In this document: positions 1 through 64,000 of the stretch, piece after piece
Position numbering within the stretch: the stretch's first letter is position 1
Layout of the letters: every line of letters starts with the position of its first letter
Source: Haliscomenobacter sp.
GTDB lineage: Bacteria > Bacteroidota > Bacteroidia > Chitinophagales > Saprospiraceae
DNA: 64,000 nucleotides
Direction: 5' to 3'
Assembly (NCBI RefSeq): GCF_965225875.1
Contig: NZ_CBDDBS010000003.1
Coordinates: 2,320,701 to 2,384,700 of the forward strand
The notes under the pieces: model-generated
The model's input: the letters and a program-made list of their open reading frames with translations, nothing else
Told to the model about the DNA's origin: nothing
The model's database searches: none
Position numbers and translations under genes: made by a program

Positions 1-225
1 GGCCCGTTTGGTCCCTTCAACCACCTGGGCTTCGAAGTCGAGGATGACGATGTCTTCGGCGCGGAGGCTCGCGTAGGGCACTCCACTGGGTTTAATGGCA
101 AAAACCCCAGCAGAGCGATCCGCCACACTGGCATTGCCAAAGGTGAAGAGCACCAATCCCAGTTGGGGCAGTTGCATATTGGCTTCGTAACAAGCTTCTT
201 TAAGGCTTTGGTAAGCGCTTTTCAT
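1..225 (-). CDS. araD: L-ribulose-5-phosphate 4-epimerase, 5' part only (runs off the left edge)
   Basis: Not in the ORF track; my translation from ATG at 225 is MKSAYQSLKEACYEANMQLPQLGLVLFTFGNASVADRSAGVFAIKPSGVPY..., a class II aldolase/AraD N-terminus (TFGN, IKPSG). It lies directly downstream of araB. Confidence 0.9.
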   Translation of the reverse strand, partial: MKSAYQSLKEACYEANMQLPQLGLVLFTFGNASVADRSAGVFAIKPSGVPYASLRAEDIVILDFEAQVVEGTKRA

Positions 226-258
226 TGTTGGTTATTTTCAGGCAGCTTCGCTGCTGGG

Positions 259-372
259 TTTTTCACCACCTTAGAAACTTTAGGCACTTAAGACACACCT
301 TAGTTACTAAGTACATTGTTTCATATGCTTAGGTGTAACTTAAGTGCCTCAGGTTTCTGAGGTGGTGAAAAA
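259..372. repeat. Palindromic element H: 45-bp inverted arms containing ~9-nt CAC(C/T)T(T/A)AG units
   Basis: Arms 259-303 and 328-372 match at 39/45. Termini are TTTTTCACCAC...GTGGTGAAAAA. It fills the araB-araD gap. Confidence 0.85.
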
Positions 373-374
373 AA

Positions 375-2039
375 TTACTTCTTTTCCACAAAATCCCCGA
401 ATCGGCCATACTCAGCGTACAGTTTTTCATACAGTGCTGCATTGGCCGGAATGGGATGGTAAATTTTATCAAAACCATTGCCCATTACCTGCATGGCACT
501 CGCCACATCGGGGTATACCCCTGCGGCTACGGCGGCATACATGGCTGCGCCCAAAGCGGGAGCTTGTTCCGAGCGGGCGATTTTAATGGGGCGGTTCAGT
601 ACATCGGCCAGGGTTTGCATGACCAGGTCCGATTTTTTGGCTACACCACCCATGCCTACCACGGCTTTGATGGGAATGCCTTCAGCTTCAAAGCGGTCGA
701 CAATTTTTTTGGAGCCAAAACAAATCGCTTCGACCAGGGCCTTGAAGATCGCGGGGGCATCCGAGCCCATGTTCAAACCCATGATGGCGCCCTTCAGGCT
801 TTGATCTGCATCCGGGGTACGGCGACCATTGACCCAGTCCAGGGCGACGATCCCGGTTTGGGCGACGGGGATTTGGGCGGCAGCTGCGCTAAGTTGGGCG
901 ATGATTTTGTCTTCCATTTCGTCCAGAAGCGCCGTTTTGGTGGCTTCATCCAGCAACTGGCTTTGTGGCAGCAGTTGTTGCAATGGCCAGGTAATGACTT
1001 GTTTGAACCAGGCCAGTAAGTCGCCAAAAGCAGACTGACCAGCTTCCAGTCCCATCATACCGGGTACGATGGAACCATCCACCTGACCACAGATGCCGTG
1101 GACGAGTTTGTCTTGTACTTCATCTAGTGGCGCTACCAACATGTCACAAGTGGAAGTGCCCATTACTTTGATGAGGGTATAGGCTTCGGCTTCGCCGCCT
1201 ACTGCTCCAGCGTGGGCATCAAAGGTACCTACGCTCACTACCACGCCTTCGTGTAAGCCCAGGCGTTGCGCCCATTCGGCGGAGAGATTACCCGCAGCTT
1301 CATCAGCGGTATAGGTATCCTGGTAGAGGCGATCGCGCAGACCCGCGAGTTTGGGTTCGAGGTGGGTTAAAAAGTCCTCGGATGGCAAACCATCCCAGGA
1401 TTCGTGCCACATGGCTTTGTGCCCGGCAGCACAGCGGCTGCGTTTGGTGCTCAGGGCATCATCGCCTCCGATGAGCAGGTGGGTGATCCAGTCGCAGTGC
1501 TCCATCCAGGAATAGGCGGCTTGTTGTACGGCTTCGTCCTGGCGGATGGTATGGGTGATTTTGGCCCAAAACCATTCGGAAGAATAAATACCCCCTTCGT
1601 ACATGGTGTAGTCGATGCCACCCCAAGCACGAGCTTTGTGGTTGATTTCTTCGGCTTCGGCCAGAGCGGTATGGTCTTTCCAAAGGATGAACATGCCGTT
1701 GGGATTTTCGGCAAATTCGGGCAGGAGGGCCAAAGGTGTGCCCGTTTTATCTACCGCAACTGGTGTTGAGCCAGTGGTGTCAACGGTGATGCCAACAACG
1801 AACTTGGGATCCAAACCCGGCAATTGCTTCAAGGTGCGGACGATGGCGTCTTCCAGACTTTCTACATAATCGAGGGGATGCTGGCGAAACTGGTTTTGGG
1901 CAGGCTTACAGTACAAACCTTTTTTCCAGCGTGGGTAGTAGGTGACGGCACTGGCCAATTCGGCACCGTTAGCGGTATCAACCAGCACTGCGCGGACCGA
2001 ATCGGTGCCAAAATCAGCGCCGAGGACGTATCGATTCAT
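375..2039 (-). CDS. araB: Ribulokinase (FGGY carbohydrate kinase)
   Basis: 554 aa. N-terminal GADFGTDSVR phosphate loop, DTTGSTP, WKDHTA, DWVNGRRTP; adjacent to araD. Confidence 0.93.
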   Translation of the reverse strand: MNRYVLGADFGTDSVRAVLVDTANGAELASAVTYYPRWKKGLYCKPAQNQFRQHPLDYVESLEDAIVRTLKQLPGLDPKFVVGITVDTTGSTPVAVDKTGTPLALLPEFAENPNGMFILWKDHTALAEAEEINHKARAWGGIDYTMYEGGIYSSEWFWAKITHTIRQDEAVQQAAYSWMEHCDWITHLLIGGDDALSTKRSRCAAGHKAMWHESWDGLPSEDFLTHLEPKLAGLRDRLYQDTYTADEAAGNLSAEWAQRLGLHEGVVVSVGTFDAHAGAVGGEAEAYTLIKVMGTSTCDMLVAPLDEVQDKLVHGICGQVDGSIVPGMMGLEAGQSAFGDLLAWFKQVITWPLQQLLPQSQLLDEATKTALLDEMEDKIIAQLSAAAAQIPVAQTGIVALDWVNGRRTPDADQSLKGAIMGLNMGSDAPAIFKALVEAICFGSKKIVDRFEAEGIPIKAVVGMGGVAKKSDLVMQTLADVLNRPIKIARSEQAPALGAAMYAAVAAGVYPDVASAMQVMGNGFDKIYHPIPANAALYEKLYAEYGRFGDFVEKK

Positions 2040-2062
2040 GTCAACAGTTTTGTTCTTGCGAT

Positions 2063-2087
2063 AATAAATGTAAAAGTAACAATTATT
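2063..2087. promoter_or_regulatory. Putative NrtR/AraR-type operator upstream of araB
   Basis: Imperfect palindrome AATAAATGTAAAAGTAACAATTATT with a GT-N7-AC core, 24 bp upstream of the araB start codon. Confidence 0.45.
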
Positions 2088-2214
2088 GTTGCTTGTGCAA
2101 ATTTGGCGGCTATTTTTTATCTGGTTCGGGTCTGCAAGGTAAAAAGCCGCTCGGACATCGTGACTTTTTTATGGCCTTAAGCGAGAATTTGAAGCTATTC
2201 AAATGGAATCCCGC

Positions 2215-2222
2215 TAACTTTG
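2215..2222 (+). promoter_or_regulatory. Bacteroidota sigma70 -7 element for queE
   Basis: TAACTTTG matches TAnnTTTG, 23 bp before the ATG at 2246. Confidence 0.6.
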
Positions 2223-2245
2223 CGCCTTGTAATTGGAGCCGAACC

Positions 2246-2941
2246 ATGAAAAAGAAGCAGACTTACAAAGTCAAAGAAATATTTTACACCCTGCAAGGGG
2301 AAGGTGCCCAGGCGGGTCGCCCGGCGGTATTTTGCCGTTTTTCGGGCTGCAACCTCTGGTCGGGCCGTGAAGAAGACCGCGCCAAGGCGATTTGCCAGTT
2401 TTGTGATACCGATTTTTGGGGTATGGACGGCGAGAATGGAGGGAAGTACAACGCGGAGGAGTTGGCGGATATGGTGATTGGGTTGTGGCCGGGGGGGAGT
2501 GAAAAGCGAAAAGTGAAAAGTGAAAAGCAAGCGGGGCATATCTCGGATTTGGAGGGTAAACCTTATGTGGTGTGTACAGGGGGTGAGCCGCTGCTGCAAT
2601 TGGATGAGGAGCTGATTGCAGCTTTTCATGCACGCGGGCTGGAGGTGGCGGTGGAAACAAATGGCACCGTGGCTGCTCCGGCGGGGTTGGATTGGATTTG
2701 TATGAGCCCCAAAGCAAATACCGAGTTGCTCATTCAAAAGGGGCATGAATTGAAACTGGTGTACCCGCAGCCTGGGGCTGAACCTGAGCGGTATGAGCAC
2801 CTGGATTTTGACAATTTTTACTTACAGCCGATGGATGGGCCGTTGGGGCAACAAAATACCAAGCTGACCTTGGAGTATTGTATGAAGCATCCGAAGTGGA
2901 AGTTGAGTTTGCAGACGCATAAGATTTTGGGGATTGCGTGA
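2246..2941 (+). CDS. queE: 7-carboxy-7-deazaguanine synthase (radical SAM, CX14CX2C type)
   Basis: KEIFYTLQGEG, CNLWSGREEDRAKAICQFC (CX14CX2C), TGGEP, ETNG, C-terminal QTHK. Start moved to ATG 2246 because the promoter box lies inside the longer track ORF. Confidence 0.93.
   Translation: MKKKQTYKVKEIFYTLQGEGAQAGRPAVFCRFSGCNLWSGREEDRAKAICQFCDTDFWGMDGENGGKYNAEELADMVIGLWPGGSEKRKVKSEKQAGHISDLEGKPYVVCTGGEPLLQLDEELIAAFHARGLEVAVETNGTVAAPAGLDWICMSPKANTELLIQKGHELKLVYPQPGAEPERYEHLDFDNFYLQPMDGPLGQQNTKLTLEYCMKHPKWKLSLQTHKILGIA
2499..2526 (+). repeat. Four tandem G(T/C)GAAAA heptamers inside queE, in frame
   Basis: GTGAAAA GCGAAAA GTGAAAA GTGAAAA, encoding part of SEKRKVKSEK. Confidence 0.8.
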
Positions 2942-3129
2942 GGTAAGTAAAAGGTTATTTTGTAATCAATCATCCAATTATAACAATAAACATCAATTCA
3001 AGTCATTGGGCTTGACATAGACTGTGTAATGTTGTAACATTGCAGCTAAGAACTACATGCATCATCTTATCCGGAGTCAATTATTTTGCTTTTTATATAT
3101 TTTCAATACGCTACAACTATAAAAAATCC

Positions 3130-5322
3130 ATGAATTACTGCCGATTCATTGTAAGCCTCTGTTTGAGCGTGTCCATGCTGGGAGTGCTCCAGGGACAAAC
3201 CATCCGCAAGATTTCAACAGGAGAATTGAATATCGAACAGGCCGTATATCTGCCATCCCAAGGTAAATTGTACAATGCTGTACCCGATGATAATTTTTCC
3301 CAATACGCCAATCGACTGATCAAAGTTGATCCAGCCTGGGGCAAGGTAGAAAAGGTATTCAAAATTGGTTTTAACCCAACGCTGGTGACCGCCACTAATG
3401 ATGAGCAGTATTTGTACATCACTACTTCCGGGCCTTCGAGGTTGAAACTATTCAAGGTGGCTGAGGAAAAAATAGAGTGGGAATTGCCTTTGGGCGCCCT
3501 GCAGCCGACTTTCATTTTGCCCGCGCCACAACAAAATAAGGCCTTGTTGTTAATCTCCAGTTCTATCACCGAATCCTGGATCCAATTTTTAAAGGATGAC
3601 TCCATTCAACCCGAAAAAATAGTCATCCCCTCCCCTGGCTATTACACCAAAGCAGCCTTTGTCAACGACAGCAGCATCATTGCCTGGAATGGTTTTGGGC
3701 AAATTTTCCGCATTAAATTGCGCAGCAATGGTTTGTTCCTCGAAAATACTTTTGAAAACCTACCCTTGTACCTTAGGGAGGAAAACATTTACCTAGACGG
3801 AAAACTGATTTCTGCCAAAGGTAGAATCATTGATGTATCAAGGGCCGAGCCACTGGTTTTGGAGCAAAAGCTACCCGTTTCGGAATATGCGCCCCTAATC
3901 CACGACGATCCTTTTTCTCCATTTTTCTACATCCTTGAATCTTTTGCGGGGCCAAATCAACATGCTTATTTAAAGTTTAAAAAATCCACCCTGGAGTTGG
4001 AAAAGAGGTTGACGGTACCCGTTCCGCTAGAAAGTCCCGATACTTATGTTTCTGAATTTTATGCTACTGGGCCGGATCGTTTTATGGTAAAAAACCACTT
4101 ATTTACCCATATCTATTGGGCTTGTACTTCTGAGTTGTCCCGCCCCAGCATCAGTGCAAGTGGAGCGCTGGCCCGCTGCCCGGATAGTGACACCTTATTT
4201 TTGCAAACGGCCTTGGGCAATGCTTCTGAAGTGGTGTGGACAACAGCCGAAAAAACATCACGGATTGCGGCTACCCAGGCTGGTGCTTATGGTGTAAAAC
4301 TGTCGGACACCCGAGGTTGTCAAACTGCGCTTTCGGAGCCGGTCGAAGTAACTTTTCATCCAAAGCCCTACGTGCTGTCAATCAACAGTGAACTGGGGCG
4401 TCAGTCGCCTCAAACCATTTGTAAAGGGAAAAGTATTAGACTGTCGGGAGATGGATTTGGCGGAAATCAATGGCGCTGGTCCAGTGGGGAGCGTACTTTG
4501 GAAATCGTGGCCAAAACAGGTGATTATCAAGTCAAACTCATCTCCGAACAAGGCTGTGAAAGTGATTGGTCACCCGTTTTTAGCATTTTACCCGGGCCAG
4601 ACTCCCTACCTGTGAAACCTGTAGTCACCTTACTCAACAGAAAAGAGGTGTATTGCGTTGGAGATACCGCAATCGTCCAAGGCCCTACAGGTTATCAATA
4701 CTACTATTGGAACATATCCAGTGAAAACAAAGCGGTAGTCAGCACCCAGTCTTCGAGCATGGCCGCCTTGATCGTAGGCAATGATCTGCGCTGTTTGAGT
4801 GAACGCTCGGAGCCCCTTGAAATCCGATTTAACCCACAACCTTTTCCACCAGTAATTCGCCAGGAAGGAAACCTGATTGTCAGTAGTGTTGGAACAGCAA
4901 CCCACGAATGGTTTGTCAATGGAAATAAACTCAATGGGGAAACTGGTTCGACCCTGAACCTGAAAGGAGGTGGCTTTTATTCCGCCAAGGTTTTTAATAA
5001 TGGTTGCTCCTCTCGCATTTCCAATCTGATTTCCATTAGTGGTAAAACCGTTTCAATTGATGAGCCAATTGCGACTCAAACGCTCAAAATCTACCCTAAT
5101 CCTGCTCATGACTACATCCGGCTTGATTTCGCAGCAGAGCCAGTTTATGCCTTAACGGTGCAACTTTTCAGTGGAGATGGCCGAAAAATCCTGGAATTAT
5201 CTGGCTTAAGAAGTGACCCACAGCTCAATAGACTCGCCGTCGCTACGCTTCCTCCTGGGCTCTATGTCGTGGAAGCATTGGCGGAAGACCGACGTTTTGT
5301 AGGCCGTTTCATCAAATGGTAA
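3130..5322 (+). CDS. T9SS type A sorting domain protein (N-terminal propeller-like region, Cys-containing Ig-like repeats), paralogue 1
   Basis: Signal peptide from MNYCRFIVSL (ATG 3130). C-terminal KIYPNPAHDYI...LPPGLYVV...RFIKW is a type A CTD. Confidence 0.85.
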   Translation: MNYCRFIVSLCLSVSMLGVLQGQTIRKISTGELNIEQAVYLPSQGKLYNAVPDDNFSQYANRLIKVDPAWGKVEKVFKIGFNPTLVTATNDEQYLYITTSGPSRLKLFKVAEEKIEWELPLGALQPTFILPAPQQNKALLLISSSITESWIQFLKDDSIQPEKIVIPSPGYYTKAAFVNDSSIIAWNGFGQIFRIKLRSNGLFLENTFENLPLYLREENIYLDGKLISAKGRIIDVSRAEPLVLEQKLPVSEYAPLIHDDPFSPFFYILESFAGPNQHAYLKFKKSTLELEKRLTVPVPLESPDTYVSEFYATGPDRFMVKNHLFTHIYWACTSELSRPSISASGALARCPDSDTLFLQTALGNASEVVWTTAEKTSRIAATQAGAYGVKLSDTRGCQTALSEPVEVTFHPKPYVLSINSELGRQSPQTICKGKSIRLSGDGFGGNQWRWSSGERTLEIVAKTGDYQVKLISEQGCESDWSPVFSILPGPDSLPVKPVVTLLNRKEVYCVGDTAIVQGPTGYQYYYWNISSENKAVVSTQSSSMAALIVGNDLRCLSERSEPLEIRFNPQPFPPVIRQEGNLIVSSVGTATHEWFVNGNKLNGETGSTLNLKGGGFYSAKVFNNGCSSRISNLISISGKTVSIDEPIATQTLKIYPNPAHDYIRLDFAAEPVYALTVQLFSGDGRKILELSGLRSDPQLNRLAVATLPPGLYVVEALAEDRRFVGRFIKW

Positions 5323-5340
5323 AACTAAAACCTGCTTGGC

Positions 5341-7485
5341 ATGAAGGCATATCAAATCCTGCTGCTTTTTTGTTGTTGGCTGAATTACGGGCATAGTCAA
5401 AGCATCCGTGAACTGGGTGAAATACGCACTCCCTGGGTATGTTACTCGAGCAAACGTGAATTAATGTATGCTTTTTTAGGGCAGGAGGAAGGGGGCCCTG
5501 GGCGGATTCAGATCCGAGACCCTAAATTTGGTAAGGTATTAGAGACGATCCCCACAGATGCCCTACCTCGGCAGACGGTGCTCAGCAAAAATGAACGGTA
5601 TATTTATTTCTACACCAGTTTTCCACTCAAAATCCAACGTTTAAACCTGGACGATCACCAGATTAGCACCTTGGTCACTTTGCCTGATAGCGTCCACAAT
5701 CTTGGGCAACTTAGTTTGCTGCCTTTTGATGATGAAAAGTTCTTTTTCTCCTGGTCCAACAACAATGGCAGTGGCTTGCACTATTTCAATGGCAAAACGC
5801 TTGAATTCAATGTTTCGCGGGATTTTACAAACTTGATGTTTCAAAATGACAGCACATTTTTTGCACCCACCCAGGAAGGTTTTTTGCAAGAGTATCTCTT
5901 CAGTAATGAAAAAATCACCCCAGGAAAACGTTTGATTCAGTCCAGAATCATCGATCGGCAGCCTACGCTGTGGCAAAATGACACCTTATACTCCGCTATG
6001 GGCGATGTATGGAAATTGGTTGAGGACTCCTTGATTGTGTTGAAGCAGGGGCGGCCTTATTTCGCCAATCGCTACAGCCTCAATGCCCATCCTGCCTCGG
6101 CCTACTATTACATTTATGTGGATGGTTTTGATCGGGATACTGTTTACAAATACCCCAAAGGCAGCTGGCAAAGTCTGGATTCCTGGATCATTGGAGCCGA
6201 CCTGATGCAAGGCACCTATCTTTTCACCGTTCGATTGTTGGCCGAAGACGATTTTTATGTAAGTAGGACTCCAGGCTTGTTGGTGCGTCGCTGTAGCGGG
6301 AAAAACCAACCCGCTCGCATTAAGGAGGGCACGCAGGCCTTTGCCTGCTTAAGCCTTTCCCCTATCCTCAGCCTCCACGCAGCAGCACCGGCCTATGAAT
6401 ACCTTTGGTCAAATGGTGCCACTACGTCGGGCGTGGACCTGACCACGGTGCAATCCATCCAGCTTAAAACCGGCGACAGCACGGGTTGCCTCAGCAATTG
6501 GTCCGAAGTGTGCAATGTTGGTTTTCCAGAGCCACATGCTGGACCACAAATTGATTACTTTAACGGAGAAATCAGTTTGCAGTTTTGTAAAAAACAAACC
6601 CTAATTTTTATCGCCAGGCAAAGCAGCGTAGAAGGTTTTGAGTGGTCGAATGGTGTAAAAAAAGACACCCTGCGCACCTCTGAGCCTGGACAGTATCGGG
6701 TACGTAGTTTTATCCGCAACGGCTGCCCGGGGCTATGGTCACCTTATGTCAAACTCGAACAATTGCCCGACACCATTCCGCAGACTCCGGTAATCCGTAC
6801 AGAGAAAGGAAATTTTGACTTTTGTATGGGCGAAAAAGCCAATTTACTAGCCCCAAGTGGATACACCTATTACGTTTGGTCGAGACAAGAAACCCGAACA
6901 CCGGTATTTTCCACCAATACCCCACTTGGTATGTACCTCCAGGTTGGCAATGATTTGCGGTGTTTGAGCAACACTTCGGCCACCGTCAATGTCCGGTTCA
7001 ATCCGGTTCCCAGCAAGCCCAAAATTCAACGACTCGGCAATTTACTGGCGACCAACAATTTTGGAGAAAATCACGCCTGGTCGAAAAATGGCAGATTGAT
7101 ACCAGGAAATGAAGGACAGTTTTTGGAAATTGAAACAAACGGAAAATACACCGTCATCACCAATGCCCGGGGTTGTTTTTCTCCAGTTTCGGACACCCTT
7201 GAAGTAATCGACCTGCTTTTTCAGGGTAACCCCAACAAACGCAATACACTGCGATTGCGTTTAAGCCCCAATCCAGTGGGGGTGGAAATGTACATTACTT
7301 TGGATGGTCAAAACTCAAGCGGCAGATTGTACCGCATCAGCGACTTGGAAGGAAAAATTCATCAGCTTGGATATGTGGACAACAATGGAAAAATTCAGGT
7401 CAGCACGCTGCCCCGAGGCATGTATATCCTGAGTTTGTTGTCGAGTAACTTCGATCCTCTTGCCAGCAAATTTTTTAAAGAATAA
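5341..7485 (+). CDS. T9SS type A sorting domain protein, paralogue 2
   Basis: Signal peptide ending GHSQ. Repeats such as VGNDLRCLS are shared with paralogue 1. CTD LSPNPVG...LPRGMYIL...KFFKE. Confidence 0.85.
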   Translation: MKAYQILLLFCCWLNYGHSQSIRELGEIRTPWVCYSSKRELMYAFLGQEEGGPGRIQIRDPKFGKVLETIPTDALPRQTVLSKNERYIYFYTSFPLKIQRLNLDDHQISTLVTLPDSVHNLGQLSLLPFDDEKFFFSWSNNNGSGLHYFNGKTLEFNVSRDFTNLMFQNDSTFFAPTQEGFLQEYLFSNEKITPGKRLIQSRIIDRQPTLWQNDTLYSAMGDVWKLVEDSLIVLKQGRPYFANRYSLNAHPASAYYYIYVDGFDRDTVYKYPKGSWQSLDSWIIGADLMQGTYLFTVRLLAEDDFYVSRTPGLLVRRCSGKNQPARIKEGTQAFACLSLSPILSLHAAAPAYEYLWSNGATTSGVDLTTVQSIQLKTGDSTGCLSNWSEVCNVGFPEPHAGPQIDYFNGEISLQFCKKQTLIFIARQSSVEGFEWSNGVKKDTLRTSEPGQYRVRSFIRNGCPGLWSPYVKLEQLPDTIPQTPVIRTEKGNFDFCMGEKANLLAPSGYTYYVWSRQETRTPVFSTNTPLGMYLQVGNDLRCLSNTSATVNVRFNPVPSKPKIQRLGNLLATNNFGENHAWSKNGRLIPGNEGQFLEIETNGKYTVITNARGCFSPVSDTLEVIDLLFQGNPNKRNTLRLRLSPNPVGVEMYITLDGQNSSGRLYRISDLEGKIHQLGYVDNNGKIQVSTLPRGMYILSLLSSNFDPLASKFFKE

Positions 7486-7501
7486 TCCCAAATAGTTTAA
7501 C

Positions 7502-9721
7502 ATGAAAAAAGCGAACAACACCTCATTGTGCATTGCCCTTTTGCTGAGTCTTGCCGGCATGTTACAAGGGCAAAGTATACGTAGCATTGAGTATTTTAAT
7601 TTTGAAAGTGGGGTTTATCTTCCCGCCGAGCAAATGGTTTACGCAACGGCGGTCGATGGTTCGCTCAATAAATATTCCAACAAGTTATTAAAAATTGACC
7701 CCGCCTGGGGTGCGGTTCGAGAAGAAATAAACGTGGGCTTTGATCCTCGTTTCTTGTGTGCTACGAGTGATCGTAAATACCTTTTTTTTGCAGCAGATCA
7801 GCCTCGCAGAATCAAAAGATTCAATCCGGCTATTCAAGCCATTGACCAGAATTTTGCCGCACCATTTGGGGAGGAAACCCAGTTAAAAGAGCTGTATGCC
7901 ATTCCGAAGCAACCGGAAGCGGTGATGTTACTTACCCAAAGCCCGGATAGTTATGAATTCTGTGTTTTTGAACGTGGCCAGAAAAAAGTACAATCGGCAA
8001 AATTATCCCCCAATGAGGGATCCGAATTGAGCCTGGGCTTTCAGAATGACAGCACTTTGTGGGTCATTTCTACCTTCGAAGGTCATATCATTCGTCTGAA
8101 AATACGAAACAATGGCATCGTTCGGGAGCAAACTTACTCCGGGTTTAAAGGGATACTAAGTGGTAGTTTTTATTTTTCTGGGCAGCATTTTATTTCTACC
8201 ACTGGTTTGTACATTTCACTTGGGATCAATGGTCCGCAGCTGGAAGATAGACTGGCCATTTCGCACAGTAGTGCCATCGCGGGGGATGCAGATTCATCGT
8301 TTTTTTATGTACTCGAACCCTTTGGCTTTAATGCTACACAAATCCGCAAGCTCAGCAAAAGCAGCTTTCAAGAGTTGGAGAAATGGCAGATTCCCGTTTA
8401 CCCCAACTATTTCAACTCAAAAAGGTTTTTAATCTGTGGCGATAAACGTTTTGTCTTTACCACTTTTAATGTAGAATTTTATTGGGACTGCGTACCTCAA
8501 ATCAGCAAACCTATTATTTCGGGAAAGACGGATGGGGTTTACTGCCTCCCTCAAGATTTGGGCTATGTGCTCAAAACCCAGGAGCCTGCAATTGAGCTGT
8601 TCTGGCAGCGTGAAAACCAGGGAGGCCAATACGCAAACGAATTGAGCATTACAGAATCGGGAGCGTATCGGGTAAAAGCAAGCGATAAACGAGGTTGCCA
8701 AACCGCATTTTCAGAGCCTGTTGGTATCTGGCTACAAAACCCCAGCCCAACAGCGACGATCCTTAACAATCTTAACGTCAGCTTTCCGGTCAACGCCTGC
8801 ACCGGGCAAGAGATTGAATTGCGAACCTCCACTTTTATACAAGTAAACCAATTCGAATGGTCGAATGGTGATACTTCTGCCCGCATTAAAATAAAAGATG
8901 TTGGAGCGTTTCGGGTAAGGGTACGGCCAATCGGTGGTTGTTGGAGTACCTGGTCGGATAGTGTTCGGATAAATCGGGTGAAAGCACTTTTTCCCGATCA
9001 ACCCATTGTTTCATTGGTAAATGCTCAATCCAACGTTTTTTGTTCAGGGGACACCATTGTATTGCAAGCCACACCTGGATACCTACAGTACTTCTGGAGT
9101 TTGCCCAATCAAGGTACCGGCAATCAGCTTAAATTCAGCTTAAATTCAATCATCGATTTCGGAGTCAGTGTCTATGTTGCCAATGCAGAGCATTGTGTGA
9201 GTGAATATTCAGAGCGGTTTCAACTTCGCTACATAGCCAAACCCACTAAACCACAAATTCAACGGGCCGGCAATGTGCTGGTCAGTAGCAATGCCGATCC
9301 TGCGGCCATCCACAGTTGGTACCGCAACGGGGTTTTACTCGACAATGCGTCTGGCCGATATCTGACCGTGCTACGCGAGGGTTTTTATAGTACACAGGTC
9401 ACTTATGGTGCGTGCTCTTCCCTCCCCTCTGATTTATTTTCTTTTACTGGAATTACAACAGCATTACGTGAACCAAATCCATCGGATGCATACCCCTTGT
9501 ATCCCAATCCAAGTACAGATAAAGTCTTCGTTCAACACCGGGGCACTGAATTCAAACAAAGCCAACTTTTTGACGCACAGGGCAAAGCGCTGCCACTATC
9601 CCATTTCCACAAAGGGCAGGATCAGTATGAAATGAGTCTGAGCCATTTAGCCGCTGGGGTATATGTACTGAGGAGTTTTGTGGAGGGAAAATGGTGTAGT
9701 TGGCGATTTGTGAAGTTGTAG
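7502..9721 (+). CDS. T9SS type A sorting domain protein, paralogue 3
   Basis: Signal peptide ending LQGQ. KIDPAWG and GCQTAFSEPV motifs are shared with paralogue 1. CTD LYPNPSTDKV...LAAGVYVL...RFVKL. Confidence 0.85.
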   Translation: MKKANNTSLCIALLLSLAGMLQGQSIRSIEYFNFESGVYLPAEQMVYATAVDGSLNKYSNKLLKIDPAWGAVREEINVGFDPRFLCATSDRKYLFFAADQPRRIKRFNPAIQAIDQNFAAPFGEETQLKELYAIPKQPEAVMLLTQSPDSYEFCVFERGQKKVQSAKLSPNEGSELSLGFQNDSTLWVISTFEGHIIRLKIRNNGIVREQTYSGFKGILSGSFYFSGQHFISTTGLYISLGINGPQLEDRLAISHSSAIAGDADSSFFYVLEPFGFNATQIRKLSKSSFQELEKWQIPVYPNYFNSKRFLICGDKRFVFTTFNVEFYWDCVPQISKPIISGKTDGVYCLPQDLGYVLKTQEPAIELFWQRENQGGQYANELSITESGAYRVKASDKRGCQTAFSEPVGIWLQNPSPTATILNNLNVSFPVNACTGQEIELRTSTFIQVNQFEWSNGDTSARIKIKDVGAFRVRVRPIGGCWSTWSDSVRINRVKALFPDQPIVSLVNAQSNVFCSGDTIVLQATPGYLQYFWSLPNQGTGNQLKFSLNSIIDFGVSVYVANAEHCVSEYSERFQLRYIAKPTKPQIQRAGNVLVSSNADPAAIHSWYRNGVLLDNASGRYLTVLREGFYSTQVTYGACSSLPSDLFSFTGITTALREPNPSDAYPLYPNPSTDKVFVQHRGTEFKQSQLFDAQGKALPLSHFHKGQDQYEMSLSHLAAGVYVLRSFVEGKWCSWRFVKL

Positions 9722-9917
9722 GTACTGAGTGGGAGATCAATGGATAATTTAAGAGGCTGGGACTGATGAACAATTGTACCAGCAGGCTACGCAGTAATGC
9801 GAATACCCTAAATTTTCATTCTACCCTTAAAAACATTAATTTTGGACAAATTCCTGGCACGGACCACGGTCGAAACACGTCCAAACATGAGGATTTATAC
9901 AAAAGAAGAAAGAACAG

Positions 9918-11021
9918 ATGATCTATAGCATTGGCATTTTCTTAGCGTTTTTTCTCGCCCTATTGTCATTGTTTAAAAGAGGCCGCTCCACAGCTGATCT
10001 GACACTGGGTATTTGGTTGATGATTATGGGATGCCATACCTCTTTTTTTTATTTCACTTTTACTCATGATTTGCTTGACTATCCTCACTTATTGGCTTTA
10101 GATGTTCCAATGCCCTTTCTGCACAATCCCCTGTTTTACTGCTACGTTTTGGCCCTGATCAAGCCTAAAAAATTGACTACCCAACTTTTGTTGATGCACT
10201 TTTTTTTGCCCATCCTGATCTATTTACTGTTGATGCCACTATTTTTGGCCAGTACAAGTTATAAAATGGATTTAATCAGACGTGGGGTTGTTTTTGTAAC
10301 CTTGTCCAGGCTACTGATCACTTTCATGGCACTGAGCACTGCTGCTTATGCCTATCTCATCCAAAAGGAGTTAAACACCTATAAGACAGGTTTGAAACAA
10401 GCACTATCTGCTCATGATCGGCAACAATTGGCTTGGATCAACATCATTTTTTACACATTGATTGGAGCATGGCTGATTGTCCTCTTGACAGAAGTGGAAA
10501 TTTACATCTTTGGTGCACTGAGTTGTCTGGTTATCCTGATCGGCTACTTTGGCATCAAAAAAGTCGGCGTATTCACCAATCGCGAGCATCCCGAGGAAGA
10601 TCAGGCCCCAGCTTTAGTGCCGCAAAAAGACAAAAAAAAGTACAGCAATTCCGGGCTTAATTCCCTTGGCATTCAAGCTTTACAGCAACAATTGTTGGAA
10701 CTCATGGCCCAAGAAAAACCGTTTTTAAACCCGGAATTAACCCTTAGCGAACTGGCCGCACAACTACACACCCATCCCAATTACCTCTCCCAAGTTCTCA
10801 ATGATGAACTTCGGGCCAACTTTTATGATTACATCAATGCGCTGAGGGTGGAGGAGTTCAAACGCCTAGTGGCCTTACCCGAAAATCAAAAATATACCCT
10901 TCTTGCTTTGGCCCATCAAAGCGGGTTCAATTCCAAAGCATCATTCAACCGAAATTTCAAAAAGGTTACCCAAGAGTCGCCTTCCCTATTTTTAAAAAAA
11001 CAAGCCATAGCAATGGTTTAG
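9918..11021 (+). CDS. Membrane-anchored AraC family transcriptional regulator
   Basis: Multiple N-terminal TM segments, C-terminal AraC HTH (LTLSELAAQL, SGFNSKASFNRNFKK). TAATTTTG box at 9837-9844. Confidence 0.9.
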   Translation: MIYSIGIFLAFFLALLSLFKRGRSTADLTLGIWLMIMGCHTSFFYFTFTHDLLDYPHLLALDVPMPFLHNPLFYCYVLALIKPKKLTTQLLLMHFFLPILIYLLLMPLFLASTSYKMDLIRRGVVFVTLSRLLITFMALSTAAYAYLIQKELNTYKTGLKQALSAHDRQQLAWINIIFYTLIGAWLIVLLTEVEIYIFGALSCLVILIGYFGIKKVGVFTNREHPEEDQAPALVPQKDKKKYSNSGLNSLGIQALQQQLLELMAQEKPFLNPELTLSELAAQLHTHPNYLSQVLNDELRANFYDYINALRVEEFKRLVALPENQKYTLLALAHQSGFNSKASFNRNFKKVTQESPSLFLKKQAIAMV

Positions 11022-11087
11022 TAGTTTCATCTGTCAAGATGGGTCGACTGATTGATTCCGGGTGTGCATTTTTGCGCAAAAAACGCA

Positions 11088-11972
11088 ATGAATAGCAAAT
11101 CCATTAATCGTTACGTACTTACACTTTATGCTGTAAGCTGGGCGATTCAGCTGTTGACCATTTATACCAGTAAAGTTTTGAAGCTTGAGGATACCAGAAT
11201 GTGGTTGCTAGCGGGAACCATGCTGACCCCCACCATAATTACCCTTCTGTTCTTGCGGCGCAACCCTGAATGGAGGTCCTACTTGTTGCTTAAACCCAAT
11301 CGCCATCTGCTGTCCATGTCTTTTTGGAGCATTGTTAGTCACAGCGTACTTGCCTTTGGAACAGTTTTTATGGTTTTACAATTGAATTGGGGAACACATC
11401 CCTGGTTTCATTTTTCTTGGCAGGGGGTAGAAATACTGGGCGGGCCCTGGGTATTGGGAAAAGGACCGCAAAGCTGGTTGTTTTTTTTAGGCAATGGACT
11501 GGCCACTGCATTGGTTTTTGCGCTTTTAAATGGCGTGGTTGCTGCTGGTGAAGAGTTCGCCTGGCGAGGCTTTTTGCAAAATGTCTTGATTGAAAAACTG
11601 GGCTTGAACAAAGCGCTCCTTCTGACTGGATTAATCTGGTCATTCTGGCATTTGCCGATTTTTTTAGCCGGACACAACGAGCCAGAATACCCGGTTTTGG
11701 GGGCGTTTATCCTGGCACCAATCCGTTTGGTGGCGCTGTCTTTTTTTTGGGGTTGGCTAACTTTACGCTGTCGAAGCTTTATTCCCGCAGCACTGGCTCA
11801 TGCTGCTTTGAATTCCATCCAGGAAGGGGTTGTGGGCAATCTGGAGCTGTCGGTTGGAACGATTAATCGAGATGTATTGGTGCTAATTTTGACCATAGGA
11901 CTAGGCGTATGGGGGGCATTGATGTTGCGGAAAGACAAACTCTATGGGGTGAACACATTAGGATACAAGTAG
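11088..11972 (+). CDS. CPBP family intramembrane glutamic endopeptidase (Abi/CAAX)
   Basis: GEEFAWRG, WSFWH and AHAALN motifs; hydrophobic. ATG 11088 preferred. Confidence 0.88.
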   Translation: MNSKSINRYVLTLYAVSWAIQLLTIYTSKVLKLEDTRMWLLAGTMLTPTIITLLFLRRNPEWRSYLLLKPNRHLLSMSFWSIVSHSVLAFGTVFMVLQLNWGTHPWFHFSWQGVEILGGPWVLGKGPQSWLFFLGNGLATALVFALLNGVVAAGEEFAWRGFLQNVLIEKLGLNKALLLTGLIWSFWHLPIFLAGHNEPEYPVLGAFILAPIRLVALSFFWGWLTLRCRSFIPAALAHAALNSIQEGVVGNLELSVGTINRDVLVLILTIGLGVWGALMLRKDKLYGVNTLGYK

Positions 11973-12023
11973 CCAAAACCCTATGATTCATACCCATTTC
12001 CCCCATTTTTTTTATTTTTAAGC

Positions 12024-13187
12024 ATGAAAAACAAGCGCCTACCCTCCATCGACATCTTGCGGGCAGTAACCATGCTACTGATGATTTTCGTCAACGACCT
12101 TTGGAGTTTGACCAATGTTCCCCGCTGGCTACTGCATACCGCCGCGGAGGAGGATGGAATGGGTTTGTCCGATGTGGTATTTCCTGCTTTTTTATTCATT
12201 GTAGGACTGTCTATTCCCCACGCGCTGAAGGCGAGGTTGGAAAAAGGAGCCTCCAAGGTTTCGGTGCTGCTGCACATCCTCAGCAGAAGCTTGGCTTTGT
12301 TGGTCATGGGTCTATTCATGGTCAATCTGGAAAACATCGATGCTACCCAATTGCTGATCCGCAAGGAGTATTGGCAAATTTTGATGGCCCTGGCTTTTAT
12401 GCTCATTTGGAACAATTACCGAAGCCCGATGGTCTTTGGCGTAGTGCCTGCTATTTTCCTCAAAATTTTGGGCTGGCTCATTTTGGCCTTTTTGGCGTCC
12501 ATTTACCAAGGTGCGTCGGGCCATTGGATGATGATCCATTGGTGGGGTATTTTGGGTTTGATCGGCTGGGCCTATTTGTTGGTGGCTTTGCTGTATTTGT
12601 GGATTGGGAATAAAGTATGGTGGTTGGCCGTAGCCTGCATTGGGTTGTTTCTGCTCAATGTCAACGAATTTATTCGGCTGCTGGGGTTTGATTTCCAATT
12701 GGTGATCAGCGCGTCCACCCATGCCAGTGTGATGCTGGGGGTTTTGACCACGGTGATTTATACTCAATTGGCAGCCAAAGACCAATTGAAGTGGCTGATT
12801 CCCAGCTTAATTGGAATTGCATTGCTTTTGATTGCTTTTGGTTTCGCCACCCGACCCGAATGGGGCATCTCCAAAATTCGCGCCACACCTTCCTGGACGG
12901 CCATCTGCGCCGGGATCAGTATTCTGGCCTTTGTGCTGCTGCATTTTATTGCGGATGTGAAGGGGTTTATCAAGTGGGCAGCTGTCATTGCTCCGGCGGG
13001 ATCGAGTACTTTGACCTGCTACCTGATGCCTTATTTTGCTTATGCTATTGTGGAGCTATTGGGCTGGAGTTTGCCGGAGGTATTGACCGATGGGGCAGTC
13101 GGGCTACTCAAATCCACACTCTTTGCCTTGCTGGTCATTCAATTTACGGGCTTGTTGAATCGGGTTCAAATAGGATTGAAGATCTGA
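12024..13187 (+). CDS. DUF5009 / heparan-alpha-glucosaminide N-acetyltransferase-like membrane protein
   Basis: RLPSIDILRAVTMLLMIFVN, DVVFPAFLFIVG, ISKIRATPSW; multi-TM. Confidence 0.8.
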   Translation: MKNKRLPSIDILRAVTMLLMIFVNDLWSLTNVPRWLLHTAAEEDGMGLSDVVFPAFLFIVGLSIPHALKARLEKGASKVSVLLHILSRSLALLVMGLFMVNLENIDATQLLIRKEYWQILMALAFMLIWNNYRSPMVFGVVPAIFLKILGWLILAFLASIYQGASGHWMMIHWWGILGLIGWAYLLVALLYLWIGNKVWWLAVACIGLFLLNVNEFIRLLGFDFQLVISASTHASVMLGVLTTVIYTQLAAKDQLKWLIPSLIGIALLLIAFGFATRPEWGISKIRATPSWTAICAGISILAFVLLHFIADVKGFIKWAAVIAPAGSSTLTCYLMPYFAYAIVELLGWSLPEVLTDGAVGLLKSTLFALLVIQFTGLLNRVQIGLKI

Positions 13188-13216
13188 GGGATTAGGATTT
13201 AACAAAACACTGTATC

Positions 13217-13843
13217 ATGTACAAAATCAACCTATTAACATTGATCTTAATCTCAACCTTAACCAGTTTTTGTAGTTCTAAAAAAGAAAAAAGTACTCCT
13301 CCCAGTCCTGTAAAGCAAACAACGTCCTCTACTGTTCCAACCTTTGAAAAGGAAGATACCCTAGGGCCAAAAGAACTTAAAATGGAGTACTTCGATTTGA
13401 GCACCTTACCTCCCTCTCAATCTGTTTCTTTTTATGAATTTCAAGAAAAGAACAATACTGGGCTTGGGGTATTGAAACAAGGCTACAGCTTTAATCTGGT
13501 TTCGTGGATGCGGACAGAAGATTTTGGGATTAGATGTGTATTAATGACCTCAAAAGCTCCCGAAAAATATCTAAATACGGTGAGTGAAGCTGACTATGTT
13601 AAGTTCATTAATGCGGAGATAAAAAAGATTGTTCCAGCCTTATTTAAGGATAAAAATGTAGTGAATGCCATTATGGATGCTTTAAAAAAGCCGGATCATT
13701 ACACTTATTACCCTAAGACAAAAAGTTATAGTGTTTACGCCGAGCATAGTGACTATGATGAAATTACGATAGCTGCGGAGTGGCTTTTTTTAAAGAACTT
13801 GCACATCGCTATTGTTGCTAGGGGGATTGACACTAGTTGGTAA
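13217..13843 (+). CDS. Hypothetical exported protein (possible non-canonical lipoprotein), low GC
   Basis: 208-aa ORF with a hydrophobic N-terminus then FCSSKKEK. Hand count is about 36% GC over 13201-13800. Confidence 0.65.
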
Positions 13844-14845
13844 TAATGATGATGATGTCATCACCTCACTGACAATCGAAAACGATTTAAGCTTTGCCGC
13901 TTTATCATAAATGTGGCTGGTAATCATCAATTCATCGATGCCTGTTTCCTCCACAAATGCCGATAATTTCCTTTGTAGGGTTTGTTTGCTCCCTGTAAAC
14001 GTGTAATACATCATACTTTGAATGGCCTGCTGTACATCTGGATTCCTAAAAACATCGGGCAAGGGTCCCGGGGCTTGCAATGGTCTTCGCTCATTGGTAA
14101 TGATGCCCAGGAACATTCGGTAAAGGCTGGTCGACAAAAACTCAGCTTCTTCATCCGTGTCAGCAGCCAGCACATTGACACAAGCCATTACATAAGGTTC
14201 TTCCAGTTGGGCAGAAGGGCGAAAATTCTTACGGTAAATCTCAATTGCCGTCCTGAATAGTCTTGGTGCAAAATGGGCCGCAAAGGCATACGGCAAGCCC
14301 ATACTAGCCGCAAGGTAGGCACTATCGGTGCTGGAACCCAAAATCCAGATCGGCACCTCCACCCCTTCCCCGGGGAAAGCCCTTACTTTGGATAATTTGT
14401 TGTCGGGGCTGAAATATTTTTGCAGTTGCAGGATCTCGGCCTGGAAATCATACTCAACATAGGCATTGTTTCTGCGCAAGGCCAGGGCGGTTTGCTGATC
14501 GGTTCCCGGGGCTCTTCCCAGTCCCAAATCAATTTTGCCCGGATAAATACTTGCCAGGGTTCCAAATTGTTCAGCTACCGTCAAAGGGCTGTGATTGGGC
14601 AGCATGATGCCACCAGAACCTACTCGAATTTTCCCGGCGGTGGCGCCGGCAATATGCCCAATCAACACCGCTGTAGCCGAGCTGGCCACGTGTTCCATAT
14701 TGTGATGCTCGGCCAGCCAGATTCTTTTGTACCCGAGCGATTCCGCATGTTGAGCCACTTCAACCGTTTTCCTGATGGCTTTAGCTGCATTGTCCCCTTC
14801 TGAAACCACAGCTAATTCTAAGACAGATACTGGAATATGCTTCAT
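13790..14845 (-). CDS. LLM class flavin-dependent oxidoreductase (luciferase-like monooxygenase)
   Basis: [39 protein letters not shown] motifs. Confidence 0.9.
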
Positions 14846-14959
14846 CGTTCATTATTTGGTAAACCCCATCCAACATGGCTCATGTTTGGATAGAACCTAA
14901 CGTAGTCCGGAATAGTTTAACTCCCCGAAAAATCAATTTCCCTACTCCACGCATTTTTT

Positions 14960-14967
14960 TATCTTTG
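14960..14967 (+). promoter_or_regulatory. -7 promoter element for pyrR-pyrB
   Basis: TATCTTTG, 8 bp before the ATG at 14976. Confidence 0.6.
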
Positions 14968-14975
14968 CCCCATCT

Positions 14976-15533
14976 ATGGAAAAGCAACGCATCATCATCG
15001 GGCCCGAACGGTTTTCGCTGACCATTGAGCGGCTCTGCCACCAATTGGTTGAAGAATTTGATGATTTTAGCAACACCTGTATCATTGGCATTCAGCCACG
15101 CGGGGTTGCCTTATCGGAGCGAATTTACCGCCACCTCATCGACCAGCTCAATATTCCACACATCGATTACGGGGTACTGGACATCACCTTCTACCGCGAC
15201 GATTTTCGCCGCCCCGGAGCATCCATGCATGCCAGTGTGACTTCCATTGATTTTTTGGTGGAGAAAAAAAACGTGATCCTGGTAGACGACGTCTTGTACA
15301 CCGGACGCACGGTGCAAGCGGCCCTGACCGCCCTAAACCATTACGGCCGCCCTGATAAGGTGGAATTGCTGACCCTGGTGGATCGGCGTTTCAACCGCGA
15401 ATTGCCCATTCGTTCTACTTTCACTGGCATCAAGGTCGACGCCGTGGATCAGGCTTATGTCAAAGTGGAATGGGCCAATACCCACGGAGAAGACCGGGTT
15501 CTTTTATTTTCTGACAAAAAAGCGGCACAATAA
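14976..15533 (+). CDS. pyrR: Bifunctional pyrimidine regulator / uracil phosphoribosyltransferase
   Basis: IGIQPRG, LDITFYRDD, PRPP motif VILVDDVLYTGRT, RELPI. Confidence 0.92.
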   Translation: MEKQRIIIGPERFSLTIERLCHQLVEEFDDFSNTCIIGIQPRGVALSERIYRHLIDQLNIPHIDYGVLDITFYRDDFRRPGASMHASVTSIDFLVEKKNVILVDDVLYTGRTVQAALTALNHYGRPDKVELLTLVDRRFNRELPIRSTFTGIKVDAVDQAYVKVEWANTHGEDRVLLFSDKKAAQ

Positions 15534-15542
15534 CACGGGAAG

Positions 15543-16472
15543 ATGGCTAATCAACAACTAAGCAGCAAACACCTCCTGGGCATCAAAGACCTCAGCACCG
15601 AGGACATTCGGTTGATTTTTCACACCGCCACCAATTTTAAGGAAGTCATCAATCGCCCCATCAAAAAAGTGCCTTCGCTGCGCGACATCACCATCGCCAA
15701 CCTCTTTTTTGAAGATTCGACCCGTACCAGGGTTTCCTTTGAGTTGGCAGAAAAACGCCTCTCGGCCGATACCATCAACTTCTCCGCTTCTTCTTCTTCG
15801 GTCAAAAAAGGGGAAACCCTGCTCGATACGGTGAACAACATCCTGTCCATGAAAGTGGACATGGTGGTGATGCGCCACCCCGCTCCCGGCGCCTGCCAGT
15901 TTTTGGCCCAACACATCGATGCCAACATCATCAACGCTGGCGACGGCACCCACGAGCACCCCACCCAGGCGCTGCTCGACGCCTTCTCCATGCAGGAGCA
16001 ATTGGGTGACCTGGAAGGCAAAAACGTGGCCATTTTCGGCGACATCCTGCACTCAAGGGTAGCCTTGAGCAATATCTTTTGCCTGCAAAAATTGGGGGCT
16101 AAAGTCCGGGTTTGTGGCCCCCCTACCCTCATGCCCAAGTTCATCCACAAACTGGGCGTAGGCGTAAGCTACAACGTGCGCGAAACCCTGCAATGGTGCG
16201 ATGTGGCCAACGTGCTGCGCATCCAACTGGAGCGCCAAAACATCAAATATTTCCCTACCCTGCGCGAGTATTCGCAGTACTTCGGTATCAATCGACAGTT
16301 GCTGGATTCCCTGGATAAAAAAATTGTGATCATGCACCCTGGGCCGATCAATCGTGGGGTGGAGATCACGAGTGATGTGGCGGATTCTGAGCATTCGATC
16401 ATTTTGCAACAGGTGGAGAATGGGGTCGCGGTAAGGATGGCGGTGTTGTTTTTGTTGGCGGCGAAGGGGTGA
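15543..16472 (+). CDS. pyrB: Aspartate carbamoyltransferase catalytic subunit
   Basis: FFEDSTRT, NAGDG, HPTQ, GDILHSRVA, MHPGP. Confidence 0.96.
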   Translation: MANQQLSSKHLLGIKDLSTEDIRLIFHTATNFKEVINRPIKKVPSLRDITIANLFFEDSTRTRVSFELAEKRLSADTINFSASSSSVKKGETLLDTVNNILSMKVDMVVMRHPAPGACQFLAQHIDANIINAGDGTHEHPTQALLDAFSMQEQLGDLEGKNVAIFGDILHSRVALSNIFCLQKLGAKVRVCGPPTLMPKFIHKLGVGVSYNVRETLQWCDVANVLRIQLERQNIKYFPTLREYSQYFGINRQLLDSLDKKIVIMHPGPINRGVEITSDVADSEHSIILQQVENGVAVRMAVLFLLAAKG

Positions 16473-16513
16473 GGGAGAACACGGAGAATTTTATCCAAAG
16501 CGACATTTCATTG

Positions 16514-16642
16514 GCACAAAGGACACAATGGAAAGCACAGAGGACACAAAGTTAGACGTAGACAAGGATTATTCTTTAGAAATATGACCTCTGTCAACAT
16601 CTAACTTTGTGTCCTTTGTGCATTCCATTGTGTCCTTTGTGC
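16514..16642. repeat. Palindromic element F: 43-bp inverted arms, each a duplicated ~21-nt GCACAAAGGACACAA unit
   Basis: Arms 16514-16556 and 16600-16642 match at 41/43 around a 43-bp spacer, between convergent pyrB and the GxxExxY gene. Confidence 0.9.
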
Positions 16643-16688
16643 TAAAAAATGCTGCTTTTGCTACTACCAAACACATTGTGTTCCTCTT

Positions 16689-17060
16689 TCACAAAATCAC
16701 GCGTCGCACCCCATCCCGAAACAGCAAGGTGTTGAAATTCATCAAAAGCCCCAAATTACAATCTGCCAACCGCAAATAAGTCAACAGTTGCGCCAAATGC
16801 ACATCGGTCAGGGATTCAACGGCCTTCAATTCTATGATCAACTTTTCCTCGACCACTAAATCAGCCCGATAGCCTACCTCAAGTTTCACCTCGTTGTAAA
16901 TCAAGGGAATCGCCTTTTGCTTCTCCACCTTGAGCCCCAATTGCTTCACCTCATAAGCTAAGCACTCCAGATACGCATTTTCCAACAATCCTGGCCCCAG
17001 GGCCTTGTGTACCTTCAAACCACACCCAATGGCCAATCTGGCCAGTTCATTCTCTGACAT
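16689..17060 (-). CDS. GxxExxY protein (PD-(D/E)XK nuclease superfamily)
   Basis: 123 aa with GPGLLENAY (GxxExxY), YRADLVV...IIELK (D...ExK) and GLLMNF. Confidence 0.92.
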   Translation of the reverse strand: MSENELARLAIGCGLKVHKALGPGLLENAYLECLAYEVKQLGLKVEKQKAIPLIYNEVKLEVGYRADLVVEEKLIIELKAVESLTDVHLAQLLTYLRLADCNLGLLMNFNTLLFRDGVRRVIL

Positions 17061-17159
17061 AAAACAACTTTAAAAAGTGAATAAAGAGAAAGGATGTGTA
17101 AACAATTAAGGCACTCCAAAAATAAGTATCTTTACGCTAATACCAAAACATCAGCTCGC

Positions 17160-18623
17160 ATGTTAGCCATCCAAAAAAGATTAGCACCTTCCTTTTACGC
17201 CCTGCTCAGTTTGCCCTCTACGGCCATGGGTTTTGCCTTGTCGGTTCAAATTTCCGCCTTAAGCTGGATCTTGAGTACCAAGTACGGCCTGGCCATTCAC
17301 GACATTGGCCTGGTTTGGGCAGCCGGGCCTATTGCCGGTATTTTTGGACAGGTTATTGTAGGCCTGATCAGCGACAATGTCTGGTTTTGGGGTGGCCGTC
17401 GCAGGCCCTTTATCCTGGTGGGGGGGGCATTGGCCGCCTTGATGCTGCTGGCATTGCCCAATATCGGCGTCATTTCAAAAGCCATGGGCACCGATGCCTT
17501 GTTGGGCGTAGCCATCACCGTGGCGCTCACGCTCGATTTGGCGATCAACATCAGCTTCAACCCGACCCGCTCGATCATTGCCGATGTTACGCCTGCGGGC
17601 GATGCTCGTACCAAGGGCTATACCTGGATGCAAACCATTTCAGGTACCTTTGGGGTAGCTGCTTATGCAATCGGCGCCATTTGGGGCAATTATACCCTGA
17701 TTTATTTTGGTGCCATCCTGGTTTTGCTCATTTCAGTGATCCCTCCTTTTTTTATCGAAGAACCTCGGACCTTACAAGCTGAAGCCGATACTGCCGATGT
17801 TCCTCAACAAAAAGCCTCTTTTTCACAAATCGTCGTTGCCATCAGTCCTTTATGGGGTTATCTGCTGTATGCATTGATTGGCATCATTGCCCGGCTTCTG
17901 GATCAACCGGTTAGTTCCCTGTTGCAAGGCATTTGTGTCGGACTGACTATTGGCAGCATTTTGTTGATCTTTTTGTTGAAAAAATCTGCCTTTGGCCCCA
18001 AATACGCCCATTTGATCGACTTTCAAAAAATCCTCGCTGCACATTCCTTTACTTGGCTGGGCATTCAAACCATGTTCGTGTACATGTTCGCCTACGTGCA
18101 ACAAAAAATAGTGGGGCTGAGCGATGACCAAATGGGGCAAGTGGTCTCCATCTCTTTTTTGATTTTTAATGCCATCGCGGCAGTGTTACCCGCCATTTTG
18201 TTGCAGCCACTGACCAGCAAAATTGGGCGGGTAAAAACCCACCTGATTTGTATTGCCATCATGGCCTTGGGCTACGCGAGTATATTTTTGTTTGGACATT
18301 CGGTGTTCAGTATTTATGTATTGATGGGTGTAGTGGGGATTGGTTGGGCAGCCACGGTAAGCTTACCTTTTGCCATCATGTCTCAAACCATTGATCAAAC
18401 ACGGATGGGGATGTTTATGGGTTTGTTCAATTTATCGGTAGTTTTACCGCAGTTGGTCGCCAGCCTGGGGGTGGGTGAAGCCATCAGTGCAGCCGAGGAC
18501 AAGGGTCTCATTTTTATCATTTGTGCCCTAAGTCTGGCAATATCTGCCGTTCTATGGTTGTTCATTAAAGACAGTCAAAGCAAAATTGAAACAGAAACGC
18601 TTGTATCTGGCGGAGGCCATTGA
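17160..18623 (+). CDS. MFS sugar transporter (sucrose/maltose-H+ symporter-like)
   Basis: About 12 TM segments, GLISDNVWFWGGRRRPFI, SFNPTRSIIADV. ATG 17160 preferred. Confidence 0.85.
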   Translation: MLAIQKRLAPSFYALLSLPSTAMGFALSVQISALSWILSTKYGLAIHDIGLVWAAGPIAGIFGQVIVGLISDNVWFWGGRRRPFILVGGALAALMLLALPNIGVISKAMGTDALLGVAITVALTLDLAINISFNPTRSIIADVTPAGDARTKGYTWMQTISGTFGVAAYAIGAIWGNYTLIYFGAILVLLISVIPPFFIEEPRTLQAEADTADVPQQKASFSQIVVAISPLWGYLLYALIGIIARLLDQPVSSLLQGICVGLTIGSILLIFLLKKSAFGPKYAHLIDFQKILAAHSFTWLGIQTMFVYMFAYVQQKIVGLSDDQMGQVVSISFLIFNAIAAVLPAILLQPLTSKIGRVKTHLICIAIMALGYASIFLFGHSVFSIYVLMGVVGIGWAATVSLPFAIMSQTIDQTRMGMFMGLFNLSVVLPQLVASLGVGEAISAAEDKGLIFIICALSLAISAVLWLFIKDSQSKIETETLVSGGGH

Positions 18624-18653
18624 TATATTTACTTTTTTCAACAAACACATTCA

Positions 18654-20537
18654 ATGAAGTCTGTTAAAACACTACTACTTGCTATTTCCATGCTGAGTGT
18701 TGTGACGGGTTGGGCACAAAAATTCCCACTCAAAACCCTCCCACTCGAAGACATGAGCAATTTCAAAACCACGGGCAGCAATTGGCAAATTGTGGGCGAT
18801 GTGGTGATGGATCGCAATGGCGGCATGAAAGTTACACCTGGCAAAGGGATCCTGCTCAACAATGTATCCGACAAGGACCACGACATTCTGGACCAGGCCA
18901 ACAAAAAACAGGATTGGGCTACCGTCGAAGGTTACAAAGTGCTTACCGCCTGGGAACACGGCGACCTGGAATTGGAACTTGACTTTATGATGCCCAAAGG
19001 TTCCAACTCGGGCATCTACCTGCAAGGCCGTTATGAGGTGCAACTGTTCGACAGCTGGGGCGTAAAATCGCCCAAGTATGGCGACCTCGGCGGCATCTAC
19101 CGCAACTGGGAAAGCGCCCCTGGCAAAATCTATATGGGCAAAGCACCCCTGGCCAATGCAGCGAAAGCGCCTGGCTTGTGGCAAAACATGAAAATTTCCT
19201 TTCAGGCACCCCGATTTGATGCCCAGGGCAATAAAATCGAAAATGCCCGTTTGAACTCCGTAATCATCAATGGGGTTTTGGTGCACCAGAATTTGGAAAT
19301 TCCATTGCCAACCGGTGGCCCACTCGATCAAAAAGAAGTGCCCCTTGGCCCCATTTTCATCCAGGGCGACCACGGTGCGGTTGCTTTCCGCAACATCAAG
19401 TACCGCTCCCTGGGCTCCAAAGTGGCCAGTACCAGCGACATCAGCTACAAGTACTTCGAAGGCAAATTCAAAAATGCGGAAGAGCTGAACGCTCAAACCC
19501 CCAAAGCCAGCGGGAAACTTCCCGCAGTGACGATTGAAGTGCTGGATCTGGAAGATGTTTCCGGGGTTCGTTTTGATGGTGTATTGAATGTTCCTGAAGA
19601 TGGCTATTACCTGATGTCGCTCAATACGACTGGGGGGTACAAACTGCAAATCGACAACCAGAATGTAGCCTTCAACGAGCGTCCGGATAGTTGGTGGGAC
19701 TCCAAGCAGAGTAGTGTGCAACTCAAGGCTGGTGCGCATCCTTTTACCCTTTATTACTACAAAGACGCGGGTTATATGCCTCCCCGCCTCGGTTGGGTCA
19801 TTGAAGGTTCGGCCATTCAACGTTCCACTTTGACCACTTTTGGCTCTTATCCACCAGACCCCAATCCTACTTCACCCATCCAGGTGGCTGTGGGCAGCAA
19901 AACCAGGTTACTTCGGGCTTTCCTCGATTTTGAGCGCGACCGGGCCCGCCGCCTCACCCATACCATTGGAGTAGGTGACCCTGGTGGCCTGCATTACATT
20001 TACGACCTGAAAGCTGGCAATGTCGCCTGTGTTTGGCGGGGTGATTTTATCGATGCCACCCCGATGTGGAATGACCGTGGTGACGGCAGTTTCCGGCCGC
20101 TGGGGGTTACTCAGTTCACTTTTATTGGCCAGAGCCTGGGCATCATCCAGGGTAGAAGCGATGCATTCCCCACTACTTATCAGGAAGCAGACTTCAAAAC
20201 CAAGGGTTACGCCATCGAAGAAGCAACCGGTCGGCCAATTTTCCGCTACAGCTATAAAGGGATCGACGTAGAGGAGCGTTGTTACCCCAGTGTAGATCAA
20301 AACAGCCTGGTGCGGGAGATCGCGCTTAACGGGGCTATTCCTGATGGTGCACACCTCAAAATTGCCGAAGGCAAAGACATCACAGCCATGCCCGACGGCT
20401 CTTTTGCCATTGACGACCGCAAGTACTACATCGTCCTTGGTGGTGACCTGAAAGCGTCGATTCGCGATTTTAATGGCAAAAAAGAATTGGTTGTGCCCGT
20501 AAAAGCTGGCATTGCGAAGTTTTCGATTATTTGGTAA
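18654..20537 (+). CDS. Exported DUF1080 (3-keto-disaccharide hydrolase-like) + PA14 domain protein
   Basis: Signal peptide. DUF1080 motifs NSGIYLQGRYEVQ and QGDHGAVAFRNI. PA14-like RFDGVLNVPEDGYY...GAHPFTLYY. C-terminal domain uncharacterised. Confidence 0.8.
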   Translation: MKSVKTLLLAISMLSVVTGWAQKFPLKTLPLEDMSNFKTTGSNWQIVGDVVMDRNGGMKVTPGKGILLNNVSDKDHDILDQANKKQDWATVEGYKVLTAWEHGDLELELDFMMPKGSNSGIYLQGRYEVQLFDSWGVKSPKYGDLGGIYRNWESAPGKIYMGKAPLANAAKAPGLWQNMKISFQAPRFDAQGNKIENARLNSVIINGVLVHQNLEIPLPTGGPLDQKEVPLGPIFIQGDHGAVAFRNIKYRSLGSKVASTSDISYKYFEGKFKNAEELNAQTPKASGKLPAVTIEVLDLEDVSGVRFDGVLNVPEDGYYLMSLNTTGGYKLQIDNQNVAFNERPDSWWDSKQSSVQLKAGAHPFTLYYYKDAGYMPPRLGWVIEGSAIQRSTLTTFGSYPPDPNPTSPIQVAVGSKTRLLRAFLDFERDRARRLTHTIGVGDPGGLHYIYDLKAGNVACVWRGDFIDATPMWNDRGDGSFRPLGVTQFTFIGQSLGIIQGRSDAFPTTYQEADFKTKGYAIEEATGRPIFRYSYKGIDVEERCYPSVDQNSLVREIALNGAIPDGAHLKIAEGKDITAMPDGSFAIDDRKYYIVLGGDLKASIRDFNGKKELVVPVKAGIAKFSIIW

Positions 20538-20540
20538 TCT

Positions 20541-20631
20541 AGTTGAGGAGTTGAGAAGTTGAGGAGTTGAGGCTGCCGCGTGCGACCCACTCCTCAACTT
20601 CTCAACTCCTCAACTCCTCAACTTTCTCAAC
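20541..20631. repeat. Palindromic element A: AGTTGAG(G/A) octamer arms, truncated GCTGCCGC core
   Basis: Four octamers (20541-20572) face four inverted octamers (20592-20623), 30/32 match. It fills the whole intergenic gap up to the next ATG. Confidence 0.9.
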
Positions 20632-22611
20632 ATGAAATATTTTATCCAAACCGGCTTACTTTTAGCTGGTCTGCTTATCATACAGCTGTTTACCAGTTTT
20701 AGCTGGAGCGTAATTCCGCCGGCCAAAACACCTACGGAAGACGATTATTACAAAATCATCACCCTCCCCACTACCGAAGGAATGCTCCTGGAGGTGGGTG
20801 GGATAACCACTTTGCAAGACGGTCGCCTGGCCCTTTGTACCCGCCGTGGAGATGTATACTTGGTAGAAAACCCGGAAATGACCAACGGGACTTTGCCTCG
20901 TTATAAACTTTTCGCCTCCGGATTGCACGAACCATTGGGACTTGCTTCCAAAGACAATGCCCTCTACGCCGCCCAACGGGGTGAACTCACCAAGTTGATG
21001 GATACCAATGGCGACGACGTAGCCGATGTGTACGAAACCGTATACGCCTGGCCTGTTTCCGGCCACTATCACGAGTATTCTTACGGACCAAAATTTGCGC
21101 CCGATGGCAGCATGTTTGTCACTGGCAACGTAGCATTTGGTGACCAGGAATGGTGGCGGGGTGAAAGTCGGGTCTTTGGCCGCGGCTGGACCATGCGCAT
21201 TACCCCCGATGGCAAAATGGAGCCCTGGGCAACCGGGATGCGTTCCCCTTGCGGTTTGGGCATGATCGATGGTGAGTTGTTTTACGACGACAACCAGGGC
21301 GATTACATGGGCTCCGGGGGTATCTGGCACGTTAAAAAAGGCGCCTTCACCGGTCACCCCGCTGGTTTGGTATGGACCGATAAAATTGCCAACTCTCCGG
21401 TAAAAATGACCGCTGATCAGTTCAATGCGGTGGTCGATCCCCGAAAAGTTAAAAACTCAACTGGCGGGTACGAAAAACCCGAAAACATCGCCACCGAAAC
21501 CAACCCAAACACCCTTTTTGCCGTAAAAAGTAAATTGCCGGAAGTAACCTTACCTGCGGTTTGGTTGCCGCACGGGATTTTGGGCATTTCCAATTCTGAA
21601 ATTTTGCCCGATCAAACCAAAGGTGGATTTGGACCTTTTGCCGGTCAGGTTTTTGTAGGGGACCAGGGCCAAAGTCGCGTGATGCGCGTGGTGCTGGAAA
21701 AAGTGAAGGGTGAATACCAAGGGGTGGCCTTTGATTTCCGCAGCGGCTTCCAATCGGGAATCCTGCGCATGACCTGGGGTCACGATGGTTCATTGTACGT
21801 AGGTGAAACCAATCGCGGTTGGGGTTCAGCTGGAACGGCCACTTCTGGCTTGCAACGCCTGGCCTGGACAGGTAAAGTGCCGATGGAAATGAAAACGGTT
21901 CGTGCGATGCCTGATGGATTTGAGATTGAGTTCACCTTGCCCGTTGACAAAGCCAGCGCCGAAAATCTCGCTTCCTATTCCGGCAAAAACTTCATCTACA
22001 AATACCACCCAGTATACGGCAGCCCGCCCATCAGCGATACGCCGCTCGGCATCAAAGGGGTGAAAGTATCCGAAGATGGTCTGAAAGTGCGTTTGGTGAT
22101 CGACAACATCAAACAATACTACTTGCACGAAATCAAGGTGGATGGGATTCGTTCGCGTGATGGTTTACCCGTTTTGCACCCAACTGCCTACTACACCCTC
22201 AACAACATTCCAGACGGAGCTAAATTGAGCATGGCAGAAGTAAGTACCAAAAGAATGGAAGCCACGCCAGAAAAGGTGCTTGAAGAGGTGAAAGTTAAAG
22301 TACCCAAGGCCAAAAAGGGCAAAGAAACGGTAGAAGCCAAGGCACCTACTTACGATAAGGTACAACCCTTGTTGGCCAAGTGGACTTGTTTGGGTTGCCA
22401 CAACACCAACACCCGGCAGGTTGGCCCTTCTTTTATCGATATCGCCAAGCGCAAGTACAGCAACGAGCGCATCGTAGAATTGATTCACAAACCTGAGCCT
22501 AAAAACTGGCCCGAATACGCTACCGAAATGGCACCGATGTCTCAGGTACCGAAGGCGGATGCTTTGAAAATGGCGGCATGGATTAATTCTTTGCGGCAGG
22601 AAACACCTTAA
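20632..22611 (+). CDS. Glucose/sorbosone dehydrogenase-like beta-propeller with C-terminal class I cytochrome c
   Basis: Propeller motifs GLHEPLGL, GMRSPCG, YVGETNRGWG. Heme motif CLGCH, VGPSF and a distal Met region EMAPM. Confidence 0.72.
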   Translation: MKYFIQTGLLLAGLLIIQLFTSFSWSVIPPAKTPTEDDYYKIITLPTTEGMLLEVGGITTLQDGRLALCTRRGDVYLVENPEMTNGTLPRYKLFASGLHEPLGLASKDNALYAAQRGELTKLMDTNGDDVADVYETVYAWPVSGHYHEYSYGPKFAPDGSMFVTGNVAFGDQEWWRGESRVFGRGWTMRITPDGKMEPWATGMRSPCGLGMIDGELFYDDNQGDYMGSGGIWHVKKGAFTGHPAGLVWTDKIANSPVKMTADQFNAVVDPRKVKNSTGGYEKPENIATETNPNTLFAVKSKLPEVTLPAVWLPHGILGISNSEILPDQTKGGFGPFAGQVFVGDQGQSRVMRVVLEKVKGEYQGVAFDFRSGFQSGILRMTWGHDGSLYVGETNRGWGSAGTATSGLQRLAWTGKVPMEMKTVRAMPDGFEIEFTLPVDKASAENLASYSGKNFIYKYHPVYGSPPISDTPLGIKGVKVSEDGLKVRLVIDNIKQYYLHEIKVDGIRSRDGLPVLHPTAYYTLNNIPDGAKLSMAEVSTKRMEATPEKVLEEVKVKVPKAKKGKETVEAKAPTYDKVQPLLAKWTCLGCHNTNTRQVGPSFIDIAKRKYSNERIVELIHKPEPKNWPEYATEMAPMSQVPKADALKMAAWINSLRQETP

Positions 22612-22613
22612 AT

Positions 22614-22707
22614 AAAGATGAAAGATGAGAGATGCTACCGCAGAGACTTTGACAAGGTCATTGTCAAAAACGCTGCGGTAGCATCTCTCATCTTTCATCT
22701 CTCATCT
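22614..22707. repeat. Palindromic element D: A(A/G)AGATG heptamer arms, GCTACCGC...GCGGTAGC core, inner TTTGACAA hairpin
   Basis: Arms 22614-22643 and 22673-22702 match at 29/30. Inner hairpin TTTGACAA-GGTCA-TTGTCAAA at 22648-22668. Confidence 0.9.
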
Positions 22708-23745
22708 CTACTTCCCGCCCGTATACATCTTACAATCCACTCTGAATTCAATAAAGCGCTGATTGTTGGTTTCCAGAATTTCAGTGATTTTCAAACCTGG
22801 ATCTACAATTCCTCCCAGGTAAAAGTTTCTTCCACAGTAGTTGTGCAAATCCACCATCGGTAGCTTCATGTCATTCACATAGTAGATTTGTGAAGCGCCT
22901 GGCGCCAGGGTTTTAGTGTTGGAAATTCGTCCACCTATCACCAGTTTGTCTTCGGGGAACTGCCCAGCAACAGCTAACGGCGCATAGGCCATTGGTGCAG
23001 CGGTATTGGACGAGGTGATGATGTCCACCATATAGCCATTCGCAGGATCAGTATCCGTACCAACAGCAGGGCCAGTACCAATGTTTTTTACCTCAATTTT
23101 GAAGTCAGAAAAAGGCAAACCAGGGCCACCTACGGGATTGGCCAGGGCCATGTAGGTAATCACGAGATCAGGGCGAGGTGCGGTAGTTGAACCACTGCAA
23201 TCCAGTTTCACCCGAACAAAGCGGGTATTGTCATTTTCATTGGTTTCAGCTACTTTTTTACCGGGGTCGGCAATAGCACCGATGGCCACGTAGCCCAATT
23301 GGCAAGGTTTAGCAATTACTTTGGGCATTGGGAAACTTTCCAGGTAGGTGTCTTCCTGACCAGGAGCCAAAGTTTTGGTGTTGCTGTAGCGACCGCCGAT
23401 CACCAGCATGTCTTCCTGGTATTCGTAGGGGTTAGGTACTACTGCAAAGGCGATTGGTGCACTGGCATCGGTTGACAAAACCAGGTCAACCATATAGCCT
23501 TTGGCGGGGTCATCCAGGGTGCCGATGGCTTTGGCAGAGCCGATGTTTTTTACGGTTACTTTGCAATTGACCGTTTCACCTGGCACGTACACCGGTTTTT
23601 CTGGAACAATATTGGTAATGACCAGATTGGGGGCCGCAGCGGTTAACGCAGAAGGATTGACCACTAATGGGTTTTGAGCGGATGCCAAAATTGTGACCAA
23701 AGAGGCTACAAAAGTGAAAAGTGCGTTGAAGCTTAACTTTTTCAT
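22708..23745 (-). CDS. Exported protein with two tandem CARDB-like domains
   Basis: Signal peptide MKKLSFNALFTFVASLVTILASAQ (ATG 23745). Two repeats of P(N/D)LVIT...VKNIG...DPG.K..E..E.(D/N)N. No T9SS CTD. Confidence 0.78.
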   Translation of the reverse strand: MKKLSFNALFTFVASLVTILASAQNPLVVNPSALTAAAPNLVITNIVPEKPVYVPGETVNCKVTVKNIGSAKAIGTLDDPAKGYMVDLVLSTDASAPIAFAVVPNPYEYQEDMLVIGGRYSNTKTLAPGQEDTYLESFPMPKVIAKPCQLGYVAIGAIADPGKKVAETNENDNTRFVRVKLDCSGSTTAPRPDLVITYMALANPVGGPGLPFSDFKIEVKNIGTGPAVGTDTDPANGYMVDIITSSNTAAPMAYAPLAVAGQFPEDKLVIGGRISNTKTLAPGASQIYYVNDMKLPMVDLHNYCGRNFYLGGIVDPGLKITEILETNNQRFIEFRVDCKMYTGGK

Positions 23746-23874
23746 TGGGATGTTTTTATCAAGGTTAAAGATGTTTTGATTAAAGACCTTACATCCCAAT
23801 GTGTCAAACGCAGTTTGTTCCGTTCCACTTTTTTTTATTTTTTTGTAACCATTTAGCAGCCGCCTGCGGCGGAA

Positions 23875-23960
23875 TTTTTCACCACAAAGGCACAAAGACA
23901 CAAAGACATTAAGCTCTAAAATGTTGTGTCTTTGTGCCTTTGTGCCTTTGTGGTGAAAAA
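23875..23960. repeat. Palindromic element E: CACAAAG(G/A) octamer arms with TTTTTCACCAC termini
   Basis: Arms 23875-23908 and 23927-23960 match at 33/34. Termini identical to element H. Confidence 0.9.
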
Positions 23961-24021
23961 AATTGAATGTGAAATCCACCGCAGGTGGATGGGCGCTAAA
24001 TAGTTATATTTTTTTAACTGC

Positions 24022-25104
24022 TCATACTCCCACTTTGTACAAATCAATCGGTTTTTCTTTGCCCTTCAGACTAATGTTGCTTACTTTTTCCAGTGAATAT
24101 GGTGGGTTCGACAGGATATCAACCAGCTTATCTGTGATGACCATTTTAGCGCCAAGCGCGCCACATTCCTTCTCGACCCGCGAGGTGGTATTGAGCACAT
24201 CGCCCGAGAATTTGATAGACTTTTTGATTTGTCCCATCTCCCCGATGATCACTTTCCCACAGTGGACGGCTGCTTTAAATTGCGGGATAACGCCATAACG
24301 GCTGAGGTAGGTGGTCTTTTTTGTTTCGATCACTTTTTCAAAATCCTGGTAACAGGTCAGACAGCGCGTTTCAAACGAACCACTGGGAAAGGTCCAACTG
24401 ATGATCACCTGGTCGCCCACATACTCTACCACTTCACCTTTGTGTTGGGTAATGACTGCAGCGATATCGTGGAAAAAATCATTTAAAAACCGGTAGAATT
24501 TTTCGTTGCCCAGCTTTTCGGCAATCGTCGTGGAATGATTGAGGTCCAGAAACATAAAAATCCGTTGTTCTTCCTTGGGGTTAAAATACCGCCCACTGAA
24601 CATCATCCACAGTTCATTGCTCCCGAAGCGTTCGGACAATTGCAGCCAAAAAGAGGAAAGCAGCACCAGCAGCAGAATCGGAGAAACTGGATGCCAAAAT
24701 GCAATCGAGCCGATAAAGTTTCTAGTCTCCTGCCAAGCCAGCGGATCGCCGATGCTTCGGCCTGAAAGGATACTATTGAAGGCATAGGAAATGCTCAAAA
24801 GCAGCATAAACAATAGTACCGAATAAATGGCAATCTTTTTAAGAATGGCTACCCAAAATCTTTCTCGCGTGATCTTTTTTTGAAAATAAAACAGTTCCAG
24901 CAATCCAAAAAGCAGGCTTCCTACAAACAAACCGCCCATGGCCGCAATGGCATTTTTTCCCAAATTGAATTCCTCCATGGGGGCAGTTTCTAAAACTCCG
25001 GGATAATTGGCCAGAAAAAAATATTCGTACAAGGCGGTCAACAAACCCGCTGTCACCCATATTACGCTAATAACCGTCAATTGAACGAGTTGATTTCGTG
25101 TCAT
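24022..25104 (-). CDS. Membrane-bound class III adenylate/guanylate cyclase domain protein
   Basis: N-terminal TM segments; FMFLDLNHST, YVGDQV, GDVLNTTSRVE (metal Asp residues and N-x3-R). Confidence 0.88.
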   Translation of the reverse strand: MTRNQLVQLTVISVIWVTAGLLTALYEYFFLANYPGVLETAPMEEFNLGKNAIAAMGGLFVGSLLFGLLELFYFQKKITRERFWVAILKKIAIYSVLLFMLLLSISYAFNSILSGRSIGDPLAWQETRNFIGSIAFWHPVSPILLLVLLSSFWLQLSERFGSNELWMMFSGRYFNPKEEQRIFMFLDLNHSTTIAEKLGNEKFYRFLNDFFHDIAAVITQHKGEVVEYVGDQVIISWTFPSGSFETRCLTCYQDFEKVIETKKTTYLSRYGVIPQFKAAVHCGKVIIGEMGQIKKSIKFSGDVLNTTSRVEKECGALGAKMVITDKLVDILSNPPYSLEKVSNISLKGKEKPIDLYKVGV

Positions 25105-25228
25105 CGTTTAGTGTTGTTGTTGAAGTAAGGATACACAATGCCTGCAATAGTTGCAAGAAGGGTTTAGGCAAGCAGGGTGACAAATGCGAAGAAACTTTTT
25201 AAATACTCCATTGCAGTTGGCTAAAAGT

Positions 25229-25262
25229 AAAAAAGGGCAGAAGCACATTCAAGCTTCTGCCC
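25229..25262 (-). terminator. Intrinsic terminator after the PAP2/haloperoxidase gene
   Basis: GGGCAGAAGC / GCTTCTGCCC 10-bp stem followed by a U-tract on the minus strand. Confidence 0.75.
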
Positions 25263-25293
25263 TACCATTTCAAGTATTTTAGACAGGGGGCCC

Positions 25294-26832
25294 TTATTCA
25301 GCTCCGTCTAGTTTTGCTCTATTGAGGCTGTATTGTGCAACGTTTTTACCTTGGGTGATCCCCACCTCCGCATCAAAGCGGTAGTGAATACCTCCCAAAA
25401 TCCGGGACTCAGCAGCTTCATTTGCCCAATCTCTCGCTTTTTGGGCTTCGTTGGGGAAAACGTACGCTACAACTTCCGCGGCAGCAGCCGAAAACGTGCT
25501 GTGCCCGGAAGTGTAGGCAGGAAAGTTTGGAGTACCCAGTATTGTCTTGAACCCTGGAATTGCCTGGATTGGCCGGGGATAATGGTAGTAATATTTCGCA
25601 TCCCAACAGCTGATACCTGCGTCCATAACCGCCATGTTCAGGTAGGCAAAAGTGCGGGCCGAGCGTAGTGGGTTAAATTTGTATTCGATCAATAAATCTT
25701 TGACATAGCGATTCCAGTGCCCTGGAGGGGTATAAGTGCCCAAACCATCTGACCACCAGTTGGCTATTTTGCGCTGTTCCGGGGTGATTTTTTTGGCAAT
25801 ATCCTGTAATTCCTTGGCTGCGGTATTAAACTCCGCAGAACCTGGCGCTGGTGGCGGTCCTGGGCGAACCAATTCCACATTCGGTACATTCCACATTTTC
25901 ACCTTACCAAAAAGTGGTGCCAAACCAACCGGGCGTACCGGGGTTTCCTGATTGTCCCATTGCCAGCCAAAACGTTTTAAAGCAGCGGTTTTAATCGAAT
26001 CCGAAATGGGTCTGGGCGCTTGGGCCTTGCTCATGCCATCCGTCCGCGCTCTCGCCATAGCTACTTTGGCTACTTCCACCCCAATGGTGGCACCTGCGTC
26101 GATGTCGCTTTTTACGTTCACACCTGCCCAGGTTAGGCTGGACATGTGTTCCGTAGCTTTAGCAGCCAGGTAATCCTTTTCCAGCGGGAACATTGCCGTC
26201 AGGATATCCCGTGAGGCCGTTGCAACCACCGCTGCGTCGGCTGGATAAGCAGGCAGCGATGTTTTTGCGTAGGCGGGTACAATGCTGTTGTCAACGTCTG
26301 ATGGCGCTTTGCGATTGAAGGTATACTTGTAGTACCAGGCGCTGATCAAACCATCAAATTGTGCCACACTCAAATAGGCCAAGGCCCGTGAGGTGTACGG
26401 TGGATGGGCAAAAGGAAACTGCGGGTATTTGCTTGGATTGGCAGGATCCGGCAAAGTATAGGTCCCATCTGCATTGGGTTGGGGAATGATGTTGTACTTG
26501 GCGGCCAATTCGAGTGCAATCTCGTTCCAGCGCAAGACCGGATTATTGGTCCAATATTCGATCGCTTTCTTTTGGTCGCTGGTTAAATTGGCCATTGCCG
26601 TTTTTAGGGCAGCCAATTCATTTTTATAGTCGTCGGAAGTGACGTCCTTAGGAGTGGGAATGGAAATTTGGTTGCCCCCGCTTAGAAGGATTGGTTTCCA
26701 GGAACCTCCTTTTTCATCCAGGCTGGCAAAAGTGTAATCAGCATAATCGGCGTGGGTCAGCAAATCTTTTTCACAAGAAAAGGCGTAAACCAGACCGAAG
26801 GTCAAAATGATACGTATCCATTTATTTTTCAT
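25294..26832 (-). CDS. Lipoprotein, PAP2 / vanadium-dependent haloperoxidase superfamily, internally duplicated
   Basis: Lipobox-like AFSC followed by EKD. C-terminal motifs KYYYHYPRP (KX6RP), YTSGH and SRILGGIHYRFD (SRX5HX3D). Confidence 0.85.
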   Translation of the reverse strand: MKNKWIRIILTFGLVYAFSCEKDLLTHADYADYTFASLDEKGGSWKPILLSGGNQISIPTPKDVTSDDYKNELAALKTAMANLTSDQKKAIEYWTNNPVLRWNEIALELAAKYNIIPQPNADGTYTLPDPANPSKYPQFPFAHPPYTSRALAYLSVAQFDGLISAWYYKYTFNRKAPSDVDNSIVPAYAKTSLPAYPADAAVVATASRDILTAMFPLEKDYLAAKATEHMSSLTWAGVNVKSDIDAGATIGVEVAKVAMARARTDGMSKAQAPRPISDSIKTAALKRFGWQWDNQETPVRPVGLAPLFGKVKMWNVPNVELVRPGPPPAPGSAEFNTAAKELQDIAKKITPEQRKIANWWSDGLGTYTPPGHWNRYVKDLLIEYKFNPLRSARTFAYLNMAVMDAGISCWDAKYYYHYPRPIQAIPGFKTILGTPNFPAYTSGHSTFSAAAAEVVAYVFPNEAQKARDWANEAAESRILGGIHYRFDAEVGITQGKNVAQYSLNRAKLDGAE

Positions 26833-26847
26833 GGCGAATTGGCAATT

Positions 26848-27774
26848 TTAGAGTTTAAACTGATAGGTTACTCCGGCACCCATGTTTTGGAATTTACCCA
26901 TGTTGCGGCCATCGATGATTTGGGAATAATAAGCCAGGATACCCAAACCCTGGATGGCCTTGATGCCTTGGAAATAGTACTGGCCAAAGAAACCCACCTG
27001 GTCAAACGACATTTTGTTGGTCGGCTGTGGCGCATTGTAAATCCGAATGTCATCGCCCGTAAGGCAATGAACCGCCATGTAATTGGCCTCCAGTTTCAAG
27101 GAGTTGTTGAATAGCCAGACTCCCACAGCACCATGGTAATTCAGGGCATTGGGCACATCCATCCACTCGGAATAGTAGCTACCATTGTTGTAGTAATAAT
27201 CCCGCTCGACCTTGCTTTGTCCCCGCCAAAGGTGGGCAAAGGCGCCACGAGCATAAATGCCATTATCAAAGCGATACTGCAGGATACCACGCAAGGTGAC
27301 CTCTCTGGTTTTGAGGCCAATGCTAAAGGGCATGTAATCCGACAAATAATTGGATACCGGAAAAGAAAAACCAGCAGTAGTCAAGAAGGAAATCTTGCCC
27401 GGGCCCACCTGGCGGTTGAACAATTCTGCCTTGACGGCAATGCCCAGGTCTTGCAAACCTTTGGCACCTACCAACTGGCCACCCGTTGCATCCGTAGAGA
27501 TGTAGGGTACCCCGGCAAGTAGATTGATTTTGTCGGTAATGCCGTAAGCAAACATCGGCATGATGATCTCCCTGGAAAAAGTGCCAATGTTGCCATTTTC
27601 GCGCAGGCGGGTACCTTCCCAGTATTGATCCCAGGAGCCAGTTTCATAAGAGGCTGCCAAACAGATTTCCCGCTTTTTCATCATCAGGTCATCAGCAGGC
27701 GTTTGGGCAAATGCCGCGCCCAATTGGCTGAGTAGTACAGCCAACACGAGTATGTATTGGAAGTGATTTTTCAT
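26848..27774 (-). CDS. Outer-membrane beta-barrel protein (putative transporter)
   Basis: Signal peptide, amphipathic beta strands and C-terminal GVTYQFKL. 15 bp upstream of the PAP2 gene. Confidence 0.7.
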   Translation of the reverse strand: MKNHFQYILVLAVLLSQLGAAFAQTPADDLMMKKREICLAASYETGSWDQYWEGTRLRENGNIGTFSREIIMPMFAYGITDKINLLAGVPYISTDATGGQLVGAKGLQDLGIAVKAELFNRQVGPGKISFLTTAGFSFPVSNYLSDYMPFSIGLKTREVTLRGILQYRFDNGIYARGAFAHLWRGQSKVERDYYYNNGSYYSEWMDVPNALNYHGAVGVWLFNNSLKLEANYMAVHCLTGDDIRIYNAPQPTNKMSFDQVGFFGQYYFQGIKAIQGLGILAYYSQIIDGRNMGKFQNMGAGVTYQFKL

Positions 27775-27855
27775 CGAAAAAAGTTAAACCAATGAGTATT
27801 AGCCATGGCACTTCAAGAGCGCATGGTCATTAAAAACAAAGAAAAGCATGAAAAA

Positions 27856-28401
27856 TCAGGCCAACTGCGGCGGTGGAGTAAGAATGGAAAGGTCAGACAA
27901 ATCAACTAAGTCTTTGAAAATAAGCGGTTGAGCAGTTTTTGTGCAATGATCAAAAAGTGGGTTAATGTCCAGGATAAGGTGTTCTTCAAAGCAAAAGTCG
28001 GAGAAAAAACGCTCCGTCAAAGTTTTAGGTGCTGAACGATCTTCCTGGTTTTGTGGCTGGTCAACCTTGTATTCGTGGCGAAGGCCATGTGGAGATTTGG
28101 CGTCAACGGTGTAGTATTGGGTTTCCCCGTCGGTTTCTTCCGAGAAGAGGAAGGGAGCACCATAACCCATCCCCTGAACGACCTTGAGGTCTTTTTTGTC
28201 TTGGATTTTAACATTGGCGGTTACCCCAATTTCGGCTTTAAGCTTCTGGGCAATCGCGGTTTCTTTGGCGTTCATCAGGTGTTCAATCCGGGCAGTGTAG
28301 ACCACATTGATAAACACCCGCCCCCCTATCCACTGCACCACGATGAGCAGGATAAGCAGCCAAGCGCCAATTGATCTTAGGGATTGCCTGAACTTGTTCA
28401 A
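27856..28401 (-). CDS. Hypothetical protein with an N-terminal TM segment and a C-terminal PPP motif
   Basis: 181-aa ORF co-oriented with the barrel/PAP2 operon, ending LSILTPPPQLA. Confidence 0.65.
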   Translation of the reverse strand: MNKFRQSLRSIGAWLLILLIVVQWIGGRVFINVVYTARIEHLMNAKETAIAQKLKAEIGVTANVKIQDKKDLKVVQGMGYGAPFLFSEETDGETQYYTVDAKSPHGLRHEYKVDQPQNQEDRSAPKTLTERFFSDFCFEEHLILDINPLFDHCTKTAQPLIFKDLVDLSDLSILTPPPQLA

Positions 28402-28548
28402 TGCACCTTGTTTTGATGATTACAAGTAAGAACAGCATTTGCCATTCTGGTGCAAGAACGGAATTATCTAAAAAAAAGCAAAACAATGGCCATATTTATT
28501 TTGGTAGCACTAAAAAAGGCGGGTAGATTTTAGAGAATTAACAATGCG

Positions 28549-28833
28549 TCAAAAGCCAAACGCATCGATTAAACCTTTCATGACACAAAGAGCGCCAAGG
28601 GTAGTTAACACATACATCGGTACAATAAATGAACGGTCATCAGATTGAAAAAGCAAAAATTGAATCATAAAACTCAGGCCCATAATCCCTACGCCGACGG
28701 CCATCCAAGTCAGGCCCCGTTGGAAGAGGCGGAGGTTTTTTTCTTTGCTTAGTGCATCCAATTCTGGTGGACTCGAATCCATGGAGCCATCATTGGGCCC
28801 GTAGTTTTGATCTTGAGGTGTCATTGGTTCCAT
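28549..28833 (-). CDS. Small hypothetical membrane protein (2 TM)
   Basis: 94 aa with two hydrophobic segments; occupies an otherwise empty gap. Confidence 0.6.
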   Translation of the reverse strand: MEPMTPQDQNYGPNDGSMDSSPPELDALSKEKNLRLFQRGLTWMAVGVGIMGLSFMIQFLLFQSDDRSFIVPMYVLTTLGALCVMKGLIDAFGF

Positions 28834-28939
28834 TTTCTACCTATTTAGATTGTTTTAATAAAAGCAAGATAATCAAAATTTAAATTGGAAATTGAAATAA
28901 ATGCAATAAACTAAATGGCTATTGTGCCTAATTCTACTT

Positions 28940-30049
28940 TCATCGTTCAATACCTTCCACCTTCCCACCTTCTACAAAAAACCGCCGATAATCTACCCCA
29001 AACTGCTCCACAATCTCCGCAATCCTCGTCTCATGCGTATCCGTGATAAAAATCTGCCCAAACTGCCCTTCGGTGAGCAGGCGGATCAGGTGGGTGACCC
29101 GCTGGGCATCCAGTTTGTCAAACAAGTCATCAAGGAGTAAAATTGGCGATACGCCCTTGTTTTGGCGCAACATCTCGTATTGCGCCAACTTAAGCGCCAG
29201 CAAAAAGGATTTTAACTGCCCTTGCGAGCCGTATTTTTTCAGTGGATGCTCACCCAGGCTAAAAACCAGGTCATCGCGGTGTACCCCCTTGGTGGTGCGT
29301 TGCAGGGCCAGGTCCTTTTGCCGACTTTGTTTCAAGAGGTCTTCCAGGTCGTTTTCCAGGAGTTGTGACTCGTAAGTCAATTGCACAGCCTCCTTCCGGC
29401 CGGTGATGTATTGGTGGGTCGATTGAAAAATGGCGGTAAATTTTTGCGTAAACACTGCCCTTTGTTCCAAAACGTACAAAGCCGGGTCAATCAACTGCTC
29501 ATCGTACACATCCAACAAGCTCATGCTCCCGCCGCTGCGTTCGGCCAGGCTTTTCAGCAGGGCGTTGCGTTGCTGCAACACCTTATTATAAGTAATCAGT
29601 TCGTACAAATAACGCTGATCAAGTTGGGAGAGGGTATTGTCCAAAAAACGCCGCCGCTCTTCACTGCCTTCGCGGATGAGTTGAATATCGTCAGGGCCGA
29701 TAAAAACCACGGGCAGGAGGCCGATGTGTTCAGCCAGTTTGGAATAAGCCACATCATTGCGTTCGAGTTCCTTGAGTTTGCGTGGCATCACCTTGGCCAC
29801 GATTTTTTCTTTTTTTTCCTGCAAAATAAAATGGCCTTCCAGGCGGAAGAAATTTTCATCGTGCCGGGCGATGGCATTGTCGGCCAGGTTGAAGTGGCTT
29901 TTGGCCATACACAAATAATAAATGGCGTCGAGCAAGTTGGTTTTGCCCATACCATTGTTGCCCACCAGGCAATTCAAGCGGGTGGAAAAGTCAAGCTTTT
30001 GATTTTCGTAATTTTTAAAATTCGCTAAAGCAATGCGTTCGAGGTACAT
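28940..30049 (-). CDS. recF: DNA replication and repair protein RecF
   Basis: Walker A GNNGMGKTN, EERRRFLD, GSQGQ, LLLDD. Confidence 0.95.
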   Translation of the reverse strand: MYLERIALANFKNYENQKLDFSTRLNCLVGNNGMGKTNLLDAIYYLCMAKSHFNLADNAIARHDENFFRLEGHFILQEKKEKIVAKVMPRKLKELERNDVAYSKLAEHIGLLPVVFIGPDDIQLIREGSEERRRFLDNTLSQLDQRYLYELITYNKVLQQRNALLKSLAERSGGSMSLLDVYDEQLIDPALYVLEQRAVFTQKFTAIFQSTHQYITGRKEAVQLTYESQLLENDLEDLLKQSRQKDLALQRTTKGVHRDDLVFSLGEHPLKKYGSQGQLKSFLLALKLAQYEMLRQNKGVSPILLLDDLFDKLDAQRVTHLIRLLTEGQFGQIFITDTHETRIAEIVEQFGVDYRRFFVEGGKVEGIER

Positions 30050-30062
30050 GAAGCGTCAATTG

Positions 30063-30139
30063 AGCAATCAGCTATGAGCTATCAGCAATCAGCATTCAGA
30101 GATCGCCTGGAAGCTGATTGCTGAATGCTGATTGCTGAT
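30063..30139. repeat. Palindromic element G: AGC(A/T)AT(C/G) heptamer arms
   Basis: Five heptamers face four inverted ones, with a perfect 19-bp inverted repeat (30081-30099 / 30121-30139). It starts 14 bp upstream of the recF start codon. Confidence 0.88.
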
Positions 30140-30207
30140 CAACAAAATAGCTTTTCGGGCGTTGAAGGTAAAAATAAAAATCTGCCAGACACTTTTGTCG
30201 GAAGATA

Positions 30208-30215
30208 TATATTTG
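30208..30215 (+). promoter_or_regulatory. -7 promoter element, probably for pdhA
   Basis: TATATTTG in the recF/pdhA divergent region. Confidence 0.5.
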
Positions 30216-30329
30216 CCTTATCTTTAGCTCGACTATTCAACAAACATAGCGAAATTTCGCTAAGAGTAAGTTTAAAAGGCAGGTTTTGAGCATGTCTAAT
30301 TTTAAACCACTCCTAAACATACAGTGCAC

Positions 30330-31367
30330 ATGGGTTCGGTTGTAGAAAAGAAAGCATCAGCCAAAAAAAGCAGCAACAAGATCACTTACAGCAAAGAGCA
30401 GTACCTCTATTGGTATGAATTGATGCTGCGCATCCGCCGTTTTGAAGAACGTGCGCTGATGATGTATGGACAGCAAAAGATTCGCGGTTTCTGTCACGTT
30501 TACATTGGTCAGGAGGCCGTAGCTGCGGGTATTGAGTCGGCGATCACCAAACAGGATGGCATCGTAACAGCCTATCGCCAGCACGGGATTGCGTTGGCCA
30601 GAGGGGTAAGCTCTCGGCAGGCTATGGCCGAGTTGTACGGCAAAGCAACGGGTATCGTGAAAGGTAAAGGTGGTTCTATGCACTTTTTCGATGCTGGCAA
30701 TAAGTATTTTGGTGGAAATGGTATCGTTGGTGCTCAAATTCCAATCGGAACGGGCATCGGTTTTGCTGAAAAATACAAAGGCACCAAAAATTTCTGCGTG
30801 ACCATGTTCGGCGACGGAGCTTCCCGCCAGGGAGCCCTGTACGAGTCTTTCAACATGGCCATGACCTGGAAGTTGCCCGTTTTGTACATCGTGGAAAACA
30901 ACGGTTACGCCATGGGTACATCCGTTGAGCGTACTTCCAATGTAGAAGAACTGTGGAAGATTGGTTTGAGCTTTGAAATGCCCAGCGAATCGGTGGATGG
31001 CATGAGCCCAGAATCGGTACACGAAGCCATCTCACGCGCGGCTGAGCACATACGTGCAGGAAATGGTCCCTACTTCCTGGAAATCCGTACTTACCGCTAC
31101 AAAGGTCACTCGGTATCCGACCCTGCCAAGTACCGCACCAAAGAAGAGGTACAAGCTTACCAGGATCGTGACCCCATCAAGGTGACTGAAGAAAAAATCC
31201 TGAGCGAAAAAATTGCTACGGAAGCAGAGATTCAAGCCATTAAGGACAAAATCAAGGCAGAGATCGAGGATTGTGTACAATTCGCTGAAAACTCACCTTA
31301 TCCAGACGCTTCGGAGCTTTATACCGACAACTACACAGAATCTGACTACCCTTACATCAATTATTAA
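30330..31367 (+). CDS. pdhA: Pyruvate dehydrogenase E1 alpha subunit
   Basis: GFCHVYIGQEA, GKGGSMH, TPP motif GDGA...ENN, TYRYKGHS. Confidence 0.95.
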   Translation: MGSVVEKKASAKKSSNKITYSKEQYLYWYELMLRIRRFEERALMMYGQQKIRGFCHVYIGQEAVAAGIESAITKQDGIVTAYRQHGIALARGVSSRQAMAELYGKATGIVKGKGGSMHFFDAGNKYFGGNGIVGAQIPIGTGIGFAEKYKGTKNFCVTMFGDGASRQGALYESFNMAMTWKLPVLYIVENNGYAMGTSVERTSNVEELWKIGLSFEMPSESVDGMSPESVHEAISRAAEHIRAGNGPYFLEIRTYRYKGHSVSDPAKYRTKEEVQAYQDRDPIKVTEEKILSEKIATEAEIQAIKDKIKAEIEDCVQFAENSPYPDASELYTDNYTESDYPYINY

Positions 31368-31402
31368 ACCAGCGCTAAGGGCTCAAATTCAAAATAATAG
31401 AC

Positions 31403-31442
31403 AAATACGGCGACAGCTAAAAAGCTACCGCCGTATTTTTTT
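31403..31442 (+). terminator. Intrinsic terminator after pdhA
   Basis: AAATACGGCG / CGCCGTATTT stem followed by a T-run. Confidence 0.75.
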
Positions 31443-31554
31443 GTCTTAAATAGGGGGGGAAACAAAACTTTATTTATTTTTGCGTTCCTAATTGGCAAAT
31501 CACACATCAGTTGTGACCTGCCAATTAAATATAACTAGCTAACAAAGACAGAAA

Positions 31555-32274
31555 ATGGCAAAAGGAAGACAGGTGCGCAGGGGTGCTGCTCCTAAGGCTG
31601 CGAATCGGCCAGAAGATGAAGTTTTGGTGGATATTGTAGAGGTTCGCGATCGCGCACAGGACACGTTGAATCGTTTTCGTAAACCTTTGATGATTGCAGG
31701 TGCTGCTGTAGCAGTGCTCATAATAGGTTTGATCGCTTGGAAATTGTATGTAGGCTCTCAGCAAAAAGAAGCTGTTGAGCAAATGCGCCAGGCCGAACGT
31801 TTGTTCGAACGCGATTCGTTCGCTACTGCAATGTTGAAAACCCTGCCTGGTGGCTTCAAAGGGTTCCCTCAAATCATTGAAGATTATCCAGGTACACCCG
31901 CAGCAAATCTGGCCAACTATTACGCCGGCGTTTGTTTGTTGAACCTGGGCAAATACGACGCTGCCATCAGCTACCTCAAGGACTTTAGCCCTAAAGGCAG
32001 TGTAATGCCCATCATGAAAAATGGTGCCTTGGGCGATGCTTATTCTGAAATCAAGGATTTCGCCAGTGCCAAAAGCTACTACAAAAAAGCAGTAAGTGGT
32101 AAGGCCAACGAACTCCTGACTCCATTTTACCTCAAGCGTTTGGCCATGCTGGCGCAAAAAGAAAATGACATCGCAGCTGCCCGCGAATACTACCAAGAGT
32201 TGAAAGATGAATATCCAAGTGCCCCTGAAGGCCAGGATGCTGAAAAATATTTGATCTTCTTGGAAGGAAAATAA
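31555..32274 (+). CDS. Membrane-anchored tetratricopeptide repeat protein (YfgM-like)
   Basis: Single TM followed by TPR helices (ANLANYYAGVCLLNLG, GALGDAYSE). TATTTTTG box at 31475-31482. Confidence 0.82.
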   Translation: MAKGRQVRRGAAPKAANRPEDEVLVDIVEVRDRAQDTLNRFRKPLMIAGAAVAVLIIGLIAWKLYVGSQQKEAVEQMRQAERLFERDSFATAMLKTLPGGFKGFPQIIEDYPGTPAANLANYYAGVCLLNLGKYDAAISYLKDFSPKGSVMPIMKNGALGDAYSEIKDFASAKSYYKKAVSGKANELLTPFYLKRLAMLAQKENDIAAAREYYQELKDEYPSAPEGQDAEKYLIFLEGK

Positions 32275-32300
32275 TCTTTTCCAAGGGTCACTTTGTTTGG

Positions 32301-32341
32301 AAAAAGGTAAGAAGGCATTGGTGGCTTTCTTACCTTTTTTT
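32301..32341 (+). terminator. Intrinsic terminator after the TPR gene
   Basis: AAAAAGGTAAGAAGG / CTTTCTTACCTTTTT stem plus T-run. Confidence 0.7.
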
Positions 32342-32349
32342 GTTAAGAT

Positions 32350-32459
32350 GTTGAGGAGGTTGAGAAGTTGAGAAGTTGAGGCTACCGCAAACGGTCGCTG
32401 AGCGAAGTCGAAGTGTCGCTCGCGGCAGCCTCAACTTCTCAACTTCTCAACTTTTCAAC
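32350..32459. repeat. Palindromic element B: AGTTGAG(A/G) octamer arms, GCTACCGC...GCGGCAGC core, nested GTCGCTGAGCGAAGTCGAAG motif
   Basis: Octamer runs flank the 8-bp core halves at 32381-32388 and 32422-32429, with a 33-nt spacer. Confidence 0.9.
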
Positions 32460-32474
32460 CCAAAACCACAATAC

Positions 32475-32993
32475 ATGGCTAGCGCCCTCAAAAATCTTTC
32501 CCACTACGACGAAGATTCCCTGCCATCTGCTGCTGACTTGCGCTTTGGTATCGCAGTAGCCGATTGGAATGCCAAAATTACCCATGCTTTGTACCAGGGC
32601 TGCCTCGATACTTTGCTCAAACATGGAGCCAAGGAAGAAAACATCCATATGGTACAAGTGCCCGGTTCCTTTGAATTGCCTTCCGCGGCCCGTTTGTTGG
32701 CTGGTGCCCACAAACTGGATGCCATTGTGGCCATTGGTTGTGTCATCAAAGGAGAAACCAACCACAACGAGTACATCAACAACAGTGTGGCAATGGGCTT
32801 GACCAACTTGAGCATTGCCACCAATATTCCCTGTATTTTCGGTGTACTTACCCCCAACGACGAGCAACAGGCCCTTGACCGGGCTGGTGGCATACATGGC
32901 AATAAAGGTGTGGAAGCGGGTGCCACCGCCATCCGCATGGCCGCCCTTAAAAAGCAACTGCAACAAGGAGAAAAAAGTAAAATTGGGTTTTAA
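32475..32993 (+). CDS. ribH: 6,7-dimethyl-8-ribityllumazine synthase
   Basis: VPGSFELP, GCVIKGETNH, CIFGVLT, GNKGVEAG. ATG 32475; the track start lies inside repeat B. Confidence 0.95.
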   Translation: MASALKNLSHYDEDSLPSAADLRFGIAVADWNAKITHALYQGCLDTLLKHGAKEENIHMVQVPGSFELPSAARLLAGAHKLDAIVAIGCVIKGETNHNEYINNSVAMGLTNLSIATNIPCIFGVLTPNDEQQALDRAGGIHGNKGVEAGATAIRMAALKKQLQQGEKSKIGF

Positions 32994-32999
32994 ATTACA

Positions 33000-33027
33000 G
33001 TAGAGACGGGATGCGTCGCGTCTCTAC
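33000..33027. repeat. GTAG-type REP-like palindrome
   Basis: GTAGAGACG-GGATGCGTCG-CGTCTCTAC between ribH and ribB. Confidence 0.75.
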
Positions 33028-33044
33028 CGACCATTATATACAAC

Positions 33045-34190
33045 ATGGAAGCTCAGACCATTGAAACCAACATTCAACTCCATACCGTAGAAGAAGCCAT
33101 CGAAGCCATTCGCAAAGGTGAAGTCATCATCGTAGTAGATGATGAAGACCGCGAAAACGAAGGCGATTTCATCTGCGCTGCAGAGACTGTAACCCCCGAA
33201 ATCATCAACTTCATGGCCACTCACGGCCGGGGCTTGATTTGTACCCCGCTGGACGAGCGCCGTGCAGATGAGCTTGACCTCCCAATGATGGTCTCCTCCA
33301 ATACTGCGCTGCACGAAACGGCCTTTACGGTGTCCATCGACCTGATTGGCCACGGCTGCACCACCGGGATTTCTGCCTACGACCGGGCTACGGGTATTCG
33401 TGCTCTGGTGGACCCGAATACCAAAGCTAAGGATTACGCCCGTCCAGGACACATTTTCCCGCTTAGAGCCAAACAAGGCGGGGTGTTGCGCCGTACCGGG
33501 CATACCGAAGCAGCGATCGATCTGGCTCGCATGGCCGGCCTGTACCCGGCAGGCGTATTGGTAGAAGTGTTAAACGAAGATGGGACGATGGCTCGTTTGC
33601 CTGATTTGTATAAAATTGCCCAGCGCTTTGGCCTCAAAATCATTTCCATCGATGATTTGGTTGCTTACCGCATGCAAACCGAACGTTTGGTCAAACGGGT
33701 CACCTCGGTACAATTGCCAACCCGATTCGGAGAATTTGAAGTGATTGCTTATGAACAAATCCCTGGCGGGGACGTCCATTTGGCCTTCAAATATGGTGAA
33801 TGGAATGAAGATGAATCTATCCTAGTACGCGTCCATTCCTCTTCTGAAGCTGGCGACATCATTGGTAACTTGTTTGAAGAACAGGGGCTTCATCACCACC
33901 AGGCCATTCAAGCTATTCAAAAGGAAGGTAAAGGAGTGGTACTGTTTATGCGGCAATCAGAAAAGGGAGATGCAGCTTTGTTGGCTGCTTTGCAACAGTT
34001 ACAACAACAACGCGAGCAAGGTAAGGAAATGAAAATCCGCAACGAAATGACCCAACGCGATTTTGGCGTCGGCGCCCAAATCCTGCGCGACCTTGGCATT
34101 TGTAAATTGCGTTTGTTGACCAATCATCCCCGCCGCAGGGTAGGTCTGATTGGATATGGGTTGGAAATTGTGGAGAATGTGCCGTTTTGA
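33045..34190 (+). CDS. ribB: 3,4-dihydroxy-2-butanone-4-phosphate synthase fused to a degenerate GTP cyclohydrolase II domain (RibBX-type)
   Basis: [18 protein letters not shown] and GHTEAA are intact. The GCH II region reads [11 protein letters not shown] and lacks the Zn-binding cysteines. Confidence 0.92.
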
Positions 34191-34223
34191 GCTTAGGGAA
34201 AGTTGGAGGAGGAGATGAATAAT

Positions 34224-34258
34224 ACAACTTTGTGTCCACAAAAACGGCACAAAGTTGT
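34224..34258. terminator. Hairpin between convergent ribB and hlyD (possible bidirectional terminator / REP-like)
   Basis: Perfect 11-bp stem ACAACTTTGTG / CACAAAGTTGT. Confidence 0.55.
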
Positions 34259-34286
34259 GTCTCTTTTATTAGAGAATCACTGGGAA

Positions 34287-35588
34287 TCAATAGCTCCGAT
34301 AGCCCCGGATGCCCGAAAAAATTCGTTCAATAAACCGGCGCTCCTCGGTAATGATGCGACCTTTCCCATACAATTCCTCATCACTGGGCACCAGCTTCCC
34401 GGCCGTAGTTACCATTTTATTGGGGAAAATTACCTCAACGGCCACTTCCGATTTTTCGCCATCGTCACGGGGGGATAAGGCTTTCCAGGCTACTATCCCC
34501 TCCAGGACACCAAACTCCTGAAAGTCCAGGCTTTCCAAACGGACCACTACTTTTTGATTGAGTTTAACCCGGCCTGAGCGATTGAAAGGAATGAACATTT
34601 TGCCGATTATCTCTTTATTTTTGTTGGGAATGACCACCATCAATTGTTCATCTTTGTACACAAAGCTGTTCTCCGCTACATTTCTACCCACAATTTGAAC
34701 CATGCCGCTGCGTGGAGATTCAATGAGGTGGCGCTGCTTCCAGGTGTTCACACCTTCCCGCAAGTGGTTGAACGACTCTCTTAGCACATCTGAAGCAAAA
34801 TTGGTTTCATTGTCGGCACCACTTTCCAGGCTGCGCACCTTGATTCGTAATGCAGAAAGCTCTGATTCCCGATCGCGGATTTCGGTTTCGGTACGAATCA
34901 ATTCCTTGTTGAATTCCATAATCCGGCTCTGTACCCGATTGACATCATCCTGGGAAGCTTGATTCACCGAGACGAGGTGTTCCTTGTTTTTTCGTTCTTG
35001 TTCGGCTACGGCTATCTGCTCCTGAATCTGCCTGCGCATTTCTTTTTGGTAGTCGAGACTCCGATCCAGGCGACTAATTCTGCTCTGGGAAGAGCGCAAG
35101 TCAGAACTGGAAAGGTCTTTGTACAGCTCAGAGTTGTACTTGAGTTGTACGTCCTGGAAGTCAAATAAATCCGCTTGCAATTCCCCCAGTACCAGATTAC
35201 TGGGGACCTTGAACTTCAACAAGTCTTCATCCCGCAAACTGTGTAGTGCAGTGATGTAGTCATCAAGCGTCAATACATGGCGGAAATTAGCGGTGCTGCG
35301 AAAGGCAATCAGGGCTTGTCCCGAATCCACCTGGCTATTGTTTTTCACCACCACTTCTTCAATTCGATTGGCGTTGGGGGCAGTGATGCGCACGGGTGGA
35401 TCTTTGGAAACCAAACGTATATCCGCCTCTACTATATCAGGGTATTTTACCAAAAAAGACAGCCACATCAAAACGACAAACAGGGCCAAGGCGGTCAAGC
35501 TACCCCAACGCACCATCCAGGAGGGCGGTGTCCCCAGAATTTCCTGTACTTCCTCGCTGCGGATTTCAATGTCTTCTAATTCTTTCAT
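34287..35588 (-). CDS. HlyD family secretion adaptor
   Basis: RSEEVQEILGTPPSW N-terminus, one TM, long coiled coil, IESPRSG, GRIITEERRFIERIF. Confidence 0.9.
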   Translation of the reverse strand: MKELEDIEIRSEEVQEILGTPPSWMVRWGSLTALALFVVLMWLSFLVKYPDIVEADIRLVSKDPPVRITAPNANRIEEVVVKNNSQVDSGQALIAFRSTANFRHVLTLDDYITALHSLRDEDLLKFKVPSNLVLGELQADLFDFQDVQLKYNSELYKDLSSSDLRSSQSRISRLDRSLDYQKEMRRQIQEQIAVAEQERKNKEHLVSVNQASQDDVNRVQSRIMEFNKELIRTETEIRDRESELSALRIKVRSLESGADNETNFASDVLRESFNHLREGVNTWKQRHLIESPRSGMVQIVGRNVAENSFVYKDEQLMVVIPNKNKEIIGKMFIPFNRSGRVKLNQKVVVRLESLDFQEFGVLEGIVAWKALSPRDDGEKSEVAVEVIFPNKMVTTAGKLVPSDEELYGKGRIITEERRFIERIFSGIRGYRSY

Positions 35589-35594
35589 TTTATT

Positions 35595-35715
35595 GGTTTA
35601 GGAGGTTGAGGAAGGTTGAGGAAGGTTGAGGCTGCCGCGAGCTATTTTGAAAATGTCTTTGTCAAAATCGCTGGCGGCAGCCTCAACCTCCCTAAACCAT
35701 CTCAACCTTCTCAAC
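35595..35715. repeat. Palindromic element C: GGTTGAGGAA 9-10-mer arms, GCTGCCGC...GCGGCAGC core, inner TTTGAAAA/TTGTCAAA hairpin
   Basis: Core halves at 35631-35638 and 35674-35681 with a 35-nt spacer. Fills the gap between the ABC transporter and hlyD. Confidence 0.88.
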
Positions 35716-35718
35716 TAA

Positions 35719-37911
35719 TCAAGAACCAAGTTCCAACTGATTTTTCACCAACTGATAATACGCTCCCCGCAAGTAAGTCAACTCGGAGTGAGTGCCTTGC
35801 TCCACAATTTCTCCATCTTCGATTACGATGATGTTGTCAGCATTCATGACGGTGCTCAGGCGATGCGCCACGATGATCAGGGTTTTGCGGCGGAAATATT
35901 CATCCAGGTTTTCCATGATCACCATTTCGTTGAATACATCAAGGGCAGTAGTGGCTTCATCGAAGAACAGGTATTCCGGGTTTTTGTACACGGCGCGGGC
36001 AATGTACAAACGTTGTTTTTGGCCCTGGCTCAAGCCGAGTCCTTCTGAGCCAATTTTGGTATTGTAGCCCATCGGCAATGCTTCGATAAAGCTTTGAATA
36101 TTGGCTACTTTTACTGCACGAAGCAGTTTTTCCTTATCGATGATTTCGTCGCCCAATGCTACGTTGCGCGCAATGGTGTCGTTAAAAATGTAACCTTCCT
36201 GCATGACCACCCCGCATTTTTCGCGCCAGATGCGGTTGCTGAGGTTGCGCATCAACACATCCCCTACCCGAATGGTACCTTCGCTGGGTTCGTAAAAATT
36301 GAGGAGCAGTTTGAGCAAGGTTGTTTTGCCACTGCCACTCCGTCCAACGATTGCAGTGGTTTTACCTTTGGGAATGCGCAAATCCAGCCCTTTGAGCACC
36401 ATTGGTGAACTGGGGCCTTCGTAATGAAAACTCAGGTTGTCGATCACGATGTCGCCCGTTTCGGGCAAAATGGTCATTTTCTCCTGAGGGTTTTCTTCGT
36501 CTTCCTTCAGGTGGATTTCGTTGATGCGCTCCATGCTGATGGAGGCTTCTTGCCAGGCTTGTAAAAAGTCGACCAAACGGTTGATCTGGTTATTGAGTTG
36601 TCCAATGATGTATTGCGCGGCAACGAGCATGCCCAGGCTCATTTGTGCATTGACTACAGCTTGTGCGATCAGGTAGATGATCAGGAGGTTTTTACCTTCA
36701 TTGATGGCCACTGCTCCGGCGCGTTGCAGTTGTTCAACCCGCAGTTCGCTCATGTTCGTGCGAAACAAACGGGCTTGTCCACGCTCCCAGGCCCAACGTT
36801 TTTGTTTTTCAGCATTGTACAACTTGATTTCCTGCATGCCGTTGACCATCTCCATGAGGTTGACCTGATTTTCGGAGGATTGGGCAAAATGGCGGTAATC
36901 CAGATCACGCCGCTTTTGCATAAACCAGTTTACCCACAAAAAATTCACAGCAGTACCAATCAGAAAGACCAAAAACACCTGGAGATTCCAGGAGGCCAGG
37001 ATGATGCCGAAAGCCAAGAGATTGAAAAAGGAAAAAGCTGAAAGTAAGGTGGTAGAACTCAAAAAACGTTGTACCCGCTCGTGGTCGGAGATGCGTTGCA
37101 ACAAGTCACCCATAACCCGGCTATCAAAAAAACGGATCGGCAGCCGCGTCAACTTGATCAGGTAATCGGAAATTAAACTGATGTTGACCCGTACCCCGAC
37201 GTGTAAAAGGATAAAAGTACGGATGTATTCAATCAAGATCTGGGTCAAAAACAAGACGCCTTGCGCAACCAATACGAGGGTGATGAAATTGAGGTTGCGA
37301 TTGCCAATGCCCACATCCACTACCCCACGAATGAGGAAAGGGAAAATGAGTTGCAACAACATGCCCAAAAACAAACCTACACACAGCTGGATGACCAGAT
37401 TCGAATAATTGCGGAAATATTTGGCAATGTAGCCAATGCCACCCTTGTTTTGTTTTTCGCCATCGCGGGAATAAAACTCCGGGGTGGTTTGCAACAATAA
37501 GACTACTCCATGCGGTTCTTCTTCTTCGGATTCGACAATCCAATGGCGCATGAACTCGTCTTTGTCCAATTGATACCGCCCTTTGGCCGGGTCGGCAATC
37601 CAAACGCGGTTTTTGTAAATGCGGTAAACAACAACAAAATGCTCATTTTCCCAGTGCACTACACAGGGCATGGGGATCACTGAGGCCAACTGCTCGAAGG
37701 TTGTTTCTACAGCCAGGGTTTGCATGCCGATGGCTTCTGCCGCATCGCTGATGCCCAGCAGGGTTACGCCCTGGCGGCCTACATGACTGAGTTCACGCAG
37801 GTATTCCAGTGAGTAAAATCGACCATAATGACGGGCAATCATCCTTAGACAAGTTGCGCCACAGTCCATTTTGTCGAGCTGTTGATAAATAGGGAAGCCG
37901 TCGTAAATCAT
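35719..37911 (-). CDS. Peptidase-domain-containing ABC transporter (C39 + TMD + NBD)
   Basis: QQLDKMDCGATC (Cys), HFVVV (His), IADP (Asp); Walker A GRSGSGKTT, LSQGQKQR, FFDEAT. Confidence 0.93.
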   Translation of the reverse strand: MIYDGFPIYQQLDKMDCGATCLRMIARHYGRFYSLEYLRELSHVGRQGVTLLGISDAAEAIGMQTLAVETTFEQLASVIPMPCVVHWENEHFVVVYRIYKNRVWIADPAKGRYQLDKDEFMRHWIVESEEEEPHGVVLLLQTTPEFYSRDGEKQNKGGIGYIAKYFRNYSNLVIQLCVGLFLGMLLQLIFPFLIRGVVDVGIGNRNLNFITLVLVAQGVLFLTQILIEYIRTFILLHVGVRVNISLISDYLIKLTRLPIRFFDSRVMGDLLQRISDHERVQRFLSSTTLLSAFSFFNLLAFGIILASWNLQVFLVFLIGTAVNFLWVNWFMQKRRDLDYRHFAQSSENQVNLMEMVNGMQEIKLYNAEKQKRWAWERGQARLFRTNMSELRVEQLQRAGAVAINEGKNLLIIYLIAQAVVNAQMSLGMLVAAQYIIGQLNNQINRLVDFLQAWQEASISMERINEIHLKEDEENPQEKMTILPETGDIVIDNLSFHYEGPSSPMVLKGLDLRIPKGKTTAIVGRSGSGKTTLLKLLLNFYEPSEGTIRVGDVLMRNLSNRIWREKCGVVMQEGYIFNDTIARNVALGDEIIDKEKLLRAVKVANIQSFIEALPMGYNTKIGSEGLGLSQGQKQRLYIARAVYKNPEYLFFDEATTALDVFNEMVIMENLDEYFRRKTLIIVAHRLSTVMNADNIIVIEDGEIVEQGTHSELTYLRGAYYQLVKNQLELGS

Positions 37912-38051
37912 GGTTCTCTCTCTGCTTCAGGGGGTAGTTTTATTGTTGGTGTATTCTCAGTGATTATAAGTTAGACGTAAGCTCTTTTACGGTGTTACAA
38001 ATTTTAATGGGCAATATAAGTTTTTTGTGCAAAAAAGTGTAACTATTTTAT

Positions 38052-41000
38052 TTAGTTGTTCAGTTTTGCAACAAATTCCTGATACAAAAATCGTTTTTCG
38101 CTGTTCAATCGCAACAAATAGGTGCCCGATGGAAGCTCCTGTATACCAATCCGCTCATTCACCCGCAACTGTTGCCCCAATTTCCGCCGCCAGACTACCC
38201 TACCCGTCAAATCCAGCAATTCCAGTTCCAGTGGCAGTGATTCTTTGAGTTGTAACTCTACTTGCAGCACATCCTGAGTGGGATTGGGGAATACCCGGGC
38301 TGCTTCGACCAGCGTAAAATCCAGCGTGGCGGTAGAAGTAAGTAATACCGACTCCCCGCTCTGGCAGTTTTTGCTATCGGTAATCGTCAGGAAATAAGTG
38401 CCTTTGGGGATATTGCTCAGGTTGTCAGTAGTTGCGCTGTTGCCCCATTGGTAGCGGTAGGGCGGCGTGCCGCCGCTGGGTTTGGCCTGGATGGAACCAT
38501 TCGCCAAATCCCCTTTGGGCTGAACCACAGCAAAGTTGGCGCGAATGGGGTCCGGTTGAGGCACTGAATAGGTAAAAAACAGGGAGCAATTGTCCGCATC
38601 ACTTACCAAAAGGGAGTATTGCCCGGCGCGCAGGTTGCTGATTTTGCGTACATCCAGGCCCAAAACCTGCCCCTGGGCATTTTGCCAGGTCCAGCGGTAA
38701 GGGGCCAGACCGCCGCTAAGGCCAATGGTCAACGCGCCCGAAGCACCGCCATTGCACTGCACCGGGGTGATGGTGTCGGCTACTGCAATTCCTTTGCTCG
38801 GTTCGGAGACGATAAAAGGTCCAAAGCTGGCTTTACAGCTATCTGAATCACTCACCAGCAAGGTATAGGTGCCCGCTTTGAGATTACTGATGCTGCTATT
38901 CCCAAGTCGGTTGTTCCAGGTATACTTGTAGGGAGCGCGGCCGCCTTGGATGTCTACGGTGATGACTCCGCTGGCTTCACCCCGGCATTTGGGGCTGGTA
39001 ATGTCTACTTTGGCAACCTTCATGGGAGCTTTGCCCTGAATGCTGGCTGGCGGCAGGGAGTCCCGACACATCCGCGCATCCTGTACAATGGCGTAATAGG
39101 AGCCCCCACCTACCTGAGTCAAATCTTCGGTATTGGCAATCGGGAGCTTGGTATTAAAGTCGTACCAGGTATAAGTGTAGGGTGCATTTCCGCCCGAGCT
39201 GGAAACGTACACGCCTCCCCCAATCAGGTTGTCGCACAGGCTATTGCGAATGCTATCGCGGCGAATCCGCAAACGGGTAGGCTCGTTGATGGATTTTATC
39301 GTAGAGGTGACCTGACAACCTTTGGCGTCAACCACCAAGACCTGATAATCATTGTCTGCTGGCAGATTGCCCACTTTGACCGTCGTTTGGGAAGTGCTGA
39401 TGGAATTCACCACGTTGTTGAACACGAACAAATATGGGGCAGTCCCACCGGTGATGCTGGCACTCACCTCCCCATCTTTTTTCCCAAAACAACTGATATC
39501 GGTGGCCACAAATGCAGTGAGTTGGATGGGGTCGCCTGCGTTGCGCAATTTGATGGTGGCGGGTTCCACGGTACAACCATTGCCATCTGTTACGGTTACG
39601 CTGTAATCGTCGGCGGGTTGATTGACAATGGCACTGGTCCGCGCTCCGGTGCTCCACAAGTAGCTGTAGGGCAAGGCCCCGCCACTCGCCGAAACACTCA
39701 ATACATTGGAGCGGTCGCCCTGGCATACACTGCCTACCTGTACTTTGGTTTCCGCGTTCAGTTTATTGGGTTGGGTGAGGTTAAAATCGAGGTTGAGCGG
39801 ACAGCCATTGTTGTCCAGCACAAAAAGTCGGTAATTACCCGCGGCGAGGCGGTATGCGCTAGACCCAGTAGAAGTGCTGCCAATCCAGGAATATTTGTAG
39901 GGCTGGTTGCCTCCACTGATGGCCAATTCGATAAAACCCGTAGAGTCACCATTGCAATTGATTTGCCCCAGGGCCAACACCTCGTGGGTCAGCTTGGGTG
40001 GGGTGCTGAGCAGGATGGAATCTTTTTTCAAAATACAGCCCAGGCGGTCGGTGATGGTTACAGAAAACAAACCTGGTGGTAAATTTCGGCGTTCCTCCAG
40101 GGTAGAACCATCATTCCAGCGGAAGCTGATGCCTGGATTTTCAACCCGCAACATTTGTACATTGATGAAACCGTCCCGGGAACCAAAACACAGGGGTGGC
40201 ACCGCGGTGATGTTGGCCACCAGGGGCTGTTTTTCGGGCTGCAACACAAAGCTGGTGTCAATAATACAACCTTCTGCGTCGCGGATGCGCACTTTGTGTG
40301 AACCTACCCCAAGGTTGAGCACGGCATTGGTAGTGTCTCCTTTTTCCCAAGTGTAACGAAATGGCGCTGCGCCTTGGGGAACGACGGTAACAGCCCCATT
40401 GGTCAAACCCAAACAGGTGGGTGCATTGATCGTAGCGGTCAAGGCAATTTTTGAACTGGCATTTAAGGCAATTTTGAGGGTATCGGCAGTACAGCCTTTG
40501 ACATCGCGCACCAGCACTTTGTATTGGCCAACCCCCAGGCTAAGCAAGTTCGCCGTGCTTTGACCCGTGCTCCAGGTGTAGCGGTAGGGAGCGGTTCCCC
40601 CGGTAACCAGGGTACTAATTCGTCCGGTGGTATCGCCAAAACATTTCGGTGCGGTGAGGCTACTCGTACTTACCAGCAGTGCCGCTGGGCTGGCTACGGT
40701 TATGGTAAGCGTGCTGGTACAATTGTTGGCATCGGTGATGGTCACGGTATAATTGCCAGCCGCCAGATTGCGGATGACGGGCAAAGTAGCGCCATTTCCC
40801 CAATTGTAGCGATAGGGTGGGCTGCCGCCACGGCCACTTACCCGAATCATGCCGTTGCGGAAGCCCGCGCAGGTGACCGCCAAATTGGAGTCGACGCCTA
40901 CCGTCAATAAAGCGGGCGAACTCAGGCTGAAGATTCGGGTATACAAACAACCGGCTCCATCCGTAATGCTTACTGTTTGGGTGCCCCTGCCTATTCGTTC

Positions 41001-44000
41001 CAGGTCCTCTTTGATCGAGTTGTTGCTCCAGCGGTATTGAAAATTGCCTGCACCACCAAATACACTCAAATCGATGCGGCCATCCAAACTACCGAAACAA
41101 ATAGGTTGGGTAAAACTGGCCAAAACACGCACCGAATCCGGCTCGGGCAGCAGCAGGTTGTCTACCACTGTGCTACAAGTTCCACTGGTGATGGTAACGG
41201 CGTAGATTCCGCCCGGCACTTTGCTCAATATGGCCGTGGTGTCGCCATTGCTCCATTTGAAACGGGGGTTGCCGCGCACGTCCAGGTTGATTTGGCCGTC
41301 TTTGGCCCCGTGGCAGGTCACTGGCTGGATATCGATGTTGCGGACTTCGATTCCAGGTCCATTGATGAGGGCATTGCGCAGAATGAAGCGGCAGCCCCGG
41401 CTCGAATTGTCGGTGATGGTCACCCGGTAAGAGCCTTGCTGAAGCCCAGTGATTTTAAAAGCACCCGCCGCCACATTGCTGGAATCACCCTGAATGCCCG
41501 CACCACTCCAGGTGTAGCTGAATGGGGCCAGGCCATTGAGTGGCGTGATCGTAATGCTGCCATTGTTGCCATTGCACACACTCACGTCGGTAGTGCTGCG
41601 GCGGATCGAGTCAATGCTATTGGTGGTGGTCACCACTACGTTTCCGGTATTGCTACAGGATTTGGCGTCGGTGATGGTCAGTTGGTAGCGGGATTTTTGC
41701 CCTTTTTCGATGCCAGCGCTGATGCGAATGGCGGCGGTTTCTTCACCCGTGCTCCACAAATAGCGGATGGCCCCCGTTCCCCCGCTGATGCTGGCGCCCA
41801 GTAGCTGGGTTGATTCCACACACAAGTTGAAGGAGTCGGAGGGGCTAAAGGCGATGTTGGGGATAGGATTGATTTTCAAGGTAAAATCACCCGTTTTTTT
41901 ACAACCCAACGGACTGGTCATTTCAAAAAAATACTTGGTGCTCAGCCCCGGGCTGACCAGCGGATTGTCAATAAGCGTGCTGGCACTGGCGGGTAGAGCG
42001 CGGTAAAAAGCCAGGCTGGCCTGGGTGAAATGGTCGTCCTGGAGTTTTACTTTATTGAGGTCAAAAATTTGCTTGGCACAAATCTCGGGTTGTTCGGTCA
42101 CTACCGGATTGGGCAGTGGATTCACCACTAAGAGTACTTCTGCCCGGGTATTGGAAAAACAACGCAGCCGATTGTCAACGGCCTCGGCATAATAGCGGTA
42201 AGTGATGGGTGTAAGGCCATTATTGGCGGGAATTTGGGGCAAAAACACCTGTCCTGAGCTTACAGCAGTGCCGCCCGTGGCCTGGGTGTACCAAAAAATG
42301 AGCTCGCCCTGTACGGGAGTGGCGTTCAAAGTGGGCACTTCACCTGAACAGATGGTGTCACCCTTTACATTGGGCGGCAACAGGATGGTATCGTCACCTG
42401 CGCCGTTGCAGTTGTTGTCGATGTTGTCGCAGGGGACTTCGGGGCGCCCGGGGTTGATGTTGACATTTGCGTCATTGCAGTCCGTTTTATTGCTCACGTA
42501 ACCCGTAGGCGGCGTGGCGGCGCAACTGTAAATGAACACCGCCGCATTGCCATAACCATCCCGGTCAGCATCCGCGTAATAGGGTTGCTCGGGCCAGCCC
42601 TGATAGGTAGAACCATGCAAGGCAATGTGGTCCAAACCGATGTCGCCCAAAGAGCCATTGCCCTTGATGCCCACAAAGCGGAATTGCATCAAGGTTCCAT
42701 TGGCATATTTGCGCAAACTTAAGGATTCCTTAATCCATTGGTTGCCCTGGCTGCCCTGGCGGGTCCATAAGCTTTGCCAGCTCAAGCCACCATCCACCGA
42801 TACTTCCAAGCGCAACGTTCCGGTTGAACTGCCGAACATGTGGTAATAAAAGGACAGGTGGCAGGTGTCGGAATTTTTTTTGTCCAATAAAAAACAGCCC
42901 GATTGCAACACGGCCCGACTGCCATTGGCACACTGAAAACCGGTGGTTTCGATATAGGCATAGTTGCCGTTTCCACTCACATCCGCGTCGGGGCCAGTAT
43001 CCGGGGTAGGCGTTGGGTCTTTGTAAATGAGCCAGTTGAAGCTGCTGCCGGGAAGGTTGCGCCATACCCCGGTTTGCACACAAACCGCATTACAAATGGG
43101 GTCACAAATGGGCTGGTTGTTGAAGGTTTCCAGCGTAGTGGGTTTGGGTGGCAAACAGCCCGTTCGGACCCTGATGGGACAGGAATTTTCGGAATAAGCG
43201 CCTCCATTACAGGTTCGGCGCACGTAAATATCGTAAGGGGTATCGGGTAGAAGGCCTTGCAAGGCGTAGGGTGGGCAGGCGGTGAAAGAAACTATTCGAC
43301 CTTGCGCGCCCGCCTGAGCACCCGTGCCCGGAACAAACCCTGGAGGGCCATATTCGATGACCGAAGCGCCTGCACCACAGCCATCGGTGGGCGACCAATT
43401 GAGCACAACGGTGGTGGTATCCTGCGAAACGATGTGGACGGATTGGGCGGGCAAACAGCTCAAGGGCGCAAAAATGAGTTCTACAAACTCCAAACGCCCG
43501 GTATCTTGTTCGGAATCATCACAGATCAACAATTGCCAATTGCCGTTGGCACTGGTTTTGTTGTCGTTAAAATTGAGGAAGGATTCTTGTGGCAAATAAG
43601 GCCGGTCAATGAAGGGGGCTGTGCCCTGGTCAATCGGAGTACAAGCGCTGGTAGTAAATCGGACATAACCCTGGCAATTGGCACTATCGGGCACGCCATA
43701 ATTGTCGTCCCCGCCCCCATTGTTCATGGTCAAAATGACCCTGGTTCCACTGGGCGAAATCAGGCGAACGGTCACATCGGCTGCCCATTGGTGCTGGATG
43801 CGCAAACGTACTTCCTTGAGGTAAACGTCCTTTCCCAAAATGGTTCCCGGTGCATTATTGACCCGGATGTTGAACAGGTTCGCCAGGAAGAATCCCTGGT
43901 TGTCAGGGCAGGTAAAATCCCGGATCGCCCAGGCGGTATCGCAGCGGGAGGGGTTCGTTAAAGTAGGTGTGGCGGTTTGGCTGTAACCCCAGGTGATGCT

Positions 44001-44072
44001 GCATAAAAACAGGGCTGCTACCTGCAGCAAAGTATACATTGGTGTAGCCTGGTTTGGGTTTGTGTTGCGCAT
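38052..44072 (-). CDS. Giant T9SS-secreted protein (~2000 aa): proprotein convertase P domain, FN3-like, MAM, MopE-like Cys/Asp motif, ~15 SprB-like repeats, type A CTD
   Basis: Start at ATG 44072 or 44039 (signal peptide MYTLLQVAALFLCSITWGYSQ). Motifs HQWAADVTVRLISPSG, TGPDADVSGNGNYAYIE, SFYYHMFG, DCNDANVNINPG...DNNCNG, repeated GG..PY.Y.W, and VFPNPT...LPSGTYLL. Confidence 0.88.
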   Translation of the reverse strand: MRNTNPNQATPMYTLLQVAALFLCSITWGYSQTATPTLTNPSRCDTAWAIRDFTCPDNQGFFLANLFNIRVNNAPGTILGKDVYLKEVRLRIQHQWAADVTVRLISPSGTRVILTMNNGGGDDNYGVPDSANCQGYVRFTTSACTPIDQGTAPFIDRPYLPQESFLNFNDNKTSANGNWQLLICDDSEQDTGRLEFVELIFAPLSCLPAQSVHIVSQDTTTVVLNWSPTDGCGAGASVIEYGPPGFVPGTGAQAGAQGRIVSFTACPPYALQGLLPDTPYDIYVRRTCNGGAYSENSCPIRVRTGCLPPKPTTLETFNNQPICDPICNAVCVQTGVWRNLPGSSFNWLIYKDPTPTPDTGPDADVSGNGNYAYIETTGFQCANGSRAVLQSGCFLLDKKNSDTCHLSFYYHMFGSSTGTLRLEVSVDGGLSWQSLWTRQGSQGNQWIKESLSLRKYANGTLMQFRFVGIKGNGSLGDIGLDHIALHGSTYQGWPEQPYYADADRDGYGNAAVFIYSCAATPPTGYVSNKTDCNDANVNINPGRPEVPCDNIDNNCNGAGDDTILLPPNVKGDTICSGEVPTLNATPVQGELIFWYTQATGGTAVSSGQVFLPQIPANNGLTPITYRYYAEAVDNRLRCFSNTRAEVLLVVNPLPNPVVTEQPEICAKQIFDLNKVKLQDDHFTQASLAFYRALPASASTLIDNPLVSPGLSTKYFFEMTSPLGCKKTGDFTLKINPIPNIAFSPSDSFNLCVESTQLLGASISGGTGAIRYLWSTGEETAAIRISAGIEKGQKSRYQLTITDAKSCSNTGNVVVTTTNSIDSIRRSTTDVSVCNGNNGSITITPLNGLAPFSYTWSGAGIQGDSSNVAAGAFKITGLQQGSYRVTITDNSSRGCRFILRNALINGPGIEVRNIDIQPVTCHGAKDGQINLDVRGNPRFKWSNGDTTAILSKVPGGIYAVTITSGTCSTVVDNLLLPEPDSVRVLASFTQPICFGSLDGRIDLSVFGGAGNFQYRWSNNSIKEDLERIGRGTQTVSITDGAGCLYTRIFSLSSPALLTVGVDSNLAVTCAGFRNGMIRVSGRGGSPPYRYNWGNGATLPVIRNLAAGNYTVTITDANNCTSTLTITVASPAALLVSTSSLTAPKCFGDTTGRISTLVTGGTAPYRYTWSTGQSTANLLSLGVGQYKVLVRDVKGCTADTLKIALNASSKIALTATINAPTCLGLTNGAVTVVPQGAAPFRYTWEKGDTTNAVLNLGVGSHKVRIRDAEGCIIDTSFVLQPEKQPLVANITAVPPLCFGSRDGFINVQMLRVENPGISFRWNDGSTLEERRNLPPGLFSVTITDRLGCILKKDSILLSTPPKLTHEVLALGQINCNGDSTGFIELAISGGNQPYKYSWIGSTSTGSSAYRLAAGNYRLFVLDNNGCPLNLDFNLTQPNKLNAETKVQVGSVCQGDRSNVLSVSASGGALPYSYLWSTGARTSAIVNQPADDYSVTVTDGNGCTVEPATIKLRNAGDPIQLTAFVATDISCFGKKDGEVSASITGGTAPYLFVFNNVVNSISTSQTTVKVGNLPADNDYQVLVVDAKGCQVTSTIKSINEPTRLRIRRDSIRNSLCDNLIGGGVYVSSSGGNAPYTYTWYDFNTKLPIANTEDLTQVGGGSYYAIVQDARMCRDSLPPASIQGKAPMKVAKVDITSPKCRGEASGVITVDIQGGRAPYKYTWNNRLGNSSISNLKAGTYTLLVSDSDSCKASFGPFIVSEPSKGIAVADTITPVQCNGGASGALTIGLSGGLAPYRWTWQNAQGQVLGLDVRKISNLRAGQYSLLVSDADNCSLFFTYSVPQPDPIRANFAVVQPKGDLANGSIQAKPSGGTPPYRYQWGNSATTDNLSNIPKGTYFLTITDSKNCQSGESVLLTSTATLDFTLVEAARVFPNPTQDVLQVELQLKESLPLELELLDLTGRVVWRRKLGQQLRVNERIGIQELPSGTYLLRLNSEKRFLYQEFVAKLNN

Positions 44073-44349
44073 AATCGTGTTTTGGGAAAAATCTGGGGCT
44101 AAAAGTACGGATTTTGGAGGAAGGGGCAAGGGAAAATATTGTCGCGGGGGTGGCGGAATGGGGGGGGTAGAAGCTAATTGTATTCTGTCGGGTATAATCA
44201 AAACCCTAAAAAAACGCAAAACCTTAAAGTAAATCTAGTGTTGTCTTATAGAATTTTTTTCTGGCAAGATAGAATTTCCTTTGCATCACTGCCATCCAAT
44301 AACTGTACAGCCAAAGCCATTGGATTCAACTTTTAAAATTCATCGTGAA

Positions 44350-44895
44350 ATGATAAAATTGAGTATCCTATTTTGGGCGGTACTATTCATAGCTAGCCCT
44401 ACTACTTTTGTGTCTGCCCAAAAAAATCTGATCTTGCAGAGTGCCAACGTAGTGTACAAAATCAAGAATGCCGGGGTCAATACCAATGGAAGTTTCAAAA
44501 AAGTAGCTGCGGAGGTACTCTTTGATGCCAATAACCTCGAAAAAAGTAAAATTTCTGCCACGGTACAAGTCAACTCTCTGGATTCCGGTATTGGCCTCCG
44601 CGATAAGCATCTAAAAGGTGAAAATTATTTTGATGCCGAAAAATACCCGGTGATTTCCTTAGTCGCCACCAAAATCACCAAAACGGATAGTGGCTATTTG
44701 GGGACTTTCAACCTCAGCATCAAAGCCATTACTCAATCCATACAGTTGCCTTTCACAGTGACAACCAATGGTAATACACTAGATTTTCAAACCACAGAAT
44801 TCGGTATTAATCGCCTGACCTATGGTGTTGGTAAATCTAGCATCACGCTCAGCAATACGGTAAACATCTCCATTAAAGCCACTTTTTCAATGTAA
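44350..44895 (+). CDS. YceI family protein
   Basis: Signal peptide; SLDSGIGLRDKHLK, YFDAEKYP, INRLTYGVG. ATG 44350. Confidence 0.9.
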   Translation: MIKLSILFWAVLFIASPTTFVSAQKNLILQSANVVYKIKNAGVNTNGSFKKVAAEVLFDANNLEKSKISATVQVNSLDSGIGLRDKHLKGENYFDAEKYPVISLVATKITKTDSGYLGTFNLSIKAITQSIQLPFTVTTNGNTLDFQTTEFGINRLTYGVGKSSITLSNTVNISIKATFSM

Positions 44896-45101
44896 TTCAA
44901 GGCTTGACCTAAATACCCTTAAACTGCTTGGAATCTCCGCTGGAGACACTACACCAGCGTTGTTTTGGGGTGGCGGGATAAGGGGGCAAGTTCCTCTTAC
45001 CGCTTAGAAGGTTATTTTTCTGATTTATTCAATGTCTTTAAAAGGATTGTTAGAAAAGAACAGAGAGTGGCAAGCAAGAAGATTGAAGGAAGTCAGAAAA
45101 T

Positions 45102-45144
45102 CACAAAGGCCCCAAGAGCAATCCCCTCTGAGCCTTTGTACCTT
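45102..45144 (+). repeat. 43-bp dispersed repeat, copy 1
   Basis: CACAAAGGCCCCAAGAGCAATCCCCTCTGAGCCTTTGTACCTT, 41/43 identical to 58170-58212, with an internal ACAAAGGC/GCCTTTGT stem. Confidence 0.88.
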
Positions 45145-45337
45145 TATAGTGCAGCAGTCCACCCCCTAGCCCAAATCTTCCCTATTACCAACAAACAAAA
45201 CTGGTGCAAGCTCCACGCTAGTCCAAGCCTCAGCAACAACAACTTTATACAATTCAACTGACAAATGCTGGGAAATTGCTGTTTCGTGTCTATTTTAGCA
45301 CTCAAGCATTCACACCCTTTTTCACCCATCCATACCT

Positions 45338-46783
45338 ATGAAATCAGCATTGCTTTTTTGTCTCGCCTTGTGCACCTGGATCACTTTGTGGGCTCAAGCG
45401 GGGCCATTGTCTTCAACGAGTGGCTTCACCAACGCCGCCAGTTTTGGTTTTTCCCCCAGCGCCACGGGTCTCGTAAACATGCAGGCTCTGCAAAAGGCGG
45501 TGGATCAGGGCGGAACCATCCAGGTGAGCACTCCGGGAACCTACAAGTTGGCCGGCACGGTGTACCTTGGCAGCCATACCACCTTACAATTCGGCAATGG
45601 GGTTTTTATTCAAAAAGTGAACGAACAGGGTGACTTCTCCCACGTCCTCATCAACAAAGGGGCAAAGACCAAAACTTTTGATCAGAACATTACCGTAGAA
45701 GGCCTGCACATCATCGTGAACGGGATGGATGTCCGCAAGTTTGTGGAAGCTTACGGGCTACACGGCCAACTGGCTTTTTTCTATGTGAAAGACCTAAAAA
45801 TTGAACGCTTCCGCTGTCTTGATCTGGGTAAAGCCCAATACGGTATCCACGTTTGTACCTTTGAAGACTTGATCATCGACGATGTCATCATCAAGGGGCA
45901 AAAGGACGGTGTGCACCTGGGGCGGGGCAAACGCTTTACCATCCGCAATGGGGTTTTTCAAACCTTTGACGACGCCATCGCCCTAAATGCGCACGATTAT
46001 GCCACGGGTAACCCCGAATTGGGTTGGATCGAAAATGGGGTCATCGAAAATTGCCACGACCTGAATGCCGAAAACACCACTGGTTATTTTTGCCGCATCC
46101 TGGCTGGTGCCTGGATCGATTGGGACCCTGGCATAGAGGTACAGCAATCGGATGCCGTAGTGTCCAATGGCCGTTTGTACCGGGTACAGGCCAAACCCGA
46201 TGGAACCCTCTACAAGTCGCTCACTCAGCCTAGCCACGAAAAAGGCAGTATGGTGCTGGATGGCATCAATTGGGGCGTGGTGCAAGATGAGGTCACTTAC
46301 ACTGCGGGGGTGCGCAATGTGGTTTTTCGCAACATCTTCCTGGAAAAACCCCGCATCGGGCTCTCCATCCACTTTGACAACGACAAATACAGCCGCTCTT
46401 ATTACCCTGGGGCGGCCATCCCCCTGCAGGAGCAATTGGTGTTCGACAATGTGCGGGTGTTGCACGATCAGGACATCCCCCTGCTCTCGATCGCTACTCC
46501 GGTGAACATGGTTACACTCAGCAATTGCCACATCCGCAACAACCGCATTCACTTCCTCAGCAACAAGGCCATGTGGGATTACCTCAAAACCAATATCCTC
46601 ATCTATGGCTGCAACTTTGAGCACAAAGGCCCCATGGATTTACTGGTCAATGCAGTAGAGAATAAAGAGGTGTTGCTCAAAACCTTTGGGAATGTGGCTT
46701 TGTACGATGATTTTTTGGCGCGGATTGTTGGTGGTAAAGGTAAAATTGTAGTGGAATCGGATTTGAAGGGATTGGAAAGATAA
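45338..46783 (+). CDS. Exported right-handed beta-helix protein (pectin lyase-like fold, GH28-like acids)
   Basis: Signal peptide; ALQKAVDQGGTIQVSTPGTY entry motif; KDGVH and FDDAIAL. Confidence 0.65.
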   Translation: MKSALLFCLALCTWITLWAQAGPLSSTSGFTNAASFGFSPSATGLVNMQALQKAVDQGGTIQVSTPGTYKLAGTVYLGSHTTLQFGNGVFIQKVNEQGDFSHVLINKGAKTKTFDQNITVEGLHIIVNGMDVRKFVEAYGLHGQLAFFYVKDLKIERFRCLDLGKAQYGIHVCTFEDLIIDDVIIKGQKDGVHLGRGKRFTIRNGVFQTFDDAIALNAHDYATGNPELGWIENGVIENCHDLNAENTTGYFCRILAGAWIDWDPGIEVQQSDAVVSNGRLYRVQAKPDGTLYKSLTQPSHEKGSMVLDGINWGVVQDEVTYTAGVRNVVFRNIFLEKPRIGLSIHFDNDKYSRSYYPGAAIPLQEQLVFDNVRVLHDQDIPLLSIATPVNMVTLSNCHIRNNRIHFLSNKAMWDYLKTNILIYGCNFEHKGPMDLLVNAVENKEVLLKTFGNVALYDDFLARIVGGKGKIVVESDLKGLER

Positions 46784-46857
46784 TGATGAACAATGCCATG
46801 TGAATTAGTGCTGCCATCATCTTTTTCACTGCGGCTATTTTTCATCATTACCAACCC

Positions 46858-48708
46858 TCATTTTTCCCCCATCCAGATAGAACGGATGAACAACTGTTGG
46901 GCGCTGGCCTTGGGATCTGGATTGATGAGAATCGCGGGCACAATCTCCTCGCGGATATCGGCCTGCAAGGTTAGTTCTTTCTCTTCCGTATCCGAAATCT
47001 TGCGTTTGACCACAAATGTAACCGTATCCCCAAGTTGAGAATGGGTCGAATAATGCTCAAAACAGCTTTGGTAGCTTGTCAGGTCAAAAGCTTGACCATT
47101 CATCGAAACGAATTTATCGCCCACTTGGAACCCTAAACGTTTCCCTAAATCGGTGGCTTCATCAAGTGACTGCACCAACAATGTTTTCCGATCGGGTCCA
47201 AGCGCCATGCCAAAAAGAATTTGCCGTTGGATCATCTTGGTTTCACCTTTGGGGTTGTATGCTACTCCAAGTGTGGCAAAGGTTTCGGCCAAGGGCAGTG
47301 GCTCCGCATTTTCGACATGTTTTTTAAAAAATGTACGTACTTCTGGATACGTTAATTCGGTAATCTTATCAAATAATTCATGGTCTTTGAATGATTTGTG
47401 TGGGCCATATTGCTTGGCCAAATCGCTCATCAATGCCCGGGTGTTATACTTTCCATTGGATTTTTGTAACAATAGGGCATCCAGGCAAAGGCCAATCAGC
47501 GCACCTTTCTCGTACACATTCTGGTACTGAGATTTGTATTTGTCCAAAGCGCCCAAAGAGAGTTCCGTAAAGGCCAGAGAGTCATTGAACATACTGGTAG
47601 CGTTATTGATTTTACTGGCTTGTCGATCCAGATAAGTCTGCAAGTCAATCAGCCCTGCCCGCAATTGGGAATGGTGCGCGGCATATTCGGTTAGTCCCTC
47701 GTACAGCCAAAGATGCTTGGACATTTTGGTGTCGATGTAATCAAAATGGCCAATTTCCTCGCTGTGAATGTTCAGAGGGGTAAGAATGTGTAAAAACTCA
47801 TGGGCTGCAATGTCTCTGAAAATACTGGACTCCTCCGAGGCTGGAAGGTTGGATGGTAAAAAGGTAAAGCATGACTGTGAATGTTCCAAGGCTCCGAAGC
47901 GGGTCAGGTTTTTTCGATTCGAAAAATGCACCAGGAAAGCGTATTTATCCACGGGTAGTTTGCCCCCAAAATAGCTGCGGTGAGCTTCCAGTATTGGCTT
48001 GATGTCTTTCAATAAGGTTTTGGCTATGTTTTTTTGACCTTGCTTGTACACCGCAATCAAAACGGAGGTTTTGCCTACTTTAAGCCAGGCCGTATCTGGT
48101 TCACAGTAAAGAATTGGCGCATCAACCAAAGTATGGTAATTGCGGGTTTGGATCACGTCCATCTCCGGATTGCTTTGTTTGGATGGCTGAAGGGACGTAG
48201 CCCCATAAAAACCTTTGGGTTTGGAGATGCGCACTTGATAAGGCCGCTCTTCCAGGTTTTTTAAGTACCCAATGAAGCCGAAAGAATTGAGAACGAAAAA
48301 GGAATCTTGTTGGATATTGGTTCCCGCAGGTTCAAAGATGTCGCCCTTAATTTCGGGGGAGTCCCAGCTGTCGTCCACTTCGTAACTAAGGTGGTGTAGG
48401 TTTTGGGCACCTTTGATGATCCATGTGTTGGAGTCAGGATGTTCGACCTGGAGTTGGATTCCCGCGCGGTCAAATGCCTTGAAATTGCTCACGTATGCGC
48501 CATAATTGTGAATGGCATAGGTGCCGGGTACGATTTTGGGGAGATGGAACGCAATTGCTTCGGCCATCACCTTGGGCGTTTGAATGTTGACCGCTAAACG
48601 ATCTTTTTGCACTTTGCGGAGGTCAATTGCAACTTGATACCCTTTTTGGGCTACGGCATGATTAAATACCATGAATAAAACGAAGGTAGCCAGCAAGAAC
48701 TGTTTCAT
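46858..48708 (-). CDS. M61 family metallopeptidase (glycyl aminopeptidase-like) with PDZ domain
   Basis: Signal peptide MKQFLLATF (ATG 48708); PKIVPGTY, GALEH, AAHEFLH (HExxH), WLYEGLTEY, YEKGAL; PDZ-like GFQVGDKFVSMNG. Confidence 0.88.
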   Translation of the reverse strand: MKQFLLATFVLFMVFNHAVAQKGYQVAIDLRKVQKDRLAVNIQTPKVMAEAIAFHLPKIVPGTYAIHNYGAYVSNFKAFDRAGIQLQVEHPDSNTWIIKGAQNLHHLSYEVDDSWDSPEIKGDIFEPAGTNIQQDSFFVLNSFGFIGYLKNLEERPYQVRISKPKGFYGATSLQPSKQSNPEMDVIQTRNYHTLVDAPILYCEPDTAWLKVGKTSVLIAVYKQGQKNIAKTLLKDIKPILEAHRSYFGGKLPVDKYAFLVHFSNRKNLTRFGALEHSQSCFTFLPSNLPASEESSIFRDIAAHEFLHILTPLNIHSEEIGHFDYIDTKMSKHLWLYEGLTEYAAHHSQLRAGLIDLQTYLDRQASKINNATSMFNDSLAFTELSLGALDKYKSQYQNVYEKGALIGLCLDALLLQKSNGKYNTRALMSDLAKQYGPHKSFKDHELFDKITELTYPEVRTFFKKHVENAEPLPLAETFATLGVAYNPKGETKMIQRQILFGMALGPDRKTLLVQSLDEATDLGKRLGFQVGDKFVSMNGQAFDLTSYQSCFEHYSTHSQLGDTVTFVVKRKISDTEEKELTLQADIREEIVPAILINPDPKASAQQLFIRSIWMGEK

Positions 48709-48991
48709 GAATTGATCTTTGGTTTTGCAGCAAATGAGTTCATCCCAATTGATACAACAAAGATGAAGGGGGCGCGACGAGTGTAAAACAAAATTTACAG
48801 GAATGCAGAAAAAGAGTGATGAGTGCAGGCCATCCGGTCTTTCCAAATGAAAATAATCCTAAGCAATAAAGGCAGGACTGATTCAAAACACAAAAAAATG
48901 AGTTACTGATCGCCCATTTGATGGGATCAGCCAATGAAATTGTAAACGTGTCGTGGGTCAATGGCGATGGGAATAGGAATGTAGGGAAGGA

Positions 48992-49333
48992 TCAAATGAA
49001 GAGTTCTCGCTTTTTTAAATACATACCGATCCAAAACAGGGCCAGGATCAAACCGGGCATTACCGGACTATGCAATTGTCCTACCAAATTCACCGCAATA
49101 GCGCCCCCCAGATAACTGCAAATGAGCAAAAATCCTAGTTTCATGCTACGTGGGTAAACAAACAGCAGGATGCAGACTAGCTCTAGTATACCTAAAGGCG
49201 CCATCAATTCTGCCATTCCCGGCAGTGGTAAGTCCACTTTTGTGGGGTCAAAAAGGAAGAGTTTGGCAATGGCTGAAAACAGCAGCATTGTTGTCGGCAA
49301 AAAATAGAAATACTGTTTGATAAATGATGGCAT
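48992..49333 (-). CDS. DoxX family membrane protein
   Basis: About 4 TM, SAIAKL, GILELVC, YLGGAIA. Start 49333 is supported by the promoter position. Confidence 0.8.
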   Translation of the reverse strand: MPSFIKQYFYFLPTTMLLFSAIAKLFLFDPTKVDLPLPGMAELMAPLGILELVCILLFVYPRSMKLGFLLICSYLGGAIAVNLVGQLHSPVMPGLILALFWIGMYLKKRELFI

Positions 49334-49348
49334 GGCAATGGTTTGGGA

Positions 49349-49425
49349 CAAAAATTCTAAGCTGTTCATGCTAAGGCAAGCCCCATTGTGCTGAAGTGGA
49401 CAAAATCACCGCTGAAATGGACAAA
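49349..49425 (-). promoter_or_regulatory. LytTR-type direct repeats plus -7 element of the doxX promoter
   Basis: GCTGAA(G/A)TGGACAAA at 49390-49404 and 49411-49425 (21-bp period). AATTTTTG on the minus strand at 49356-49349, 33 nt from the proximal box. Confidence 0.78.
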
Positions 49426-49548
49426 TCTGATGTTGATATTTTTTTTAAAAAATTGATTCATAAATACTTGTGATTTTTCTTGGCCAAATGATTGCTGAGT
49501 TATTAACTTGCCCGACATCAACGCTTTTCTCATATTAAGCAGCTACTT

Positions 49549-50523
49549 GTGAAACAAAAGTTATTGCGTTTAGCCCTTGTGCTATCTCCTCCAATGGCCA
49601 TTTATGGGGTAATGCCTATTTATATTTTTGCCAAGCTTGGTTGGTGGCCAATGTTGCAAGCGACCTTTTTTTTAGCCATCATGATTTATGTGTTTTGGCT
49701 AATCAATATCTTTTTGTTGGATTATGTCTCAAAAGTATGGTACCGCTTTGCACTGAGCTACCTACTGATGGCGTCCATTCATTGGTTGATATCTACACTC
49801 CTGATTTCATCGTTTGGCCCCAATGGTTACAAGATCAGTCTGGGCATCTATCCGCTACTGGCTATTTTAGCCCTGGACGCTTTTATCTTTATTCTCATCC
49901 AATCCAATCTGCTACAATTCCAAAAGGAACAGGCCGAACTGGAGGTACAAAATTTGAGATTAAGTAATCTAGAGGGGCAAAAACAAGCCCTGATGCAACA
50001 ACTGCAACCCCATTTTTTGTTCAATGCCTTGAGTACACTCAAATCGCTGATCAAGGAAAATGCCGCTGGTGCGGAGGATTATGTGCTCAAGCTTTCGGAG
50101 TTCCTGCGTTATTCTGTACACAATCAGGAGACTGATTGTGTGAGTTTGCGCGAAGAGCTACAGTTTACCCAGGATTACCTAGATCTTCAAAAGGTTCGTT
50201 TCGGACAGGCCCTTCAATGCCAAATTACCATACCGGATGCTGTGCTCAACCGTTTGCTTCCGATGTATGCCTTACAATCTTTGGTGGAAAATGCCATCAA
50301 ACACAATGCCTTCACCGAAAACAAACCGCTGCATTTAAAAATTGAGTGCCTGGAAAACCGCCTGAAAGTGAGCAACAATAAATCGCCCAAGGCGATCCAG
50401 TCAGCGTCGGGAACGGGGTTGAAAAACTTGCAAAAACGGTACGAGCTTTACCTCAGTAAAGGCATCGAGATAGAAGACGGCGACCAAGAATTTGTGGTTT
50501 TCCTGGAATTAATCAATCCTTAA
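49549..50523 (+). CDS. LytS/YehU-type sensor histidine kinase
   Basis: TM segments; QLQPHFLFNAL, LREEL, QSLVENAIKH, GTGLKNLQKR. Confidence 0.9.
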   Translation: MKQKLLRLALVLSPPMAIYGVMPIYIFAKLGWWPMLQATFFLAIMIYVFWLINIFLLDYVSKVWYRFALSYLLMASIHWLISTLLISSFGPNGYKISLGIYPLLAILALDAFIFILIQSNLLQFQKEQAELEVQNLRLSNLEGQKQALMQQLQPHFLFNALSTLKSLIKENAAGAEDYVLKLSEFLRYSVHNQETDCVSLREELQFTQDYLDLQKVRFGQALQCQITIPDAVLNRLLPMYALQSLVENAIKHNAFTENKPLHLKIECLENRLKVSNNKSPKAIQSASGTGLKNLQKRYELYLSKGIEIEDGDQEFVVFLELINP

Positions 50524-50530
50524 AGCATCA

Positions 50531-51295
50531 ATGATGAAAGTGGTCATTCTCGAAGATGAAAAACTAACCGCCACGGACTTAGCCAAAACCCTCCAAAGTC
50601 TGGACAACGACATCGAAATCATCGCTATGTTGGGTTCACTGGAAGATGCCAGGGCTTATTTTAAGACCGATCCAGTACATGACTTGATTTTTTCCGATAT
50701 CGAATTGGGTGATGGCTTGAGTTTTGAATTGTTTGAACAACTAAAACTAAACACCCCGATTGTTTTTTGTACCGCTTACAGTAAATATGCACTGGAGGCT
50801 TTTAACACGTTAGGGATTGATTACATTCTCAAACCATTCAGTAAAGTTTCCATTGAAAAAACCTTGAGCAAATACCAACAGCTCCAGCAAAAACTGGCAC
50901 CACCCAGTGATCAGTATGCGGTATTGCTCCAAACTTTACAACAACAACTTCAGCCCCGTAGCCCTTCAGTGATTGTGCAACAGGGGGATCGGGTCATCCC
51001 CATTCGGGGCGAGGAGATCGCAGTTTTTTGGATCGAAGATGATTATACTTTTGCGCTTACCTTCGAGCAAAAAAAGTACATCGTGCCCCAACGCCTCGAA
51101 GCTTTGGAAAAATTATTTTCGCCGAGCTTTTTCCGCGCCAACCGCCAATTTCTCGTCAATCGGCAGGCGATTAAAGATGCTACGCAGCACTTCAACCGCA
51201 AACTGCAGGTTAACTTGAAGGTCGCTTTTTCTCATACGATCCTGATTGGAAAACTCAAACTCAACGCCTTTATGGACTGGCTGGCTGAATATTAA
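50531..51295 (+). CDS. LytTR family response regulator
   Basis: Receiver ILEDE...FSDIEL...FCTAY...YILKP; LytTR FFRANRQFLVN. Confidence 0.93.
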   Translation: MMKVVILEDEKLTATDLAKTLQSLDNDIEIIAMLGSLEDARAYFKTDPVHDLIFSDIELGDGLSFELFEQLKLNTPIVFCTAYSKYALEAFNTLGIDYILKPFSKVSIEKTLSKYQQLQQKLAPPSDQYAVLLQTLQQQLQPRSPSVIVQQGDRVIPIRGEEIAVFWIEDDYTFALTFEQKKYIVPQRLEALEKLFSPSFFRANRQFLVNRQAIKDATQHFNRKLQVNLKVAFSHTILIGKLKLNAFMDWLAEY

Positions 51296-51318
51296 TACAC
51301 GCTCTAAGTCGTCTATAG

Positions 51319-51407
51319 TTCAGCCATCTTTACAATAGGTTCGATGCTTACTTTGTCCACTTCAGCTAGCTACTTCTTTCCTCCTTGGGCCTTAACCTGA
51401 ATTTTTG
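51319..51407 (+). promoter_or_regulatory. LytTR-type boxes plus -7 element of the DUF2147-TolC-ABC operon promoter
   Basis: TTTGTCCACTTCAGC at 51352-51366 is the exact reverse complement of the 49390 box. Weaker TTCAGC/TTCGAT copies at 21-bp steps; AATTTTTG at 51400-51407, 33 nt downstream. Confidence 0.78.
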
Positions 51408-51421
51408 CATGGTCTAAACAA

Positions 51422-51811
51422 ATGATCACCATGCAAAACATCATCTTGCGTATTCTTTTTCAGTGCTTGCTTTTGGGGAGCACCCACGCTCAAATCTTCG
51501 CTCAGGAGGCTAAGGCGATTCTTGGTTTTTGGAAGGATGGCGCCAATCCCGACAAACAGATCGAAATGTACGAGCAGGGCGGCCGCTATTTTGGCCGATC
51601 TACACCTAGTGCTCCAAAACCTGGTTTTTTGGTCTTTCAAGACCTGGCCTGGAATGCTTCCAGCAAATCTTATCAGGGTTACATCCAAGACCCTGAAGGG
51701 AGCGGCCGTTATCCCATTGCCATTACCTGGAATGGCCCCAATGCTTTCCAGTTTAAGATCAAAAGACTGGTTTTTACCAAATCCTTCCGCTTTGTTCGCA
51801 TCACTCAATAG
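51422..51811 (+). CDS. DUF2147 family exported protein
   Basis: Signal peptide; ILGFWK...IEMYEQGGRYFG, GYIQDPEG. Confidence 0.75.
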   Translation: MITMQNIILRILFQCLLLGSTHAQIFAQEAKAILGFWKDGANPDKQIEMYEQGGRYFGRSTPSAPKPGFLVFQDLAWNASSKSYQGYIQDPEGSGRYPIAITWNGPNAFQFKIKRLVFTKSFRFVRITQ

Positions 51812-51817
51812 CAGACC

Positions 51818-53134
51818 ATGATCAAAAGAATATTATTGCTTGGGCTGCTGTTGATGACCGGACATTACTGGTGTTGGGGGCAGCAGATTTTTACCGATCT
51901 CCCAGGTTTACTCCATTACGCCCAACAGAAGAGCAGCAAGGTCCGTTCTGGCCAAATTCGCCTCGATCAAGCCAAATTGACCAAAGTTGCGGCAATCCTG
52001 GGCGTGCCCGATCCCTCGGGTAGCCTCTCTTTCAGCTATACCAACAATACCCGTTTGCCAGTAAACCTCTTTCCCGCTGAGATTTTTGGTGGTCCAAAGG
52101 GTACTTTTCAAGAAATCCAAACCGGCGTTCAGTACTTGAGCAATCAGAATTTTTACGCCGAGATCAAACTCTTCAACCTGGAGGGCTGGGAAAAGCTCAA
52201 ACAGTCTAAGTTGAGTATGCAGAGTACTTTAGCCGATAATCAGTTGCAGCTCAAAAATTTGTTCGACAATATTGCTGCGCTTTACAGCAATATTGCCAAC
52301 CTGAGCGCGCAATACCAGGCTACCCAACAGCATCTTGCAATTGCGGACACTTTGCGGCAGCTTACACACCAGAAATGGGAACAAGGACTGGCCAAACCGC
52401 AAGACCTGAATGAGACTGAAGTCAATTACCTCAATACCCAGGCTTCTTTGCAGCAACTGCAATTTTTGCTGCAACAGCAACACCTGGCCCTCAAAGTGCT
52501 GTGTGACATTCCCCTGCAGGATTCACTGTTGGTTCAGCCGGTGGTACCCCTGGAAAATCTGGCACCCAATCCCGAGGTGAACCTCAATCTGTTGGCCTCA
52601 CAGCGGGTTGAATGGCAGGAAAAACAGGCATGGTCAAGCTTCCGGAGCACGTTGTTTGCTCAGTTGCCCACCGTTTCTTTGTTCTTTTCCAGCACCCGCC
52701 AACAGTTCAACACCCGCGCCCGCTTGTTCGACCAGGATCAGCGCTGGATTCCGAGTAGCTACCTAGGCGTGCGCCTGGCGGTACCGATTCCCTCTGCCCA
52801 ATCGGTGGCTCAGGTGGGGAAGGCGCGTTACGATTATGCCCTCGCACAGGAACAGGCCAATCAGACGCGCATCCAAGCCCGACTTCAACAACAACAGCTG
52901 GTCACCGAGTATCAACAGGCATTGGTTCAATTAAAATCCAATGAAGCGATTTTGCGCTTGCATCAAGATACCTACGTCAAAAATCGCCTCAATTACAATG
53001 CCGGGATTACCAGCCTGGAACCAACCCTGCGCAGCTATCAGGCCATGGTCAATAGTGCAAGCAATCGCATCAACGCTGCGGTGAGTGTGCTACAGGCCCA
53101 ATCTAAAATTTACATCAACAATACCCTCAAATGA
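51818..53134 (+). CDS. TolC family outer-membrane efflux protein
   Basis: Signal peptide and two helical OEP-like repeats; operonic with the MFP and ABC genes. Confidence 0.85.
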   Translation: MIKRILLLGLLLMTGHYWCWGQQIFTDLPGLLHYAQQKSSKVRSGQIRLDQAKLTKVAAILGVPDPSGSLSFSYTNNTRLPVNLFPAEIFGGPKGTFQEIQTGVQYLSNQNFYAEIKLFNLEGWEKLKQSKLSMQSTLADNQLQLKNLFDNIAALYSNIANLSAQYQATQQHLAIADTLRQLTHQKWEQGLAKPQDLNETEVNYLNTQASLQQLQFLLQQQHLALKVLCDIPLQDSLLVQPVVPLENLAPNPEVNLNLLASQRVEWQEKQAWSSFRSTLFAQLPTVSLFFSSTRQQFNTRARLFDQDQRWIPSSYLGVRLAVPIPSAQSVAQVGKARYDYALAQEQANQTRIQARLQQQQLVTEYQQALVQLKSNEAILRLHQDTYVKNRLNYNAGITSLEPTLRSYQAMVNSASNRINAAVSVLQAQSKIYINNTLK

Positions 53135-54240
53135 AAACTTTAGCTTCTGCTCCTTATTGGATGATGGTACTGCTGGGAATCAGTTCTTTGGCATGTACCC
53201 AACAAATGGATGAAACCAGACCCATTCGCAAAAATGTTACAGAAACGGTTTTTGCATCGGGTGCCCTGGAGGCGGATGGGACTTACAATCTTACCGCTCA
53301 AACGGATGGTACACTGCTTCAGGTGTACTTCGAAGAAAATCAACAGGTGGGTTTATACGCTGTTTTTGCTACGGTAGACAACCCCCAAAACCAACTCAAT
53401 ACCGCGAGTGCCCAGGCTTTGTACGAAATCGCCCAAAAGAATACGCAAGCTGCTGCACCCAGCTTGTTGCAGGCTCAAAATTCAGTGCTGCTGGCACGCC
53501 GCCGAGTAGTTCAGGATTCCATCCAGTGGCAACGTTATCAGCGTTTGCTGGATGGCAAAAGTATTGCGCAGGTAGAATACGACAATGCTGAATTACAATA
53601 CCAAAGTGCACGTACCAACTACCAGAATGCGCAGGCCAATTACCAGCAACTCCAGGAGCAAGCGCGCCAAAACCTGGTTGTCAACGCTGCTCAACTTGAC
53701 GTGAATCGGGTGCTTTCAGCCAACAATCAATTGCGCACTCCTGTAGCGGGTAAGGTATATCACTTGTACAAACACCGGGGCGATTTTGTACACCGTGGTG
53801 ATGTGATTGCCACTATTGGTCATCCTGACCTGATTTATGCGAAGGTGAGTGTGGATGAGGGCAGCATCAGTAAGCTAAAAGTAGGGCAAAAGGCCGTCAT
53901 TCAGCTCAATACCCGTAAGGATAAAACGTATCAGGGTGAACTGGCCGAGATTTTACCTGCATTCAACGAAGCGACGCAGTCTTTTACGTGTAAGGTGCTA
54001 TTTGTCGATCCCCTGGATTTTCGCCTGCTGAATACCCAACTTCAGACCAACATCATTGTCGGAATCAATAAAAACGCCTTGCTGATTCCTCGCCGTTACC
54101 TCGACTATGGCAACCTGGTGAAGGTGAAAGGCCAGGAAAAACCACGCAAGGTCCAAACGAAGTTCATCAGCAGCGAATGGATCCAGGTGACCTCTGGCCT
54201 GGATGAAAGCACCACCATCATTACCCCTAAAATCAAGTAG
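53131..54240 (+). CDS. Efflux periplasmic adaptor (MacA-like lipoprotein)
   Basis: Lipobox SLAC; VFASG, lipoyl-like TPVAGKV, VSVDEG, KVGQKA. Confidence 0.88.
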   Translation: MKTLASAPYWMMVLLGISSLACTQQMDETRPIRKNVTETVFASGALEADGTYNLTAQTDGTLLQVYFEENQQVGLYAVFATVDNPQNQLNTASAQALYEIAQKNTQAAAPSLLQAQNSVLLARRRVVQDSIQWQRYQRLLDGKSIAQVEYDNAELQYQSARTNYQNAQANYQQLQEQARQNLVVNAAQLDVNRVLSANNQLRTPVAGKVYHLYKHRGDFVHRGDVIATIGHPDLIYAKVSVDEGSISKLKVGQKAVIQLNTRKDKTYQGELAEILPAFNEATQSFTCKVLFVDPLDFRLLNTQLQTNIIVGINKNALLIPRRYLDYGNLVKVKGQEKPRKVQTKFISSEWIQVTSGLDESTTIITPKIK

Positions 54241-54242
54241 CC

Positions 54243-55478
54243 ATGAACTTAGGTGTCAATACAGAAATTGCGCTTACGCATATTTTTACCCGCAAAAAAC
54301 AAACCCTGGTGGCGGCGATGGGGGTCACGATTGGGATCTCACTGTATATTTTTTCTGACTCCCTGATCAAGGGCTTTACGCAGTACTCCCGGGTGGAAAT
54401 GTTCAAAACCATTCCCCATGTTCGGGTTTTTAAGGAGGATGAGCTCAGTCAACCCTTGTTTGCTGCAACCGATACGCACTCAGTCGTTTTAATCAGCAAT
54501 CCCAAGATTACAACCTTGACCAAAAGTATCGTCAATCCTTATTTGTTGCTGGATCAGCTGAAGCAACATGATTATGTAAGTAGCGCAGCGCCCCAGGTCA
54601 ACGTCGATTTGTTCTACAACAACGGGCGTTCTCAAGTCAAAGGATTAGGAGCGGGAGTTAATATTCTGGAGGCTGATGCCATGTTTAACATCCAAAGTAC
54701 CATGCTGGCGGGTAGTTTGCAGGCATTGGCTTCCAATTTGAACGCCATCATTATTGGCAAAGGGGTTGCGGAAAAACTCAATCTCGATCTGGCCGACAAC
54801 CTAAGCATCACCTCGGCTTTGGGGGTGCGTAAAGTGATGAAAGTGGTAGGGATTTTTAGTACGGGCAACAAGGCTACGGATGAGTCCAAATCCTACCTCA
54901 ATATTGCTACCGCACAACAATTGCTCCAGGTAGGGCCAGATTACATCACGGAGTTGTACCTGAGCGTGGATGACCCCGACCGCTCTTTGGAATACGCCCA
55001 ACAACTCCAGGCCATTACCAATTACAAGGTGGAGGACTGGCAAACCAGCAATGCCGATACCCTGGCCAGTGACCGCATCCGTTCGGTGATGAATACCTCG
55101 GTGGCTTTTGCCATCATGATGGTGGCAGCTTTTGGCATCTACAATATCCTCAACATGACCATTACCCAAAAGCTGAATGATATTGCCATCCTGAAAGCCA
55201 CCGGATTTAGTGGCAAGGACATCGTCCGCATCTTTGTGCTGGAAGCATTCATCATGGGCGTTCTGGGCACTGCAATGGGACTGAGTGCCGGGGCTCTTTT
55301 GGTCAATATCCTGAGCAAGGTTTATGTAGGGCCACCGATTGGGTATTTTCCGATTTATTACCGATTGGATGTATTTGCTGTTGGAGCCATTTTTGGCATG
55401 TTCACTTCCCTTGGTGCTGGCTATTTGCCTGCCCGCAAAGCGGCCAGAGTGGATCCAGTGGAAATTTTTAGAAAATAA
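54243..55478 (+). CDS. ABC transporter permease (MacB/LolE/FtsX family)
   Basis: TM-periplasmic-TM layout; DIAILKATGF, YLPARKAARVDPVE. Confidence 0.9.
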   Translation: MNLGVNTEIALTHIFTRKKQTLVAAMGVTIGISLYIFSDSLIKGFTQYSRVEMFKTIPHVRVFKEDELSQPLFAATDTHSVVLISNPKITTLTKSIVNPYLLLDQLKQHDYVSSAAPQVNVDLFYNNGRSQVKGLGAGVNILEADAMFNIQSTMLAGSLQALASNLNAIIIGKGVAEKLNLDLADNLSITSALGVRKVMKVVGIFSTGNKATDESKSYLNIATAQQLLQVGPDYITELYLSVDDPDRSLEYAQQLQAITNYKVEDWQTSNADTLASDRIRSVMNTSVAFAIMMVAAFGIYNILNMTITQKLNDIAILKATGFSGKDIVRIFVLEAFIMGVLGTAMGLSAGALLVNILSKVYVGPPIGYFPIYYRLDVFAVGAIFGMFTSLGAGYLPARKAARVDPVEIFRK

Positions 55479-55484
55479 ATCATC

Positions 55485-56183
55485 ATGGAGCGAAAAGAAG
55501 TAATCCTGAGTACCCAGTCGCTGGGGAAATACTTTTATGAACCCGTCCAGTTCAAAGTGCTGGACGACATCAGCTTTGAGGCGTACCGAGGGGAATTCCT
55601 GACCCTGGTGGGCAAAAGTGGCTCGGGTAAATCAACCCTTTTGTACTGCCTCAGCACCATGGATACGGCCTACGAGGGCAATTTGTACTTCAAAGGAGAA
55701 AAAGTGACTGGAAAAAAAACGGATGACTTGGCCGCTTTGCGTGGCCACAACATTGGGTTTGTTTTCCAATTTCATTACTTGCTCCCGGAGTTTTCTTGTC
55801 TGAAAAATGTGATGATTCCTGCCCTGAAATTGGGCAAATACAGCCCTGCCGAGATTGAACACCGCGCTTATGAAAAGCTCGAAATGCTGGGACTGCGCGA
55901 TCAAGCCCTTAAAGAAGCGGCTAAATTGAGTGGGGGCCAACAGCAAAGGGTCTCGATCGCCCGGGCCTTGATCAACGATCCTTTGATCATTATGGGCGAT
56001 GAGCCTACGGGCAACCTGGACAGCAAAAATGCCCAGATTGTGTTCAACATTTTTCAACAATTGGCGCAGGAATTCAACCAAACCATCATTGCAGTTACCC
56101 ACGACAATGATTTTGCCAAAGCCAGCGACCGAACGATCGAACTGGCCGACGGCAAAATTATAGACCACAATAAACGGTTCTGA
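55485..56183 (+). CDS. ABC transporter ATP-binding protein (LolD/MacB-like)
   Basis: [38 protein letters not shown]. Confidence 0.93.
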
Positions 56184-56278
56184 GGGCAGAGGATTTAATC
56201 CATATCAACCAGCAGGAAGGGTGTAGATGCGGCTATTTTCAGGAGTTAGGGAGCTAGTCATTGATGGTAATTTGTTCC

Positions 56279-56308
56279 TTGTGGACACATTGGTCAATGT
56301 GTCCACAA
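56279..56308. terminator. Hairpin between the convergent ABC ATPase and SDR genes
   Basis: Perfect 14-bp stem TTGTGGACACATTG / CAATGTGTCCACAA. Confidence 0.6.
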
Positions 56309-56315
56309 AAATTGG

Positions 56316-57323
56316 TTAAACCTGATTGCGGGTGTACAGATGTTGCATGGCTTCCTCAAGGGCAAGTTGCGGCTTTTTGGGGTTGAATCCCAGTTCTGTC
56401 CTGGCTTTACTAATGTCAAAATCCTGTTTGAGCCCCGAAAACATGGCTATGTCTTTTACGCTCAACAAAGGGGCTTTTCCACTGATTTTACTACCCATTT
56501 CCAGTAAGTAGGCAAACAATAAAAGCAGTGACTTGGGTACAGCGATGGGGAGTTTGATGTTCAATGCAGGAAATAGCCGCTGCGCAATTTGGGTGCTTTC
56601 GCGCAGAGAGATACTTTTTTCATTTGCAATGATGTAGCGCTCGCCACTTTTGCCTTTGGTCGCTGCCAAAATGCAGGCTTCCGCCACGTCTTTTACATCT
56701 ATCCAGTTCAGCGTGATCTTGGTTTCGATAGGAATCTGCTTTTTTAGGATCAAGTCCACTATGTTGTAGGATACGCTCAGAGGCCCCGGAATTTCACTGC
56801 CGATCATGGCCGAAGGTAGTACAGCGACCAACTCAATGTTGTAGTGCTTGGCCAACTCAAAGGCTAGTTTTTCACCATCATTTTTGGAATTGTAGTACAT
56901 GTCCCGGCGGTCGGGGTTGTATCCGTAGCTCTCCTTGGTAGGGATTTGGTTGTAGTTCAGCGCTGCAACCGAACTGACGTAAACAATTCTTTTCACCTTG
57001 GCAATTGCCGCCGCCTCCAGCATATTTTGGGTGCCCTTTAGGTTGACTTCGTAAATTTCCTTTTGGGGATTTTTGGCCCAGAGTTTAAAGGCGGCGCCTA
57101 CGGCGTAGAAAGTATCCACACCCTCCAGTGCCTTGATTAAAGAGGCTTTATCTGTAATGTCGGCCTGCACTATTTCGCAGTTGAGATTGTTCAAGGCACT
57201 TTTGTGTCGCAAGTTGCGCACGGATGCCCGAACTGGAATGCCTTTTTGCAGGAGTAGTTGTACCAAATTGTACCCAAGGTGGCCGTTGGCCCCGGTAACT
57301 AGTACTAAATGTTGAGTTGCCAT
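56316..57323 (-). CDS. NAD-dependent epimerase/dehydratase (dihydroflavonol-4-reductase-like extended SDR)
   Basis: VTGANGHLG, YVSSVAA, YYNSK (YxxxK). ATG 57323. Confidence 0.88.
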   Translation of the reverse strand: MATQHLVLVTGANGHLGYNLVQLLLQKGIPVRASVRNLRHKSALNNLNCEIVQADITDKASLIKALEGVDTFYAVGAAFKLWAKNPQKEIYEVNLKGTQNMLEAAAIAKVKRIVYVSSVAALNYNQIPTKESYGYNPDRRDMYYNSKNDGEKLAFELAKHYNIELVAVLPSAMIGSEIPGPLSVSYNIVDLILKKQIPIETKITLNWIDVKDVAEACILAATKGKSGERYIIANEKSISLRESTQIAQRLFPALNIKLPIAVPKSLLLLFAYLLEMGSKISGKAPLLSVKDIAMFSGLKQDFDISKARTELGFNPKKPQLALEEAMQHLYTRNQV

Positions 57324-57377
57324 TGCATTATTGATTAAATGATGGCACAAAATTCAGCACTGCTTTCCTCAAAAGAG

Positions 57378-57391
57378 TTCACAAATGTTAC
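57378..57391 (-). promoter_or_regulatory. Possible Crp-family operator for the SDR gene
   Basis: Minus strand GTAACATTTGTGAA contains a TGTGA half-site overlapping the crp stop codon; a weak GAATTTTG -7 box lies at 57355-57348. Confidence 0.35.
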
Positions 57392-57963
57392 CGAATCATT
57401 TGTTTACGGATTCTACTCAAACTTTTTGGGTTCATGCCCAAAAAAGAAGCGATGTGTTTGATGGGAACATTCAATAACACATCGGGGTTTTGCTCGATCA
57501 GCTTGCGATAGCGCTGCTCGGCAGATAGGGTGGCCAGCTCCTTGGCCCGATTTTCATTGTAGGCAATGGATTGCTGAAAAACAGCAATGCTGAATTTTTT
57601 TAGGTTGTCACTTTGCAGGATGAGTTGATCCAGCTTTGCTTTACTTATGCGTAGGAGTTGGCAATCGGTAATGCATTCTAAATTGTCATCGGAGCGACTC
57701 TGTTGGTTAAAATGCTGGTAAGCCGTGATGAATCCCGGTGGGCAATTGAGGTGGGAGGTGACCTCGTCTCCTTGTTCGGTGTATGTAAACAATCTCACAT
57801 ACCCGGAAACGACAAAATACAGGTATTTTGGAACATGACCTTCGGCTTCCAAAAGGGTGTTTTTGGAAATGGTAATAGGCTCAAAACTGCTGCGGCACAA
57901 CTCAATTTCGGCAGGACTGAGCTTTACATGGGTATCAATGGTGCGAATAAGGTGATCTAGCAT
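57388..57963 (-). CDS. Crp/Fnr family transcriptional regulator
   Basis: cNMP-binding domain YLYFVVSGYVRLF; C-terminal HTH IASFLGMNPKSLSRIRK. Confidence 0.9.
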   Translation of the reverse strand: MLDHLIRTIDTHVKLSPAEIELCRSSFEPITISKNTLLEAEGHVPKYLYFVVSGYVRLFTYTEQGDEVTSHLNCPPGFITAYQHFNQQSRSDDNLECITDCQLLRISKAKLDQLILQSDNLKKFSIAVFQQSIAYNENRAKELATLSAEQRYRKLIEQNPDVLLNVPIKHIASFLGMNPKSLSRIRKQMIR

Positions 57964-58169
57964 AAATTAAACAATCATACCGGGTAAAAATAAGCATTTA
58001 GTAAGTTCAATGGCACACCATTATTGAATAAATCCTGTTCATCTGATTTGAAGATGCTATAAAAATGAACCCCAGACAACACCCACTAACCCCAAGTCTT
58101 ACCGCCCTAAATGCCACTAGCCAAGACTTTCATTAATCGGTGGCGTGCCAATTGTATTGGCCATAAACA

Positions 58170-58212
58170 CACAAAGGCCCCAAGAGAAATCCCCTCAGAG
58201 CCTTTGTACCTT
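58170..58212 (+). repeat. 43-bp dispersed repeat, copy 2
   Basis: CACAAAGGCCCCAAGAGAAATCCCCTCAGAGCCTTTGTACCTT, ending 19 bp from the leuS stop codon. Confidence 0.88.
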
Positions 58213-58231
58213 AGTGGCAAAGTTTTCCAAC

Positions 58232-61108
58232 CTACCCCGCCACCACAATATTGATCATCCTTTTCGGAACAACGATCACTTTTTTCACTTCTTTACCTTC
58301 GGTCCATTTTTGCACCGCTTCCAGCTCCAGAATGGCTTTTTCCAAAACCTGTGGAGGTGTATCCGCAGCGAAAGCAGCGGTAGTACGCAATTTGCCGTTG
58401 ATTTGTACGGGGTATTCGATGGTATCTTCCACCAAATAAGCCTCGTTCAAAATAGGGAAATTGGCGTGGTGCACCGAGCCGGATTTGCCCAGGCCCTGCC
58501 ACAATTCCTCCGCCAAGTGAGGCGCAAAGGGCGCAATCAACTGCACCATTTCTTCCAAAATCGCCACCTTGTTGCAGCCTGCTTTTTGCAAGTCGTTGGT
58601 CGCAATCATGAAGGTACTCACACAGGTGTTGAAGGAGTAGCGCTCCACATCGTCGGTGATGCGTTTGATGGCGGAGTGCAGGATTTTCCATTCTTCACGG
58701 GTGGGTTCGGCATCCGAAACCGCCCAGTTGCCCAGTTTGTCAAAAAACAAACCCCAGAATTTGCGCAAGAAGTTGTATACCCCACTGATGCCTTTGGTAT
58801 CCCAGGGTTTGGCCTGTTCGATTGGCCCCAGGAACATTTCGTACATGCGGAAACAGTCGGCACCATATTGCTCAACGACGTCGTCGGGATTGATCACGTT
58901 GTACAATGACTTCGACATTTTGCCGACCTCCGATTGGGTGATCAACTGGAAAGCACCCGTTTTGCCCGCTTTCGGAGTTACCACTCCATTTTGGAAAATG
59001 GCATCGGTCCCTTCAAAGATAGCAGCAGCATAATCGGGGCGCCAGGCGATGAACTGTTTCACTCCCGCCTCATTCAAGTGGGAGGAAGGCAAGCCGTAAT
59101 CCGTCACGTAATCCACCAATACGGGCAATTTGGTGAACTTATGCCCCTTGGCCTCTTCTTCAGCCAGCAAGGAGGCACAAATGAAGCGGTTCACTCCATT
59201 CACCTTATCCTTTTGCATGTACAGGTTTTCTACCACGCCCTGGATCATGCCCTGGTTGATCAACTTTTTGAAGGGCTCAACGGTGGGCACCAATCCTTTG
59301 TCGTACAAAAACTTGTGCCACATCCGGGAATACATCAAGTGGCCTACCGCGTGTTCGGTACCCCCAATGTACAAGTCTACATCTCGCCAATAGTTCACCG
59401 CGTCCTGGCTGGCGAATTCCTGGTCATTCTGCGGGTCCATGTAGCGCAAGAAATACCAAGAGGAACCCGCAGAACCGGGCATGGTGTCGGTTTCCCGCGT
59501 CATGCCATTGGGCAAATTCACCCAATCCGTCGCCCGCGCCAAAGGTGCCTGGCCGCCGGAACTGGGTTTAAAATCGTCCATATCGGGCAATTCCAAAGGC
59601 AAATCTGCAGGAGCCATCGCCTCAGCAATGCCATCGGCATCGTAAGTCACGGGGAAAGGTTCGCCCCAGTAGCGTTGGCGGCTGAACAAGGCATCGCGCA
59701 ATTTGTAGTTGACCTGGCGTTTGCCCAGGCCCATACTTTCGATGCGGTTCAACATCTCATCAATGGCGGCAGGCACTTCCATGCCGTTCAAAAAGCCGGA
59801 ATTGATGATGATGCCCTCTTTATCGTGGCGGGTGGAGCCGGGATAATTGGACTTGTCGACTACATCGATGATTTTTAAGCCAAACTTGCGGGCAAAAGCA
59901 TCGTCCCGGTCGTCGTCGCTGGGTACAGCCATGATGGCTCCGGTTCCGTAATCCTTCAACACGTATTCGCCAATCCAGATCGGAATTTGTTCTTCGGTAA
60001 ATGGATTGATGGCGTAGGAGCCCAAGAAGGCCCCGGTTACTTCCTTCACATCGGCCATGCGCTCACGTTCGGAGCGGGCTTTGACGTAGCTTAGGTAAGC
60101 GTCTACTTTTTCTTTTTGATCAGGGGTGGTCAACTCGGGCACCAAATCGTGCTCAGGGGCCAACACCATATATGTCGCGCCAAAAATGGTATCCGGGCGC
60201 GTAGTGAAAATTTCAATTTTTTGCTCCGAACCCGCAATGGGGAAGAACATTTGAGCGCCCACCGAACGGCCAATCCAGTTGCCCTGCATGCGCTTCATGG
60301 CATCCGACCAATCGATGTTGTCCAAATCGTACAACAAACGGTCGGCATAGGCAGTAATGCGCAATGACCATTGCATCATGGCCCGGCGTTCTACGGGGTG
60401 GCCGCCGCGTTCGGATACACCGTCCTTTACCTCGTCGTTGGCCAATACGGTACCCAAGGCTTCGCACCAGTTGACGTAGGAAGCTTTTTTATAGGCCAGG
60501 CGGTAATTCATCAATACATCCGCCTGCTCCTTTTTGCTCATGCCCTGCCAATCGGCAGCGCTGAAGCTTTTGTCTTGAGAGTTGGCAGCGTTGACCAGGG
60601 TATTGCCTTCTTTTTCAAAACGCGCCACCAGGGTTTCGATGGGCATCGCCTTGTTTTGGTCTTTATCGTAGTAGTGTTTGAACAACTCCGCAAAAATCCA
60701 CTGGGTCCACTTGTAGTAGGAAGGCTCGCAGGTGCGCACTTCGCGATCCCAATCGAAGCTAAAACCCAAATTGTCCAACTGCTCGCGGTAACGGGCGATG
60801 TTGGCAGCGGTGGATTTGGCCGGGTGTACTCCAGTGGTGATGGCGTACTGCTCCGCTGGCAAACCAAAGGCGTCGTATCCCATGGGGTGCAACACGTTGA
60901 AGCCTTTCAAACGCTTGTACCGCGCATAGATGTCTGAAGCGATGTAGCCGAGGGGGTGCCCCACGTGCAGTCCTGCTCCCGATGGGTAAGGGAACATGTC
61001 CAAGACGTAAAACTTCGGGCGATCGCTCTGGTGGCTTACTTTGTAGACCTTGTGCTCATCCCAGTAGGCTTTCCACTTTTTTTCGATTTCGCGTGGTTTG
61101 TATTCCAT
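58232..61108 (-). CDS. leuS: Leucine--tRNA ligase
   Basis: MFPYPSGAGLHVGH (HIGH), FTTRPDT editing domain, KMSKS. TACCTTTG -7 box at 61194-61187. Confidence 0.97.
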   Translation of the reverse strand: MEYKPREIEKKWKAYWDEHKVYKVSHQSDRPKFYVLDMFPYPSGAGLHVGHPLGYIASDIYARYKRLKGFNVLHPMGYDAFGLPAEQYAITTGVHPAKSTAANIARYREQLDNLGFSFDWDREVRTCEPSYYKWTQWIFAELFKHYYDKDQNKAMPIETLVARFEKEGNTLVNAANSQDKSFSAADWQGMSKKEQADVLMNYRLAYKKASYVNWCEALGTVLANDEVKDGVSERGGHPVERRAMMQWSLRITAYADRLLYDLDNIDWSDAMKRMQGNWIGRSVGAQMFFPIAGSEQKIEIFTTRPDTIFGATYMVLAPEHDLVPELTTPDQKEKVDAYLSYVKARSERERMADVKEVTGAFLGSYAINPFTEEQIPIWIGEYVLKDYGTGAIMAVPSDDDRDDAFARKFGLKIIDVVDKSNYPGSTRHDKEGIIINSGFLNGMEVPAAIDEMLNRIESMGLGKRQVNYKLRDALFSRQRYWGEPFPVTYDADGIAEAMAPADLPLELPDMDDFKPSSGGQAPLARATDWVNLPNGMTRETDTMPGSAGSSWYFLRYMDPQNDQEFASQDAVNYWRDVDLYIGGTEHAVGHLMYSRMWHKFLYDKGLVPTVEPFKKLINQGMIQGVVENLYMQKDKVNGVNRFICASLLAEEEAKGHKFTKLPVLVDYVTDYGLPSSHLNEAGVKQFIAWRPDYAAAIFEGTDAIFQNGVVTPKAGKTGAFQLITQSEVGKMSKSLYNVINPDDVVEQYGADCFRMYEMFLGPIEQAKPWDTKGISGVYNFLRKFWGLFFDKLGNWAVSDAEPTREEWKILHSAIKRITDDVERYSFNTCVSTFMIATNDLQKAGCNKVAILEEMVQLIAPFAPHLAEELWQGLGKSGSVHHANFPILNEAYLVEDTIEYPVQINGKLRTTAAFAADTPPQVLEKAILELEAVQKWTEGKEVKKVIVVPKRMINIVVAG

Positions 61109-61248
61109 ATGCGTAGCGTTGTTCGGGTATTAACGTTAGTTGGGGTGATTTTGTCCCCACATGAGGGGATTTTTGGGAATTGGGGGCAAAGGTAAGAAAA
61201 AAAGATAGAGGATGGATTCTATATTTGTAATTGGGCTATACCATTTTG

Positions 61249-61380
61249 ATTCAATAGGGCATAGCCCTATCCCTATCCAATTCAATAGGGCTATGCCCTA
61301 TCCAAAGAGATGTCGCCCTTTCAGGGCTAATATGTAGCCCTGAAAGGGCGGTATCTCCTAACGATGGGTGTAGCCCGTCG
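61249..61380. repeat. Cluster of REP-like hairpins upstream of the Y1 transposase
   Basis: Two ATTCAATAGGGC-nnn-GCCCTATCC copies (31-bp period), a perfect 16-bp inverted repeat CGCCCTTTCAGGGCTA / TAGCCCTGAAAGGGCG (61314-61350), and CGATGGG/CCCGTCG (61362-61380). Confidence 0.85.
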
Positions 61381-61433
61381 GTAGCGGCATGTAATCTCAT
61401 AACCACGGGTACTCCTCATCAGACTCAGAAGCC

Positions 61434-61886
61434 ATGGGACAATCTCTAGTAAAGAACTACATCCACATCGTATTCAGCACCAAATACCGCCAGCAGCTGA
61501 TCTACCCGCCTTATGAGCAGGAGCTGCACAGTTACCTGGGGGGGATATGCAATGAGCTGGGCTGTCAATCCATCATCGTGGGAGGGTATACTGATCATGT
61601 GCATATTCTGTGCCTCTTATCCAAAAAGATAGCGCTGATGGACTTGGTGGAAAAGGTGAAAGCCAATTCTTCGAAATGGTTCAAGACGAGGCATGAATCG
61701 CTTAAGAATTTTTACTGGCAGGACGGGTATGGGGCCTTTTCGGTAAATCCAAAACAAGTAGACATTGTGATTAGGTACATTGCCAACCAACATGAACACC
61801 ACCGAAAAAAGGACTTCCAAGCGGAATACAGGGCTTTTTTGAAAAAGTACAAAGTAGAATATGATGAGCGCTACGTTTGGGAGTAA
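61434..61886 (+). mobile_element. tnpA: IS200/IS605-family Y1 HUH transposase (TnpA / RAYT-like)
   Basis: 150 aa; YIHIVFSTKYR, HUH motif DHVHIL, WQDGYGAFSV, catalytic Tyr in YIANQHEHH. Confidence 0.9.
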
Positions 61887-63173
61887 TCAAGTTTTCCTTT
61901 CTTTTTTCTTCGCAGCCGGGAAAAGGATGTTGTTCAAAATCAGGCGGTAGCCGGGAGAATCGGGGTGTAGACTGAGATCGGTATCCGGGTCTTCGACCCT
62001 GTGCAGGTAATCTTCGGGATCATGCCCCCCGTAAAAAGTCCAGAATCCTTTACCAAAAATACCGTGGATGTAGCGGGCCTCCTTTTGTGCTTTGTTTTCC
62101 CCTAAAATCAAGACATTGGTTTTGAGGTATTCCTTTCTAAAAGCGGTAGTTTGTCCGATGAAGCCCTTGATTGTCCGGGTATGGCATTGGGTAAGGATGG
62201 AAGGAACAGGGTCCCATTTGGCTGAAAAATCAAACAGCGTGAAATAATCCTGTTGGGGCATTACATTTCGCGACCAGCCGCGGCCCACATCAATGGTAGA
62301 AAAGTTGTGCCCGTATGGGCCATCGGCCAATATAAAATTTTTAAAGGCAAAGGTTTTGCTAAAATCGAGTTTTGACTGAGCATTGGGATCTGCAGGGTCT
62401 CCATCAAAAATTGCGTCACAAATATCCACCCCATCTGCGGACAGTGCTATGTCGAAAGTTTCGGTGGCCGAACACATCGCAAACATAAAACCGCCACCCG
62501 CTACCCATTCCCGGATCTTTTTGACGACTGCCAATTTGGAATGGGAAATTTTTTTGTAACCCAGGCTATAGGCCAAATCTTCCGATCTGGTTTTGTATTC
62601 CTCATACCAGGAAGCGTTTCTGTAGCCACGATTGCGGCCGAGCTGCCCGGTAAAATCTTCATGGTGCAGGTGCAGCCAGTCGTATTGAGGCAGTTTATCC
62701 TGCAACACTTCCCGATCGTACAACATATCAAAGGGGATTTCAGCATAGGTGAGTACCAGCGTCACCGCATCTTCCCAGGGCTGTATGGCTTTGCCCTTGC
62801 CATCGATCTCGGGGGTGTAAACCGCAATTCTGGGTGCTTTTTCCAGCTTCATCGCCTCCATATTCGCCTCTGGACTGGCGATTTGATCGAGTATATTTTT
62901 GAATTGAGCATCGGGGATGATTTCGTAAGACACCCCTCTGGTCATACATTCTTTTTCAAAAGGTTTGTTGTATTCAAAAGCAAAACTTCCCCCCCGGTAA
63001 TTGAGTAACCACCAGGCTTCAACTCCGTTTTTCAACACCCAATAGGTAATCCCGTAGGCCTTCAGGTGGTCCTTCTGTTTTTCCGGGTCCATTGGCAGCA
63101 GGATATAAGCGGCTTTTAGCTGCCCAACAACCGCAGCGATCAGCACCATCATCAATAAACCTTTCTTAATCAT
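61887..63173 (-). CDS. Exported class I glutamine amidotransferase-like protein (Bacteroidota family often labelled 'asparagine synthetase B')
   Basis: Signal peptide; HLKAYG, LHLHHEDFTGQ, GGFMFAMCSATETFD (nucleophile-elbow-like Cys), YGGHDPED. Confidence 0.65.
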   Translation of the reverse strand: MIKKGLLMMVLIAAVVGQLKAAYILLPMDPEKQKDHLKAYGITYWVLKNGVEAWWLLNYRGGSFAFEYNKPFEKECMTRGVSYEIIPDAQFKNILDQIASPEANMEAMKLEKAPRIAVYTPEIDGKGKAIQPWEDAVTLVLTYAEIPFDMLYDREVLQDKLPQYDWLHLHHEDFTGQLGRNRGYRNASWYEEYKTRSEDLAYSLGYKKISHSKLAVVKKIREWVAGGGFMFAMCSATETFDIALSADGVDICDAIFDGDPADPNAQSKLDFSKTFAFKNFILADGPYGHNFSTIDVGRGWSRNVMPQQDYFTLFDFSAKWDPVPSILTQCHTRTIKGFIGQTTAFRKEYLKTNVLILGENKAQKEARYIHGIFGKGFWTFYGGHDPEDYLHRVEDPDTDLSLHPDSPGYRLILNNILFPAAKKKERKT

Positions 63174-63293
63174 CTCCAGTTTATTTAGATTTGTTGATTG
63201 GAAAAATAGGAAAAAGTCGGATCATTTCACAGGGTATACAACTGTTGAACTTCCACTCCTCCAAGTTAAACTTTTTTAAGCAAAAACAATACC

Positions 63294-63617
63294 ATGGCCT
63301 CCGATCAAACATTCGTTGACTTCATTGTAGACCAAATTGAAAATGCTGGGGAAATCAGCGCCAAAAAGATGTTCGGAGAATACGGGCTGTATTCCGGAGA
63401 GAAACTATTCGCTTTGATTTGTGATAATAAGTTGTTCATCAAGCCTACCCAGGCTGGGCGTACTTTTATAGGGGATGTGGTGGAAGCGCCTCCATATCCG
63501 GGGGCAAAGCCTAGTTTTTTGATTGAAGAAAAGGTTGAAGACAGAGGGTGGCTAAGTGAGTTGGTGAGGATTTCGGCGGCCGAATTGCCCATGCCAAAGC
63601 CAAAAAAGAAGAAATAG
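63294..63617 (+). CDS. TfoX/Sxy family protein (N-terminal domain only)
   Basis: KKMFGEYGLY...LFALICDNKLFIKPT, PPYPGAK. Confidence 0.85.
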   Translation: MASDQTFVDFIVDQIENAGEISAKKMFGEYGLYSGEKLFALICDNKLFIKPTQAGRTFIGDVVEAPPYPGAKPSFLIEEKVEDRGWLSELVRISAAELPMPKPKKKK

Positions 63618-63641
63618 AGTAAAAATTGGGGAGTACAACCT

Positions 63642-63686
63642 AAAAAAAGAGCGCTGAAAATCTTAAAAAATTTGATTTTCAGCGCT
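63642..63686 (-). terminator. Intrinsic terminator downstream of tmRNA
   Basis: Perfect 13-bp stem AGCGCTGAAAATC / GATTTTCAGCGCT followed by a U-tract on the minus strand. Confidence 0.75.
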
Positions 63687-63690
63687 TTAG

Positions 63691-64000
63691 TGGAGGCGGC
63701 GAGAGTCGAACTCGCGTCCAGAGAAAGCACTCATTAGCCTTCTACATGCTTAGTTGCTTATTTTGGTCTCAGCACAAGGGTAGGTCCAGCAACGCACCAG
63801 TCTTGTACCCAGCCCGTAATCTCAAACAATGACGCGGGCCGCATCATTGTTCCAGCCTAGCATTGGTGATGTACGGGTGCGGGCCGGTTAGGCATAGGCC
63901 GAGGCTCCGTGGAGCCGTGCACCGTCGTACAATGACTTTCTAATTCCTAGAATTAGGCAGCCATGGCGTAGTTAGATTCGCCATTTATGGTTCGATGATT
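63691..64000 (-). ncRNA. ssrA: tmRNA, 5' end beyond the window
   Basis: Minus strand 3' end GCGAG-TTCGACT-CTCGC (T-arm) plus CGCCTCC-A (acceptor strand with U70; CCA not encoded). Tag frame 63982-63953 reads GESNYAMAA*. Confidence 0.93.

Follow-up and report, generated by a model that had tools for sequence, protein, structure and literature searches.

How palindromic repeats that share a core come to differ in their arms and centers is the question raised by four hairpin elements, A to D, in a 64,000-nucleotide stretch of the genome of Haliscomenobacter sp. (contig NZ_CBDDBS010000003.1, positions 2,320,701 to 2,384,700; here called the window). The original prediction held that D, B and C carry GCTRCCGC-N33/35-GCGGYAGC and that A carries one core half, and all of its statements about the sequence itself were correct. 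It went on to propose that arms, core and center recombine as modules and that the constant core spacing marks a site recognized by protein. These proposals were followed up in the source genome (G000; 8.37 Mb) and by comparison with Haliscomenobacter relatives (G001, G002, G004 to G006 and G008 to G011). The elements prove to belong to an old family of noncoding hairpins, in which descent as whole units is combined with remodeling in place.

Four elements in the window

None of the four elements is assigned to a strand. Element A (20541 to 20631) spans the whole gap from a stop codon (20537) to an ATG (20632). Its arms of GTTGAGRA words (20541 to 20571 and 20590 to 20631) enclose a “stub” center, consisting of one core half, GCTGCCGC (20572 to 20579), plus GTGCGACCCA; A matches the reverse complement of the right side of B at 16 of 18 positions. 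At the orthologous site, G001 has the same half and G005 the opposite half, and the site is empty in G004, G008, G009 and G011.

Element D (22612 to 22709) occupies the gap between two convergent stop codons. AGATGAR heptamer arms flank a full core pair, GCTACCGC (22634 to 22641) and GCGGTAGC (22675 to 22682), around a 33-nt center hairpin (22642 to 22674). The same core is found at this site with GACGAAT arms in G001, with AGATGAR arms in G004, and with GATGAAT/GATAAAT arms and a 21-nt center in G005 and G011.

Element B (32347 to 32460) has GTTGAGRA octamer arms and cores at 32381 to 32388 and 32422 to 32429, 33 nt apart, but most of the standard center is replaced by a motif, GGTCGCTGAGCGAAGTCGAAGTG (32393 to 32415), referred to here as the B-apex. 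Directly upstream, on the plus strand, is a terminator-like hairpin (32301 to 32339) followed by a T-run, a terminator of 32301 to 32345 in all. All relatives conserve this hairpin, with or without B, and B is consequently not the terminator of the upstream gene. The site of B is empty in G009 and in G001, the latter with flanks 99% identical, and holds five other hairpin types in G002, G004, G006, G008 and G011.

Element C (35595 to 35715) is flanked by two minus-strand genes and separates the start of one from the stop of the other. It has 10-mer arms of GGTTGAGGAA, cores at 35631 to 35638 and 35674 to 35681, and a 35-nt center hairpin (35639 to 35673) separating them; the inner hairpin TTTGAMAA-N5-TTGTCAAA is common to C and D. 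At this site the arms are the same and the center is different in G001, G002, G004 and G011, and the site is empty in G005, G008 and G009, where the genes are only 6 to 18 nt apart.

When folded as single-stranded DNA, the four elements gave free energies of −32 to −44 kcal/mol (z of −9.9 to −13.8), and none of 200 shuffles was as stable. Individual values were −32.4 kcal/mol for A (z of −9.9), −41.6 for D (z of −13.8) and −43.6 for C (z of −12.8). No T-run directly follows any of the four window copies.

Anatomy of the hairpin

One copy is a hairpin of ∼100 to 120 nt with three layers. The outer layer consists of tandem 7- to 10-nt words, always arranged as 5′-(GTTGAGRA)n ... (TYCTCAAC)n-3′, with arms of three to five units of 7, 8 or 10 nt and element ends conserved as GTTGA...TCAAC. 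The middle layer is a conserved shell, GCTRCCGC(G)AGCGA ... TCGCT(C)GCGGYAGC, and the innermost is an imperfect hairpin with two conserved mismatches. Core plus center (49 to 51 nt) is homologous across ∼160 copies.

Both arms and center have polarity. In the source genome, 137 paired-array hairpins have one arrangement and none the opposite. The two arms of an element also match each other (21.2 of 24 positions) better than arms of different elements do (18.4 of 24; P < 5e−4). Unlike center halves (GACTTAGAC on one side and GATTTTGAC on the other) are found in 70 elements versus ∼8 with like halves, and this conserved polarity accounts for the mismatches, a C.A in 77% of copies and an A.A or G.A in 79%. 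The constant core spacing, originally taken to suggest a protein-recognized site, requires no constraint of its own: the center is one homologous, imperfect 33- or 35-nt hairpin. Recognition of the core itself by a protein is nevertheless plausible from the sequence, because the two center mismatches are conserved.

An old, intergenic family in part of the genus

The possibility that the pattern has few other genomic copies is contradicted by the search of the whole genome, which found ∼125 GCTRCCGC-N(30-38)-GCGGYAGC pairs versus 0.3 expected from half-site counts. Spacing peaked at 33 nt (58 copies), 35 nt (40) and 34 nt (17). A profile search gave 163 loci, or ∼160 full copies, and there are ∼45 further half or stub derivatives resembling A; derivative forms include ∼13 stubs and ∼27 half-center forms. 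Elements A to D are members of a real noncoding hairpin repeat family of ∼200 copies. The core family is present in 8 of 12 Haliscomenobacter genomes and absent from 4, and is confined to part of the genus; the arm words occur in 10 of the 12. Searches of viral contig and plasmid collections gave no match to it, and no description was found in literature searches on Haliscomenobacter repeats and on palindromes with tandem-repeat arms.

Copies are closely associated with the 3′ ends of genes. The median overlap of the ∼160 full copies with called open reading frames is 0 nt, a gene 3′ end is present on at least one side in 93% of copies, and the median distance to the stop codon is 5 nt, with 49% of copies within 10 nt. 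Divergent spacers are depleted (7% of copies versus 17% of background), and convergent spacers hold 18%. No gene families enriched beside copies were found, and center polarity was not associated with gene direction (18 versus 28 relative to transcription) or biased with respect to GC skew. Inversion of centers, described below, would erase a bias of the latter kind anyway.

The copies are old, diverged residents that sister species keep at the same sites. The best pairs are 85 to 93% identical, and centers differ at a median of 8 of 33 positions. No near-identical copies marking a recent burst were found in the genome, and no unambiguous recent insertion was found among the copies compared.

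Change at orthologous sites

In 65 orthologous comparisons, the core element was kept in 37, another palindromic repeat was present in 18 and the site was empty in 10. Some long hairpin was found in 55 of the 65 (85%), though words, core or the whole family differed. Persistence at this level could reflect selection for a hairpin rather than selfish persistence, and the “empty” sites could represent clean deletions equally well as the preinsertion state.

Within elements, arms and centers change in different ways. Arm words, period and length change together on both sides, and at orthologous sites both arms switch in step between 8-mers and 10-mers. Site D has three different arm words around the same core. 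At site C, in five species, the same arms enclose a center that is standard, deleted, a coreless apex motif, or core plus CACAC-rich sequence. Fates of the center include loss of one half (as in A), replacement by the B-apex motif (as in B) or by a CACAC-word block, nested insertion, and inversion. Inversion is seen at C3:735318, where the centers of G000 and G001 are exact reverse complements, and also at C2:4458164 and C2:4069200. At some sites the whole element has been cleanly lost, or a different palindromic repeat stands in its place. Arm-word arrays are also present in G010, whose genome lacks the core altogether; a gapped pattern search there gave no match, and a simple pattern showed that its arrays are solo.

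Reassortment, RNA function and mobilization

In the proposal of modular recombination, the swaps are real: sites C, D and S3 show exchange in situ, four kinds of center are found with TTGAG arms, and no fewer than four arm types are found with the core. What did not hold is free reassortment. Arm type and center type are strongly linked (odds ratio of 89; P = 9e−7), and each arm type has its own center signature, such as AAAAACGCT with AGATGAR arms. Arm words regarded originally as unrelated (GTTGAGAA, GATGAGA, GATGAAT and GACGAAT) differ by no more than one or two mutational steps. The closeness of the arm words, together with the linkage, points to descent of subfamilies and fast concerted arm change: the subfamilies would descend mostly as whole units, with real swaps in situ. 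Random reassortment of parts is accordingly very unlikely, as is the opposite extreme of separate families with chance similarity in the core, a version excluded by homology of the entire core and center. Another possibility is that selection keeps the hairpins as RNA elements at gene 3′ ends, with the repeats supplying interchangeable sequence; roles as mRNA stabilizers, processing sites for RNase III or RNase E, or terminators have been proposed for REPs. The position right behind stop codons, depletion in promoter-only divergent spacers, the retention of a long hairpin of some kind at most orthologous sites and the very stable folds would all suit such a role. The details do not: orientation is random with respect to transcription, there is no sense-strand excess of G:U-type mismatches (80 versus 108 A:C-type), and variation in the inner hairpin is uncompensated, with changes that mostly break pairs. 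A separate conserved terminator precedes B, which is missing from G001 between nearly identical flanks, and the four window copies lack T-runs behind them. Rfam 15 gave no match at gathering score, and permissive settings gave only sub-threshold look-alikes of microRNA precursors. No sign of selection on RNA pairing was found, and we consider selected RNA function unlikely as the explanation of the family.

Movement of the elements by a known type of transposase has also to be weighed. On one such reading, the copies would be classical REPINs, doublets of REPs moved by one particular RAYT (REP-associated tyrosine transposase, a Y1 HUH enzyme) of this genome that reads the GTAG-containing core in hairpin form. 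In its favor, the copies are numerous, intergenic and hairpin forming, without target duplications; GTAG occurs within the core, the conserved stem mismatches are the kind of feature that HUH enzymes read, and the genome has eight Y1_Tnp loci, including one within the window (61434 to 61886). However, there is no GCTRCCGC element within 4 kb of any of the eight. The flanks of seven of these loci could be read (the eighth has an in-frame stop), and six of the seven have their own, other hairpin repeats, a different REP-type hairpin for each of these six RAYT genes. Y1 genes are equally numerous in the four genomes of the genus that lack the family, and tandem-word arms are foreign to REPINs. 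In addition, the GTAG is located 3′ of the inner stem-loop on both strands (in GCGGTAGC), whereas in GTAG-REPs it marks the 5′ end (PMC3733652). A classical REPIN system is thus quite improbable. Ordinary MITEs, in which the arms would be terminal inverted repeats of internally deleted copies of a DDE-type insertion sequence, would also be short, palindromic, numerous and intergenic, and the conserved GTTGA...TCAAC ends recall them, but this explanation is close to refuted. There are no target-site duplications (mean boundary direct repeat of 1.63 nt versus 1.68 nt in a shuffled-partner control), no complementary arm arrays around a gene-sized insert, and hence no autonomous parent, were found in G000, and the viral contig and plasmid collections gave no match.

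Two further candidates were set aside. In integron attC sites, which form cassette arrays, the left side carries RYYYAAC and the right side GTTRRRY; in the elements here, which are dispersed, GTT is the left-hand and AAC the right-hand motif on either strand. Binding of the (G/U)AG repeats by a TRAP-like protein was considered, but TRAP is specific to Bacillus and the words here are base-paired.

A proposed explanation

The account that we favor, and consider more likely than not, is that the family is a composite, noncoding palindromic repeat, REPIN/BIME-like in character, built on STRR-like word arrays and remodeled from its tip. Elements would have spread as whole units into spacers beside stop codons, leaving no target duplication and probably through action on a folded single strand; candidate drivers are a trans-acting HUH/Y1-type enzyme and template switching during replication. 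From the patterns of change, the arms may stay complementary because, within the hairpin, one serves as template for the other, and the tip may be the fragile part, cleaved and then repaired, also from family members with the same arms. Such cleavage and repair from same-arm members would produce the appearance of swappable modules.

A broader reading, possible but doubtful, is that hairpins with tandem-word arms are a self-maintaining class of element, “palindromic microsatellites,” whose tips are a structure-specific site of landing and repair, where small apex modules enter or replace centers. These modules would be the GCTRCCGC core unit, CACAC-word blocks and GGTCRCTGAGCGNAGYCGAAGYGCC, a motif of wider occurrence, which would nest into existing palindromes to give “Russian-doll” elements, while arm-to-arm templating would keep the arms complementary. 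The same kind of tip-directed insertion would then also underlie rRNA intervening sequences.

Relation to known repeats

The closest parallels are the REP, BIME and REPIN sequences of Enterobacteria and Pseudomonas (Bertels & Rainey 2011, PMC3116915; Di Nocera et al. 2013, PMC3733652; Nunvar et al. 2010, PMC2817692). Like them, the family comprises more than 100 (there, as here, hundreds of) extragenic imperfect hairpins of mosaic build, mostly at gene 3′ ends, which lack target duplications, vary between relatives and join two inverted halves into one long hairpin. Unlike them, its copies are not flanked by a cognate RAYT, the arms are arrays of tandem 7- to 10-nt words, the conserved part is the hairpin tip rather than the stems, and GTAG is on the opposite side of the stem-loop.

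The arms have a second set of parallels. Cyanobacterial STRR sequences, reportedly described by Mazel and colleagues in 1990, are among the intergenic tandem repeats of heptamers or octamers. GGGAATC repeats in Xanthomonas and GGGGAYT repeats in Nostoc occur singly or as convergent pairs (Rehm et al. 2015, PMC4692102), and TAACTGA repeats are found in Beggiatoaceae (PMC4679880). Such intergenic heptamer and octamer repeats are likewise tandem 7- to 8-nt words in spacers, very near the end of an open reading frame. The shares in convergent and divergent gene pairs are 16% and 7 to 8% for such repeats versus the 18% and 7% found here, and the solo arrays of G010 and the paired arrays of G000 match the two forms of those repeats. 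What sets the present paired arrays apart is that they enclose a conserved core module of 50 nt, which has subfamilies of its own and is an exchangeable tip; no such arrangement is described for heptamer and octamer repeats.

Foldback transposons of Drosophila (FB/Galileo type, as described in part in PMC3573991) also have inverted arms of short tandem repeats, of variable length, around a variable center. They are, however, eukaryotic and kilobase-sized, have a transposase in autonomous copies and generate target duplications. Some 23S rRNA intervening sequences carry a small S23p/IVP gene. Of the two IVP genes present here, one has GACGAAT-word hairpins on its flanks and the other has CACAC-word arrays. 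In 23S rRNA intervening sequences (covered in part for Coxiella in PMC4990558), an existing helix has its tip exchanged for an extended hairpin, as centers are replaced here; unlike the present elements, they are located within rRNA, from which RNase III excises them.

Significance

Small repeats such as REPs and STRRs, like arrays of heptamers, are a decades-old finding, yet how they arise and change is still largely unexplained. This family could make such questions testable: the layers of its ∼200 copies can be read, and events at orthologous sites are preserved in a dozen sister genomes. On the practical side, the elements break metagenome-assembled genomes, as is evident from contigs that end at them, and they would be of use in typing strains of Haliscomenobacter, whose filaments grow in activated sludge. 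If tip-directed remodeling and arm templating are true, they would show how bacterial chromosomes keep long palindromes and how these evolve, and would connect REP-like elements with tandem-word repeats and perhaps also with the intervening sequences of rRNA.

Structure and distribution of the family

The four elements A (20541-20631), D (22612-22709), B (32347-32460) and C (35595-35715) each form one long hairpin when folded as DNA (-32 to -44 kcal/mol, z -9.9 to -13.8), and each takes up almost the entire intergenic spacer in this 8.37-Mb genome of 47% G+C. Their sequences bear out the architecture given in the original prediction, i.e., an inverted core (GCTRCCGC...GCGGYAGC) enclosing a centre, or tip, and flanked by arms of tandem words. 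D consists of GCTACCGC, a 33-nt centre and GCGGTAGC between AGATGAR heptamer arms; in B, octamer arms of GTTGAGRA flank these cores, again at a 33-nt spacing; in C, the cores are separated by 35 nt and the arms are GGTTGAGGAA 10-mers; and A is a single core half flanked by B-type arms. The arm words of these elements and of copies genome-wide include TGA or TAG and repeat every 7, 8 or 10 nt, so the 5' arm would, as read from the sequence, put stops in all three frames right after the stop of the ORF itself. Four further palindromes in the window (259-372, 16514-16642, 23875-23960 and 30059-30139) have tandem-word arms without the core, their words being CTTAGGTG/GGTGAAAAA, CACAAAGR (twice) and ATCAGCW; across the genome, several tandem-word families of this kind together account for about 495 long palindromes. 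A tmRNA gene (63688-64000, minus strand; Rfam RF00023, 86 bits) is truncated by the window end.

That the core pair recurs as a family was confirmed by a genome-wide search at a spacing of 30 to 38 nt, which returned about 125 pairs against 0.3 expected from half-site counts; a profile of core plus centre found 163 loci. The consensus is (GTTGAGRA)n GCTACCGC (G)AGCGACTTAGACAAGGACATTGTCAAAATCGCT(C) GCGGTAGC (TYCTCAAC)n, and the constant spacing of 33 or 35 nt thus reflects a single conserved sequence with or without an additional G:C pair. The full core is present in only about half of the 234 hairpins that have GTTGAG-type arms; ∼27 retain a single half of core plus centre, ∼13 are stubs like A, and ∼20 carry another tip motif.

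The core pattern occurs in 8 of 12 Haliscomenobacter genomes (11 to 169 copies per genome). A scan of the whole collection matched only Haliscomenobacter, Saprospiraceae and Chitinophagales MAG records; the pattern was not found in 29 other sampled genera of the family and order, nor in viral contigs or plasmids. Arm words by themselves are present in 10 of the 12 genomes. One relative (G010) has ∼150 arm-word arrays and lacks the core, and its GTTGAG/GTTGAA arrays (L234-L239) are solo, with no partner arm within 130 nt in the four of four inspected. Another (G006) retains the shell GCTACCGC-GAGCGAC...GTCGCTC-GCGGTAGC around variable insides. Rfam gave no family match for these repeats, and a literature search found no description of them. 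Several contigs of the MAGs G001, G005 and G008 terminate exactly at elements (e.g., G008 contig C293 at site D, and G005 and G008 at the site of C2:2190936), indicating that the repeats fragment assemblies and that MAG copy numbers are underestimates.

Arms, centres and genomic position

Arm type was tabulated against centre type in 155 full elements. TTGAG-word arms (n = 137) enclose the standard centre in ∼119, the tip motif of B (B-apex) in 8, a CACAC-rich centre (centre-3) in 4 and a short centre in 5; GAYGAAT heptamer arms (n = 8) enclose a 21- to 23-nt centre in 6; and all AGATGAR arms (n = 8) enclose the standard centre with their own signature, ...AAAAACGCT. The proposal that arms and centres recombine as modules holds insofar as linkage is not absolute and swaps occur in situ, but arm and centre types are strongly associated (odds ratio 89, p = 9e-7). 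The arm words GTTGAGAA, GATGAGA, GATGAAT and GACGAAT are single steps apart, so that most of the "one core, three arms" pattern is subfamily divergence plus fast concerted arm change.

Arms have a median length of 28 bp and are 92% complementary, and they match better within the same element than between elements (21.2/24 versus 18.4/24, permutation p < 5e-4). Mismatches, chiefly A:C (130) and G:T (114), fall at the R/Y positions within words, and sense-strand G:U is not in excess (80 versus 108). A purine-word array precedes the centre and a pyrimidine-word array follows it in 137 elements, and the reverse arrangement occurs in none. The centre is also polar, with GACTTAGAC on one side and GATTTTGAC on the other in 70 elements (∼8 are symmetric); these unlike halves produce conserved C.A and A.A (or G.A) mismatches. 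Neither gene direction nor GC skew predicts which way the centre points. Most inner-hairpin changes disrupt base pairs, and compensation was not seen.

Copies lie between co-directional genes in 75% of cases (66% in the background), convergent genes in 18% (17%) and divergent genes in 7% (17%). The median distance from element edge to adjacent stop codon is 5 nt (≤10 nt in 49%) and that to the start codon 32 nt, a position relative to genes similar to that of Xanthomonas repeats (PMC4692102). Target-site duplications were absent (1.63 versus 1.68 nt in the control), and neither a longer parent element in this genome nor a recurrent gene beside copies was found. The copies are old: identity reaches 85 to 93% in the best full-length pairs, and the median centre difference is 8 of 33 positions.

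Tip modules and orthologous sites

The centre motif of B, GGTCRCTGAGCGNAGYCGAAGYGCC, occurs ∼78 times in the genome, nearly always at palindrome centres (e.g., C3:1334855-1334939 and C1:594592-594678), and ∼25 of these palindromes have unique, perfectly paired stems of 20 to 32 bp. The range of the motif exceeds that of the core: 9 of the 12 genus genomes have it, as do several further genera and families within the order. At orthologous sites in sister species the motif stands in either orientation, the outer stem is conserved, and the inner stem, although diverged or replaced, retains perfect pairing.

The four window sites and 12 random elements were compared with five relatives across flanks of 87 to 99% identity (65 comparisons). 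The core element was retained in 37 comparisons, a coreless tandem-word hairpin was found in 13 and another repeat family in 5; 10 sites were empty, with 6 to 30 nt remaining. Site C has the same arms in five species, around the standard centre in the genome under study and G011, an internal deletion in G001, a coreless B-apex in G004 and, in G002, the core with centre-3; merely 6 to 18 nt remain in G005, G008 and G009. Site D keeps its core with three arm words across relatives. Site B is vacant in G001 (flank identity, 99%) and holds five other hairpin types elsewhere, and site A, which has the left core half in the genome under study and in G001, has the right one in G005.

At C3:735318 the centres of the genome under study and G001 are exact reverse complements within unchanged arms, a flip-flop seen likewise at C2:4458164 and C2:4069200. 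Five species have five distinct arm/centre combinations at C2:2609695, and at several sites both arms switch jointly from 8-mers to 10-mers. In G008, another palindromic family is enclosed by GTTGAG-arm remnants at the site of C2:2393968, a nested insertion where the tip used to be. In relatives, a MITE-like family whose ends are ACATGAATCATCCCGAATTT...AAATTCGGGATGAYTCATGT (L164, L168, L169, L172 and L226) surrounds CACAAAG-word hairpins or REP-type repeats at sites orthologous to C1:594592, C2:2920853, C2:2508605 and C1:288772, where the genome under study has a different hairpin.

Transposase and IVP genes

The genome has eight loci for Y1 (RAYT-type) transposases, and no family copy lies within 4 kb of any of them. 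Other hairpin repeats flank most of these loci, and Y1 loci occur to the same extent in genomes lacking the family. The one in the window (61434-61886, plus strand; IS200/RAYT type, 150 aa) lies downstream of GC-rich hairpin repeats of its own, GGGCTATGCCCTAT and CAGGGCTA...TAGCCCTG, which are unrelated to the family. Of two genes for 23S rRNA intervening-sequence proteins (PF05635; C2:595925-596239 and C2:2399626-2399913), one has complete GACGAAT-word hairpins on both sides and the other lies between inverted GTGTGRG/CACACYC word arrays, whose words also make up the centre-3 block within some family elements.

Origin and maintenance

The main alternative is that selection maintains a hairpin just after stop codons, a reading favoured by where the elements lie and by the retention of a hairpin of some kind at 85% of sites. 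Such selection fits poorly with the random orientation of the elements, the absence of a compensatory or G:U signal, the distinct terminator upstream of B and the clean absences in close relatives.

The family fits a composite, REPIN/BIME-like palindrome on STRR-like word arrays. Slippage would drive arm evolution, with complementarity maintained by one arm serving as template for the other. The tip would be the unstable part of the element: it flips, probably via exchange between arms, it loses one side to leave halves and stubs such as A, and it would be mended or substituted with sequence from elsewhere in the family or from different tip modules. Whole elements are cleanly lost or superseded.
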